A stretch of DNA of 63,490 bases, the filler included. It is 9 parts of 9 records of this genome, joined end to end, with 100 filler letters (N's around TTAATTAATTAA, not from the genome) between each part and the next. Parts side by side here need not be neighbours in the genome. Positions count along the whole stretch, not along the records: positions 21,625 to 28,419 come from DRR378314_998; 8 more parts are not named here. One strand, written 5' to 3'. Under the pieces are notes generated by a model. The model worked only from the letters and a program-made list of their open reading frames with translations. It searched no databases and was not told where the DNA came from. A program made the translations under genes and the position numbers. Position 1 is the first letter of the stretch; every line of letters begins with the position of its first letter. This document shows, piece by piece, positions 1 to 63,490 of the stretch.

Positions 1-33
1 CCCAAGCAGGCCACGGCCCTACTCCCGCAGCAG

Positions 34-3000
34 TCACCGCCGCCCTTTCCCCCACCGCTGGCCGGCGCCGCCGGCGCTACCGGGCCCGCCAGGCCCGCCA
101 CTGCGCATCGCTTGCATAGCCTCAAAGCGAGCCATCTCATCAAGCTCTTGCACCTCATCCTGTGTAAGTTCCGAGTACTTGTTTGTTGCCTGCACGGAAT
201 GGACAATGCTTGAGGTTGTCAGTAAGCGGTCGGGTTCGGGAGCTGAGGCAGGACCGCCGAGCGCACAAGAGTTCACCGGCCAGGGTTTGGGTGCGACAGT
301 CCGAGTGCCGCCGCGCCAACCATCGGCAGCCGCGCCTAAGGAACCACGTCACGCAACACCCACTGAATATTGTCAAAATTGCGCACGTTTCTTAAAACAT
401 ACCTTTTCAAATTTGAAAGGCACTCGTCCCAGATCGCCGTCAAACCGGTTCTTCGTAACATCGAGATACTTGTAGTACCTACCCGTTTGAAGAATGATCA
501 CATTGTCGGCCTCCTGCGTTGCTTTGGCGCTGCCAAAGACACTGCTCGTCGTTAGCAGTGCTCCTGCAGATCACAACATGCATACACAGTGACAAGTACA
601 AACGATGAGAAAAGGCTGTGCACCGTAGCCAACAAAAAACCTTGCATACTTCGGCGGCCAACGTAGCAACGAAACTGCGCCCTAAGGACGCCGCCGACAC
701 TATCGGCAACTATGTGGGGGGGAGCGCGCGCTTTGGTCCAAGTCATTCGAAAGAGCGTACCGTCATCTTCTTTCCGCGGATGGACGACCAACGAAACGTG
801 AATGTCTTTATCAGACGCAAATTTTCTAAATCTCTCAATTGCGCGATCCTGTGCCTCGAACTTGTCAAAGCCTCTTCCAAACGCCATTCCAGTCATGAAC
901 TGCACGGCGGCAGGCATCCCCGCGCACACAGCAGAAACGTCAGCCCACGTGGCACCTTGCCAAACCATTCCTACCCCGCAGGTGCAAACCCGGTGACCTT
1001 ACGCTTCTCAATTCATTCCCTTCTTCACAAATCTTTATCAGCGACTTCTACGTGTGAAACCCGCCCCGCACTCCGGCGCGAGGTGACTCAGTTTTCGCAG
1101 TTCAATCCGTACGTATACCCGATTCCACAGAGCGTGTGGCACCAAGAGTGGACATGGAATCCAATCTCTAACAAGCCCGAGCACATCAATTCTACATTCT
1201 ACCAGGCTGAAGTCTCTGACAACAATGACCGCTGGTACAGAAACGCGTCTACTCGTCCACGAAATGCCCAGATATGGTCGCCTACTCCACAGCACGGGAA
1301 ATCCAAGTCTCGCTTCCCTTCTGGAAGCAGTTGTCATTCACCATCCTTGCCGAGCCCCTGCCGATTAGTGCTCTCTCGCCTTCCTTTCGCAAACTCAAGC
1401 AGCGCACCTGGAGATTATCGATGATCACATGCTCGACATCGTGCGCGTAGACAGCATAGTCCATTGCATCGATCACTTCATCGAGACTCGTCGACCCGAA
1501 GAAGCGCATGAAGAACATCGGCAGAGATTCAAACCGATCCGCGTACGCAGAGAAATTCTGAACAAACTCCTCCTCCGGTTGTGACGCAAGCTGGCGAAGC
1601 ATCTTCAGCGCAAGCCTACAACAGCAACGAAAGTCAAAATGCACGCACAAACAGCATTCTTAGAGAACAATGTGCTCGGGAAAGGTCGCTACATACAGCA
1701 CGTAAAGCAAACGACACAATACTCGCGCCTTGACGCCGCCTTTGCAAGGATCGCAAATCTGCTTCGTGTCAGTCGATTCTCCACGTGATGCAAACCCACA
1801 TTCACGCCAAGGTGACACTATGCGCCGAGGTTTTGCTGCATTTCGCTCTTTACTTTCGAACTATCGATCGTGATTATATAGGGTGCTGGGCTCGCGCACG
1901 GGAAATGCGCAACGGAGGCGCTCGCCCCAAGGCTTGGTACATGTCATCGAGAACGAGGGTATACCAATCAGAAGTTCGGAAACTATGCGTATTGCAGGAC
2001 GTGGAGAGGAGTCGCACCTCGAATTCTTGATTTCGAACGATCCCCACAGTGTCTGGGCTCCTTGGAGACAGTAGTCCAGCGAGAGCTGGCTCAGCATGGT
2101 AGTTTTCCCCATTCCGGTTCGGCCGGTAAAAATTGTCAGCTCGCCGCGCCGCAACCCCTGAGCCCCCACGCACAAGAGAATCGTACAAAGAAATAGGAGG
2201 AACCGATACGCATGCGATCAGCAAGTGCAAAGACTGAGACGCTCCCGGCCATTCACGAACGTCAATTTGAATGCACACAGAAGTGGAAATGTCCCAGTTC
2301 CCCTGCCTTCTGCCAGAAACACGTAACACGCGCAAGAAAAAGTGTTGCGCCGCGTCACCGCACCGTGCACGCTTGGGGAAGAACGGAATGGCACACCCAT
2401 GCTATCGATTGGCAAAAATATGATTCTTTAGCAATTCCCAAAGGTTGAACCGGTTGCGGACAAGGCGTCATACGCCAGGGTTCAGCAGCGGAAATCGGAA
2501 TTATTTGTTCGACAATATGTTGGCTAGATCGGACGTAGTCCAATGCAGGAGATACCAAGTGCGACTCTACAGCAGACCAATATTTGTCCTGGCACACAAT
2601 TGACTGATACGAAACCAACAATCGCGTACTTATCAACATACCTTTGTGATTGCCGCGAGCTTGGGTAGTGTAAGCGGGCGGATTCCGCGCGACTGATCCT
2701 TGTTCATGAGCTCGTCATACACCTAACGCACACGTGCAGTACAACCAGGACGCACACACAAAGGCGCTCAGTAAAGCGCAGACGCAGAAACAGAAGAATG
2801 GCAACGCCACCTTATCACATGAACAACCAAGCGTCGAGGACTTCTTGTGGGAAAAAAGTATCGTTCCACATACCTCTCCGCGCAGATCGCGAAAAGAAAG
2901 AATGTCCTCGTGTGGAACGGGAGCTGCCTGCTGCAGCAGCGCGATCGGATCGACGGAGCCGTCGAGAAGAACTTCGTTGGCATCTTGATGCACAAGCAAA

Positions 3001-6000
3001 AGAAAGAACAAGAGGAAATAGTGGACAGGTACCGCGTGTGAGCAGCACAAGCAGGACGATATCTCGGGTGTATGCGACCAGAAAGAAGTCAAGACAACAG
3101 CGCAGAAGCGAGAGTCACGTGGAGGGAATCGGTCCACTGTGCACACAACGAGAGCAGAGACCAAGAGCCTCAACTTCGCTGACTCGATACTATACCTTTT
3201 GGTCCGTCCGGTTGACCATTCCTGCTGGCGACGAGGAAGCATCGTCCGAGCCCGAGCTTCTTGGCAATTCTGCGAGCGCCCTCGCGACCTTTTGTCGGGG
3301 TAGAAACACCGTCACCGAGACGCGAAGCGGGACTTTGAGGCAAGACGAAAGCGAATTCGATACACTACTACTACCATGTCGTTAGGTGCTCGGGAAGCTC
3401 ATGGGCCGTATGCAAGAGTTCCTTGATTTCGGTTTCCAGTAAAACAAACAAGAGCGTGAGAGCCAACGCGGGGAAAACGTAACAGTCCGTACCGGCTAGA
3501 TCATCATCCATCCAAAGGAAAATTTTCCGGAAACGTTCGAGCTGCGGAAGAATTTCCACAGGAAGCGACCGGGCTCCGTTCGGAAGGGATACGGCTGGGA
3601 ATCCAGTCATCTGGACGGTAGAATGCACGGCAGTCCGCACGCAGACATGCTCGTACAATGTGACAAATGAGCGAGGAAGATACTCGTCCAGGGAACCATG
3701 CCGATTGCCGCGCATGAGCAGAACAAACCGCCACTGACGAGACGCCAAACGTGTTGTCCAGCACACTGACAATCAGCATGCAGCTCCGTGTACTGTCCAT
3801 CAAGACGTATCTCGGCAACAACGGCACCGGGACCCACACCTATACGCACTGTCTTCCGTTTAGAGTGTGCTGTATGATTGTGCTATCTTTAAAATGCCAC
3901 GGCACCTGATGAACCGCCATCGCATCGAACTCCCCCTCCGTGACAACGACATAATCGGCATCAGGCGGAACTGTGTGCAATCCAAACAATCCCCACTGTC
4001 CTCCTTTTGGCGAGAGTCTTGTCTTTGCTTTCGATGAGAGTGCCCTGTGTACAAAACCCGGAGAAAGTCGCAAATAAGCAACAGGCAAGGAACGAGTATG
4101 GTTGTCCATGAAATCGCACGATATTCGCTTCTCCGCAACGTCTCCGCGGCGGAGTGCTCCGGACATCGTGCACAATACAAGGTTGGAGTGCAGGTTCTTC
4201 TGTGCAGACAGGCTTCCTATGCGCTACTTCCACAACCTTGCACAACCATACGCCATGCGTAGCTCTTTTCATACGCGCGGAGACAGCGGTGTTGGTGCAT
4301 TTCTACAACAGGCAAAACGTACCGGTGCTTTAGGCGGACAATCGTGCCTGAGCCGTCTCCACTGATCCACGGAAACGAAATGCACTCTTCTTCCGTCCAC
4401 ACGCCGTCTGCAAAGAAAGAATGCCTGTTGCAAGAACACATATTCCAAAAAAAAACGTACCAGACGCGATCTTTCAGGAAAGGCAATAGATGAGAAATAT
4501 ACATACAGAAGAACGCGTCCATGCGTTGATGTATCCCATTGCAACAGAGGAACGACACGACAAACGCTCCACCGCCGATGGTGGATCATATTTACAGAGA
4601 AAGAATACATATCAATATTTCGGATAAATAGAATAATCCGTTCGTACATAGGCATCCTACCGCATGCAAACTATGATCACTTCATTGTTTATTTTGTGCA
4701 CCTAGTGCTGCTGATCGCTTGGGAAGAAATACATACATGCGCTTCCACACCGCAGGCCAAAGGGCTGGAGCACAGATTTACAACGTAAGAAGTGCACGGC
4801 GGAAGAAATCGGGGCATATCACTCGTGCAACGATCATAGGACATACGAATTTTCCTCTGTTGTTACCAAATTCTCGGACCAGTGGCAAAACAGTGGCGCT
4901 CGAGAGCCGCCCTCTTCCCAGACCAAGTTGCACAGGAAAGACTCTTCAGCACGAGAAGCGACGACATACCTTCCTGCACCAATACCGTAGAGCTCCATGG
5001 TCTGGACATCCAGACCTCTCTCGTCCGTCAAGAACTCTAGTGACCTTGGGAACTGTCCATCTCGCAGGAGCTCTTGTTCTGCTCGCGCCTGTTGCACACG
5101 AAACATGCGCGGGCGGGATCGTAGTTTGTTGGTGAGTGACTCGCAGACAATATGTACAAGGTGCAAGATGACTGGACGAATGCGATCGCCAGGCCTACCG
5201 ACCCCCTACAGATGTATCGGAGTGAGCATATGTGCACACTCACAAAAACGGCGCGGGGAAGCATGAACATGCCTGGCGCTGGTCTGGAAGCGGGGCAGTC
5301 TCGCGTGCTGCCGAAGGTTGCTGCATATCATCGCCAAACGATCGCACAATGCCGTTGCGCAGATCGCCCATCCGCTGCTTCAGGTCGTACCTATTGAAGT
5401 AGAAAACAAACACGGACAGCAGCCCCAAGCGCGCACCCACACAACAAGAGTGATTCACAGGAGTGTACTCTTGTTTTCCTTGCAAAACCCCGGTGAGAAA
5501 TTTGCGAGCTTCAAGGCGATGGGAGAACTCGCAGAGTGGAACAGATCCGCCAAGAATACGTAGCAAACGCGACGAGCGTACCACGAGCCTTTCGCGCCAC
5601 ATCGGTGGCAGAAAAATGCGCCTGAGCCTGTGAATGAAGGTCACACGAAAGTATTTGCGAACCGATCGTTTCGAGAAATGGTTTACGATCTTACACGTTT
5701 CAGGAGTACGTCTTGTCACAATCATATCGAAATAGCCTCCGCATAACACGGATGATTGTGCCGCATTCGCCACAAGGGAAAGACCGATCAATTCCGACTA
5801 TGCGAACATGCACACAAGACAACTCTCCTCGCCGATCACTAACTGGCACTGAAAATATACAGAATCAACCCTTGCCCTCGCACCACCAATGCCCCGCGAT
5901 ACAATCATTGGATTAATGGTAACATATTACATGAATCCGGTATACCATTCCGGGACGCATGGCAGCAGCGGGAGTTTGCGACTACCGTGCGTGCTCCGTG

Positions 6001-7191
6001 CAGAGCGCACGAGGGTGCCATAGAACGCCAGCCTGCGACACAGGTCACCGCACACACCCGCAGCGGAGTGTGATGGCCTAGCAGGAACAAGTAACTCCAC
6101 TGTTGCGCCTGGCCGTACCTCGTTTGAGATATAACTTCCACATATTATCTGCGCGGCCTTTTGTATCGTGACAGAACGGGCACTCCTTGATACAAATCTC
6201 GTCTGACTGTACCCGATACACAAGACGCTTCCGGTCGAGATACTCACAGATCTGCGAACGCAGAAAGAACCGCAGCGATGAAGAAGTCAACAGAGACAGA
6301 AAGTTCAGAGCAGATGCGAAAGCGCTACACGACACAAATCAAATGACCAATTTTCAGAACTGCGGAAAAATAGCACTAACTTTAAAAGGCGCTGAAGCAG
6401 AACGCCTCGTTTCGCGAGGAACGGGTAGAAACCCAAACGCCGCGCTCACGTTCCCACCGCACTCTCCACGCTGCTATGCTGTCACGCGAAAGATGGCTGG
6501 CAAGCTGCACACCGCGCGAAACGCCACTTCCTTGCGCACCTCGTCATCTGGCAGCGTGAAATATGAAGACACAAATGTATGGGCGACATTTTCAGACTTT
6601 CCCGTGCTGTCGGATTTCGAGACAAGGAACCTGGATAACGATGGCAGCAAGTGAAGAGGACGCGTTAGGCGCATACCAAAACGAGCGAAACAAGTCTGCT
6701 AAAACACGATAGAATGGGGCCAACTTCGACTTCAGCAACCGTATGGAGAGATTCTTCATGTATATATAAACCATTTGTACCGTACCTACAGCGCGAAATA
6801 CCCGGTGCGCGGCGTGTACTCGCTAGCGACGAGTCCGCACGAGCGAGGCCTGTGCGCGAGCTCGCTGGAGCGCGGAGCGGCGACGCTGCCTGACGGTACG
6901 CGGCAGCTGTCCTTCGCGACATCCACCTCTTCAACACTGCACAGCAGGAAAAAGAATGGAAACGGAAACCCCACAGTTAGATCACACGAATAACATAGTC
7001 TCGTGTCAGGAAGAACAGTGAAGCTGGAATTCAGCAGTAGGCAAGCCAAAGGGAGGAGAAGGATGCTCCAGAGCAAGCAAGCGCGACGGCAAACACGAGA
7101 AGGCAGCTGTCGGGCGCACGCTAACAGCAATGCTCCAGCGAAAGCAAATCTTACATCGTAACCAAACAGACCGCTTTGGCGCGACAGACAT
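34..7191 (-). CDS. TWNK: Mitochondrial Twinkle-type primase-helicase, about 18 exons
   Basis: Exons spliced by hand give an Arg/Ser-rich presequence ([12 protein letters not shown]..), a Zn finger (CPFC..FCHRCG), TOPRIM ([26 protein letters not shown]), Walker A ([11 protein letters not shown]), [28 protein letters not shown] and KNRFDGDLG. Stop at 34-36. The first exon is less certain. Confidence 0.93.
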
Positions 7192-9341
7192 CTTCTAACC
7201 CGCCTAGCTACGTTTCAAATATTGAAAAAAGACTTGCAGTCAGCGAGCCTGGAAAGAAGCGGTTGCCACTGTGGAGCTCGGAGCTACTGACGCGGCGCGC
7301 GAATCCCAAGGAGAACTGCTGCAGCTTGCAGCACTCGACTCCTACGCTAGCTAGTCTGTGTGCTACCCCGTGGCCCCAAGCACGAGCAGCCACTGCACGG
7401 GCCAGAAGCGGCCTGACTTAGTGGTATACGTACCATACTCCAACTTGTTATACATTCTGTTCGCACGACGGGTCGAGACATCGTGCAGTGCTTCACGAAG
7501 CCTGGCGCAAGCACACGCGCGGCTAAACATAGTGGGACGGCAGACGGCAGGCGTTACCGCTGCGGATCACCGCAGCTCACCGCGTATGGCAGCAGCAGCC
7601 TCTGCAGCCCTGACAGCGGTATTCTTCACAAATATCGATGTGTATCTGTATATGACGTTCGTGAAGGTTGCTCAATGTGTGCTGCCCCGCAGCCCGTCCG
7701 CACGGCTGGCTCCAGGAACAGCGCTACCCGCGGCGAGCGGCCGCTGCTCGCAGAGACCACACTGTCGCTCTGGCACGCACGCGCACATGCGCAGGAATGG
7801 TTGTTTCGGCTGGGGTTAGGATGTCCGATACCCAATCCCTTGGCAAGGACTGCACCCTGTGACTCCGACAATTTACAGTACTTGAACATACTTTGCAACG
7901 CGAGCACGCCTGGAGATACTCTGTTCCTGGACCTTGCGGTATGCACCGCTGGCCTTGCGTTAATTTGACTACCCGATCGCTTGAACGTACTATATTCACA
8001 GAAATGCGCGATGCACAGGGGTTTAGCATCAATTCGCAAATAGCAGATACCGAGCATAGAGCTCGCCGTCTCTGCTGTGTCACGCAGCGAAAGGAACGGG
8101 CACCAATCATTCTCGGGCGCTGGGAGAGACAACATGTACGGCAAACCGCACGCTTCAGGTTGCAAAATGGACGCGTAGCTTCAACGTGAAGGGAAAGTCA
8201 ATTTCCCTTACATCACAGTAGAACTTCCTTCCGTACAGCGCACGCGATAAGGTGTCGCGATGCTGCAGTTCTTCATTGTAGTGCGGGAGGAGAATTTGCG
8301 TGAATCGCTCGGTGCTGGGCGTTGCCGAAGCGATAACAGCAAACCAACACCAGCGCCGCCACCGCCAAACGGCTTGCCCAGTCGTCGCGTCGGACCAATA
8401 TTGTGAGTCGAATCAGACCGACAATGCATTTCACAGTTAGTAAACGGCCACTCGGTTTACATCGTGGTTCAATGCTCTTTGCTGACCCTGCGATGAAAAG
8501 CAGCACACGAAGCGCGGTGAAATACGCTCCGCGAACCGTTCTTTCGCGAAAGGGAATGGTATTTCTGCGCAAATCACGGGGCGCAGGAGAAAGAGGATCA
8601 TATAGCGTCATTGCGCAATAAGACGACACGACATAGAATCGAAGCAACCAGTTTGCGCAACAAACCGCTTTTCATATGCACCGGGGGGGGAAAGCATCGC
8701 GCGCATAGGGTGTTGTAGCCCCCCGAGAAAGAAATGCATGTACACAGCTCATTCTCCGACGCCAGTATAGCCCCTCCCCTTCTTGCCATTTGCATTCTTC
8801 CGCCATTTGCGAATTCAAAATCACACATTGCACAGAAACCGTTCACTTGCACAGAGACAGCAGGGTGTAGATGGGAAAATCTCGAAACTCTGCACACTTG
8901 CATTGATAATGTCCTTGCCGGAACAATAAATCTCGAGCGTTGGAGTAAGGGAAGCTTGTGCCAGCCACTACTTTCCCGCCTGACCTGAGCAGGTCATCGC
9001 GTGGTTGGCCACGTTGCACATTCCTACCATCACGTTTTTTTTCTTTGCTTAGTGTGCCCACTGAAGTACGCAGGTGTCGTTTCTATGGGAGGGGACAGCG
9101 CACCAGGAGCTCGCGGATCTTGAGTAGAATGCTAATGTATACGCCTGGCTCCAAGGGGGTTTACCGGAGAACAGATCTTGTAAGACCGCTTCATCAGTGC
9201 CTTTGCCCCATTCTTCAACTCACTCTCCTGATGGTTTCATTCCTTTCTCCCTTTTTGAACAGCACGATTCACGCGAATATCATGTAGAGCAAAGGGTGCG
9301 AATCCTTTTATCGGATTGTGCTCTTTTTTTTTTTTTTTTTT

Positions 9342-9441
9342 NNNNNNNNNNNNNNNNNNNNNNNNNNNNNNNNNNNNNNNNNNNNTTAATTAATTAANNN
9401 NNNNNNNNNNNNNNNNNNNNNNNNNNNNNNNNNNNNNNNNN
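9342..9441. other. Artificial contig linker (N44-TTAATTAATTAA-N44)
   Basis: A six-frame stop cassette flanked by Ns. Identical copies lie at 21525-21624, 28420-28519, 33744-33843, 39404-39503, 46349-46448, 52820-52919 and 58291-58390. Confidence 0.99.
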
Positions 9442-9760
9442 TTGCCTAACCTGCTGCGCGGAAATCTATAGATATATATCTTGAGAGATGCGGGAATTTC
9501 TCCTTCACCACGAGTCTTTCCGCGGAGGGCTGAAGCTTCAGGTACAGTTCTTTTGCGCCCCCATGTCGACGAGGTGCTCACAGCGCCGCGGCGCGAAGGA
9601 AAACTGACACTCCCTTGCACTGGCTCTGTCGACTGCTTGTGCCGAATTCTCGCGAGTATGTATTCCATCTCTGATCTTCCCGTGGCAGATCTGTTACGCC
9701 ACAGGTGGAGAAAGAAAAATTCCTTTCTTCTCGTTCGAGGAAAGCAGCAGCGCATAGCAT

Positions 9761-11726
9761 ATGGCGGGATCTTTTGTGTGCGATTTCGATGTCAGGTGCT
9801 GGCTCCCAGCGCCGCAGCCGGTCGCTCCTCGCGTGCGATTCTCACTGCACCGATTTGACCGCTGTCCGCTCTGTCGCGCTGCTCTTCCTCTTCTTCTCGC
9901 TGGCAGCGCGATCGCTTGCCGAAGCGCGTTCCGGACGCACCGCACGTGCTTCGATCTGGATCGTTTGCATTGGTACGTATATAGACGCGTGTATGTATAA
10001 GCTTGGACAAGAAAAAAATCCGAGCGCGCGGGGGCTCGCTGTGTGGGGTTCTCGTTCCTCAGCTGCCGCGTTCCGCTGCCGCCTCGCGTCCTCCGCCTGT
10101 GTCCGCCCGCGCTCGCAGCAAGGCAAGGCGTCCGGCAAAGGCGACCCCGTGCTGGCCAGAAGGAAAGCCATGGAGATTGCAACGGTACGTCCAAGGGCAC
10201 GCTAAAATATGCACGGGTACAGAACAATTGCAGGTTGGTTCCGTGGTAGGCATCGTGCGTTTCCTGATCATTTGCTAGCGCGCGTTGTCGCGCGAGAAAG
10301 CGTTGGCGGCGATTTGGTTGTGTGTTCGTGGGAATTGCCAGCGTGCCCGCGCCGGCTGCTTGTGGACGCTGCGTTTGCGCGTCCGTCCTTCTCCTGCGCC
10401 GCACATCTCCCATGTGTGCGCCACGAAACTTGACTACAAATAAAGTGGGTATAATTGTGAAGCAAAGGTTGGGCCAGTTAGTTTCAAGATCGGCTTTGTT
10501 TTTCTTTCGTTTCTTTTCCTAGCTTGGATCCTGGTTTCAGCCGGTCGCTCGTTTGACGCTGTGCATGCTTCCCTGCTCCGAATCGTTCCAGGCACCTGGA
10601 AAGAACTTGTTCATGGTTGCGTTCATGATGTACATGAGCGGAAGTGACGTCAACATCTTTAGGTACGAATCAATTGGAGATGAGAGCCATTTTGATGCGG
10701 ACGATAGCACTTTCTTGCGTATTTCTTTTCGCGTGCGCTTCGTCGGCAAGTCTCGCTGCTGCCCTCCCGCGTTCTCTCTCTTTTTCCTCGTGTGCGTGCA
10801 GCAGGAGGAAGGCCTGCTCCTGCCGACTCGGTGTGGCTGTTGCTTACTTTCTCGAGGACCCGCGGTACTTCCTCCCCTTTCCCATTACCACAGTATCCTG
10901 ATTACCGTCATGGTGATGTTTAATGCAATCAAGGGAGTTTTTGGAGTCAATGGGGCATTCAAGATGGTGAAGGATGCGCACGTACGTTGCTTGCTCTCGA
11001 CTACGCGCGCGCGCGCGTGGCTGCGCGGTGACTGGGACGGGCAGGTGAATCGCGACGACGCGGTAGTATACACGATCGCCGTTCCTCACCGTGTCTTTCC
11101 TCCGCGCCCCTTTTTGTTTCGCTGTAGGTACCTTTGGGATCATACAAAATGCTATATATTTTCTTCAATTTTGTCGCGATGGCAATCGGTTTGTGGAAGG
11201 TTCGTTGCGCATGGGATTTTTTTTTTCTTTTCGTGCGTTCCATCGGTCTGTAGCTCCTAGAGAAGCCACTACGTCGCGTGTAGCAAAACAGTATGGCAGC
11301 CATGGTCGCATTACGAGTAGCTTTTACCCGCTCGCATGAAAAGCCAAATCGAAATGCTCATTTCACGCTTTTCTTTTACTGTGCGGTGCTTCTGCATGGT
11401 GTGCAGTGCAAGAGCCTCGGTTTTATCCCGGAGAGTCCTGCGGACTGGATGTTCCTCTTGCCTTCTTACAAGGTAACGCGCACGATCGCGCCTGAATTGA
11501 AGGGTGATATGTGAGCAGAAAAAGCAGAATGAGCACGAATTCTTTTGATTGTGGTGTACATGTGAACTGGCTTGTGCGACACGACTGCCTTGGGGTGCAA
11601 TGAATGGCGAGCAAGTACGAAACGTATCCGATGTATTCACTCGATCGATTGGCGACACTACAGGTCATTCGCCAGCAAACGACTTGCCGAGGCAACGGTA
11701 ATCTGGAGGCGAACGTCTCATTCTAA
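9761..11726 (+). CDS. EMC4: ER membrane protein complex subunit 4 (multi-exon)
   Basis: Spliced exons read LARRKAMEIAT|APGKNLFMVAFMMYMSGSDVNIF|SILITVMVMFNAIKG..|..IGLWK|CKSLGFIPESPADW, which fits the EMC4/DUF1077 pattern. The start exon is uncertain. Confidence 0.85.
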
Positions 11727-11915
11727 ATCCGAGCAGATTTACACGGGATCTTCGAGGGTGGAGCAAAAAAGTGAAAACATCTTTCCTGAATGAGTGAGCT
11801 TGTACACAAAGGGCGTGTATGCATTGGTGGCTTGGGGAGCGGGGAGCTCTTCGTCACCCGCTCGCGTTTCCGCACTCGCCGCAGCGCGAGCACGATAGCG
11901 CCCGCGGGGAGCACT

Positions 11916-12910
11916 TTACTGTCCGCCGACCGCGTTGAGGAAGACATCCAACGAGTCTTCATTTTCCATCTCCAGCTGAACAACAGTGCAAAGAGAATAG
12001 GATGACGCACGAGCCCATGTCAGGCGAAAGAAGGCGCAGTTTACCCCATCCTCCGCGCAGAGGGAGGGGCGAAGGCCAGCGAGCCAGGGCGAAGCACAGG
12101 ACGCAGACGGCGGTCGTCGGAGTGCTCGCGCCAAGTACCCGCGCAGTTGCAGAGCGCAGCACCGTACCGATTCAGGCGTCTGATCCCCGTCCACTCGCAT
12201 GCCGTCAAACATGAACGAAACAGAGTTCGGGTCCACCGATTGGCGCTGACAGTATGCGTCCATGAGTCGCCGGAGCGGCGTCGTGCGCTTGATTTTGAAA
12301 TGCACCTCGTTACCATTCTGCAACGCGGCGCGCGTGTCGTGTAGGCGCAGCAAGAACGCAGTGTCCGAGGAATGGCGGGCGATGCCGCACGTGAGAGGCG
12401 CTTGCGCCTGCGTGATCGCACGCGCACAATGCTCAGGAAGCGGAACCTGTGCTCGTCCTCAAGTAGCGGAGATGCTATCGCACGGGGATTACGAAGACAG
12501 GAAGACGGTAGGCGGAAATCGCACCACAATGTTCCGAGAAGCAGCACAGCGCACCTGGTTCTTGACTTTCACGTTCACATGTTTCACGTCTCCTGCACAA
12601 GGGCGCGTTGCAGTGGTTTGTGGCCGCACAGTGGAAAGGGGAGGGGTAAGAGAGCCGTATACCTGCGCGCTGCAGTGGAAACTTTCTTCTCGTCGACATA
12701 TTGACAATAACCCAGGTTGTACATCGATGAAAAACTGACAACCAGAGGCAATCTGGGTCCTTCTTTCTCGAGCGACTGTCACCGCGTGTTTTCGGTGGCG
12801 CACAGGCGCTGGTGTCGTGCGGACAGGGCCGTGCTTGCCGACGTACCACCGGAGCCCGCATTGTCTTGCTTCCCTTCGGGCTTTACATTATTATTGTTGT
12901 TGCTATCCAT
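11916..12910 (-). CDS. SUMO: SUMO (small ubiquitin-like modifier), 4 exons
   Basis: MDSNNNNNVKPEGKQ..|GDVKHVNVKVKNQ|NGNEVHFKIKRTTPLRRLMDAYCQRQ..FMFDG..DQTPES|LEMENEDSLDVFLNAVGG-Q*. Confidence 0.93.
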
Positions 12911-14523
12911 CTAGTCGCACAAATGAACAAACACCGTACGTGATCATCGCATGGCGGTGAGAGAAGGGGGGGGCGGCAGGGCGACGCGCCGCTGCTGCTC
13001 CCGGAGTGCAGAGCACCATCGAAAGCGGCGCGTTTCCGCAAGAGCGCGCTCTGTTCCTCGCGCAGCGTCTCAGGACTGCGCGCCTCCCCTTGATGCCTCC
13101 ACACATGCGGACTAATCCTACCCGCGTGGAAGTTACAGTGAAAATAACTGTAGCAAGCTATTCTCACAAAGGGTGCGTCTCTGCGCGGCAAGCACGCGCA
13201 CACGAGCACAGCGAGTCACACACCCACGAGTCGTGCGCGCTACTCCGTCGTCTCGCGGGAAGCGCGGGGAACCACGCCAAAACCTGTTGCGGTCGCGAGC
13301 ACGCGATGAGGCGCTGCGTCAACGCGAAAACGAGCGAACAGAATGCACCCAGCTATCGCGAGAATGGCTAGCGAGGGAGTCGAACATCTTGCGACAGTTG
13401 TGACAGACCAAGAAATACGGCCTTCTCGCCTCGGCATGCTGTGAAAGAAAGCGCGGGCCTCCGTGGCTAGGAGGGACAAGCGAGTGCTGGTGGACGGGCC
13501 GCGGCGCGTTGCGGTGCACTCGGCGCGACCGCAGCAATTCCTCCTCCCGTCGCGCGGCGCAGGGAACAGCACGAGCTAGACCGATGGCGCACAGCGACGC
13601 ATTTCCCCACACGCACTCTGCCGGGAAAAAACCTACGCACATCAACGTGTGCTCGACAAAACGAAGCCAACACGGATATTTACGCACAAATGCGTACTGC
13701 TGGAGCGCTACCTCACGCACCTTTTCGGACGGGGGCCTCGCAGATCGCAGGAGGAAAACGGTGACGAATCCTGCTTGCGACGTGAATTGCGGCAGTAGCA
13801 AGCCGGCTTGCGCCAGCACAAGAAATTAGTGCACACTTGAGTATTCGAAATCCGCTAGTGCGCGTCGCTGCGCCACACTAGTGTTCCTCCGTGCGCCTCT
13901 CGATATACTGCCGGTAGTTCTTTTGCTATTCAAACTACAGCAAGTGCTACGGCAACATTTCTATGTCGAAGTGTGCTTGTTTCTATTCCTCTGAAATGGG
14001 GGGATTTTGCGAAGCTATGGGAACAAAAGGAGGGAACTCCTGCACTTGCGCTGGCGCCGACAGTGCACTCTCGCAGCATAGAAACGGATTGCTTCGATGA
14101 AGAAGCGCATTCGCTTTATTACCGCGCAAGAAGGAAACCAATCGTTATGTTACGCAGAGAAAAGAATCAATACCAATTGCGCGAGTACCGAAGAGACACT
14201 ATACAGGGTAGACTGCGCATGGGCGAACGAAAAGCCCGTAGCGCATAGCAAACATGGTACAGTTCGCATAGGCGGGAAATATGGAAAAGCATCGCGCGCA
14301 GCAGTCAGCATTTGGCAACGCGAAAACTGCGCACCACAATGGCCATTGCGATGATTCAGAATGATGATGATGAGGATTTCGCATCCGCTTCGCTATTTGC
14401 GCGATTGATGGAAATCTGGAACCGGAACACCGCGAATGTGAAATCGCGCGGCGGAGTAGAGCGAGGTTAGCCGTACGTAGAGCCCCAGCACGCAAATCTC
14501 GACAATCACAGGAGCGGCACCGG

Positions 14524-15993
14524 TCACGAAATCGTGTCCTGCACCTTGCAATCCGGTGAATCAATGGACAAGAGGGAGCCACACAGCTTGCAAACACGGA
14601 AGAGGCAAGGGTAAATGCCATACCTGTAGCGCCGTCATCCATTCGTGTAGCTCTTCACCCGTCGCACACCCGAGGTAGTATTCGCGCGCTGGGCACGAGA
14701 GGCACAGAGCGAGGTCGTGCTTCAACGGGCGCTTGTCGGAGTCGATCGGAGTACCGGTCTCGTCCATGGTGGGGTGCGATACGCGAGCATCCCGGAGCGA
14801 TATCACGCGGCTTGGTCTTGCGGCGGACGCATTTGGGAAGTATGCCAACGCGGACGGAAGCAGCGCGAAGAAACGGGTTTTCCAAGAAAAATTGCCAAGC
14901 ATTCCACCACCGCCGCGTTTCGCAAGCTTGCCGTGCTTGACTGCGACAGCCGCAAGCGCGTCGGCAGTGCATCGGGCTTCTGGAGCGTCGTGCACCCGAG
15001 CCTGCGCAGCGCAAGCACGCTCCATATCTCCGTCCGTGATATTTTCCGCTTGCATACGCTCGTTGATCCATCGGGTGCTCCGGGAGCCGCTATCGTCAAA
15101 CGTGGCAGACGCAGCGCCCTGTTGCACGTCTATGTGGCGCGACAGCTCCACGCCGGAGGCGTAAATGTAGATGCGGTTCTTTACAGACTCTTGCAGCCAC
15201 GGGCGAACGATGGCGTACAGAGTGCGGAAAAACCACGGCGTGTTCACGATAATCATATCCCCAATACTCTCGGGATAACGCTGTTGTATAGCATCGATGA
15301 TCAATTTTTCTACTCGCTCATTGAAATTGCGCAAAGACATTCCCTCGGCATCCATCAGCATGGAGACACGCCCTGCTGCGCCCTGACGCGCCTGCTCGCG
15401 CAGTGCGATCTCAAGCAGATACACCGTGAAGCGCAGCGTGTCCTCGGGTCCCGAAACCGAAGGGTCAAAGTCGCGATAGCGAATGAAAATAATCGGTCTC
15501 CCCGAGCGATCGATAGCACGGAGAATATAGGCGTAGCCGCGCTTGGCCTCGGCTGCGACGTGCGCAATGGTCATATCATCCACGCGCAGTTGCTGCCGCC
15601 AAGCCAGCGTGTCGCGGAGATGGCGCAGTGAGCGCTCGGCGTCCAGCCCGTTGTGAACGACGTGGCTGCAAAGGGCAAGCGAGGAGAATGCGCCCGAGAG
15701 TAACGCGCAAGGAAAAAAAAACGACAAAAATCCAGTCATCAAATAGCACTTGCGTCGATATGAAATGACAAAGGAGGGGAACCGCATGCGGGTCGAGCAC
15801 AAATGCAGAGCAAGCAAGAATACGACCGCCACGAACTTACACGCCCGAGCAGACACGACGCGCGCTCGAGAAAAACGCACTTTCGCAACAGCCACTCTGG
15901 GCACCGCCCATGCATTAGCGATTGCGGCGGGATCGCACTTCGAACCTCCTCCATGCAGGCAACCAGTTTACGATCATCGCCATCGGATTGCAT
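14524..15993 (-). CDS. CRAL-TRIO (Sec14) plus C-terminal PH domain protein, 3 exons
   Basis: CRAL-TRIO motifs (TLAWRQ, DRSGRPIIF, QQRYPESIGDMIIVNTPWFF..VRPWL) are followed by PH motifs (KHGKLAKRGG..WKTRFFAL..EELHEWMTAL). GT-AG introns lie near 15880-15667 and 14622-14545. Confidence 0.85.
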
Positions 15994-17627
15994 TGTGTAT
16001 ACTTTTGCGCTGCCTAAGTTACGTGCAGAGAAAGGAAATCAGAGGGAGTTTCCTTAGTGCTTGCCGGGCAATGACCGTACTTGCTTTGTACTGAGCTGGC
16101 AAGGGTTTTGCGCTCTGCTGGCTCTTGGAGCGATTGGATTTGGCGTTTGTGCAATTGTCAGCGTAAAGTAGGAAACTTGATAGGATGATATTTGCCTCTG
16201 GAAGAGGGGGCACTGCCTCGTGTCGCACGGCTTCCCCCTTCGTTGAATAACGTAATATTGAGAAGTATAACGTAGACGGTAAATATGTGGAGTGATAATG
16301 TAAGTATTTGGGGCCTCAGGACGTGCTGTGGGGAATCAGCGTATTTAGATGTCTTGTTTTCAAGTCTGGTATACAGAGGAATGATATATACGTACGCCCT
16401 ACCTCGAACCCTGACCTGGCGGAGCAGTCCTTCAATGCAAGCGCACGGCGCTTCGTCTTCAGTCAGACTCTTTCTGTCTCGAGAATCCCAAGGTACAGCA
16501 ACTCGACGCTTCTTTCTCGCTGCGCGTGTGCTCGGCGCGGATGAGCACGTATTGTTTCACAGTTCTCGCCGCTATACTTCCATATGTGTCATAAGCATGT
16601 GCTTGAATTGGAAAATTGGGGTTATCGGTTCCCAATAGTATCATCTTTGAGGGCACCCCTGAGGCAGCCTTTTGCGGCGAGTTGTGGTTCGCAGCTGTAG
16701 GTTGCGTACGTCATTTTCGCACACGTGCCGCCTGCGTAGCCTATGGCATGCGTTTCTGTTGCGAGGCGGTGAGATCACCGACGCTTTCCGCGGCGCAGAA
16801 CGTCGTGCAAATGAATGGCGTGAATGTAGCTGGTACGAAAAGTGGTACATGTGCTACGCCGGGTAGCGGCTTCCTTGACTCTCTGTGTAGCGCTTCTCCT
16901 GGGCTGCGAAGCTCGCCGTGCTTCGCACCGCTTTTGGCGAGGGGCCGAACGGTCACGGGGTGTGTACCGACGGGCTGCCGCGAGTTCCCGTCCGGGCAGG
17001 GACGCGGCCGTGCGCACCGGGTTGCTACTCGTCACGGGCAGCACGGGAACGGCGCGCGCGCTTTCTTCGGCTCGCACGGAAGGCAGCATGCGCAGAGCGC
17101 CGTTTCCGTTTTGTGGTCACGTTGCAACGTGCACGTAGAGGAAGTAGCCAACATGTGTTGTCTTGTTTCCTTTTGGTGCTGTGGTTTTGCTCTGCCGTGC
17201 TTGCAGTTTTCCCGGTGGTCGCCTCCCGTCGCGTGCTTGTGCCTTTCTGTTGTGCTCGTGCGATGCCAATTCTTCGTTCGCTCGGGTCCCTTCGTGCCGG
17301 CTCGCATGCTGTGAGACTGCTTCCACGTGCGCTCGTGAGGAGGAATGCATACGCTGTGATCAAGTGGAGGGTTTCTTTTTCTTCATTGCCGCGCTTCCAC
17401 GGGCGGAGTGCGCGCGCCTGTTTTGCAGCCGAGCGCGCTCTGATTCGTGGGGCTATGTTGGTCTCTGTGCTTATTGCTGCAGCAGCGCGTGTGTGCGTGC
17501 GAGCGCGTGTGTGTGTGCACCTGTGTGTTCCTGTCTGTGCGAAAGAGCGACAGCGAGAAATAGGCACCGATCTTTCTCTCTTTTTTTGCCTGTTGCAATC
17601 GGCTCTTGTCCTTGCATCACAGTCAGT

Positions 17628-17635
17628 TATATAAG
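17628..17635 (+). promoter_or_regulatory. Candidate TATA box upstream of cyclophilin
   Basis: TATATAAG lies about 340 nt upstream of the ATG. A pyrimidine tract plus CAG acceptor ending at 17969, just before the ATG, suggests a 5'UTR intron. Confidence 0.35.
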
Positions 17636-17971
17636 TTGAAAACGAACTGACCTAGACTAGGTTTCGTCAAGGTTTCCTACCACTGACCCTTGTGAGCAGT
17701 ATCCCCGGCCAATACTGTTCAGATGCAGCCTGCCTGCCCGCATAGAGTCTCCGAGCACGACTGGGCGCTCATGTGGCTCTTTGCAGAATGTTGTTGCCTT
17801 TCTGGGCCTTTATGTAAATCACTGGCACGCTTTGGAACGCAAGGGTTGTGAATGTATTGCTTGTGTATTGCGCTTCAGGTTCCTAAAGCTGTGGATTCGA
17901 TCTCCGTGTGGGCTTCCGCCGTTTGTTTTCCCCCCTATGCAGGAATCCTTCTTGCTTCCTCTTCTTCAGCA

Positions 17972-19327
17972 ATGCCGAACCCCAAGGTTTTCTTCGATAT
18001 TTCCATCGGCGGCAGCCCGGCCGGCCGCGTTGAGTTCGAGCTCTACGCTGACGTCGTCCCGAAGACTGCGGAGAACTTCCGTGCTCTCTGCACTGGAGAG
18101 AAGGGTACGGCCGCAGCATTGTATGTGCAGCCTCGTCGTTCTCCCGCGCTCACGCCCCTCGGCACTTTCTCGTACACCACAGGAAGATGAGAATAGAGTT
18201 GCGTGGCGCATACTGTACAGCTGTTTTCTGTCCCGCCAAGCGGGTTCTTGCACCTACTCACACCTCCGGCCGAGGTAGGGGCTGCAGCCTTTCTTGTCGT
18301 GACGCGATTCTTTGCTTCGCGCTGAGCGCGCTTGCAATGGTGAATTGTGGTTTCTAATAGCTGCTTGTCGACCTACCGCTTCTGCGCTCTAACAGGAAAC
18401 ACCTCGGGTGGCAAGCCTCTTCACTACAAGGTGCGTGTGCACGGCCATTTGCACCGGAAGTACTGGGGTGTCATGAAGTTGTTGCGGTGATGTCCCCGGT
18501 ATCACGCTGCGGAATCCTTGTCGCTCCAATTTCTCCGCGCCCACCCAAAGTGCTCATGGTACGAAGTCGCGCTTCCTTTTGCGCTGCTTTGCAACGGCAA
18601 CGTGCAGAACTGCGGCTTCCATCGCATTATCCCCGGCTTCATGTGCCAGGGTGGTGACTTCACGCGCGGCAACGGCACCGGCGGCGAGTCCATCTACGGC
18701 GCGAAGTTCGAGGATGAGAACTTCAAGATCCGCCACACCAAGCGCGGCCTGTACGTTGCGGAGCATCGTACCATATAGGAACGCGCAGTATGATTTCTCA
18801 TCGCGCACTCTCCGTGGCTTTTGCCGCGTGACCAGCTGCATGAGCGTTGCGACTACATCGTTTTCGTTCTTTCTATCAATTGTAGTGCCTCGGCGCGCGC
18901 ACGGTGCTGTAGGCCGAGCGCTGCGCTCCTTGCTGATGCGTTGGCTCATGGAATCGATCTCATGAATGCACTTTGCGCTCGTTTCCAGCCTCTCGATGGC
19001 CAACGCTGGCCCGGGCACGAACGGATCCCAGTTCTTCATCACGGTCGCCGAGACGCCGTGGCTCGACGGGAAGCACGTGGTGTTCGGCGAAGGTGAGTCG
19101 CTGTCGTTCCGCTTTGGATGCGCGGAGTGTAAAGAGCATCGATTTCTGCGCGTTTTGCGCGTGGAGCAGAGGAGCTCGTTCCTCACCGGCATGGTTTCGG
19201 ATCGCGCCTCCTGTTCCTGTTTGCAGTGTCGAACGGATACGACGTGATCGAGAAGATGGAGAGCGTTGGCTCGCAGAGCGGCGCGACCCGCAAGCCCGTC
19301 GTGATCTCCGACTGCGGCCAGCTCTAA
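17972..19327 (+). CDS. Cyclophilin A-type peptidyl-prolyl isomerase, 5 exons
   Basis: [30 protein letters not shown]|..KPLHYK|..[28 protein letters not shown]..|[28 protein letters not shown]|..ISDCGQL*. Confidence 0.97.
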
Positions 19328-19625
19328 GCTGCAACGCGGCAGCTTGGCGCAGCTATCGTATTTCGGTGCCGTTTGTGCGAGCGCAGTACTGCACTGGCAC
19401 AGTTTGGATCGCATAATACAGTAACGCTGTGCCCGTGCATGTGAAGCTTAAAGGAAGCAATACGAACGGCGTCGCCCGTCGTTCCCAGCACAACCATTGA
19501 TCGCTAGCGCACAGGTTCTTTATTCGTCGCCAGCAAGGCGGAAAAGCTGGAAAGTACGCAGCTGTTCTGCAATCACCAGCCGAGAAAATCGCGGCACGCA
19601 CGGATCAAGCACAGCAGCATCCTTT

Positions 19626-21524
19626 TTAGAGCTCTTCCTTCTCGCTCTTCGACGCCTTCTTGTTCTTCTTCGGCAGCTTGAACTTTTTGGCGGCGTTCTT
19701 CTTCAAGAACTTGAGCATGGCCTTGATGGTGCGCTTGCCGTCGTACTTGATCGGCTCAGCGCCTCCGGCGGGGTACAGGTAGATCGTGGGGAATCCCTCG
19801 ACCTGCACGCACAAACGCGGAACAAGAGCGGGAGCGACGCGCGCATTAGTCGGCCAAGCACCGCACGGAGAGTGCGGGCATAAGCATGATGCCGCGTCGA
19901 GTGCCGCGCCCATCTCAACGTTTCCTGCACGCAGCGACGAGTGCGCGATGGCGCGGCAGCAAGCCCGAGCGCACCTTGAGGCCATCCGCCTCGTTCTCCG
20001 TGCCGTCCATCTTCGCGATGACGAGCGAGTCGACGTCCTTGACGCGCTTCGCGAGTTTCTTCCACTTGGGCTCAAGAGCCTTGCAGTGGCCGCACCACGG
20101 CGCGTACACTTCGAGGAACACGTCCTTCTCCTCATCGAGGACCACCTGCGTGCGCGCGGCGGCGATGCGACGAACGCGCGCGAGTGCGGAAGAGACGCAT
20201 TGAGCAACGAGCGAGCCGTACTGTCCAACACACGGCCATTCCCGCTTTCCCCGTGCTTCCCTACGGGAAAATCACGCCCCGGATCGCACGTTCGCCCGCG
20301 CAGTGACGGGCCCGTACCTTCTTGAAGGACTTTCCCACAACAACGTGCACGCCGTCCTCGAGGGGATCCTCGGGCTCTGCGGCGGACTTGAGGAAGCGCT
20401 CGAGCTTTCCCTTGACGAGGTCGTCCGCGAACGCTTGCAGCGTATCCTTCTTGAACTCGACCTGCACCGCGTTCGGCACGCGGAAGAGCAAGGCACGCAG
20501 GCACATGGCGACGTCGACGGCGATGGGCAACGCGGTTCAGCGCAATGGACGCAACTCGAGCGCATAGCGAGGCTCGTAGCGCCTAAAGTGTATGTGGATA
20601 CGTAGGACATCATGCAATCGCAGCGTGCGCGTATTTCACTGCACACGACGGTGCACCAGACGATTCATTCCGCAGGTACTGCCGGTCGGAAGGAAACGAT
20701 AGAATAGAAGATAACGTATACAGCAAGCTCGCCCGAGGAAACGACGGCGAAAGCGAGCCGACAAACCGCAACGGCAGCGGCATCAGCATCAGCAAGGGGA
20801 CTATCTTCCGTTGCAATACGATGAAAGATACACTGCACTGCGTGAGTGGTACAGCTGTAGCTTCCAAGTACCAACATACGGAGTGATTTCTCCCGCGCAG
20901 TCAGTAACGCGCCGCGTGTGCAAACCATACCTTCTTGGGCTTGTACACCTTCATCTCGTCTTCCATATCCACGGCGACGAAGCTGGGAAGATCCTCCTTC
21001 TTCATCTGGAAAAAGTCGAGAACACCGCTCTCCGACTCCGGGATGCTCACGTAGATGACCGCATCGCGGTGGGTCTTGGCAACCTCGTTCACCACAGCGA
21101 ACTCATCCGCGTTATCCTCCTTGCTGCCGAGGAAGATGAACTGCTTCTTGATCTTCGCGTCGAAGATATCGCGGGCGAAATCGCGCGAGTACGGGATGAC
21201 ACGCGGGACGCGCTCGGAGCGCAGCCACTCCAGCGTTGCCTTCTCATCGCTGCTATCGCCATCGAACTCCACGTGCGTGGTCTCAAAGTTCTCCGCGGAG
21301 CGCTTCAGCACGGCAACTGGGGCCTTTCCTTTGACACCGAGATGCTTGATGACGTCCGCGTTATCCTTCGAGACAAACGCAGTCGGCATCTGCGAGGCTG
21401 CAAAGCTAAAAAGGAGGAAAAGAGGACGGGCCAGCGAGATCGAGGGCGCAGGTTCAGGTGGCAGCACGCGCACGCACACACACGTCCGGGCATCCCGCCA
21501 CAGCCGTAGCAGCATAAAGCCCCG
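19626..21524 (-). CDS. Protein disulfide-isomerase, 3' part (5' end beyond contig)
   Basis: The a' domain has YAPWCGHCK, AKMDGTENE and VEGFPTIYLYPAG. The b/b' exons lie upstream. The C-terminus KEEL* resembles an ER-retrieval signal. Confidence 0.93.
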
Positions 21525-21624
21525 NNNNNNNNNNNNNNNNNNNNNNNNNNNNNNNNNNNNNNNNNNNNTTAATTAATTAANNNNNNNNNNNNNNNNNNNN
21601 NNNNNNNNNNNNNNNNNNNNNNNN

Positions 21625-24509
21625 GTGAGGAAACATCACAGCTCTACCATCGATCCCGAGCACGCGGAGCAACAGCAATCGGTACATGACACACAGTACC
21701 ACGTACCTTGCTTTTCTCTCGCCTGGAGGAGCATGAGCGCTTCTCCACCGGGGTAATTCCTCGCTGAAGCTGCAGCGCCAAACGCCGTCACGCACAGCGC
21801 TAGTGCGATTCCCGCATACAATCCGTAGCGGTAGATACGCCACAGCACGTGCGATTTCTTCCTCGCATCGGCGATATGCATCGCTGCAGGCAACGTGAGG
21901 ACTGGGAACACGTAGAGAATAAATCGTACTTCTGCAGTGCGGAGAAAGAGAAACGAAAGAAAGAAAACGAAGGTTGAAGAGAGAGAAGTAACCACCGAGA
22001 ATACGACTTGTACATCCCTATTGTCTGTCTCTCATTGTAGAGCAAGTTACAGTCCACCGGCAAACGGGAAACGAAAGCAAAGAGAAATCAATAGTGGCGC
22101 TTAGAAAGAAGAAGAGGAGGGCAAGAAAACAAAGGAATCGCCAACAAATGACATTCGAATCGATAGCAACCCAAAAACGTCCAGAACGAAACGGGTTCTC
22201 CACTTTTTTTTTCGCTGTGAGAGAGGAAGAGACTTTGCGTGTCTTCTCACTGGCAGGAATCGCAGTTGTGTAACAAGGACGCGCCACCCATCTATCATTT
22301 CGCCTCCGCTTTCTCTTTGCACGGAACGAAGAAGAATTCGGAATTGCTACCGCTCGGGTTTCATTTGCACGGGAATGATTTCCGTTTTCCTTTCACGTAG
22401 CTGAGCGCGATCGCTACTCCTACGTGCTCACACTGGACCACAAACAAATACCGAACCTTTATGCGGCAAAAGCGAGTAAAGAGCAATAAACGCGAGCGCG
22501 GGAAGAACGTAGGGAGCGAGTTTCTTCCGGAACTGTACGAGTCCGATGGGAAGTAGCAGGTACGAGATCGTCATCGCGCGCGGAAGTGCCGAAGTGAAGT
22601 ACCTGATCCGCACGCGCACAGCATCGGCGAACAGCGCGCCCGTAAGCACCGCAGCGCCACGCCAGGAACCCTCCCGCTGCGTTCCCACGCACCGCGCGTA
22701 CCCCCCTCGATACAATCCGCGGCATACACGCGCTCACCATCGCGTATGAACGCACCATAGCGGCGGCATGCGCCCCCAGCGATGTGACTGGTTGAGCGCG
22801 GTGTTGAAGTAGAGCACTTCGCCCTCCGGCCACAGCCATCGACGCCACAGCGCCGAGTCTACGGCGACGGTGAGCGCCAACGCAGCGGCCGCAGCGATGC
22901 CGCAGCGCCACACAGCGCGCCACAGATGGATCTTGCCGCGGACGAGTGCTGCGACGACGACGGGGAACGCGAGCGCCGCGATCTGCGAGCGGTGGGAGAG
23001 CGGAGCGCGCGGAAGACGACGCGGGAACGGAGCGCGTGAGCGAGCGCGTTCGCCCGCGGGAGGGACTGGAATCACCAAGGAGTACGGTGAATGGTATACC
23101 CCCCTCTCTCGCCCCCGCGCGCGACTCCTTTCGCCGAAGCGCAAGACGGCCGTGTTCGCGCGTGCTGCGAGCGCGCCAAGGAGCACAAACGGGAGTCGGA
23201 GGGAGCGGAACACGGTGCACGCGCCGCGGCGATCGAGCGCACCTCCGAGCGGAAGATGACCGTTGCGGCGGTTAGACCAACGAGGCACTTCCTGTGGAAT
23301 CCGCGAATCCACCACGAGAAGCTTACGAGGACGATGGCGAACGCAAATGTGTTGGGAAGCGTACGCGAAGCGTAATACACGGTGTGGAATTGGCAGAGAA
23401 GCAGAATCTGGTACGTATTCGCCACAGATTCGCCGAAGCGGTGGCGCAGCGTCGATCGAAACGCCGCGTTCGCAGCCGTTACAAACGCCAAGAGGACCAT
23501 GCGCGCAATCATCAAGGATGCGAGCTTCGATAGGCCCATCCACTGCAGTCAAAGGATTACGAGCGCACGATACGATCACACAGGCGTACGCGCGCAGTGA
23601 TTATTGCAGGATGGAGGTGAAGCAAGAAGCGGCGGTGAAGGTACGAGGAAGCGGGAGAGCGCAAAAGCGCGCGCGAATGCAAGGAAGCCTCGCTCAACCA
23701 GGAGGAAGGGCGTTCCATAAGCTACGCGCATCCTGCATGCGGCGCGCTTCGGCGTGTGCCATTGGTACGAGAGCGCGCCTCTTCGTCCGCAAGTCGTACC
23801 TGGACAATGAAGTGCAGTGGGGACGCAACAATGGAGACGGCGAGGGCGCCGAGGAACGTCCGCGGAACGACGCCTGGAAACTCGTGATGGTCGTACAGGT
23901 CGATGTTCGACCGGTGGAAGAGGATATCGTGGATTGCCTGTACACGTACGATGCAGAAGGACGGAACAGGAGTATCATCACGCCATTCCCTCGGTGTGGA
24001 GCCGTACGCGATCGTGGCGCAGCTCCGGCCGTTCAGGACCAGTAATCACAATAACCAGCGTGTACTACTGCAAGGGCAGCAGTCACTGCATGGGCACGAG
24101 AGCACCATCGTCGCACTCGAGAATTGTGCGCACGGCTCTTCAAGGACGAATACCGGGTCAAGCGGGCCGGAAAAGGGAGGACCGGTCAACCGTTCTCCAG
24201 TATCTGCTCCATCCTCGTCGCAGAATAACGATGGAGCGCCGCCTACTCTTGGGGGAAAATAGGGATTCTCAAGCCCCGTTCCTGTGCTGTAGCCAATCAT
24301 CGACATGAATCGGGTACGATACGTACTTGTGTATTGAAGCTCTCCTCGACTTTGTTGAAAGGGGCGAGAATGATGCACAGTAGCCCCACAGAAAAGAACA
24401 GGTAGTCGTACGAAGCGAACGAGAACAGCCCGGACCCTTTCCCAACCGTGTGCTGCGTCGACTGCGATCGCAGAGCGTCCTGCAAGACGTCCGATGGGTT
24501 CTGTAGCAT
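21625..24509 (-). CDS. ALG12: Dol-P-Man alpha-1,6-mannosyltransferase (GT22), multi-exon, 3' end truncated by contig edge
   Basis: [88 protein letters not shown] are ALG12 signature segments. Confidence 0.92.
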
Positions 24510-24626
24510 CTGTGCAAAGGAACAAGGCACATACATTTAGGTGGCATGCCGGAGTAAGGCGCGCGTAGGGGCTACCACATGATGCAGAGAGGAAACCTGC
24601 GCGGAGAGAGTCAGCTTTGCAGGTCA

Positions 24627-25520
24627 CTATCGCACCTCGCCTGTGTTGAAATTCTGGAATACCGGCGCGGGTTTCTCGTCATTATCAGAATCATCTGCAT
24701 CGACGAAATCCCAATCGACCTTTTCCGTGGGCGGGCGAGGACGGTTGGGTTTCTGCACGCGGGCGGGACAACGAAGCTGCGCTGTGAGTTCGCTTCCCGC
24801 GCGTCGTGGCGCATCCTCGTGCAGAGTCGCAGAGCGCAAGAGTGCGCGCGCACGACCACGCGCCCAGCCTGTATCCGTTGGTGACAAGAGCTGTGATGGA
24901 TTGGCATCGCGTGCATACAACGTGTGACTCGCTCGCGCCGTCCACACCGCAACGAACGCGGCGTGCGGGCCCGTGCGCGCGTACCTGGAGAAACGCCCAC
25001 GACGCCTTCTCGCGCTTGTGCAGCACAACGCGGAGATCGCGACCGGTGCGAACGATTTTGGACTTGTTCGCATCAATTGTGGCAAAGAGCTCCAGTTCCA
25101 GTTCATGTCGGGAACTTTTCATCACGAAGCGCTCTTCCGTGTCGAACGCGCACTGTATTCGCGCGGACAGCGGTCGCGGCGCGGTGAGGCGGCGCTGCGA
25201 GAGCGACACGCTCGCTTCGCGCATCCGTCCAGCCGCCAGAAGCAACCCACAGAGAAATGCACCAAACGCAGTTTAAAGCAAACGATCATATACATGATAT
25301 GTCGAATACGGCGCGTTACGAATCCACGCGCAGTGATTGCTGCGCTACGGTGCGGGTAGAAAGACACCCGCGCTGCCGCTCCTCCCGCGTGCGCGTCGCG
25401 AAGGCTCGCACGGGCTCCCGCCGCTCGCACCTCTGCTTTTCCATCTTCATTAACGCCTGTCAACGTGAGTACCACAGCATCACTAGTCTGACCCCAGCGA
25501 TACGGGGGAAACAGCGGCAT
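24627..25520 (-). CDS. p23/Sba1-like CS-domain Hsp90 co-chaperone (3 exons; possibly spliced onto ALG12)
   Basis: MPLFPPYRWGQTSDAVVLTL..|..ELELELFATIDANKSK..RVVLHKREKASWAFLQ|KPN..KVDWDFVDADDSD resembles the p23 core and its KVDWDxxxDED motif. Confidence 0.75.
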
Positions 25521-25622
25521 ATCAGCGGCTTCGTACGTCACTCTTTCACGCACTCGCAGCACTTTCGCTCGTTTCGCGCACGATTCGGCAGGCTGGAAGC
25601 GCTCGCGCGCAGCGCTGCCCGA

Positions 25623-25714
25623 TACGATATGATCATCGTGCATGTCAGATGTACGACATGGAGAGTGCGCTCCATGGTACGAAATGATCATCGTTCATGT
25701 CAGATGTACGACAT
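25623..25714. repeat. Two 37-bp direct repeats separated by an 18-bp hairpin-forming spacer
   Basis: TACGA(T/A)ATGATCATCGT(G/T)CATGTCAGATGTACGACAT at 25623-25659 and 25678-25714, with 2 mismatches. Confidence 0.9.
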
Positions 25715-27737
25715 TCTCTGTTCGTGGTGATGCGCGTTTGCTGCCGTGGTGGGAACGCGAGCTGCCCGCCGTGCAAGCAGCTACCTCACGCGCGATATGC
25801 GGGTGAGAAACTCGTGACGAACAGTCGCAGACCATTCATCACAACGTACGCCTATAAATGAATGCTTTTTTTCTATTCAAGAGGAAACGATGCAAACCGG
25901 CCTTGGCCTGTTTTGTGTTTGTGCTCCTTCCATTTTTGAGGCAACAGGAGGAGGCGCAGTCTGTGCAGAGGTTCTCCTTTATTTTGCTCTATATGCGATA
26001 GTCATGCACGTGTAGACGATCAAGAGGTATCTGAAAATAGTAGAATCACATCAGGTGTGCCTAAACACTGATTTTTCTGGATGATCCTGCTCGGCAAACT
26101 GGCGCCGGTCCATCGCTCTCGACCAGCGAACTGCGAGTTCGCGTACAGGTGTCCGTCGCCGCGAGCTTTCCGCAAAGTGCAGAGCGCATGTGCAGGCGCT
26201 CCAGTTTAACGTTGATGCCTTTTTTCTCCGTGCAAAGCTCGCAGATCGAGCGCGCAAATAATCTTGCAGAGACCAAGTGGAGAACAGAGTGAAATAGGGA
26301 CCTCGGATAGAAGTGCGACAGTACGCATGGTCGTGCGCACCAGGTACGCCGACCCTGGCAATACGAGCACTTGCCCGACCTCCGCCGTCGCGCCTGGCAA
26401 GCGCAGCTGCGTGCGTACGTCACAAATCTCTGCGAATTTCCCGATGCAAACGATTCTACTGATCCACAAACATTGACAGTAGAAAATATTAATGTGTTAC
26501 GATAGTATTCAAGAAATAGTTTCATCTGAGAGAAACTCGAAAAGAAATGGGCCCAATGAGAAATGGAAAGCTTCCTTGCACGACCTCGCGTGCAGCGACG
26601 AAGGCTCAACTTCACAACCGATCTCCCACTTGAAGATCTCATTGCCCTCTCTGCGTGTAACCCCGCGGTGCATCGGTGCAGTGCTCGTAAAAGGGATCGA
26701 AAAAAGGCGCTTCGCACTTTGTAAGACGGCATATTCTTCGAACCGAATTGGCGAGGCTGTGACACCGCGGTGCGCGACGGGGCAAACGTGCGCCACACCG
26801 GCGCCGGGCACAGCGGTAGAATGGACTCGATCTACCTGGTGCGCCGCAACTATACGCGCACAGCTTTCCACCCGCCTCACGACAGATCCAATGATAGAAC
26901 AGACACTAGCTTCGTCTTACTATTTCATTTTGTGCGCTTCAGCTCACATGAGTATTCCGCTGTGCGCAGCTAGTGCAGTACGTGGTCCCGTGGTGAAGTG
27001 TCAGCGCGATTGTACGCGACAGCTGTCCTCTGCTGCGCAGCGACCGAGGGTGGAGAGCCCCAAAGCTGATAGACCTCTCATGTGCTACGCGAAACTCTTG
27101 TCTCTCCTTTCCCCTTCAGGTTATCATATTTGGTACAGTTGGTGTATTTTCTGTCCCTATCCTTGCAAAACTCCGGCATATGTTGCTGGTTCGACTAGGA
27201 ATGATCTCGGCTGCGCCGCCGCAGCATGACATGGAGGATGGTCCTGTACGTACGCACGCGGCAGAATACCCAGCTCCTAGACGACTCTTCTTCCTCCTCG
27301 CCGCAAAATTTCTCGTTGGTGAATCAAAGAGGAAAACTGCAGTCGTATTTATTATAGTCAAAATGCATATGGCGTGCGTAACGTATGGAAGAGGGCAGGA
27401 TGAAGTTCCCTTGCATAACATTCCTGGTTCGTTTCGCTGTCGTGCGCCTTGTCGCCGCGCATCTGGCCTTTTCCACATACAGCATCGCATGTCTATGGTC
27501 ACAGTGGCCTCAGTTATGGCGAGTGGAGCCGATGCAGGAGAAAGCAAGCATGACATGAATCGTGGATACTCTTCAGGAGAAGAAGAAGAGCCCGAAGAGG
27601 ATATATGGGAGGCGGATCGTGGCTGATGGAGAGGTTGGGATGCCGCACGGCAACCTTTCTTGCCACTCGTGGGGGCCGAGGACAATAGCATTTGTCACGA
27701 CGAAAGTCGAAGAAGGAGAAAGGCAGCGTCGCTTTTG

Positions 27738-28419
27738 TTATTCCAAGGAAATCACATCCTGTACACCATGGCAAATACACATGGGTATTCCACCATCTTG
27801 GAGTGCATGGAGCTCACGGAGGTAGTCGCCGGTAGAGGAGTCCGTGAGGTCGGTCGGAGGAGAATGTGACGGCGAAATTACGACGGCGGCGTCGGCGGAG
27901 TGCTTCCGAATGAGCGCGTTGACGATCTGGGACAGGTACCAAATGCCACATACCAAGACGAATTTTGTAAATTACAAATATAGAAAATAACGTGACCGCA
28001 ATTGGGGTCTCAAAAAGCAAGGATGTGGCTGAAAATGAATGTAATAATAAAGAACGAAGATCGTGTGCCGGCTGCCGATGCCTTGCACGCTGAAGTCTTG
28101 ATTCATAGACGGTTTCCGTCACACACGTTTGCAGGTGATAAACCAAAAGCAAATCACACTATTCTTGCGCTACGTTGCTGGTCTTGCCGTGTTTGGAGGT
28201 CGCACCTCGGCTTTTGCGCGGACGGAGCGCCTCACGAGCGACTCTCCCACCGACGCTCGGAGAGGACCCTCCGCATTCGCTTCCTCAACAATGCTCCGAA
28301 CCAACGGAGAATCGGCTGAATGGACAGGAACAGAATGAATCTGTGTTCGGATCGCATGCATACACGGACGCAACATACGGCGACGCCGAGTCATTCTTTC
28401 GGCACGAGCCGGACCCGGC
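27738..28419 (-). CDS. 3' exons of a cation-chloride cotransporter (SLC12/CCC family)
   Basis: The terminal exon 27926-27738 reads IVNALIRKHSADAAVVISPSHSPP..DYLRELHALQDGGIPMCICHGVQDVISLE*, resembling the SLC12 C-terminus. The preceding exon ends in GAG|GTGCGA. Confidence 0.7.
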
Positions 28420-28519
28420 NNNNNNNNNNNNNNNNNNNNNNNNNNNNNNNNNNNNNNNNNNNNTTAATTAATTAANNNNNNNNNNNNNNNNNNNNNNNNN
28501 NNNNNNNNNNNNNNNNNNN

Positions 28520-29950
28520 CGGCACGTTCGAAAGCGCCTCCAGCGCCACATCTACGTCTTCGAGTCGAACGGTCCCTTCCTTCGCAGTACTACGCACAGG
28601 AGACGTGCTCGCAGCAGGTGGAACGTGTAGCTTTTCGGTAGCGGAAGCGTCATTCCGCTCTGCAGCGGCTGCTTCGCCGGCCCCGCGCAGGGAGGAGTGC
28701 TCCTCTCTCTTCCTCGCGATTCTCGAGCTGTCGCGGTCGCCGTGCTTTTCACCCGTGCTGCTCTGGCGAGTGTCGGGAAAGCTCTCTTCCCGCGAGTGTT
28801 GTACTTTCTCAAGCTGTGACGCGTGCGTTTCCGCGTTCCATGCCACCGCGCTGCTGTCCGCCCCGCGCCTGGACCCCCCACTGCTACCGTACGGTTTTTC
28901 TGCATCCTGACCACCGTTGTCTTGCGATTCGATCAGCGCACTCCGGACATTCGATTCCGTGTTCTGCATACGCGATGCAATGAATTGCTGGAGTCGCTCG
29001 CGGATGGCAGCCGCAGACAGGCGCAAGCGGTCTACCGTGCGCACCAGCGCTGTATCGTTTTCGCTGTCGCTGGTGCGCGGAGCCGCATCGCTCTCTCTGA
29101 AGTCTTCATCGCCGCTATCACCACTCGATTCGGTGCTACTGCTCGAAATATCATAGTCATACTTCTCTTCCATGTATGCTGCAGTGGTCTGCTCGTCCCT
29201 CATAGCGCGACTATGTGTAGCAGTGGATGCAGCGCAGCGTGCCTTGCGATATCTGCCCACACGCAGGCGCTCTGCGTACGCGCGCACCCTGTCTCGCCCA
29301 CGCTGCGCATGAAGAGCGCGCGGACTCGCTTTCACTCGATCAGGGAGATTGTGAAACATGATTTCGTGTGCTCGTTTCTCTGCTACTGATCCTCTATGTG
29401 CTGCTGCATCACTTCGTTCTCCTGTTTCCGTATATGAGTACCCTCCAGCGCGCGAAGATCGTGACGTAGAGCCTCCCATGTTTTCACCACGGTTGCGAGC
29501 CGGGCCCGGGGCTGGCATCGCGGTTCTTTCCACTTTCTTACTTCGAAGCAGAGCCATTCGCGCCTCTTGGTCGAGTTTGCGTAGACGTGTTTCCTGCTCC
29601 GCTCGCAGCGCTGTCGCAGCTCGGCGTCGTTGTGCGCGAGCACGTGCCTGCGCTTCTCGACGCGCCAACATGTACTCGCGCGCGGCCTTTCGCTCTGCAG
29701 CAGTCAAATCACGGCTGGGATGGGAACGATCGACGGCAACGCGCTCTACTGTCTTTGCGTGTGTCTGTGACGTCGAACGATGAATAGGGAGCGGCGGTGT
29801 TCTCTGCGTGGGGTGGAATTGCGGGTTTGCTGTGATGCTTCGTCCTCGTGCGTTCGCCTCCGCCTCCGCCGCCGCAGCGTGAAAGAGTTTGAGACGAGCG
29901 CGCGCCCGCTCCACTCCAGAAAGCTGCACGTGTTCGCACAAACATTGCAA
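28520..29950 (-). CDS. Large exon of a low-complexity/coiled-coil protein of unknown function
   Basis: Open frame of about 475 codons running off the contig, with a charged helix (AAREYMLARREAQ..ETRLRKLDQEAR) and Ser/acidic tracts. ORFs at 30854-31372 and 31986-32897 may be upstream exons. Confidence 0.55.
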
Positions 29951-32900
29951 TCACATTATTAATTTACGTAGAAAATTGCGATTGCTGTACGATACAAATA
30001 TAACGAAAGCGCTTCATCTACTGGTTGATTCGCCGGTGAGACGTAGCATCACTGATGCTATATGCCGTGTGGTGGCTCGGAGGCGCGCGAGGACCAAATC
30101 GGCAACGTGAGCCGATCTTGCACTCGGCACTACCAAAGACGCAACGCAAGGAAATAAGGGAACATAAATAGGAATAAAGAAGTGACATATTTCTTTTGTT
30201 CACCATTGGCAAGATGATTGCGGTTTGTACGCATCTTCCTTGCGCTACTTCCCCTTACTGCACTCACGTGTACTCAATTGCAAGCGCGTTTTAGGCGCTA
30301 CCCGCACCAAGGTTGAAGCAGGAAAATGCGAGAAAGCACGCCACTATCATTCCCAAGAAGTAGTAAACTCTCATTACAAATCACAAATTCAACAGGATAT
30401 ATGGTCACGGTACCTTGGATAGACGCTCCTCTTGCCTGGAGCGAGACCCGCCAAAGGTTTGGCGCAAGAATTCGCTACCATACTCCTCATACACTTTATG
30501 CTTCGACCATGCTGCGAAAAAGAAAGCGGTACCGTAGAGGGAGCTTGCAAAAAGTTGAGGTCATTGGAAACACAGTAATTCTAAAGTAATGAACAACAAA
30601 TCGACCACAAAGGGAGGTGCGCCGACACTTGACCACCGTGCAACGTTGAGAAATGATGTGCGTGTTCCCTGCCAGCGCAGAGGCAAAACAGCCTCGAAAC
30701 CGATCTGCATTCCCTAGCCACACGTATCTCGTAGATTCACTTTATCGCTCTTCATCCATTCAATACTAAGGAGAATATTGATAATCTTGGAGAGCATTGC
30801 GTCGGTGTGCCACAAAAGGGAAATCGGGATTCGCTCTCGTAGCCACGTGCTTGTTATAGTGGAAGTACCGCGCATGCCCATAGAGCAGAAAGAGAACGGT
30901 CCCACTGACCTTGGGTTCGCTGCGTACCATGGTGCTTCTGTGTTTGGTTGACCTCGAACGCTCTACGTCTATTGGAGGGTCCTTTTTCCTCATTGTGTAG
31001 CGTTTGTCGTCGGTGACGCTCGATTCGCGCTCCGAGGCGCTTCACAGCTTCCTTCCTTCGCATGCGCTCCCGGCGCGCTCGGTCGCGTCGCTGCTTCTCT
31101 GCAGCAGCCAGCGCGAGTCCCATGCGTGACACAAAACGTTTCGACGCCTCCTTTGGAATTCTTTCGTTTTGTTGCTTTTCCAATGCGTTCGCATCAGTGC
31201 TCGATGCTAGCGTAGAATTTGAACAACGAGCGGTTTGCTCCGCGCGGGCGACTTCCCGATCGACAAGCTTTACAAACGAACGCGACAGCTGCGGGTGATT
31301 CCTGCGCTTGCGCTGCGCGTTATGAAAGAGCAGCACGATGGATCCATGCACAATATATGAAATTATTCCCATCAGTAGGCATCCGTGACGTCATGGAAAA
31401 GTACGTTCTGGCATTCGTTTTTGAGGCAGGCTATGACTTTCTGCGTTCGAAGGCGTCTCTGCTCCTTAATTCTTTCGAAAAAGGAACAGAAAGAAGGCAG
31501 GGTGCAACCAAGCCTTGCGAGGCTGCGGCGTCACTGTCGCACAGAGAGTCTCCAGTAAGCAATTGCGTCAACGCAAACTGACAAAGCTGCTCGCGCACTC
31601 AAAAGAGGATTTCACAAGCAAAGTGAAGAAAATGAGAAGACACATGAAGTTTTTGAATATGAGATCTAATGCGTGGGTGAACAAGCTCGCACCTTTGCCT
31701 CCGATTCGCGAGGAGGGGCGATTCGCGGGTCTCTTCGTGATGTCCTGTCGCCAAAAGCGCTCCCAGCGGCCTCGACTTCAGAGCGAGGTCGCTTTTTACG
31801 CGTAATCTGCTTCTGTTCAACGCTTGTTCCGCTACGAAAATCATAGAGAACAAAGATGCAAGGAGAACGATCAGAAAGATATTCCGGGATAGCGCTGAAC
31901 GTTTTTCTCTCCCTCTACTCGCCATCTCGTACGTGCAAAGGAAACACGAGCACAGCTCACGAGACTAGGCAATACGCGTCCCCTTTCAAAGGAATCGTAA
32001 GTCGCGGGCAGGACCAAACGTATGGTGCTTCCTCCACAAAATTATGAATCCAGCAAACTTGTTTGGATAGAATATCGACTTTGGTACTGCCACCCGCTTA
32101 CAGTAACCGAACCATTTCCACCATGAGCGTGAGCTCTGGAGCGAGCTGCGACTCCGACAGCGCTCACCACAAGCGCAACACAACCGGCAGCGGAGAACGG
32201 AATTGCGCGGTTTCTCTGTCGTCTGGATACTATGCAACGCCAATAGGGAAAAATCGATTGCGAGAACGTACACAACACGGTTTCTGTCGTCCTGGCTCGG
32301 GTACATGGTCTGTTTTTGGCGCGGCTCGTTTCCAGACAAAGAATCCGCCACGTCGCTCTTCCCAGCGGATTCAATCCCTCCATCGTATTCCTCCGCGGCA
32401 AATTCCTCCACTTGAAGCTGAACATCACTCACTAGGACTGCACCTTCGACAACGGTTCCGTTCTCGCGCAACAAGGTGCAGTCTTTTTCCAGTCCGCTTA
32501 CTTCTCGCGCACTGCTCTGCTGCAGCACCGATGTGGGTGCACGCATACTTTGCTGCATCTGTGCGATCGGTGGAGGTCGATGCGGCGCTTTCGGCTGCTT
32601 CGCGCTGTGTTTCGACCAAATGACCCTGGAGGAACTCGTTGCCCCACCAGCGCTCGCCTGCACCTCCGCAACGCTTCCACGCGCCGCCGAGTGATGAAAT
32701 GCATTGGTAGCACTTACACTGGCGTGCGTATTCTCCGTCACAAGGGCACCAGCGCCAAGCGAAATGCGAATGAAATCACCGTCATGAAACGAAGTCCGGA
32801 TGGTCTCGCTCGAGATCTTTCGCGCGCGAATTGCCGTGGCGGGGCGCACCGAGGTTGCCGACTGAGCACGCAAAAGCAATCGCAAGAATGAAAGCATACG

Positions 32901-33843
32901 GAACCAGGTTCAGTGAAAATGTAAAAAAATTGCAAGAAAATATCGCAAACGGTACTTCCGAATCGATTCACTTTCAATACGATGCATGCGATGAAGTGTA
33001 TGCACTTGGGAGTCGTGGACAGAATCGCCCCAGCGCGCGCTTTGCAGTGCTGCGCTCCAGTGGCTGAGACGCGGTGAGAGGAGCTCGTAGAGCGCAACCA
33101 AGGTCCCACAGAGCACGCAAAGAGGTATTTGGTTCATCTTCTTCACCCCATTACATCTCAAACTGTAAGTATTTAAACTCAGTATTGAAAGCTCGTTCAC
33201 AGCACGCACGAAAGCAGCGAACAGGCCGATTGAAATCACGCCAGCTCGCTTTCTCCAGCTGAGAACGCGATCGCAAGTGCTGACACATGCACGGAAAGGC
33301 GGGAAAAGGCACGCACGGTGGCAAGCTCGCACCATTGCTTCCTCCCCAATACCCGCAAATGAGTGACCAATCCACGTCTACAGTGCAATTTCGTGCAGTG
33401 CACGTCCTCACTAACAGCAGGTGTGTCTCTGTGGTGGAATCCTGTAACTGTATACAACAGCACGTGCGCGAGTGGGCAAGTGCGCCGGGCCTGCCGCGCG
33501 CACAGGCTTGGCGCGCCACTCGGAGCGCGCGCCCGGCGATACGGCCGCACCGTAGGGCCGCGCACACGAGAGCGCGCGCGAGCGAGGGCGAGGGGTGCGC
33601 AGACCAGGCGCACGGGCGAGCTCGCGCCGCCGCGCAGACACCGCGCCGCCACGTGCACGAGCTAAAAGTTGAGAGTACGTCAAAGGCGATACACAGTTTT
33701 TCCGCTCACTAGTCGAGCCGATTTCGGCCTCTGCAGGGCTCGTNNNNNNNNNNNNNNNNNNNNNNNNNNNNNNNNNNNNNNNNNNNNTTAATTAATTAAN
33801 NNNNNNNNNNNNNNNNNNNNNNNNNNNNNNNNNNNNNNNNNNN

Positions 33844-35320
33844 CGCGATCGCGATCATCAATCGCAACCACCATCACTCGCGCATTCGCAATGCCCGCAG
33901 TTTCTAAAAGGTCTGAACGACTGGCATCGCCAAAGTAGCTTTTAATCCGAATATGGCGAAGGAGCTCAATTTGCTCAATTTCGAGGTCTAACGCTACGAT
34001 GGGAATGTTATTGGCGCGCAACAAGCGACATACAATCTGTCCAAAACGACCGACACCGGCGATGATCACTGGCGCTTGCTCTTCGATCTTATCGGCATCG
34101 CGCGTAGCGTTTTTAGCTGTTTGGTAGCGCGGCAGTACTAAGCGGTCGTAGGCAATAAACAACAGCGGTGTCGCAAACATGGAAAACGCGACAACCAGCG
34201 AAAGTAATTGCGACACATCAACAGGAATAACGTTGCTCTGCACGCTGTAAGTTAACAGCACAAAGCCAAATTCCCCTGCCTGCGCAAGGCTTAACGTAAA
34301 CAACCAGCCATTGCTATTACGAACCCGGAACAACATAGCTAACCCGAACAGGATAGTGCCCTTTACGACAATAACGCCAAGCACTAATAGCAATACGGTT
34401 GGCCACTGCGACGCGAATACCTGAAAGTCGATGCCAGCCCCAACCGTGATAAAAAACAGTCCGAGCAAAAGCCCTTTAAACGGTTCGATGTTGGCCTCAA
34501 TTTCGTGCTTGAATTCGCTATTAGCGAGTACGATACCGGCTAGAAACGCGCCAAGCGCTGGAGATAAATTGACAACCCCCATCAGCGCTGCAATGCCAAT
34601 AACCAGCATTAAAGCGGCAGCTGTAAACACCTCTCTCAAGCCAGAAGAAACCACGTAGCGAAACAGCATCGGTCCAAGGTAATGCCCACTAATAATGACG
34701 ATCCCGATAGCCCCAACCACCACCAGCCCGTGGAGCCATCCAGGCATATCCTCGACAAGGCTAAGGCTGCTATGTTCAGCGTAACTACCACCTTCTCCCA
34801 TTAGTTCGGGCAGCGCCAATAGTGGGATCAACGCCAACATCAGGATCACCGCGATGTCTTGAAATAGCAGCACCGAAAACGCGCTGCGTCCGCCTTCAGT
34901 TTTCGTGAGTCCTTTTTCGTTTAGGGTTTGCAGCACAATCGCCGTTGAGGAAAGCGCGAAAATCAAACCGACGGCCAAGGATGTTTGCCAGGCAAGTCCC
35001 AGCCACCAAGCAACAGCGGTACCTGCAGCGGCTGTTATCAGCACCTGTAAACCACCCATCCCTATCAAGCTTACCCGCATGGCCCACAGCCCTTTTGGGT
35101 CGAGCTCCATACCGACTAAAAACAGCATCATCACCACACCAAACTCGGCGAAGTGCTGAATCGTCGTAGTTTCCTGGCCGACTAATCCCAGCATTGGGCC
35201 TATCACCACCCCAGCGACCAAATAACCGAGCACCGAACCAAGTCCAAACCGCTTGGCAAGGGGAACAGCGATTACCGCTGCAATGAGATAGATAAACGCT
35301 TGAATAAAATAGTCGGTCAT
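33844..35320 (-). CDS. kefC: CPA2 K+/H+ antiporter, KefB/KefC family (3' truncated)
   Basis: GLGSVLGYL, AEFGVVMMLFLVGMEL, LLFQD, PFKGLLLGLFF, LAQAGEFGFVL and the KTN Rossmann motif IAGVGRFGQ. Confidence 0.9.
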
Positions 35321-35348
35321 CGGACTTCCTCAAATTAACACGAAGGGC

Positions 35349-35392
35349 TTGACTTCATTACGCAATAGGATACCGTACTAGTACGCTAGTAC
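35349..35392 (+). promoter_or_regulatory. sigma70 promoter overlapped by a TrpR operator
   Basis: -35 TTGACT (35349-54) and -10 TACCGT (35371-76). The palindrome GTACTAG-TACG-CTAGTAC (35375-92) fits the TrpR consensus GNACT-N8-AGTNC. Confidence 0.85.
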
Positions 35393-35438
35393 AGCAACTT
35401 ATTTCCTTACTTTTGTGGCAATACGGTGAACTCACTTT

Positions 35439-35732
35439 ATGTCATTTGATGATGACCATCAGGCTGATTTAGTACGCTATTTACTTGCCATTGATTCGCC
35501 AGAAGCAATGGACGAAGCACTAGCCAGCCTGTTAACGCCCGCAGAGTACCAAGAAATCTGCAAACGCCTACAGATTTTTAAGCTTTTGCGTGAAGGAGTC
35601 CCCCATCGCAAAATCGCTGAAATCCTGGGCGTCGGTATTGCCACGGTATCCCGCGGTTCGCGCGCTTTAACCACGCTACCTTCTTCAACGTTACCTTCAT
35701 CACTACCGTCACCCACTTCACGGACCGATTAA
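35439..35732 (+). CDS. trpR: Trp repressor
   Basis: LLTPAEYQEICKRLQIFKLLREGVPHRKIAEILGVGIATVSRGSRAL is a TrpR HTH. A cognate operator lies upstream. Confidence 0.9.
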   Translation: MSFDDDHQADLVRYLLAIDSPEAMDEALASLLTPAEYQEICKRLQIFKLLREGVPHRKIAEILGVGIATVSRGSRALTTLPSSTLPSSLPSPTSRTD

Positions 35733-35734
35733 TC

Positions 35735-37159
35735 ATGACGACGACTACGCCTGCTTCATCAGGCCCGCAACCTTTTACGCTGTCGCGCAAGCCTCACTAC
35801 GTCACCCTGGCGGCGGACTGTGACTTTTTTGCTCTATTTCAAAAAATTGAACGCCAATTTGATACCTGCTACATGCTGGAATCACTAGGCGAAGATAGCC
35901 ATATGGCGCGCCACTCGATTATTGGCTTTGACCCTGAGTACACGCTTTACGCCAATGGCAGCACGTTAACTATTGAAGATCGTGACGGTAATGCAAACCA
36001 CTATCCAAGCGATAACCCTTATGAGTTGCTGCGCAGCTTGATTCCGCAAAATATTATTTCTCGTAAGTATGCGGGTGGGCTAAGTGGTTATCTTGGCTAT
36101 GACGCCATGCAATACTTTGAGCCTTCGTTATCGTTGAAAGCTAGCGACGATTTCGACACGTTTCGATTTGGCCTTTATAAAGATGGTTTGATCCTCGACA
36201 AAATGACCGGGGAAGTCACCTATTTTTATTACGACAACAGTCGCTACGAGTTTCTGCAAACCTTGATCGACGCTGATGATATCTCCCCAGGCGAGCTGCA
36301 TATTACTGCGCTGGGCGACACCATGAGCCGCGAAGAGCACGCCGAAGCGGTGGCCAAGGTGAAGCAGGACATCATCGACGGTAAGGTTTTCCAGTGCGAA
36401 GTCGGCTTTAAAAAGCGCTTTAGCATTAAAGGCGATACGCTAGCGCTCTACGATCAGCTACGCACCATTAACCCATCGCCACAGATGTACTACGTGAAAT
36501 TCGGCGAGCAGAAGCTGATTGGCGCAAGCCCCGAGCTGCTGTTCAGGCTCCGCCAGGGCGAGATGGAGACCTTCCCACTGGCAGGCACCACTACTCGTGG
36601 CAAAACCCCGCAAGAAGACACGCAGCTAGCTCGCGCACTACTCAACGATCCCAAAGAGATTGCCGAGCACAATATGATTGTGGACCTACACCGCAATGAT
36701 ATTGGCCGAGTGGCGCAATTTGGCACGGTGAAAGTACGTAGCCTGATGGACATCAAACGCTTTAGCCACGTACAACATATCTCCAGTGAAATTGTTGGCA
36801 TTATTGCCGAAGGCGAAGACATGTTTACATCGCTTGCCAGCAACTTCCCTGCGGGCACACTGACGGGCGCGCCAAAAATCGAAGCAATGAAAATTATCGA
36901 TGACTTGGAAACTGACGGTCGCGGCCCTTACGGCGGCGCGGTTGGCCAATTCTCATTTAACGGCGACTGCACCTTCGCGATTCCGATTCGCACCGTCTTT
37001 GTAAACGGTGAAAGCGCTTACGTGCAAACTTGTGGCGGCAACGTGTTTGATAGCAACGCCGAAGATGAGTACGAGGAAATACGCCGCAAATTTGCAGGCA
37101 CCCGCAAAGCCCTTGCTCCTTTTATGAGCGCGGATATGGACATGGAGAGCCAAGCATGA
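35735..37159 (+). CDS. trpE: Anthranilate synthase component I
   Basis: MLES, GASPE, PLAGT (Ala, where PabB has PIKGT Lys), KEIAEHNMIVDLHRND, HVQHI, FPAGTLTGAPK, RGPYGG. Confidence 0.9.
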   Translation: MTTTTPASSGPQPFTLSRKPHYVTLAADCDFFALFQKIERQFDTCYMLESLGEDSHMARHSIIGFDPEYTLYANGSTLTIEDRDGNANHYPSDNPYELLRSLIPQNIISRKYAGGLSGYLGYDAMQYFEPSLSLKASDDFDTFRFGLYKDGLILDKMTGEVTYFYYDNSRYEFLQTLIDADDISPGELHITALGDTMSREEHAEAVAKVKQDIIDGKVFQCEVGFKKRFSIKGDTLALYDQLRTINPSPQMYYVKFGEQKLIGASPELLFRLRQGEMETFPLAGTTTRGKTPQEDTQLARALLNDPKEIAEHNMIVDLHRNDIGRVAQFGTVKVRSLMDIKRFSHVQHISSEIVGIIAEGEDMFTSLASNFPAGTLTGAPKIEAMKIIDDLETDGRGPYGGAVGQFSFNGDCTFAIPIRTVFVNGESAYVQTCGGNVFDSNAEDEYEEIRRKFAGTRKALAPFMSADMDMESQA

Positions 37160-37815
37160 AGGTGCTAATTATCGATAACTACGACTCCTTCACCTATAAC
37201 TTGTATCAGTTTATTGGTGAGATTTTAACCACCGAGAAGAATCGCGGCGAACTGCCTCATTTCGAGATTATTGTTAAGCGCAACAATCAAATCGACTTTA
37301 AAGCGATAGAAGCCATGGCGCCTGATCGGATTATTATCTCGCCGGGCCCAGGCTCGCCGGATGATCCGCGTTACTTTGGCGTCTGTGCCGACGTTATCGA
37401 GAAACTCGGCAAAACCACGCCACTGTTGGGCGTTTGCCTGGGCATGCAGGGCATTGTTCACGTTTTTGGCGGCAAAGTGGTAAAAGCGCCTCTACCGATG
37501 CATGGCAAAATCAGTCCGATCAACCACAACAATCGCTCGGTATTTAATGGCGTGCCTGACCAGCTTGAGGTGATGCGCTATCACTCATTGATTGCCGACG
37601 CGTTCACCCTGCCTGACTGCCTGGAAGTAACCGCAACAGTGGGCGCGCTAGGTGCTGACAAGTTTGAGCAACGCAGCCACTGGCAAGCAGTAGGTGAGTT
37701 TGAATTGATGGGCGTAAAGCACCGTGATTACCCCATTCACGGCATTCAGTTTCACCCCGAATCGTTTGCCACAGAAGGTGGCAAAGAGCTCATTGCTAAC
37801 TTCTTATTTGCCTGA
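37156..37815 (+). CDS. trpG: Anthranilate synthase glutamine amidotransferase component II
   Basis: IDNYDSFTYNL, ISPGPG, GVCLG, MRYHSL, QFHPES. ATGA overlap with trpE. Confidence 0.93.
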   Translation: MKVLIIDNYDSFTYNLYQFIGEILTTEKNRGELPHFEIIVKRNNQIDFKAIEAMAPDRIIISPGPGSPDDPRYFGVCADVIEKLGKTTPLLGVCLGMQGIVHVFGGKVVKAPLPMHGKISPINHNNRSVFNGVPDQLEVMRYHSLIADAFTLPDCLEVTATVGALGADKFEQRSHWQAVGEFELMGVKHRDYPIHGIQFHPESFATEGGKELIANFLFA

Positions 37816-37853
37816 CCCATCAGGCTTAGCGTTGAGATAACTTAGCGACTAAC

Positions 37854-37877
37854 GGCGGGCACTCAGAGCTGCCCGCC
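37854..37877. terminator. Hairpin between convergent trpG and rluF
   Basis: GGCGGGCA-ctcagagc-TGCCCGCC, with no strong U-tract. Confidence 0.5.
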
Positions 37878-37884
37878 CTACTCT

Positions 37885-38925
37885 CTAACGCTTCCCTTTC
37901 GGGCGACCAACACGGCCTTTCCCCACCGGCTTGGCCCCTGCCTTGCTGTTTTTTCCTGCGCCAGCGGTTTTGCCCCTGGGCTGCGGTTTACCCGAAGCAC
38001 TGGCTTTTGGGCCAGTTCTCACTTTACCGCTGGCGGTTCTTTTACCCTTGGGCGGCGGTTTATTGCCAACCGTTTTAGCACCCGGCTTAGCCGGTTTCTG
38101 GCGACCCTGTTTCTGCCGCTCCTTGGTGGCTGTTTTTTTCGGTTTGTTAGCGCCTGACCCCGAATTGTAATCCGGCCTTGCTGTCTGGCTCTTTTCAGGC
38201 ACTGCCTCAGAGCGTTCTGTCAGCGCGACAATCGTATCAATCTCTTTAGGAGTTAGATCCCGCCAATCGCCCAGAGCCAACCCTTGCAGGGAAACATTCA
38301 TTATCCGTGTGCGAACAAGCTGGGTGACCTCGTAGCCAAAGTACTCGCACATACGGCGAATCTGGCGGTTCAACCCTTGCACCAGCGTAATAGTGAACAC
38401 AAACGTCGACGCTTTGGTCACTTTACACTTTTTAGTCACCTGCCCAAGGATCGGTACACCCTTTTGCATGCTGGCAACAAATTCATCGGTAATCGGCTTG
38501 TTGACCGTCACCACATACTCTTTTTCATGATTATTATTAGCGCGCAGGATCTTATTAACCAAGTCGCCATTATTGGTTAGAAAGATCAGCCCCTGTGAGT
38601 CTTTATCCAGCCGCCCGATGGGAAAGATGCGCGTGCCGTGCTTCACGAATTCAACAATATTGTCCTTTTCGCTGGACTCAGTGGTACTGACTATTCCCAC
38701 CGGCTTATTTAGCGCAATCAGCACTAAATCCTCTTCTTCCTGAGGCTCAATCTCTTGACCGTTGACCTTAACCCGATCACCCGGCACCACTTGGTCGCCT
38801 GTCGCTGCCCGACGCCCATTAATCCAAACGTTGCCTTGTTCAACATAGCGGTCAGCCTCTCGGCGAGAACACAAACCGCTTTCGCTGATGTATTTATTGA
38901 TGCGGGTAGATTTTCGTAACGACAT
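37885..38925 (-). CDS. rluF: 23S rRNA pseudouridine 2604 synthase
   Basis: S4 domain ([18 protein letters not shown]), [22 protein letters not shown] and a basic low-complexity tail. Confidence 0.93.
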
Positions 38926-38993
38926 AAAACGCCATAGGCAAGAGTGTGGTGAAGTGATTAAGTAAAATTCAAACGCTAACGTTAAAAGCCTGA

Positions 38994-39403
38994 CTAGAAG
39001 CCGGACCCAGGTTGTTTAAGAAACTCTATTTCGGCTGGCGTAGATACCCGGCCCAACACGTCGTTGCGGTGGGGATAACGACCAAAGCGGTCAATGATCG
39101 CTTTGTGACGAATTTCGAAATCCAGGTTGTTCTCTAAACCAGGCTGATCAAACAGCTGCATTGCCACCTCATGAATAGCGGCAGACTCACTGTGCATATA
39201 AGGCATGTATAAAAAACTACGCTCGACGGGAGCCAGTTCGTTATCCACCGCTAAAGCAACCGCTTCCTGTGCAAGCGCTAAGGCTAACGCGTCACTGGCG
39301 AAGGCTTGCAGGTGGTCACGATAGATATTTCGCGAAAACTGGTCCAACACAATAATTTCAGCCAGCCTCCCTCGAGCAGTACTGCGCCACTCATAACATT
39401 CAC
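38994..39403 (-). CDS. DUF924 family protein (5' truncated)
   Basis: [38 protein letters not shown]. Confidence 0.9.
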
Positions 39404-39503
39404 NNNNNNNNNNNNNNNNNNNNNNNNNNNNNNNNNNNNNNNNNNNNTTAATTAATTAANNNNNNNNNNNNNNNNNNNNNNNNNNNNNNNNNNNNNNNNN
39501 NNN

Positions 39504-39879
39504 CGGCCAACATAAACGTTCTATGAACTTAAAACGACGTGGTACAGCACCGCTATCAGATGTGATACGTGTGCATGCATTGGCTATCGGATCTAGAAAG
39601 CAGAATTCTTTTGAGCGACTTGAAGATATTATTGAGTCTAAATTACTTCCGCAAGGAAAAGCGCAAGACTTAAGAGATGCACTGGAGTACATTGCTATGA
39701 TCCGTATTAGGCATCAAGCGTGGCAAATTGAGCAGCTCAATGAACAACCTGATAATGACTTAGAACCCCATCTGCTATCACCATTTGAGCAACGAAATCT
39801 GAAAGAGGCCTTTGCAATTTTGGATAAAGCACAGAATTTTCTTAAATTTAAGTACTCTACAAATGTGTCTATTAAATAG
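39504..39879 (+). CDS. C-terminal part of a DUF294 nucleotidyltransferase-like protein (5' truncated)
   Basis: NLKRRGTAPLSDVIRVHALAIG..NSFERL..IRIRHQ..LSPFEQRNLKEAF fits DUF294_C. It sits directly upstream of an exonuclease, the usual partner. Confidence 0.85.
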
Positions 39880-39892
39880 TGAAGGAGGTTAA

Positions 39893-40582
39893 ATGCTAAG
39901 CTGGCCCAATCGTTATAAGCAGCTACTAAATCAATGCAAAACAAAACCGGTTCATGATTTTTATCAGCGCGTTGTAGACAAGCCATCAATGCCAATTAGC
40001 GAAGTACCTATGGTTGCGCTTGATTTTGAAACGACGGGTTTAGATTATTTAAATAATGATATTGTCAGTGTTGGATTAGTGCCATTTAATACTCAGCGTA
40101 TTCGGTGTCGCGACAGCCAGCAATGGCTGGTAAAGCCCAGACAAACTTTGGCTGAAGACTCAATAGTAATCCATGGCATTACACACACGGAGGTAAATCA
40201 GGCCCCTGATTTTTCCGAAATTATAACCCCCTTACTCACTGCTTTATCAGGCAAGGTAATTGTGGTTCACTTTGCTGCTGTTGAACGGCATTTTCTTTAC
40301 CATGCCTTAAAAGAGCGTTTAAATGAAGGACTTGAGTTTGCGGTTATTGATACAATGGAATTGGAAAAAAGGGCACTAAAAGCACGACAAGGTCTGTTAG
40401 GAAGAGTACTAAATCAAAAGCTTGATTCAGTGAGGTTAGCGGATTCGCGTTCACGATATTCTTTACCCGCTTATAACAACCACAATGCATCAACGGATGC
40501 CTTGGCTACAGCAGAGTTATTACAAGCTCAGTTGGCCTATCACTATCGCATTGACACACCGCTAAGTGATTTATGGGTATAA
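39893..40582 (+). CDS. DEDDh 3'-5' exonuclease (DnaQ-like)
   Basis: ExoI ALDFETTGL, a variant ExoII VHFAAVE, and ExoIII HNASTDA. Confidence 0.9.
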   Translation: MLSWPNRYKQLLNQCKTKPVHDFYQRVVDKPSMPISEVPMVALDFETTGLDYLNNDIVSVGLVPFNTQRIRCRDSQQWLVKPRQTLAEDSIVIHGITHTEVNQAPDFSEIITPLLTALSGKVIVVHFAAVERHFLYHALKERLNEGLEFAVIDTMELEKRALKARQGLLGRVLNQKLDSVRLADSRSRYSLPAYNNHNASTDALATAELLQAQLAYHYRIDTPLSDLWV

Positions 40583-40611
40583 AAAAACGCCGCAATCAAT
40601 GCGGCGTTCTT
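40581..40611. terminator. Probable bidirectional intrinsic terminator
   Basis: A7-flanked AACGCCGCA-atcaa-TGCGGCGTT between convergent genes. Confidence 0.85.
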
Positions 40612-40626
40612 ATTTGTAAATGTTAC

Positions 40627-42201
40627 TTAGCTTCTCGGTTCTGTCTTTAAACCCATTAATAAGCTAACACACATTAATAACAGCACAACGGTAAATGGCA
40701 GACCAGTAGACACAGCGCCAGCTTGTAAAGCTTCCATAGCCTGAGTGCCTCCCACCCAAAGCAAGGTGGCCGCAATTGCACCTTCAACAGATGCCCAAAA
40801 TATACGCTGTGGTACAGGCGCATCAACTTTGCCACCTGCTGTAATCGAGTCTATTACAAGTGAGCCTGAATCCGAAGAAGTAATAAAAAATACCAAAACC
40901 AAAACAACCGCAGTAAATGAAAGTAGCTTGGCCATAGGAAGTTCATCAAACATTTCAAACATAGCAAGAGGCACTTGCGTTAAACCGTCAGTACCTAGCT
41001 TACCAATGCCACTGACAACTTGATCGATGGCAATACCGCCATAAATCGACATCCACAATATGGTGACTAAAGTTGGGATGAGTAACACAGCTGTTAAAAA
41101 CTCTCTAATAGTACGTCCTTCAGACACACGAGCGATAAACATACCAACAAACGGTGACCATGATATCCACCAAGCCCAGTAAAATACAGTCCAACCATGC
41201 ATCCAGGTTTCATCTTCACGCCCATGAGGATTACTCAGTGGGATGATATTCTCAACATAGCCCATTACGGTGGTAGGAATATTGCCAACAGCAGCTGCGA
41301 AACCAACAAGACATACAAAAGTCATTAAGATAAATGCGATCAGCATGTTTACATTACTTAGAAGTTTCACACCGCCATCAATACCACGGACAACAGAAAT
41401 CACAGCCAGTAGTGTGACAACAGCAATAACCAGTATTTGTAAACCAACACCAGACTCCAAGCCGAAAACATGGTTAATACCAGCTGACGCCTGTTGTGCA
41501 CCTAGTCCAAGTGAAGTAGCTAAGCCAAATAAAGTTGCTAATACTGCTAAAATATCAATGATATGACCTGGCCAACCCCATGTTTTATCCCCAAGTATTG
41601 GATAGAAAATTGATCTAATAGACAGAGGTAAACCTTTATTGTATGTAAAAAAGGCAAGTGATAATGCAACAACGGCATAAATTGCCCATGGGTGTAAGCC
41701 CCAATGGAACATAGTTGCACCCATCGCTAGCTTTGCAGCTTCCGGGGTATTGGGTGTGACGTTTAAAGGTGTTTCATACCAACCAGTAAAATAGGCAACA
41801 GGTTCAGCAACGCCCCAAAACATTAAACCTATACCCATGCCGGCTGCAAACAGCATTGCCATCCACGATAAGCGAGAGTGAGTTGGGCGTGCATTAACAC
41901 CGCCTAGTCTAATTTTGCCGTAGGGGGAAAGAATGAGTCCTATACAAAATAATAGAAATATATTGGCAGACCACATTAAAAAACTATCAAAATGATTAAT
42001 AATATCGAATTTAATGCCATCTAAAGTGGATTTTGCAGTTTGTGGATCACTGACTAAAACAGCGATTAAGAAAATTAGAATTAAACCTGCGCTTGTTCCA
42101 AAAACCGGGTTATGAACATCAAACCCCCATTTTTGCACATTATCCTGACCGACAGTGTAATCAGTATTATCAATGCTATATTTGTCATGATTATCGCTCA
42201 T
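40627..42201 (-). CDS. BCCT family (betaine/choline/carnitine) transporter
   Basis: SWMAMLFAAGMGIGLMFWGVAEP, FHWGLHPWAIY, WTVFYWAWWISWSPFVGMFIARVS, FFITSSDSG. A GAGG RBS favours the start at 42201. Confidence 0.95.
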   Translation of the reverse strand: MSDNHDKYSIDNTDYTVGQDNVQKWGFDVHNPVFGTSAGLILIFLIAVLVSDPQTAKSTLDGIKFDIINHFDSFLMWSANIFLLFCIGLILSPYGKIRLGGVNARPTHSRLSWMAMLFAAGMGIGLMFWGVAEPVAYFTGWYETPLNVTPNTPEAAKLAMGATMFHWGLHPWAIYAVVALSLAFFTYNKGLPLSIRSIFYPILGDKTWGWPGHIIDILAVLATLFGLATSLGLGAQQASAGINHVFGLESGVGLQILVIAVVTLLAVISVVRGIDGGVKLLSNVNMLIAFILMTFVCLVGFAAAVGNIPTTVMGYVENIIPLSNPHGREDETWMHGWTVFYWAWWISWSPFVGMFIARVSEGRTIREFLTAVLLIPTLVTILWMSIYGGIAIDQVVSGIGKLGTDGLTQVPLAMFEMFDELPMAKLLSFTAVVLVLVFFITSSDSGSLVIDSITAGGKVDAPVPQRIFWASVEGAIAATLLWVGGTQAMEALQAGAVSTGLPFTVVLLLMCVSLLMGLKTEPRS

Positions 42202-42627
42202 GAAAAACCTCATTTGTTTATTTTGATTTGTATTAAGCTAAATTTGGCATTAAATTTAAAGTATGGTTCGTATACGAACCATTTACTAAAAAGAACGAAC
42301 TAGAATAAGTGTAGAAGTTTACTCATCAATGTAAATAATTTAACCTTAAAATCATAATTTATATTAATTATTACTCTTAGAGCTTACAGGAGTAGGTTAA
42401 ATTTGTCATGGGGAGGGCAAAAATAAAAGATAAATAAAAATATCAGATACTTTTCAAATGACAATTTGCTTAGTGTTGAGAATATTTTTTTTTTGGAAAG
42501 GCTAAAATAACCACATATCTAAATTTATAAATAACAAGGGCTAGAAAAATATTAATGTTAGCAGAAAATAAAGACCGTACAATGCACAAGTTTGTACAGT
42601 CTTTATAAGATTTATTGAGAGCTAAAG

Positions 42628-44295
42628 TTACTTAGTATAAGCATCATTGTGAATACCCGCGGCTCGCCCAGATGGATCAGCATTATTTTGAAACGACGCA
42701 TCCCAAGCTAGTGCTTCAGGTGTTGAACAAGCGACTGACTTACCATGTGGTACGCACTTAGCTGCAGCATCTCCTGGGAAGTGAGACTCAAAAATTGAGC
42801 GATAAAAATACGCTTCTTTAGAATCAGGTGTATTTATAGGGTATTTAAATTTCGCATTCGCTAAATCTTGATCACTTACCTGTTCAGCCACATAGTCTTT
42901 TAAAGTGTCAATCCAGCTGTAACCAACCCCATCAGAGAACTGCTCTTTTTGACGCCATAAAACTTCATCGGGCAAATAGCCGTCAAAACCTTCGCGTAAA
43001 ATGTGTTTTTCAATTTTTCCGTCTTTACACATTTTGGCTTCAGGGTTGGTGCGCATTGCCACATCAACAAATTCTTTATCCAAAAATGGCACACGTGCTT
43101 CAACACCCCATGCCGCCATAGATTTGTTAGCGCGTAGACAATCAAACATGTGTAACTTGGACACTTTACGATTAAGTTCTTCATGGAACTCTTGTGCATT
43201 TGGCGCTTTATGAAAGTATAAGTATCCACCGAATAATTCGTCAGCACCTTCACCAGAGAGCACCATTTTTATTCCCATGGCTTTAATTTGTCGCGCCATT
43301 AAATACATCGGTGTTGAAGCCCGAATTGTTGTTACATCATATGTCTCTATGTGATAAATCACTTCTTTTAGAGCGTCTATTCCTTCTTGTATTGTGAAAT
43401 GAATAGGGTGGTGCACGGTTCCAATCATATCAGCGACCTTTTGGGCCGCGGCTAAGTCAGGTGATCCTTCAAGACCGACTGAAAATGAATGTAATTTAGG
43501 CCACCAAGCGTCACTTTCGTCATTATCTTCAATTCGTTTTGCAGCAAAGCGTTGTGTAATTGCAGAGATGACTGATGAATCAAGACCACCAGAGAGTAAA
43601 ACACCATAGGGCACATCACACATTAATTGGCGTTTAACTGCTGCCTCTAATGCGTCCTTTACATCTTCTGCTTTAGCATCATTATTTTTAACGGCATCAA
43701 AAGTTTGCCAATCACGCGCGTAATATGGGCGTAACTCACCGTCTTTACTGTATAAGTAATGACCCGGTGGAAACTCTTCGATGTGTTTACAAATAGGTGA
43801 AAGTGCTTTTAATTCAGACGCAACATAGAAATTTCCATGTTCATCATGCCCTGTATAAAGCGGGATGATGCCAATATGGTCCCGGCCAATAAGGTATGCA
43901 TCATTTTCTTCATCGTATAAGCAAAAAGCAAATATGCCATTTAGATCGTCTAAAAACTCAGGGCCTTTTTCTTTGTAAAGCGCCAATATAACTTCGCAAT
44001 CTGATTGTGTTTGAAAAGTAAAATCAGTCGTTAAGTCAGCTGCCAGTTCTTTATGGTTATAGATTTCCCCGTTAACAGCGAGAATATTTGTTTTTTCTAG
44101 GTTGTATAATGGTTGTGCGCCACTGCTTACACCAACAATTGCTAAGCGTTCATGCACTAAAATAGCTTTATCAGATGAGTACACGCCGGACCAATCTGGT
44201 CCGCGGTGACGTAATAACTTCGACATTTCAATTGCTTGACTACGCAACTGTGTGGCATCAGACTTAATGTCTAATACACCAAAAATTGAACACAT
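42628..44295 (-). CDS. asnB: Glutamine-dependent asparagine synthetase B
   Basis: N-terminal MCSIF (Ntn Cys), RHRGPDWSG, LLSGGLDSS, SGEGADELFGGY, WRQKEQFSDGVG. Confidence 0.98.
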   Translation of the reverse strand: MCSIFGVLDIKSDATQLRSQAIEMSKLLRHRGPDWSGVYSSDKAILVHERLAIVGVSSGAQPLYNLEKTNILAVNGEIYNHKELAADLTTDFTFQTQSDCEVILALYKEKGPEFLDDLNGIFAFCLYDEENDAYLIGRDHIGIIPLYTGHDEHGNFYVASELKALSPICKHIEEFPPGHYLYSKDGELRPYYARDWQTFDAVKNNDAKAEDVKDALEAAVKRQLMCDVPYGVLLSGGLDSSVISAITQRFAAKRIEDNDESDAWWPKLHSFSVGLEGSPDLAAAQKVADMIGTVHHPIHFTIQEGIDALKEVIYHIETYDVTTIRASTPMYLMARQIKAMGIKMVLSGEGADELFGGYLYFHKAPNAQEFHEELNRKVSKLHMFDCLRANKSMAAWGVEARVPFLDKEFVDVAMRTNPEAKMCKDGKIEKHILREGFDGYLPDEVLWRQKEQFSDGVGYSWIDTLKDYVAEQVSDQDLANAKFKYPINTPDSKEAYFYRSIFESHFPGDAAAKCVPHGKSVACSTPEALAWDASFQNNADPSGRAAGIHNDAYTK

Positions 44296-44571
44296 AGTAA
44301 CTCCTCATTCCTATCATGTGTGCGCTTAAAACAGATTTATTTTATACGCGAACCTTTGTTTTATCAGAAATAAATAACTAAGTCACATAGCTTTTACAAT
44401 ATTTTTAGAATAATTTATGCACCACTATATTTGTTAATGCACTAAAGAGGGGAATTATCTTTATTCTGGCCAGTGATGAGCCTGTTTTATGAATGGCAAG
44501 CCAATTATATGGGTATTTAATTCATTATTATGCTGCGTAAGCGCACCAAGGTGGTGCGCATTAATAAAAAT

Positions 44572-45501
44572 TTAATAGGCATTACTTAATGCAATAGCAA
44601 GCTGTGCAAAGTGTGCTGTCATTTTCTTTTGTGCTTTAATTGCTGTGCTCATATCGACGTATTCGAAGCGGATACTGTCACCTGGTTTTAGTTGAGCAAA
44701 GTGATGCAAATCTGCACTAATGATAGTGCCAAGTAGGGGGTAACCCCCTGTTGTTTGTGCATCGTTCAGCAAAACAATCGGCTCACCATTTGGCGGCAAT
44801 TGAATAGAGCCGGGATTAACAGCAAGTGATGGAAGAGAGTGACTATGAGACAACGTTGAATTTTCATTTGAAAGCCTGACACCCATTCGATTGCTTTGTG
44901 GTTTCACACACCAGCTTATTTCACAAAATGAGCGTAATGCATGTTCAGTTAATAAGTCAGCATGAATACTTGAGTGAACGCGAATAACATTTCGCTTTGG
45001 TGGTAATACTCCTCCTCTTTTAGGCCAATCTTTATAATACGGTTGGATTTGAATGTTATCACCTTGTTTGAGTGCTCGACCATTCGTACCACCAAACCCT
45101 GCCGCCAAGTCAGTTGAGCGAGAGCCCATTACAGGTTCACATAAGACGCCGCCTTTTACGCCAACATAGGCTCTAAAACCATTTCGAGCAGTCTTAAAGG
45201 ATAAAGTTTGTCCTTGCTTAATAGCATACGTCCAGCCAGGGTAGACTGGTTTGTCGTCTAATTGAGCCTGCATGTCCGTACCTATTAAAGCGATGACGGT
45301 GTCACATTTAAATAGTAACTTTGCAAGACCCAGTGTAATTTCTATCACAGCATCATCTATGTCGTTTTTCAGCAAGGTGTTTGCCATTTTTGCTGCGAAT
45401 GGGTCGATTGCACCTGACTGCGATACTCCGATATGTCGAAAACCAAATCGGCCTTGGTCTTGAATACTCATTAATAAACCAGCTTTCAATACTTCTATCA
45501 T
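44572..45501 (-). CDS. pxpC: 5-oxoprolinase subunit C / KipA-like
   Basis: IQDQGRFG, GSRSTD, SNRMGVRL, GSIQLPPNGEPIVLLNDAQTTGGYP. Confidence 0.9.
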   Translation of the reverse strand: MIEVLKAGLLMSIQDQGRFGFRHIGVSQSGAIDPFAAKMANTLLKNDIDDAVIEITLGLAKLLFKCDTVIALIGTDMQAQLDDKPVYPGWTYAIKQGQTLSFKTARNGFRAYVGVKGGVLCEPVMGSRSTDLAAGFGGTNGRALKQGDNIQIQPYYKDWPKRGGVLPPKRNVIRVHSSIHADLLTEHALRSFCEISWCVKPQSNRMGVRLSNENSTLSHSHSLPSLAVNPGSIQLPPNGEPIVLLNDAQTTGGYPLLGTIISADLHHFAQLKPGDSIRFEYVDMSTAIKAQKKMTAHFAQLAIALSNAY

Positions 45502-46187
45502 GACAACGCCTCATCGGATATGAATTGTAATGTATCACCGGGTGCTATCGCACACGGAGGAGCTTTTTGCCAATCGAATAAACTAAAATCAGTGTGACCA
45601 ATGATATGCCAACCACCAGGTGAATCAGCTGGGTAAATTCCTGTTTGATCAGCGCCTATAGCCACAGAGCCTTTAGGCACATGCGTTCTCGGTTCAGAAC
45701 GACGAGGTGTATGAAGCTCACTAGGTAAGCCGTGTATGTAAGTAAAACCAGGCTTAAAACCCAAAAATAAAACGTGGTAAGTAACACTGGTGTGTAATTC
45801 GATTACTCGCTGGGTTGATATACCGTGATGCTCAGCAATAAACTCAAGATCTGCCCCGGTACTACCGCCATATTGAGTGATAATTTTATGATGAGTGCCT
45901 TTATTTTCTTCAATGTCTGTTGTTTCCCACCAAAGTAATAACTTTTCTTGCCATTGGTTACTATCATCTGAATTAGCCAAGTATAAAGTTAATGAGTTCA
46001 TAGCTGGAACAATATCAATGAAAGCAGCGGTTGCTTTGCATCGCTTTACTAAAGCCCATATCTTCTTTTGCACGGATAAAAGGGGATCTTTTAGATGGGT
46101 GGCATCTAAAAACAGAGTATGGGAACTGGTAGCAGTGATTTTAACATTTTGCTGTAAATTCATTACGTTGATACTGTAATTATTCAT
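45498..46187 (-). CDS. pxpB: 5-oxoprolinase subunit B / KipI-like
   Basis: IVPAMNSL, YGGSTGADL, FLGFKPGFTY, PRRSEPR, GSVAIG..TGIYP..SPGGWHIIG. 4-nt overlap with pxpC. Confidence 0.9.
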   Translation of the reverse strand: MNNYSINVMNLQQNVKITATSSHTLFLDATHLKDPLLSVQKKIWALVKRCKATAAFIDIVPAMNSLTLYLANSDDSNQWQEKLLLWWETTDIEENKGTHHKIITQYGGSTGADLEFIAEHHGISTQRVIELHTSVTYHVLFLGFKPGFTYIHGLPSELHTPRRSEPRTHVPKGSVAIGADQTGIYPADSPGGWHIIGHTDFSLFDWQKAPPCAIAPGDTLQFISDEALS

Positions 46188-46268
46188 ACTGCTAAACTAG
46201 CACAATAAAGACAATATGTTTACAGGAATAAAAGTTGAACAACAGGAGGGCAGTTAAACACGCTAATT

Positions 46269-46304
46269 AAAGCATGCACCATTTGAACTAATGATGCATG
46301 CTTT
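46269..46304. terminator. Hairpin or terminator upstream of pxpB
   Basis: AAAGCATGCAcCATT..AATGaTGCATGCTTT inverted repeat. Confidence 0.55.
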
Positions 46305-46448
46305 CGTACCTAAGCTTGCTCAAGATGCAGAATTCAGCGTTTTACAGGNNNNNNNNNNNNNNNNNNNNNNNNNNNNNNNNNNNNNNNNNNNNTTAATTAA
46401 TTAANNNNNNNNNNNNNNNNNNNNNNNNNNNNNNNNNNNNNNNNNNNN

Positions 46449-46633
46449 TGCAAGCTCTATTCCGGTACCGTCGCCTATGTTGGCGCAAACGCCGCCCAGG
46501 TACGCTCATACAAGCTATATTCCGGTACCGTCGCCCATGTTGGCGCAAACACCGCTCAGGTACGCTCAACTACGTTTGTGCAAGCTTTATTCCGGTACCG
46601 TCGCCGATGTTGGCGCAAGCCCCGCCCAGGTAC
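46449..46633. repeat. 60-bp tandem repeat, about 3 copies, at contig edge
   Basis: Units start at 46449, 46509 and 46579, with a 10-bp insertion before the third. Core is TATTCCGGTACCGTCGCCNATGTTGGCGCAA. Confidence 0.95.
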
Positions 46634-46890
46634 AGTCGCCTACGACGCGGGGATGGAAGCGCGTCGGCATGATACAGCCAAGGACATCCTCTACTCGTTT
46701 GCCCAGCGATTTCAATAGCATCTACTTAAACTCACTAATATCCTGCTGATCATGACATCGAATGCCATGCTATTGTTTCGTCCGAAGAAGGCAAGGGAGG
46801 CACTGCGCCATTGCCATCGGCTCCTTCCTCACCCCACCACGCCAAGAGTGCTGTGCACAGCTCCCTTGGCGTGCCAGCAACATACCGATT

Positions 46891-49006
46891 ACGTCCCCAG
46901 ATCCGAGAATATGAAACAATCCAGACCCAATATTCGAAATATCAGACGCAAGATCGCGTATAGCCTTGGAATCGAGGGGCCCTGCGGTCCCAACATCGTG
47001 TACTGTCGTGGGGCCTGTGAAGGCTGCACGAACGGCGCTCTCGAGAGGCTCTGCAACCTTGAGAAGCTCCTGCACGTTCCCACAGCACAGTCGCACCGCC
47101 GCAGCAGCAGGTGCTCAGTGACCCCCTCCTATGTTCTTATATTCGTACAAAGAAAAAAACTCCAGACATCAGCAAAGCCATCATGCGCACACAAAATTCA
47201 ATATTGCCAGCCATGGTATGCCGACTTTACCGCAATGCACTGCGGTGCTTGAGCTGCTGCGTTTACAACGGAGGAGGCAGGCGATCCTCTGCGCCCATCG
47301 AATGTTTCGGTATCGGAGAAATGGCTGGCAACCCGATCGGCCATCCAAACCACACGTAGACAAAGCAGCACGCGCATCGCTTTAGTAAAACAAGAAATGC
47401 ACCAACCAGTAGACACACAAAGTTCGCAAACTCTGACAACGGTCTTCCGGAGCGAATGTACAAGAAACAGTATGATACAGAGCGTGAAGAAGGAGAAACG
47501 CACGCGAGCAGCGTAGCCGTCCGCGGCATAAAGTCGCTTAATGTTCAGTCGGATGCCGGCATGTATGGCCATGAACCTTGCCGTCTGGACAAGAAACTCT
47601 ACTCGGTCGTCTTCGGTCGAGATTTCATCACTTACACTATACGATGGGTCATATCTGTACATCAGAACGAAAAAGAAAGCATCAGTCCCGCACGGCGCGC
47701 GCGTGCGCGTACGAACCATTGTAAACCGGGTGTAGCTCGGGGTACGGCGAACGCGGCGAAGTTGTACCGAGTCTGCGACGGAGGGCTCTGTGTACGACTC
47801 AGATCACGCTTCTTGTTGCGGCAAACGGGGCAGAAACATGTCACACTCCGCACCTATTATTCGTGCATCGTACTGATAGTATGTAGATATGCGTAAAAGG
47901 GATGCCTATTCCCGAAGCAAAGCGGCGTCGAACCATAGCAGCACAATAACGGGGGAAAGCGGAAGCAGCAACGATAGCAATCTCTCTTCGCTGCCAAGGA
48001 AAGCGTTTTGCGCAACGCTGCACCCTTGCATTTCGTGACGTGGAGCACTTTTGTGTATCTTACTCCTCGTGTAGTCACGCAATCCTTTTAATATACATGG
48101 TAACTACAATGAACACCAATTGTGGACATCTTCGAAGCGAGACAGTCTTGAAGCAACGCAGTACGGGGAACAGCTGGAGGAAACACAAAGCGACCGGCTG
48201 CAGCAACGAGATTTCCCCATTGCTGAAGCCAGTCGCGCCCCACGTCAACCGCAACAATGAAATGCGAATGAATCCCCAGCACCTGGTGCGACTCCCCACA
48301 AGTACCGCAAATGCACAGCTAGCATAGCGAAGTACTCCGAGTCTCTGTTTCGTCGAGCGGCGGTTTTACTCACAGAGTGAGCATGGCAGCGATGGGAGGA
48401 CTGCGACCCTGTCCTGCTCAACGAAGCTCCGTGCGCGACGCAGGCCGACCCTATGCACGGTGCACCAAAAAAAAAAAAAAAAAGCGTCCACATTGCCACC
48501 ACGCCCCCTCCCAAAGATAGTATACACAAGCTGATTGGGGTAGCCAATTAAATCTTTGCAATGACATACACCCGAACAATACCACATCACAGTACCGGAA
48601 AGCGCGAATGCCGTTTTGGCGTATCTATACGGCTGGCACGTAAAGTGGGCGCTCCATCCGTCCCGAGCCAGCTTGCGGATACAAGCGGTGCGCACCCACG
48701 CCGAGCAAGCGTGACGGAGGCGCGCACAAAAACAAATCAAAATACCCAGTTGATCACAAAGTTACTGAAAAGGACACTTTCGAAGCCATGCAGAAACGAA
48801 AAATGAAACCGGCACGCAGCGCTCTTCCACCCAAGACGTGACCGGCAAGGCGACACGGCCGCACATACATACCGAGAAACGAGCCAGAACAAAATGTCGG
48901 CCACCAGCTCAAAGTTGCTCGACCTGAAACTGTCTACCGGCACAAGCTGTGGATACCCCAACTCCAGTAAGATTTCCGAGAGATGTCGGAGCTCGCGAAA
49001 CGACAT
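46891..49006 (-). CDS. CLUAP1: Intraflagellar transport protein IFT38/CLUAP1, 5' exons
   Basis: MSFRELRHLSEILLELGYPQLVPVDSFRSSNFELVADILFWLVSR|YDP..TEDDRVEFL..IRLNIKRLYAADGYAAR|ELLKVA..IRDLASDIS. The downstream exons were not resolved. Confidence 0.9.
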
Positions 49007-50883
49007 TACCGCAGTGCAAATCCCGGCGTTCGACAACGGGTCGTCGGGATGGAAAAGTGACGCGAGGTGAGCCAAATCCCACTGCCGTGCAGCGCGTTCT
49101 GGCAGTGGCTTGTTGCGAGCGATCGCTGTTTGCACGTACGGGCACGCGACGCACTCGCCTGGCAAGGAAGTAACTTTCACAGGTTCGGCTGCGCAGCTCT
49201 TGCTGCTCGGCCAGGGTTGTAGGTCTGGCCTTGCGCGCTGCCCAGTCATTGCCTGGGAGAACAGAGTGGTCCGCGCTCCCCGGTTGCGCAACTGTGTCCC
49301 TTGGAGAATCAGGCAGAGGAATCACGATCAGCGCGCAGTTATATGCAAACCACGTGGGCATGGATATACGACCTTGGCACTGACACAGCACCCTCGTGGT
49401 GGCACAGTGTCCGCGCAAAGTTCCGTGGCATATCAAGACCGCCAAACTTGTCGTGCGCGCGCGATAGGAGCCGCGTGCGTCTAGCCCTTCGGCACCGAAG
49501 CAACCGGTGCCCCCTTGTCGAGTGCAGGACCCTGTCGGTTTCGGCTCTCCGAATAGCGTGGCTCGCCCGATCATCTCAGTCTCTCAATCGTATTGACAAA
49601 TGCTCTGCAGACTGGATATGCTCGGTAGCTGCAGGACTGCGGCGAAACTAAGCTTGCGCCGTTGCTTGGAGACTCCGCAGAAAGTTGCGCTCCTGCAGGT
49701 AGCCTTGGCGGCGCTTGTTTCGAAAGCGCTGCGATTCGTGAGCGGGCAGGAAACGGCTGTAGTTCTCTCCTTGCAGCAAGATATGCCCGTACATCGAAGA
49801 CAGCGGTTCATACTCACTGGTAAAATTCTGCAAGAGCCTTCTCCTGATCCCTTCATACGGCGATGCGCAACGCTGCGTGTGCTCCCGCGGCCACCCGCGG
49901 TTAGCCCAAACACAAGGTGGCGGCGAGAAGACTGGTCCTCAGGCACTCTGAACACGACGCGTAGCCCTACGCCCCAACGTAGTGCTCGCCAAACCCTCGT
50001 CTTGTAAACCAGCGCCAAATGGGCTGCCTGAGCACACAAACGCGCAGCGCATACCAGCTGTGGCTTCTCTTCTGTCCAAGCGCCAACGCCCGCCCACACG
50101 GTACACATTTCTCTACGTGTGGAGTTGCCCCCAGATCTTTCCAGTGCGCAGTTTTGTTTACTCCGCTTATACGAAGACACACGCTCGGCGCGAGCCGCGG
50201 AGCGCGCCAACGCTCGCGCTCAGCCAGACATGGACGCTGCCGGACACGACGCGCGCACTGCTGGGTACGCTGGTTGCCTGCCCACGAGCGATCCACGTGG
50301 CCATGGGTTTTCCCGACCCCCCACGTTGCATAGACTGGCTCGTCCTCTCTCGCCACAGACTGGTTGCATTACTACTACATCATCACCGTGAGCAATACGG
50401 CAGTCAAAGGGGCACTGGGGAACTTCCTACGCGGGGCACTCGCTCCCACGCACAGCTTCCGCGGCGGACCACGAATCTCGCACAACGCACGCTGGCTGTG
50501 CTCGCACTGGGTGGGCGGCACGTGCTGGTTGCACCTGCCTGCATTTCCCTCGCAGAGCGCTGTGCCGCCCTTTTCTCTGTCGCCCCTTTTGCGCATGCGT
50601 TGGTCCAATACATATATGTCATATCGATATGGGCTTACGCCACTCGCCATGAACCCTCGCTCAGAAATTGGCCTTGCCTTGCGTGCGTGCACGAGTGCGA
50701 ATTGGTGTTGCAACGTGGAGCACCGCGTTCGTACGCAAGCTCTCGCGACTCGCTCTCCGCTACACGCTGCGTTTCCCTGCCCCAATCCATCACACCGAAA
50801 GCAAGCGGCTACCAAATGTACCTACCAATTGATGCAATTCATTGTCGCTATTCGTGTTCATCTGTTCGAACCGCTTTATGCAG

Positions 50884-52277
50884 ACAAAAGGTTCTTGACT
50901 ACGTGCTCTTCGTCCTGTTCGGCATCGGGTCGTGGCTGCTCACGTCGAGCTTGTACACCGAGGTGTGTACCGCAGCGAGCGCTTGCCCGTGCGACCCTGC
51001 GCTCGTCAAGCGCGGTGCGACACCCGAACACGGATTGCGCCTCACTTTGCCATCTCTCATTTCGTCGGACCGTACGTGTCCAAATGAATTTCTTGTATGT
51101 AATGAGTAGGGTCCGATTTATTTGCCTCACGGGTGCAAAGTGCTCCCCAACGGCGACAAGTACGACTGCAAGGGCCAGCCAGAGGGCTACCGCATCTACG
51201 CCATCCTGGACGTCGCCGTCGAGGTCGCCAACGTAGTTGCCATTGCGTACATTCTCGTGCTCGCCAAGTACGTCTCGCGGCATTTGTATCGATCTTCTTT
51301 AGCAGTATACAATTATGCAGTACTCTCCGTGTCTCGGCAACGCGGGGAAGTACGAAAATGCGGCGGCGCTATCTGTTCCTGAAGAATACGCATGGGCGCG
51401 GGAGTGCCGCCGTCTGCGCCGCAATGACCAGACTGCCTGGCCTCGTCGGAGCTCGCGCCTGCACCATTGTTCAGCGGAAGTGTGCCTCCATCGTTTCCCT
51501 GTGTCGCGGCGATATGGGCACCCTGCGTCTGGCTAGTATTACAGCTGGTTTGGAGGACAGCGTTGACAAACATGGCTTTCCAGCGCCACTATCTGCTCGT
51601 TGGTTTGGGGTCAATTGTTGGGAAGAGCGCTGGTCCACAACGGTTTGCAACAAGTGCGGGAGGCTCTCTTGACGCATATTCGCGGTTCCTTTCCCCGTGC
51701 GCAGCGGATTGCGTTACGTAGCCAACCCAAATATCCCCGCAAATGATTAGCGGCTTTCCTGTTCTACTTCTGGTGCAGATGTGCGTCGGCGTCCCGGAGA
51801 GCACGCTCGTCTGGACGGGTATTTCTTGTAGAAATTTCAATCGTCTTGCTTGTCACGGCGGCCGCCTCGTTTTTCGTTGCGCGGACTTGGAACGACACGG
51901 TACGGCTAGTCGACATGCTGCCAGAGAGGAGCTTCTTCTGTCACTGCAAACGACTCGTGAGCCTTCACATACGTTCCTCAGGAGCTGTTCACCACTTGTT
52001 TTCGCATTTGTGCATCCACAAAAAAAAGTTGCTATCCACTTGCACGCCGAGGGCTGGCGAGCCGCAGCACCCGTGCCGAATTTATTCGTGCGGTTTTCCT
52101 GCAGAGCGAGCCTTGATTTCAACTGATCGATTGCTGCGCTCCGCCATTGCGCTGCCCTTTTCGCGCGTGTCCCAGGTTCATATGTCGGGTCGAGACGTAT
52201 CTCTCCCGCTCATTGGCACGTCGTTCGTGTCGGGAGCGACCGGCGCAATGTCTATGCTTGTGTTCTTTCCGTTTGCT
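50884..52277 (+). CDS. SLC52 (riboflavin transporter)-like membrane protein, partial exons
   Basis: VLFVLFGIGSWLLTSSLYTE|..QPEGYRIYAILDVAVEVANVV..|..TWNDT|..VSLPLIGTSFVSGATGAMSMLVFFPFA resembles the SLC52 pattern FGMGSW..E..LPEGW..GN..TFLPF. Confidence 0.65.
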
Positions 52278-52466
52278 GTACGTACCCCCTCTGCTTGAGA
52301 GAATGATGGCAGCTTGAACACCGATGCCAATCGAGGCGCAAGCTTGGTCGGGTAGATTGACTTCAGTGGCAAGGAAGGCGAGAATCCGCTGAAAAGATAG
52401 AACTGACTTGTAGCTTGGAACCGCTTATTATGTGTGGAATGGCAAGGACTGCCTCTGAAGCCTGGT

Positions 52467-52664
52467 TTGCACAAGATGCTGCGGTATACTCCCGTAGCCA
52501 AGGCCCGCCGTCTGCGTGTAGGCTTGCAATGTGAGCGACGGTGGAGGCTGCTCCCTGCACTAGGATGAGACATACTCCAGCAACCGGGAGCCGCTTACTG
52601 CATGTAGGCCTGCATAGTGAGCGACGGTGGAGGCTGTTTCGTGCATAGCGCTGTGGAATACTTC
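52467..52664. repeat. Degenerate tandem repeat, period about 86 bp
   Basis: CTGC(G/A)TGTAGGC(T/C)TGCA..GTGAGCGACGGTGGAGGCTG at 52512 and 52598. An ATACT(C/T)C anchor recurs near 52487, 52572 and 52658. Confidence 0.75.
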
Positions 52665-52919
52665 TTCCACTGAAACCTGCTGCCCGAGCGTTCGCCCTTT
52701 TGCTAACCCTATAGCTGCGCGCGGCGCCAGGATTCTGCATGGCCCGTGCGCCCTATCGCACCAGTCGTTTGTTGCCTTGTACCGGTGCACGCGCATACAC
52801 GCATCAGTTGAAAAGGGTCNNNNNNNNNNNNNNNNNNNNNNNNNNNNNNNNNNNNNNNNNNNNTTAATTAATTAANNNNNNNNNNNNNNNNNNNNNNNNN
52901 NNNNNNNNNNNNNNNNNNN

Positions 52920-53387
52920 CTGGCCGCCAACGCCATGAAGGGCGGCATGGCGATCTTGAAGCCTTTGCTGGCCGAAACCGGCGCCCCGCGCGTTGGCAAG
53001 ATGGTGATCGGCACCGTCAAAGGCGACATCCATGACATTGGCAAGAACCTTGTAGCGATGATGATGGAAGGCGCAGGGTTCGAGGTTGTCGATCTCGGCA
53101 TCAACAACCCGGTCGAAAACTACCTTGAAGCGTTAGAGAACGAGGCGCCAGACATTCTGGGCATGTCCGCCCTGCTCACGACGACCATGCCATATATGAA
53201 GGTTGTGATTGACACGCTGGTCGAACAGGGCCTGCGCGAGGAGTATGTTGTTCTGGTTGGCGGCGCGCCGCTGAACGAAGAATTCGGCAAAGCAATCGGT
53301 GCTGATGGCTATTGCCGTGATGCTGCGGTCGCCGTGGAAATGGCCAAGGATTTCATGTCGCGCAAGCACAACCAACTGGCCGGCTAA
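52920..53387 (+). CDS. Stand-alone corrinoid (B12-binding) protein (5' truncated)
   Basis: GTVKGDIHDIGKNLV (DxHxxG), SALLTTTM, VGGAP. The frame ends after the B12 domain, with no MetH activation domain. Confidence 0.92.
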   Translation: MAANAMKGGMAILKPLLAETGAPRVGKMVIGTVKGDIHDIGKNLVAMMMEGAGFEVVDLGINNPVENYLEALENEAPDILGMSALLTTTMPYMKVVIDTLVEQGLREEYVVLVGGAPLNEEFGKAIGADGYCRDAAVAVEMAKDFMSRKHNQLAG

Positions 53388-53410
53388 AGCACGAGACCAT
53401 ACCGTGAGAC

Positions 53411-53439
53411 AGGCCGTCCTTTTCGGGGCGGCCTTTTTT
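53411..53439 (+). terminator. Intrinsic terminator
   Basis: AGGCCGTCC-ttttc-GGGGCGGCC followed by T6. Confidence 0.85.
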
Positions 53440-53487
53440 GTCCCAAGCACGCGATCCTATATAAGTGTAGCCAGCCTGAGAGTTCAC

Positions 53488-54153
53488 ATGACCGATGCAC
53501 AAATGCCAGATGATGACGGCCTGACCCGTCAGGGTTACACCGCACCGCGCACAGTAGAATCAATTCTTCTGATAGCCTGCGGTGCGCTGGCGCGCGAAAT
53601 ACTGGACCTCAAGGAACGGAATGGCTGGGACCATATGGCATTGACCTGCCTTCCTGCCATTCTGCACGTACACCCGGAAAAGATCACTCAGGCGGTGGAG
53701 GACGCAGTTACCAAGCATCAGGACGCATATGATCGGATCTACGTTGTCTATGCCGATTGCGGAACCGGAGGTCTGTTGCAAGCTGCGTGCGAACGGCTGG
53801 GGGTCGAAATGATCAAAGGCCCCCATTGCTATTCATTCTTCGAGGGGAACTTGGCCTTTGCCGCGCATGGCGACGATGAGACCACCGCGTTTTATCTGAC
53901 CGACTTCCTTGCAAGGCAGTTCGACGCGTTTGTCTGGAAACCGCTTGGCCTGGATCGACATCCTGAACTGCGTGAGATGTACTTTGGGAACTATACCAAG
54001 CTCGTCTACCAAGCACAGACCGACAATCCCGAACTTACCCGTCGCGCCCAGGAGTGTGCGAGACGGATGGGGCTGGAGTTCGAGCGTCGGCAGACTGGAT
54101 ATGGCGATCTGGAAACGACACTTTCAGATTGGGCGGCACGCAAGCAAGAGTGA
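53488..54153 (+). CDS. DUF1638 domain protein
   Basis: LIACGALAREI, LPAILHVHPEKI, YADCGTGG, GPHCY, FYLTDF, MYFGNY. The likely start is MTDAQ at 53488. Confidence 0.8.
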   Translation: MTDAQMPDDDGLTRQGYTAPRTVESILLIACGALAREILDLKERNGWDHMALTCLPAILHVHPEKITQAVEDAVTKHQDAYDRIYVVYADCGTGGLLQAACERLGVEMIKGPHCYSFFEGNLAFAAHGDDETTAFYLTDFLARQFDAFVWKPLGLDRHPELREMYFGNYTKLVYQAQTDNPELTRRAQECARRMGLEFERRQTGYGDLETTLSDWAARKQE

Positions 54154-54156
54154 CGA

Positions 54157-54567
54157 TCAGGCGTTGGCCAGCGCAACCTCACGAATTCGTTCAATCATGG
54201 CGCGTAGGCCGTTCGATCGTTGCGCTGATAAATGATCTTGCAGCCCCAGGCGCGCCAGTTCACCACCGGCATCTACCTTCGGAACGTCGGCCACGGGCAA
54301 ATCATTGTAAAGCGTGCGCAAAACCGCGATCAGCCCCCGCACAATCAGCGCATCGCTATCGCCATCAAATCGAAACTGACCATTCTCGATATTCGGATGC
54401 AGCCAGACCTGACTGGCGCAACCATTCACTTTGGTCGCAGGCACCTTGAACGCATCATCCAGCGGCTCCATCGCTTTGCCCTGCTCGATGACATGGCGAT
54501 AGCGGTCTTCCCAGTCTTCCAGAAACTCGAAATCTTCGACTATCTCTTCAAAGGCCGGCGTTGCCAT
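54157..54567 (-). CDS. sufE: SufE-family sulfur acceptor
   Basis: DWEDRYRHVIE, KVNGCASQVWL, DSDALIVRGL, LSAQRSNGL. Confidence 0.92.
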   Translation of the reverse strand: MATPAFEEIVEDFEFLEDWEDRYRHVIEQGKAMEPLDDAFKVPATKVNGCASQVWLHPNIENGQFRFDGDSDALIVRGLIAVLRTLYNDLPVADVPKVDAGGELARLGLQDHLSAQRSNGLRAMIERIREVALANA

Positions 54568-54708
54568 GGCGGGTCTGTCCTTGCGTTAAGCGATCACAAT
54601 TGTGACCTATGCTCAGCTTTACCTACTGTCCAGCCCCCTGCATGGCTTTTCAAGATGTCGAAATTGCGATAACCCAATGCGGGTAATGTTGCGCAAAGCG
54701 TTGGGTCC

Positions 54709-55233
54709 ATGCACAAAACTCTGACTGTTCTTCTGCTCTCTGCCACGGTTCTTTCGGCCTGTAACAGCTGGAGCAACTCTCGGGCAAATCCATCGAACTG
54801 GTTTGGCAGCAGCACCCCTGCCCCGACAGAGGTTTCGGCTAGCGACGCGGACGCGTTGGTTCCTCGCCAAAATAATGGCAAAGGCTTGCTGGCGCGGCCA
54901 GAAGTCATCGATAACAGCGTTCCGATCGCCGTCATTAACGAGTTGCGAGTCGACCCGACCGCCTCGGGCGCGATTGTGTATGCGGCTGGCACTGCAATCC
55001 GTCAGGGTGCCTACAATGCACAGCTTGCGCGGGTAAGATCCGAAGAGCTTACCAAGAATGGAATTATGGAATTCACCTTCCGCGTGGACTACCCGAACTA
55101 TGCGACCGTTCAGGGCAACGAGAGATCAAGAATGGTATCCGAGGCTGTCAACGTGTCCAAACAGGATCTGGAAGGAATTCGTCTGGTTCGTGTCAAAGGC
55201 CAGCAAAACGCGTTGGAATCCCGTCGCCGTTAA
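54709..55233 (+). CDS. Hypothetical lipoprotein
   Basis: Signal peptide with lipobox LSA|C, followed by NPSNWFG. Confidence 0.75.
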   Translation: MHKTLTVLLLSATVLSACNSWSNSRANPSNWFGSSTPAPTEVSASDADALVPRQNNGKGLLARPEVIDNSVPIAVINELRVDPTASGAIVYAAGTAIRQGAYNAQLARVRSEELTKNGIMEFTFRVDYPNYATVQGNERSRMVSEAVNVSKQDLEGIRLVRVKGQQNALESRRR

Positions 55234-56387
55234 AGCGAGACAACCTCGACCGCCTGCCCTTTGGCAGCTAACGCGATCTTACCTTCGCACAGCTTCAGCG
55301 CATCCTCACCAAAGACCTCGAACCGCCAACCGGACATAGCGGGCAGATCACGTTCGCCAGCGGCGATTTGATCCAGATCCGCGCTTGAGGCGATCAGTTT
55401 CGCAGCAACGCCCGCGCTCTCGGTCTTTGATTTCAACAGAACGCGCAGCAAATCCGCAAGGGCGGGGTTTACCTTCAGCTTGTCACGGCTATTATCGACC
55501 TTTGGCAACTGATCCGGCGGGCAGTTCACGCCTCGTTTCACTGCTGCCAATATGCCGTCCGCAATCGCACCTTTGCGCGCCTCTCGCAGCAACAAACGTG
55601 ATCCCCCCAAATCCGAAGGGGTCTTGGGTTTTGTCGAAGCCATTTCGATCAGTGCGTCGTCTTTGAAAACCCGACTGCGTGGCACGTTGTTGTCTTGTGC
55701 GTGAGATTCGCGAAACTGCGCCAGCTCCTTGACCACGGCTAGAAACTTGGCGGAATTTGTCCGCGTCTTGACCCGACGCCATGCCTCTTCGGGACGAATA
55801 TCGTAGGTCTCAGGCCGGGTGAGGATACGAAGCTCTTCTGCGACCCAGTGATCTCGCTGCGTCTTTTTTAGCGCTGCAGCCAGATGTTCGTATATATTCC
55901 GCAAATGGGTCACATCAGCCAGCGCATAAGTCTTCTGCGCGTCCGTCAAAGGACGTCGCGACCAGTCGGTAAAGCGTGAGGTTTTATCCACGCCTTCCTT
56001 ACATATCTTTCGAACCAAGGTCTCATACCCGACCTGTTCACCAAAGCCACAGACCATCGCAGCGACCTGAGTGTCAAACAGCGGTGTTGGGAAAACGCCA
56101 GCATCGACCCAGAATATCTCCAGATCCTGCCGCGCTGCGTGGAATACTTTGACCACGCTTTCGTCCCGAAACAACTCATACAGAGGCTCCAGCGACAGGC
56201 CATCGGCCAAAGGGTCTACCAGAACTGCGCTGTCTGCATCCTCGGATGGGAACGCAAGTTGCACGAGACAGAGTTTCGAATAATAAGTCCGTTCGCGCAG
56301 AAATTCTGTGTCTACAGTGACATAAGGGTATTGAGAGGCAGCCGAACAGAATGCGGCCAGCTCTTGCGTCGTTGTCAGGGTTTTCAT
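55230..56387 (-). CDS. rnd: Ribonuclease D
   Basis: VDTEFLRERTYY, KVFHAARQDLE, FDTQ, TDWSRRPL, YALADV and an HRDC region. Confidence 0.95.
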   Translation of the reverse strand: MKTLTTTQELAAFCSAASQYPYVTVDTEFLRERTYYSKLCLVQLAFPSEDADSAVLVDPLADGLSLEPLYELFRDESVVKVFHAARQDLEIFWVDAGVFPTPLFDTQVAAMVCGFGEQVGYETLVRKICKEGVDKTSRFTDWSRRPLTDAQKTYALADVTHLRNIYEHLAAALKKTQRDHWVAEELRILTRPETYDIRPEEAWRRVKTRTNSAKFLAVVKELAQFRESHAQDNNVPRSRVFKDDALIEMASTKPKTPSDLGGSRLLLREARKGAIADGILAAVKRGVNCPPDQLPKVDNSRDKLKVNPALADLLRVLLKSKTESAGVAAKLIASSADLDQIAAGERDLPAMSGWRFEVFGEDALKLCEGKIALAAKGQAVEVVSL

Positions 56388-56497
56388 GCGCGGTGCTGTT
56401 CTTGCTTTTGGTTATTGTAACTGCCCGTGCCGTCCTCGTCCCGAGCGATATTGGACCATAGGACGAATAACCTTCGCGTGTAAATCACCCCACGGTG

Positions 56498-57094
56498 TTA
56501 GGGCAGCAGAACTGGGTCTTTGTTGCCCATACAATAGCGGCGAAGGACCGCAGGATACAGTTTATGCTCTTGTGTCAACACGCGGGCGGCAAGGTCTTCT
56601 GGCGTGTCTCCAGCCCGGATGTCCACGCGCGCCTGCCCCAGTATCGGCCCGTCATCCAAGGCGCCGGTGACTTCGTGAACGGTGCAGCCATGCTCGGCAT
56701 CGCCTGCTTCGATCGCACGGGCGTGCGTATTCAAACCCTTGTATTTCGGCAAAAGTGAGGGATGGATGTTCAGCATCCGACCTTGAAAACGCGAAACAAA
56801 CTCAGCGGTCAGAACGCGCATGAAACCTGCCAGACACACGATATCCGGCTGCGCTGCCAATAAGGGCTTCAGCAATTCTGCCTCGAATGCGGCACGGTCA
56901 TTGCCATGGGGTCTGTGGCCAACGGCGGCGATCGGAATCCCGCGATCTGCTGCTTTCTTCAAACCTCCGGCATTTGCGTCATTCGACAAAACCAGACAAG
57001 GTCGGCCCGAATGATCCCCGGTCATGCTATCGACCAGCGACAACATGTTTGATCCGCCACCGGAAATCAGAATCGCAACGCGTTTGTGGCTCAC
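56498..57094 (-). CDS. purN: Phosphoribosylglycinamide formyltransferase
   Basis: [39 protein letters not shown]. The GTG start overlaps the purM stop. Confidence 0.95.
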
Positions 57095-58137
57095 AGCAAT
57101 TTGCCTGAATATTCCACACCGGGCGCGGCTGTAACGGTCCCGATCCGGGCAACGGATTCTCCGGCCTCGGACAACAATGTCGTCAGTTCGCCCGCATCTT
57201 CTGCCGCACAGACGACAATCATGCCGATACCGCAATTGAAGGTCTTGAGCATCTCGGATTCAGCGATCCCACCGGTTGCGGCCATCCATTTGAACACAGG
57301 CGGCAGGTCCCAAGCGTTCAAATCGATCTCGGCCCCCAGCTCTTCGGGCAGAACGCGGGGCAGGTTTTCAGTAAGGCCGCCGCCGGTGATGTGGGCCAGT
57401 GCATGGACCCCCCCTGCCCTGATCGCTTGCAGCGCCGGTTTTACATATAGCCGCGTCGGGGTCAGCAGCGCCTCACCCAAAGTACCGCCACCAAAAGGTG
57501 AATCCGCATCCCAGCCAAGCCCAGACATCTCGACCAGTTTGCGCACCAGCGAATAGCCATTCGAGTGCACGCCATTCGAGGCCAGCCCCAGCAGAACATC
57601 CCCTCGCTGAACGCCCTCAGGCAGCGTTTTGCCTCGTTCCATCGCGCCCACCGAAAAACCCGCAAGATCAAAATCGCCATCGGGGTACATGCCCGGCATC
57701 TCAGCCGTTTCCCCGCCGATCAACGCGCAGCCAGATTGCACACAGCCTTCGGCAATGCCTTCGATAATCCGCGCGGCAGTATCCGTGTCCAGTTTACCGG
57801 TGGCAAAATAATCAAGGAAAAACAAGGGCTCGGCGCCCTGGCAGATCAGGTCATTGACGCACATCGCCACGAGGTCGATCCCAACGCCATCGACAACACC
57901 GGTATCAATCGCAATTCGCAGCTTGGTGCCCACACCATCGGTTGCGCCAACCAGAATCGGGTCTTCGTAACCTGCCGCTTTAAGGTCAAACAGAGCGCCA
58001 AAGCCACCCAGCCCGCTCATCACTCCTGAGCGATTTGTGCGCTTGGCCGCGGGCTTGATCCGGTCAACCAGAGCGTTCCCCGCATCGATATCCACACCTG
58101 CGTCGGCATAGGTGATTCCATTCTTGCCCGCTGTCAT
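57091..58137 (-). CDS. purM: Phosphoribosylformylglycinamidine cyclo-ligase
   Basis: [56 protein letters not shown]. Confidence 0.97.
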
Positions 58138-58244
58138 GGCCAATCCCTCATGAGTGCTTTGCGCGCGGGTTATTCGATTGTGGGCGATGTTGCAACGGTC
58201 AGGCTTGACGCGGGCTGCCATCGTGATACGCAAGGCGCATCGGC

Positions 58245-58290
58245 GGGCCTGTAGCTCAATTGGTTAGAGCAGAGCGCTCATAACGCTTTG
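58245..58290 (+). tRNA. tRNA with CAT anticodon (probably Ile2), 3' half cut by contig end
   Basis: GGGCCTGTAGCTCAATTGGTTAGAGC (D arm), then AGCG-CTCATAA-CGCT (anticodon arm). TTGACG -35 at 58205. Confidence 0.85.
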
Positions 58291-58694
58291 NNNNNNNNNN
58301 NNNNNNNNNNNNNNNNNNNNNNNNNNNNNNNNNNTTAATTAATTAANNNNNNNNNNNNNNNNNNNNNNNNNNNNNNNNNNNNNNNNNNNNGATTCGGCTT
58401 CCTTTTATTTGCGCGCACGTTTGACGTTTCGCCCACTTCCTGCGCTGCGTGCGAGCGTCCGCGTACCACTCCAAGCACACCCGGCTGATGACTCCCATTT
58501 TGCAATGATACACAAGCAGAAGAGCAGCTCGACCACCCTGCTGCTTATTCGGATTTGTGCCACTTGGCTGCAATGAGTTGCACAATACGCGCAGCAGAAC
58601 CACAGCACCCCGTTGAGAATACGCCAACTGCAATGCGCCGCACGGGAAGGGTGCGCACGAGCTTGGCAGCGCTTCCGTGCACATCGCAACGTAC

Positions 58695-61600
58695 CGGCCC
58701 ACACCCATTCCCGTACTGTTTCCCCCATATCGAACGCAGGCTCCTCTGAGATCAGCGACGTATTCTCGACACGGCTAGAGACCTACAGATTACAGATGTG
58801 GGTGCACGATTGCATGGCACAACTGGGAGTCGTCGGCACCTGGTAGCACAATGGTCATGTACGCGCGTTGCGGCCACCGGGGGTTGGGGGGGAGCCAAGG
58901 GCAACGGACGCTGCACGTACCATTTTCCAGGCCAGCGGAAAATATGCCTGCTCTCCAGCAGAGCACCGGGTCCGTAGAAAATCGCGCAGCTGGATTTTTG
59001 GAATACCTACAAATGTCACATCGCATGTTCAACAATACCAACACCACATATGAATACCGGAAACGGAGAGGGCGAAGAGAAGTGTCACCAATCTATTCGC
59101 TCGACGCCAAACAAACGCACCTCGTCCTTGGTAGTCCGAATCTGCTGGCACAACATGAGTGCTTAGCCTCTCCTGGACCTGCCTGAACAAGCTGGTCCCA
59201 GCGCCAACCAAATATACGCCATCCGACGATACACGAAAATGACCCAAAGCGCAAGCGTTCGGTAAGGGCGACCGCCAAAAGAGCGTGGGCGTACATACAG
59301 AGATAGAAGAACGGCATGCAGCCCAAGACATCGAAGCCAAGGCCGTCAACGCAGCACACGTCGACCACAACCTCCTCCGCCTATCGCCAGCTGTTGCCAG
59401 CATTGCGAGGAAAACTAAAGTATTTGCGCTAGAGACAACCGCATGGTTTTTTCCTGTACGCACACAGGTGCGTACCGATCAGCAAGCTTTGACGCGCGGT
59501 CGTGCTTCTGCGCCACGCGAAAACGCCGCAATACCACCAGCAGAGCAAGAGCGGCGCCAGCCAAGAAAAGTAGGTTTTTCCACACGAAACGAACAAGTCG
59601 GCATTGCAGCGGAAGAATCGTATCCTCTGAGCTCCATTCCTAATTGAAACCACGCGCCAGTTAGTCGATATGACAGAAGCACGCAGTGGCGACGCAAACG
59701 GCAGTAAAGGATGAGTACGCAAGCAGATAAAGCACCCCGCATGTCAGTCTCGCGTTAGCAGCTGCCGAGGAAGCTCCACGTTTCAAAATTTGGGCGATAC
59801 AAGGCGCTCTTTGCCGGGAAGAAACGAGAGAACGGAGCACGTCCGTTTCCGCTGCTTCTTTCATCTCCACATAACAGCTTCCCCTGGAAGCTTTTGATCG
59901 CTGTAGATAGAGCTCTCCACGAAAAAAAGAAACCTACACGGCCAGGCCGTAGCGCACAAACGAAAAAAGAAAAGACGAAGAAGAAGAACACTGTTCGCTG
60001 GCGCAGTCACACCACAGCACAAGACGAAGAACAAACCCATGTCCCAACGCACCTTGCCGTTTGTCAATATATCGACAGGAATTGCATGCGCAGCGAGCAT
60101 CTGGTGAATTGCGTGCACAAAAAAGGGCGCACGAACAGGATCAGTCGAACAGGCGCGGGAGGAGGGGGTTACCGCGCGAGCATCTCAGGCAAACGTGCGG
60201 GTGCTTGGCGCCTGGCGCACCGCAGCCTCCCTCGTGTGCTACGATGGACATCCCCATGGCACCGATACAGACCCCCAAGGACCACGCACAGTTAGCAGTT
60301 CCCGCGTCCGTGCGCGGTAAGGAGTGGGATTGCGCGCACTACCGCATATCTGGCCGTAATACAAGCAATGCTGAGCATGCCCTGCCGAGAGTATGCACAA
60401 GCGAATTATGAGCGAACAAACAAACAGACAAACTAACAAAATAGCGACCCCTCCGCGTTCAGACGAAATCGCAAGTAGCCACTCCCCAACGTTCTCCGAC
60501 AGCTCCTCCATCCGGCCCCTCGATGAGCGAGATCAAACTGCATGCGAACGCTTCCGCTTCGTTCCAATGTCATACCTGCGCTGCCTTTTGTTTCACAATA
60601 TCTGCATCTTCATCCTGCACGCCGATATACCTCAGAGACGTGGATAAAACGGCACGCCTCGACAAGCTGGGCGAGGATTCGTAGCCGCACTCGAACAGTC
60701 CGCGCTGCGCGGACGCCGTGTCAGCCGAGAACGTAAGAGTGAAAACAAAATTGGGAGAATAAGCGGTTGCCACAGACAGAAAGGTCCGACAAGCGGGGCG
60801 CAAGGAAGGCAGCAGCACCGCATGCAAAAAGATGCAGACGGGAACAGAGACACGCAGACCCACCACCACCATCCGTTCACAGGCGTATCCTCTGGCATTC
60901 GTGGTAGCGCAGACTCACGCTTGCTATCAGTGCAGCATCGGCACGGGGAGAATATCAGCCAGCGGTTGTGCCAGCACCATGTTCGCGTACCTGCTCCTGC
61001 AAGCGAAGCGCTGCGTGCTCAAGAACTTGCACTGCAAGGCGCGCAATCCGCTCGTCTTCAGCACAGGCCGAACCAGCGACGACGACGTAGCCTCGCTCGC
61101 ACGCCAGGCTTCCATCGGTACACACACCGTGTGCAGGGCATGCCGAGCAAGACCCATTGCTGTAACGCGGAAACCGAGGACCGCACTGCACATGAGACTC
61201 GCCAAAACCAAGCAGTGTGAGAGGCCCAGCGCTCCACCGCCGAGCGCTCCTCGTGGCGGTGCACGAGCAACACCGGCGCAACCGGTCGCTCGCAAACCAA
61301 CTCCTCCCTGCCGTGCCGTTCGTCGAGCGCAGCAGCAGCAGCAGCAGCAGCAGACGCGAGGGATACACACTATGCATTAACCTTTTTCATTATGCAAACA
61401 AAATCCAGGCACCGCCCAGCCAAGGGCAAAAGAGGTGCAGCGCGCAAAAGGTCAAAGGGTGGGCGAAAAGCAGCGCGTTGCAGAGATACGCAGCAGACTG
61501 GTGCACAATCCTGCCTCACAGCCACAAAGCTGCAGCGCGCTACGCACGTCAGGCATGCGCGCCATTGTGTTCATATACACACAAAAAAATTCACTACCCA

Positions 61601-62571
61601 CAGCACGGCAACGATATTTTCGAAACGTACTATTCATAGAATCCTTGGGAGCAAAACAGCTTCCCGCCAGCGCAGACGCCGTTCGCCGGGCATGGCCGGC
61701 AACCTTCGCGTGTTGGACTACCCGAGTCGCAGTACGGCAACGTTCCGGGAAGGCCCATGAGGACCACAGCCGCTACCAGAGCGAACGCTACCGCTTTTAC
61801 CATGGATAATGAGGACCCAGTCGTAGCGACAGGAATTGGGCGAGTCGCGCCAACGTTGTGCGTTACTTGCACAGGAGACGGCTGACTGCGGTGTACATCT
61901 GCGCTTGCTGGCGGTACGAACGCGGGATCCGAACGCTCGCCCTGCGCCCGCGATCCAACTCGCGCGAGCTCAGGAGAAATGAAAGCTCCGGAACGACCAT
62001 CGCTCCGAACACTTCGACCAGAACCTGTCAGATAAAAGAGCCGTCACCAAAAGGATGTCAAAAACAGATGACGCGCATGATGAGGCAAAGCACAGAGGAT
62101 ACGCCGCACGCGCAATCGAGCAATCCCGCGCGCTGAAAACATACCTGGAGGACTACGAGACACGGCAGGTGCGTGCGAAGTTGACGCAGGCGTTGGTGGT
62201 GCAGAATTGCCAGGCGTTCCTTTCGTTGGTCGCCGTCTCTGGGCTGGAGGTGGTGACATTGATGCACTTCTGCGCGCGCTCTGGAATTCGCTCGGCGCGC
62301 CGTCCGGACTTGGAGGTGAAAATGCCGGTGTTTCCTCGCGCTCGCTTCGAGCACGCCGACGAGGCGCCGGAGACTTCGACGTGCGCCTTTTCGACGAAGA
62401 CGACGACATCCGCGACACGGGGGAAGCAGGGGGTTTACTCAGCTCATCGCGAAGCATATCGACGTATACCTGTTTTCGTGCCCGCTTTGCCGGTAGCTCG
62501 ACATTGAGCTCCGTCAAGCGGCGCATGAGCTCGACAACAGTGAGCTTGGAATAGTCTTCTTGCTCATCCAT
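58695..62571 (-). CDS. HeH/LEM plus Man1-Src1 (MSC) inner nuclear membrane protein, multi-exon
   Basis: N-terminal HeH (YSKLTVVELMRRLTELNVELPAKRARKQVYVDML), a Ser/Pro/Arg linker, TM1, luminal CxxCPxxGxC motifs, FECG, LPLQCRL plus TM2, and a winged helix (IPKIQLRDFL..GETVREWVW). The last exon was not resolved. Confidence 0.82.
61329..61353 (+). repeat. (CAG)8 microsatellite, probably intronic
   Basis: GCAGCAGCAGCAGCAGCAGCAGCAG. Confidence 0.9.
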
Positions 62572-63490
62572 GTTGAAACTTTGTACTGGCACGAAAGCGC
62601 GCGCACTGTCGGTCGGTCGATGAGCTGCAATGGGAAGTTTCCGGCGCCAAAGGAAGCCCGCGAGCAGGATGAGTCTATCCCTATTGTGGAAACTAGAGCA
62701 GCAAACAGAATCGCTCTATTCCGGGGGGGGTGGTAATCTGTCGGTGCATGCAGTGCAAATACGCGTCAGTGCGCCTGTCGCACGAGCAAAAGCTGACAAG
62801 CGAGCGCACGCGCTGCACGCTGCGTGCCAGGCCGCGTAATAGTGCAAACTTTCACGTCCTGTAGTCTTTCACTCCGCTTCCCGCGCAAAAAAAGGGAAAT
62901 TTCCTTTCACGATTGGAATGAACAATGCCAATCATTACAATAAATGTGGAGTAGGAAGGCATTTTCTTCCGCTAAAAACCCAGGGTGGAGCCAGCGACAG
63001 TCGGCAACGCAAACGCATGCGCGTCAGGCTGAACGTCCTTCTGTGAAGCCACCGAAATAGCGGAGCGTCCCGTGAAAGCGCGAGAGACTTTCGCTTGTTC
63101 GGTGCGAACGGCATGCACGCAGCGCGCTGCAAAACCCAGCCACCAAAACAGACACTAGCGCTTCACAAGAGTCTTTCAATCAGGCTTCACAGATACTGCC
63201 ACACATTCCAGTATGGCCTCGCTCACGGCAAGCGGCAGTCCGGCGCGCATACCTTGTGGGACTGCGCGCCCCAATACACCGGAGTTGCGCAGCGCACGAA
63301 CCAACGTGCTCCGGCAAAGCTGGCTGGTCGCCCTATCAATAGAGGCTGCTAGAGAAGAGACAGACACCCAGTGTCGATTTTTTTTCCCGCCATTCGGTGA
63401 TACCTAGGGTTTTACAGTGCACATTCTATCTGACACATGTTCCGCTCATCTACGCCAAATAGGGCTACGATTTACACACAGATGCTCCTT

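Follow-up and report, generated by a model that had tools for sequence, protein, structure and literature searches.

A p23-type CS domain spliced in frame to the mannosyltransferase ALG12, and its counterparts in other eukaryotes

On the minus strand of a 63,490-nucleotide stretch of DNA (the window), exons encoding a p23-type CS domain are spliced in frame to exons encoding ALG12, and the same fused architecture is conserved in other eukaryotes. We consider it very probable that the locus is one gene producing one polypeptide, in which the p23-type CS domain is followed by a linker and then by ALG12, that the 126-nt stretch between the two coding regions is an ordinary intron, and that the domain is probably a cytosolic module. 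ALG12 is responsible for the eighth mannose of the N-glycan precursor, and loss of the enzyme results in a human glycosylation disorder. To our knowledge, the enzyme has so far been treated as a bare membrane protein.

Gene structure and transcript

The gene is read from a start ATG at 25520 and is composed as follows.

25521..25581, minus strand: 5′ untranslated region, at least this long and without an ATG (reached by contig record 3; sequence read)
25431..25520, minus strand: exon 1, 30 codons, from the start codon into the first strands of the p23-like CS domain (joint 25152/25431; Pfam CS matched weakly over profile positions 1-20, E 0.23)
24985..25152, minus strand: exon 2, 56 codons, remaining CS beta-sandwich (contig joints; PDB sequence matches)
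24636..24752, minus strand: exon 3, 39 codons, encoding K-V-D-W-D as the p23 proximal-tail motif, the acidic stretch DDSD and the start of the linker (sequence, alignment, profile)
24510..24635, minus strand: intron 3, 126 nt, GTGCGA..CACAG, the supposed switch, with TAG and TGA right after the donor (removed in contig record 3)
24327..24509, minus strand: exon 4, 61 codons, carrying the conserved linker motif, the first membrane helix and the ALG12 catalytic motif K-V-E-E-S-F-N (contig joints, alignment)
23800..23937, minus strand: exon 5, ALG12 luminal loop 1 with motif G-V-V-P-R-T-F (contig joints, alignment)
23243..23542, minus strand: exon 6, ALG12, motifs Q-F-H and F-R-S-E (Pfam Glyco_transf_22, E 1.4e-7)
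22756..22982, minus strand: exon 7, ALG12 (Pfam Glyco_transf_22, E 2.5e-8 on the enclosing frame; contig joints)
22457..22602, minus strand: exon 8, ALG12 (Pfam search, contig joints, joined frame)
21932..22456, minus strand: intron 8, 525 nt, both removed and partly retained (contig records 1 and 2)
21707..21931, minus strand: exon 9, ALG12, motif N-Y-P-G-G; the transcript runs on into exons beyond the piece (loose contig end at 21707)

The three p23-like exons extend from 25520 to 24636, where exon 3 closes with GAG and is followed by the donor GTGCGA and, directly after it, by TAG (24629-24627) and TGA (24626-24624). Intron 3 is a GT..AG intron whose 3′ end reads ..TTTGCACAG, and the ATG that opens exon 4 (24509-24507) continues the p23 reading frame in phase 0, after 90+168+117 nt or 125 codons, and lies 117 nt from the TAG. 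These coordinates, together with the donor, acceptor, phase and spacing, had been given in a sequence-only reading of this DNA, and all of them check against the sequence. The same reading held that this donor hexamer is used elsewhere, and indeed intron 1 (25430) also has GTGCGA as its donor. The gene's eight introns all begin with GTRCGN or GTTCGG and end with AG, and the joined exons form a single open frame of 531 codons that contains no stop. Because the assembled piece ends at 21625, where a linker of N runs and TTAATTAATTAA takes up 21525-21624, the 3′ part of ALG12 lies outside the window; relative to fused homologues, approximately 130 C-terminal residues are absent from the window piece.

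The RNA evidence derives from one small run, X1, available as assembled contigs. That the run is RNA is a guess, and it was treated as cDNA only because its contigs are without introns. Contig record 3 (1430 nt, 0 other letters) spans 25581-22457 with seven GT..AG introns removed, and it contains the spliced p23-ALG12 junction, 24636/24509, that the sequence-only reading had proposed looking for in RNA. This joint skips 126 letters, shows CT..AC on the plus strand, and has 117 letters on its shorter side with only two ambiguous letters, and it is accompanied in the same contig by six other joints of the same gene. None of the three run X1 contigs at the locus covers 24510-24635, and the bin depths over intron 3 in this run are exactly those expected from the exon share alone. 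Moreover, record 3 continues without a break at the 24636 donor, unlike at 22457. Intron 8 is removed in record 1, which joins 21931/22457 at a depth of 9.39, and unspliced in record 2, which runs over 22100-22486 at a depth of 4.4. At the loose end at 21707 the median length is 255 letters, and there is a contig record with 367 letters before its aligned part. In run X1, the 5′ exons of ALG12 are seen only attached to p23 exons. Assembled contigs lose rare variants and do not reveal transcript ends, such that they could miss a p23 mRNA that retains the intron at a low level, or a start of ALG12 inside the gene, and a contig over two genes does not prove that they share one molecule. Nothing was found to support trans-splicing of a spliced leader onto a polycistron at the 24510 acceptor, which is used in cis.

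The two parts of the encoded protein

The Pfam family PF03901 (Glyco_transf_22) matches four exon frames, two above the 23.8-bit cut-off (E 1.4e-7 and 2.5e-8) and the other two just below it (4e-5 and 6.2e-4). A profile built from six fused homologues scores 518 bits (2.5e-154) against ALG12 (9s6t) versus 82 bits (3.3e-22) against ALG9, and the nearest named relatives of the window's ALG12 are annotated as alpha-1,6-mannosyltransferase or ALG12. These sequence comparisons point to ALG12 rather than ALG9, PIG-B or PIG-Z, an assignment that for the window itself is indirect, by way of the fused-homologue profile. In chicken ALG12, the catalytic base is E35 in luminal loop 1, and the donor and acceptor phosphates are bound by R67, H140, R185, R271 and R312 (PMC13503287). 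The motifs holding E35, R67, H140, R185, W256, R271, R312 and N370 are all found in the window protein, as mapped by eye with the numbering of chain 9s6t in the alignment offset by 6; the window motifs include K-V-E-E-S-F-N, V-V-P-R-T-F, Q-F-H, F-R-S-E, A-L-P-R-A and H-K-E-x-R-F. The enzyme body of a structural model from Ceratiomyxa matches chicken ALG12 (9s6t) with a TM of 0.93.

The first hydrophobic segment of the fused protein spans residues 153-180, and none was found before residue 153. Because the N terminus of ALG12 is cytosolic (PMC13503287), the p23-type domain should face the cytosol. The idea of an ER-tethered p23-type domain, as put forward in the sequence-only reading, fits this published topology.

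By profile and by fold, the N-terminal domain is p23-type. Singly, the p23 exons of the window fall below the Pfam CS threshold (E 0.23 for exon 1, no match for exons 2 and 3), and exons 2, 3, 4 and 5 searched one at a time match no Pfam family. The N-terminal profile of the fused family matches residues 3-113 within the first 125 amino acids of the window protein at 69.8 bits (E 5.5e-21), and the best of 200 shuffles reaches 6.5 bits against the same profile. The Pfam CS threshold is passed by three of the six fused family members as well as by the Diphylleia rotans isoform. When exon 2 is compared with PDB sequences at E<=10, all three matches obtained are human p23/PTGES3 (best E 0.073); exon 3 matches no PDB sequence. 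The CS part of the family profile finds At3g03773 (5e-11), SGT1 (1e-10), Sba1 (1.8e-8) and PTGES3 (1.2e-7) in the PDB, and its p23-type matches reach on through the tail motif. In an AlphaFold model of the Ceratiomyxa homologue (pLDDT 90.2), residues 1-110 fold confidently into a beta-sandwich, and human p23 chains match this fold best among CS-type structures (7y04_C, TM 0.82); residues 116-156 form a linker of low confidence.

Beyond the core, exon 3 of the window encodes the acidic stretch D-A-D-D-S-D-N-D-E, and this region is acidic in all fused homologues. In p23, according to one published account, an aromatic pair (Sba1 F121 and W124; human F103 and W106) binds the Hsp90 middle domain, F121 being essential for Hsp90 binding and W124 serving as a brake on the ATPase (PMC7864943). 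The first position of this pair is kept and the second is lost: the residue aligned with F121 is W in the window and W or F in six of the seven fused proteins, the window included, whereas the residue aligned with W124 is V in the window and V, M, T, Y or F across the fused family, never W. Because of this valine, a classical p23 action of the fused domain on Hsp90 appears doubtful.

Fused proteins in other eukaryotes and alternative readings

A search with a single exon (exon 6) as the query yielded 728 ALG12 representatives at E<=1e-3. The best 150 of these 728 were considered, and 32 of the 150, chosen because they are long or have a late match offset, were scanned with Pfam. Among the 32, CS and Glyco_transf_22 domains occur together in five (three pass the CS cut-off and two are just under it) and the other 27 have no CS domain; a sixth N-terminal CS/p23-like ALG12 among the best 150, P0065, is CS-like by alignment only. 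The CS plus Glyco_transf_22 architecture that the sequence-only reading had suggested seeking in protist proteomes was found by Pfam and alignment in several protist proteins. Fused ALG12 proteins include those of Ceratiomyxa fruticulosa and Pelomyxa schiedti (KAH3755916.1), and Diphylleia rotans has a 651-aa fused isoform that passes Pfam CS. At least seven further protein clusters, drawn from distantly related taxa, contain fused open reading frames with a homologous CS domain and linker. The same reading knew of no p23-ALG12 fusion; this stands for the literature searched, in which we found no description of the architecture, but not for public databases, which already contain such proteins under the name of mannosyltransferases only. 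As judged from sequence, several distant amoebae and other protists carry the same, hitherto undescribed, fusion.

The window protein aligns with the fused homologues from its P-P-Y-x-W start, through the junction and into ALG12, with identities of 36-41%. The ATG at 24509 aligns with internal L, I, M or F residues in a linker motif common to the fused homologues, so that ALG12 does not require it as a start codon of its own.

The distribution of the fusion is patchy. The ALG12 nearest to that of the window, from Arcella intermedia (44% over 366 columns), was inspected together with that of Mastigamoeba balamuthi, and no CS domain was found in either model. The similarity to Arcella gives a hint, and no more than that, of an amoebozoan source for the window. 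Either the fusion is not universal in Amoebozoa or it has been missed by gene callers. An ALG12 tree of 70 rows and 485 columns, from which eight rows of at least 440 aa were left out because they lacked the motif or were short, is poorly resolved; its fused rows are scattered, three of them with unfused sisters, and the fused label requires seven changes for eight fused rows. An AU test does not reject a single clade of fused rows (p-AU 0.299), such that the tree does not settle between one origin and several. Word-index searches for longer proteins gave no match among nine candidates for exon 2 and six distant matches, none with CS, for ALG12 exon 6; residues 1-150 of P0047 matched only P0047 itself among 230 candidates.

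The sequence-only reading had proposed a splicing switch, in which regulated retention of the 126-nt intron would yield free soluble p23 (..GEVR), its removal would yield ER-tethered p23-ALG12, and the cell would tune both. It is correct that retention would stop translation at once after ..GEVR. Retention does occur in this organism, given that intron 8 of the same gene is both spliced and unspliced in run X1, and Diphylleia rotans contributes a long fused and a short isoform to one 90% cluster. However, stops are the rule in introns, no contig of run X1 covers intron 3, and the contig is unbroken at 24636, unlike at 22457. The short Diphylleia form begins inside membrane helix 1 and looks like an open reading frame called on a truncated transcript, and the conserved fused frames are explained without any free form. 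Furthermore, an mRNA that retains an intron with an early stop is more likely to be degraded than translated. We regard such a switch as quite improbable.

Two independent neighbour genes, p23 and ALG12, that give rise to an occasional readthrough transcript might likewise place an ATG directly after an acceptor and a stop directly after a donor, and most eukaryotic ALG12 proteins are without a CS domain (27 of 32 scanned). This arrangement is nevertheless very improbable, as homologous fused frames exist in the distant clusters described above, with uninterrupted sequence matching the window protein on either side of the junction, and the only ALG12 5′ exons in run X1 are joined to p23 exons. 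A conjoined pair would comprise two transcription units and a minor chimera; only the fused form was assembled among the run X1 contigs. To the possibility that the contig is itself a chimera of two transcripts we assign next to no probability. De Bruijn contigs can join transcripts with shared words, and a contig across two genes does not show a single transcript, but this joint falls exactly on an in-frame GT..AG pair with a long shorter side and almost no ambiguity, and the joined protein matches independent fused proteins of other organisms.

We therefore favor a single fused gene. On this reading, a gene of at least 10 exons would encode a single polypeptide: residues 1 to about 113 would form a p23-type CS domain together with the proximal tail motif and the acidic stretch, about 40 residues of linker would come next, and the remainder would be ALG12, the ER dolichyl-P-Man:Man7GlcNAc2-PP-dolichol alpha-1,6-mannosyltransferase (GT22). 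Because the 61-nt leader has no ATG, a scanning ribosome would start at the p23 ATG. The 126-nt stretch would lie within the linker as an ordinary intron that is removed efficiently, and the ATG at 24509 would encode an internal methionine. The sequence-only reading had noted that 117 nt leave little room for a polyA site plus a promoter; the spacing is right, but with a single gene there would be no intergenic region to accommodate. Most likely, the domain would act as a cytosolic docking or chaperone module that keeps the aromatic residue p23 needs for Hsp90 binding while being without the tryptophan that slows the Hsp90 ATPase, a role that would parallel that of the CS domain of the ER enzyme HACD3.

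Implications and comparison with known systems

By Rosetta-stone reasoning, a conserved p23-type head on the cytosolic side of ALG12 hints that, in several lineages of protists, the pathway of dolichol-linked oligosaccharides is in contact with the chaperone machinery of the cytosol or with a holdase resembling a chaperone. In addition, an ATG right after an acceptor and stops right after a donor invite gene callers to split such a gene, which may be why relatives such as Mastigamoeba appear to be without the CS domain and why database entries carry mannosyltransferase names only.

A bolder proposal, which we consider unlikely, is that p23-type domains and ALG12 were joined long ago and for a functional reason instead of by accident, the domain being N-terminal (cytosolic) in this organism, Ceratiomyxa, Pelomyxa and Diphylleia and C-terminal (luminal) in P0013. 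If one domain type does serve ALG12 from either side of the membrane, then it would probably act independently of Hsp90, for example by holding ALG12, or a complex of the enzymes that make lipid-linked oligosaccharides, or by helping either to assemble. The free p23 of animals and fungi may in that case be connected, in a way so far overlooked, to synthesis of the N-glycan precursor.

Human PTGES3L-AARSD1 is a readthrough, or conjoined, gene in which a p23-family coding region is spliced onto a downstream enzyme. The fused frame of the window differs in being conserved and apparently the only form, with no indication of two transcription units.

Canonical ALG12 (CAZy GT22; chicken ALG12, PDB 9s6t, PMC13503287) has 11 TM helices and ends in a luminal domain. 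Compared with it, the window protein, over the part encoded here, has the same enzyme body with the catalytic, phosphate-binding and pyrophosphate-binding motifs present, and carries approximately 150 extra N-terminal residues that comprise the p23-type CS domain, acidic tail and linker. These extra residues resemble p23/Sba1/PTGES3 and the plant p23-like protein At3g03773, the best CS-type matches to the fused family by both sequence profile and structure, in having a CS beta-sandwich and, after it, P-x-x-K-x-D-(W/F)-D as the tail motif and then an acidic run. Proteins of the p23 family are Hsp90 co-chaperones that dock on the closed, ATP-bound chaperone and slow its ATPase. Unlike p23/Sba1/PTGES3, the fused domain is not a free soluble protein, and where p23 has its long client-binding tail, the fused protein has a linker that leads into a membrane enzyme.

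HACD3 (3-hydroxyacyl-CoA dehydratase 3) has the same design, a polytopic enzyme of the ER membrane preceded by a p23-like CS domain at the N terminus, and the comparison drawn with it in the sequence-only reading is apt as architecture; its enzyme part is unrelated to ALG12. The CS domain in PDB 1wgv, named KIAA1068 and presumably HACD3, matches the family profile with an E of only 0.35, versus 1e-7 to 5e-11 for p23-type domains, and ranks 40th by fold, such that the two CS fusions look independent. HACD3 is counted among the CS-domain Hsp90 co-chaperones in a table of PMC8694271. Finally, the representative P0013 also combines a p23-like CS domain and ALG12 in one chain, but at the opposite end of the enzyme: the N-terminal-domain profile matches its C-terminal region 472-578 (E 9.8e-8), and a hydrophobic segment lies at 594-623.

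The fused gene and its spliced transcript

Reading the minus strand of 21400-25800 and rebuilding the gene model by script yields a gene in which three p23-like exons precede the exons for ALG12.

Exons of the p23-ALG12 fusion gene
25520-25431, minus strand, p23-like exon 1 (90 nt, phase 0)
25152-24985, minus strand, p23-like exon 2 (168 nt, phase 0)
24752-24636, minus strand, p23-like exon 3 (117 nt, phase 0)
24509-24327, minus strand, ALG12 exon 4
23937-23800, minus strand, ALG12 exon 5
23542-23243, minus strand, ALG12 exon 6
22982-22756, minus strand, ALG12 exon 7
22602-22457, minus strand, ALG12 exon 8
21931-21707, minus strand, ALG12 exon 9

Exons 1-3 together encode 125 residues that carry a P-P-Y-R-W-G-Q motif near the start and, towards the end, K-V-D-W-D, an acidic stretch (D-D-S-D) and the terminal N-T-G-E. 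Pfam Glyco_transf_22 matches the frames of four ALG12 exons. All eight introns are of the GT..AG type (donors GTRCGN or GTTCGG), and the nine exons join into 531 codons without a stop. Intron 3, which lies between the p23-like and ALG12 parts, places GTGCGA, TAG and TGA immediately 3′ of the last exon 3 codon, and ends in a pyrimidine-rich tract and CACAG at 24510, with an ATG at 24509. The sequence-only reading had put the donor at 24635, the acceptor at 24510, the intron at 126 nt and the distance from p23 stop to ALG12 ATG at 117 nt, all of which agree with the re-read sequence and the scripted model; the donor hexamer, said to recur in this genome, is identical to that of intron 1. Because the visible 61-nt leader of the transcript has no ATG, translation should start at the p23 ATG and continue into ALG12. 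The gene runs off the end of its piece (21625-28419), and thus the last ~130 ALG12 residues are absent from the window.

The splice is present in X1, a small single public run whose RNA label is a guess and which was used as assembled contigs. Of the sampled words from 21640-25600, X1 has 45%, roughly what the exons occupy there, and three of its contigs lie on the window, each at least 99% alike. Specifically, record 3 (1430 nt, depth 10.8) spans 25581-22457 with seven introns removed at CT..AC, equivalent to GT..AG on the minus strand, and includes the joint 24509/24636, where 126 letters are skipped and the shorter flank measures 117. In record 1, 21931 is joined to 22457 and the contig extends past 21707 into sequence outside the piece; record 2 is unspliced across 22100-22486. 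Since intron-free contigs arise only from spliced RNA, X1 is cDNA of this organism, and the words of the 24509/24636 junction must have been in its reads. A contig spanning two coding regions is not alone proof of one molecule; the predicted spliced p23-ALG12 product is borne out by this joint together with the open fused frame.

Two copies of a direct repeat of ~35 nt (TGTCGTACATCTGACATG..CGATGATCAT..TCGTA) at about 25630-25720 (minus strand) lie ~110-200 nt 5′ of the p23 ATG, shortly before the point where the transcript contig begins (25581), and may be a promoter element. The window itself is not one contiguous locus. It comprises nine assembled pieces of 5.1-12.1 kb each, chained by artificial linkers (44 N, TTAATTAATTAA, 44 N), so neighbours across a linker need not adjoin in the genome.

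Linkers between pieces
9342-9441, 21525-21624, 28420-28519, 33744-33843, 39404-39503, 46349-46448, 52820-52919, 58291-58390

Three pieces, 33844-39403, 39504-46348 (GC 0.40) and 52920-58290, hold long bacterial-type genes that lack introns. These encode a BCCT transporter, RNase D, PurM, anthranilate or aminodeoxychorismate synthase component I, and asparagine synthase B, which at 957 bits exceeds the equivalog cut-off; the pieces look like co-cultured or contaminating bacterial contigs in a eukaryote assembly. On a piece other than that of the fusion gene, a protein disulfide isomerase-like gene (19626-21400, minus strand; Thioredoxin_6, E 6.7e-17) ends, in its C-terminal exon, with the ER-retention-type signal K-E-E-L. 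One long ORF at 14561-15967 (minus strand) combines CRAL/TRIO (E 3.3e-29) and PH (E 1.3e-13) domains, as in a Sec14-like lipid-transfer protein.

Fused relatives and their distribution

Searching 1.84 billion representatives by phmmer with exon 6 of ALG12 as query returned 728 proteins at E<=1e-3, and in several of the 150 best the match starts ~150 residues later than usual. Pfam scanning of 32 of these 150 (every long protein plus those whose match starts late) revealed an N-terminal CS domain (PF04969) followed by Glyco_transf_22 in five representatives, with CS above the Pfam cut-off in P0014, P0047 and P0144 and just under it in P0067 and P0041. Another representative, P0065, aligns throughout with the fusions, although Pfam finds no CS domain in it with the limit relaxed to E<=1. 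Sources include Ceratiomyxa fruticulosa (EukProt), Pelomyxa schiedti, a EukProt transcript, and Logan, JGI and ENA assemblies. A 651-aa isoform from Diphylleia rotans likewise carries CS (25.2 bits) and GT22, whereas the 484-aa ‘unfused’ representative of its cluster begins inside membrane helix 1 and so probably reflects an ORF called from an incomplete transcript. Thus, the architecture for which the sequence-only reading knew of no precedent exists in other proteins.

The alignment of the window protein with the six fusions extends from the first CS strand over the junction of exons 3 and 4 to ALG12 and takes in the W-x-x-L-Q and P-x-P-P-x-E-K-x-D-W-D motifs; identity is 24-33% in the 125 N-terminal residues and 36-41% in the ALG12 part. 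Just past the junction, L-Q-N-P-S-D matches a linker motif, L-D-N-(P/A)-(S/T), common to four fusions. A profile built from the N-terminal parts of the six scores window residues 1-125 at 69.8 bits (E 5.5e-21), against a maximum of 6.5 bits among 200 shuffles. The fusion is not a one-off readthrough. Such proteins have public database entries already, named simply as mannosyltransferases; the Pelomyxa schiedti fusion, for example, is NCBI KAH3755916.1, labelled ‘GPI mannosyltransferase’. Our search of openly accessible article texts found no paper on ALG12 with a p23/CS domain or a co-chaperone fusion. The p23-type head on ALG12 is real and conserved, and apparently undescribed.

On a poorly resolved ALG12 tree of 70 rows (8 further rows dropped), the eight fused rows, a group set by domain content and named after tree inspection, need seven changes, and the AU test does not reject a topology that unites them (p-AU 0.299, lnL difference 23.0). 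Unfused sisters of fused rows include metagenome fragments and, for Pelomyxa, Mastigamoeba balamuthi. Because the gene layout would easily mislead gene callers, some apparent losses of the p23-like domain may be annotation errors. P0013, a JGI ALG12 representative of 629 aa, mirrors the N-terminal arrangement of the window: the N-terminal-domain profile matches its C-terminal region 472-578 (E 9.8e-8; Pfam CS only 0.091), and a hydrophobic segment follows at 594-623.

Proposed switch by intron 3 retention

The sequence-only reading also proposed that retention of intron 3 switches the gene between free p23 and the fusion. Retention would indeed stop the frame after two codons, and incomplete splicing does occur in this organism. 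Record 2 (387 nt, minus strand) continues from exon 8 into unspliced intron 8, ending 357 nt in, at a depth of 4.4 versus 9.4-10.8 for the spliced forms; it represents either intron retention or an alternative 3′ end, and its frame would stop after nine more codons, truncating ALG12. By this precedent a minor retained form of intron 3 is conceivable. However, cover of intron 3 was not found among the X1 contigs, which as assemblies drop rare isoforms and hide transcript ends; two depth bins over it (4.5 and 6.9) equal 10.8 times the exon fraction, so the intron is uncovered. Moreover, record 3 is unbroken at 24636, but broken at 22457, where spliced and unspliced forms coexist. The fused ORF is conserved in other organisms, and the Met taken for the ALG12 start aligns with an internal L, I, M or F in the fusions and need not serve as a start of its own. 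Beyond the early stop we found no support for regulation, and a regulated switch is very improbable.

The p23-like head and its possible role

Pfam CS gives E 0.23 on window exon 1 and no match on exons 2 and 3, because single exons are too short. Regardless, exon 2 matches nothing in the PDB at E<=10 except the three human p23/PTGES3 sequences. The CS part of the fused-family profile finds in the PDB At3g03773, an Arabidopsis p23-like protein and the best of those named (5e-11), SGT1 (1e-10), Sba1 (1.8e-8) and PTGES3 (1.2e-7); the p23-type matches reach through the tail motif, whereas that to SGT1 ends at the core. The CS domain of KIAA1068, which we take to be HACD3, attains only 0.35 against this profile. 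An AlphaFold model of the Ceratiomyxa homologue, rather than of the window protein (68-row alignment, mean pLDDT 90.2), comprises a confident beta-sandwich at 1-110, a linker at 116-156 with pLDDT <50, and the ALG12 body. With this model Foldseek places chicken ALG12 first (9s6t_A, TM 0.93) and, among CS-type folds, human p23 from Hsp90 complexes first (7y04_C, TM 0.82; ranks 6-8), ahead of SGT1, with 1wgv at rank 40.

PMC7864943 describes two essential Sba1 residues, F121 for binding Hsp90 and W124 for slowing its ATPase. F121 aligns with the middle residue of the D-W-D motif, a W/F position occupied by W in the window protein; W124 aligns with V in the window protein and never with W across the fused family. 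From these aligned positions, Hsp90 binding by the fused domain appears plausible, and classical p23 braking of the Hsp90 ATPase doubtful.

No signal-peptide-like start was found in the window protein, and its first hydrophobic segment, residues 153-180, directly precedes K-V-E-E-S-F-N. As the ALG12 N terminus is cytosolic (PMC13503287), the p23-like domain would sit on a flexible tether at the cytosolic face, with mannose transfer in the lumen. The motifs around the functional residues known from the literature (E35, R67, H140, R185, W256, R271, R312 and N370), mapped by eye, are all present, and hence the enzyme looks active. We favor a reading in which the head would act in the cytosol as a docking or holdase module, perhaps one for Hsp90. 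HACD3, counted among the CS-domain co-chaperones in PMC8694271, offers a parallel for the CS-enzyme design proposed here.
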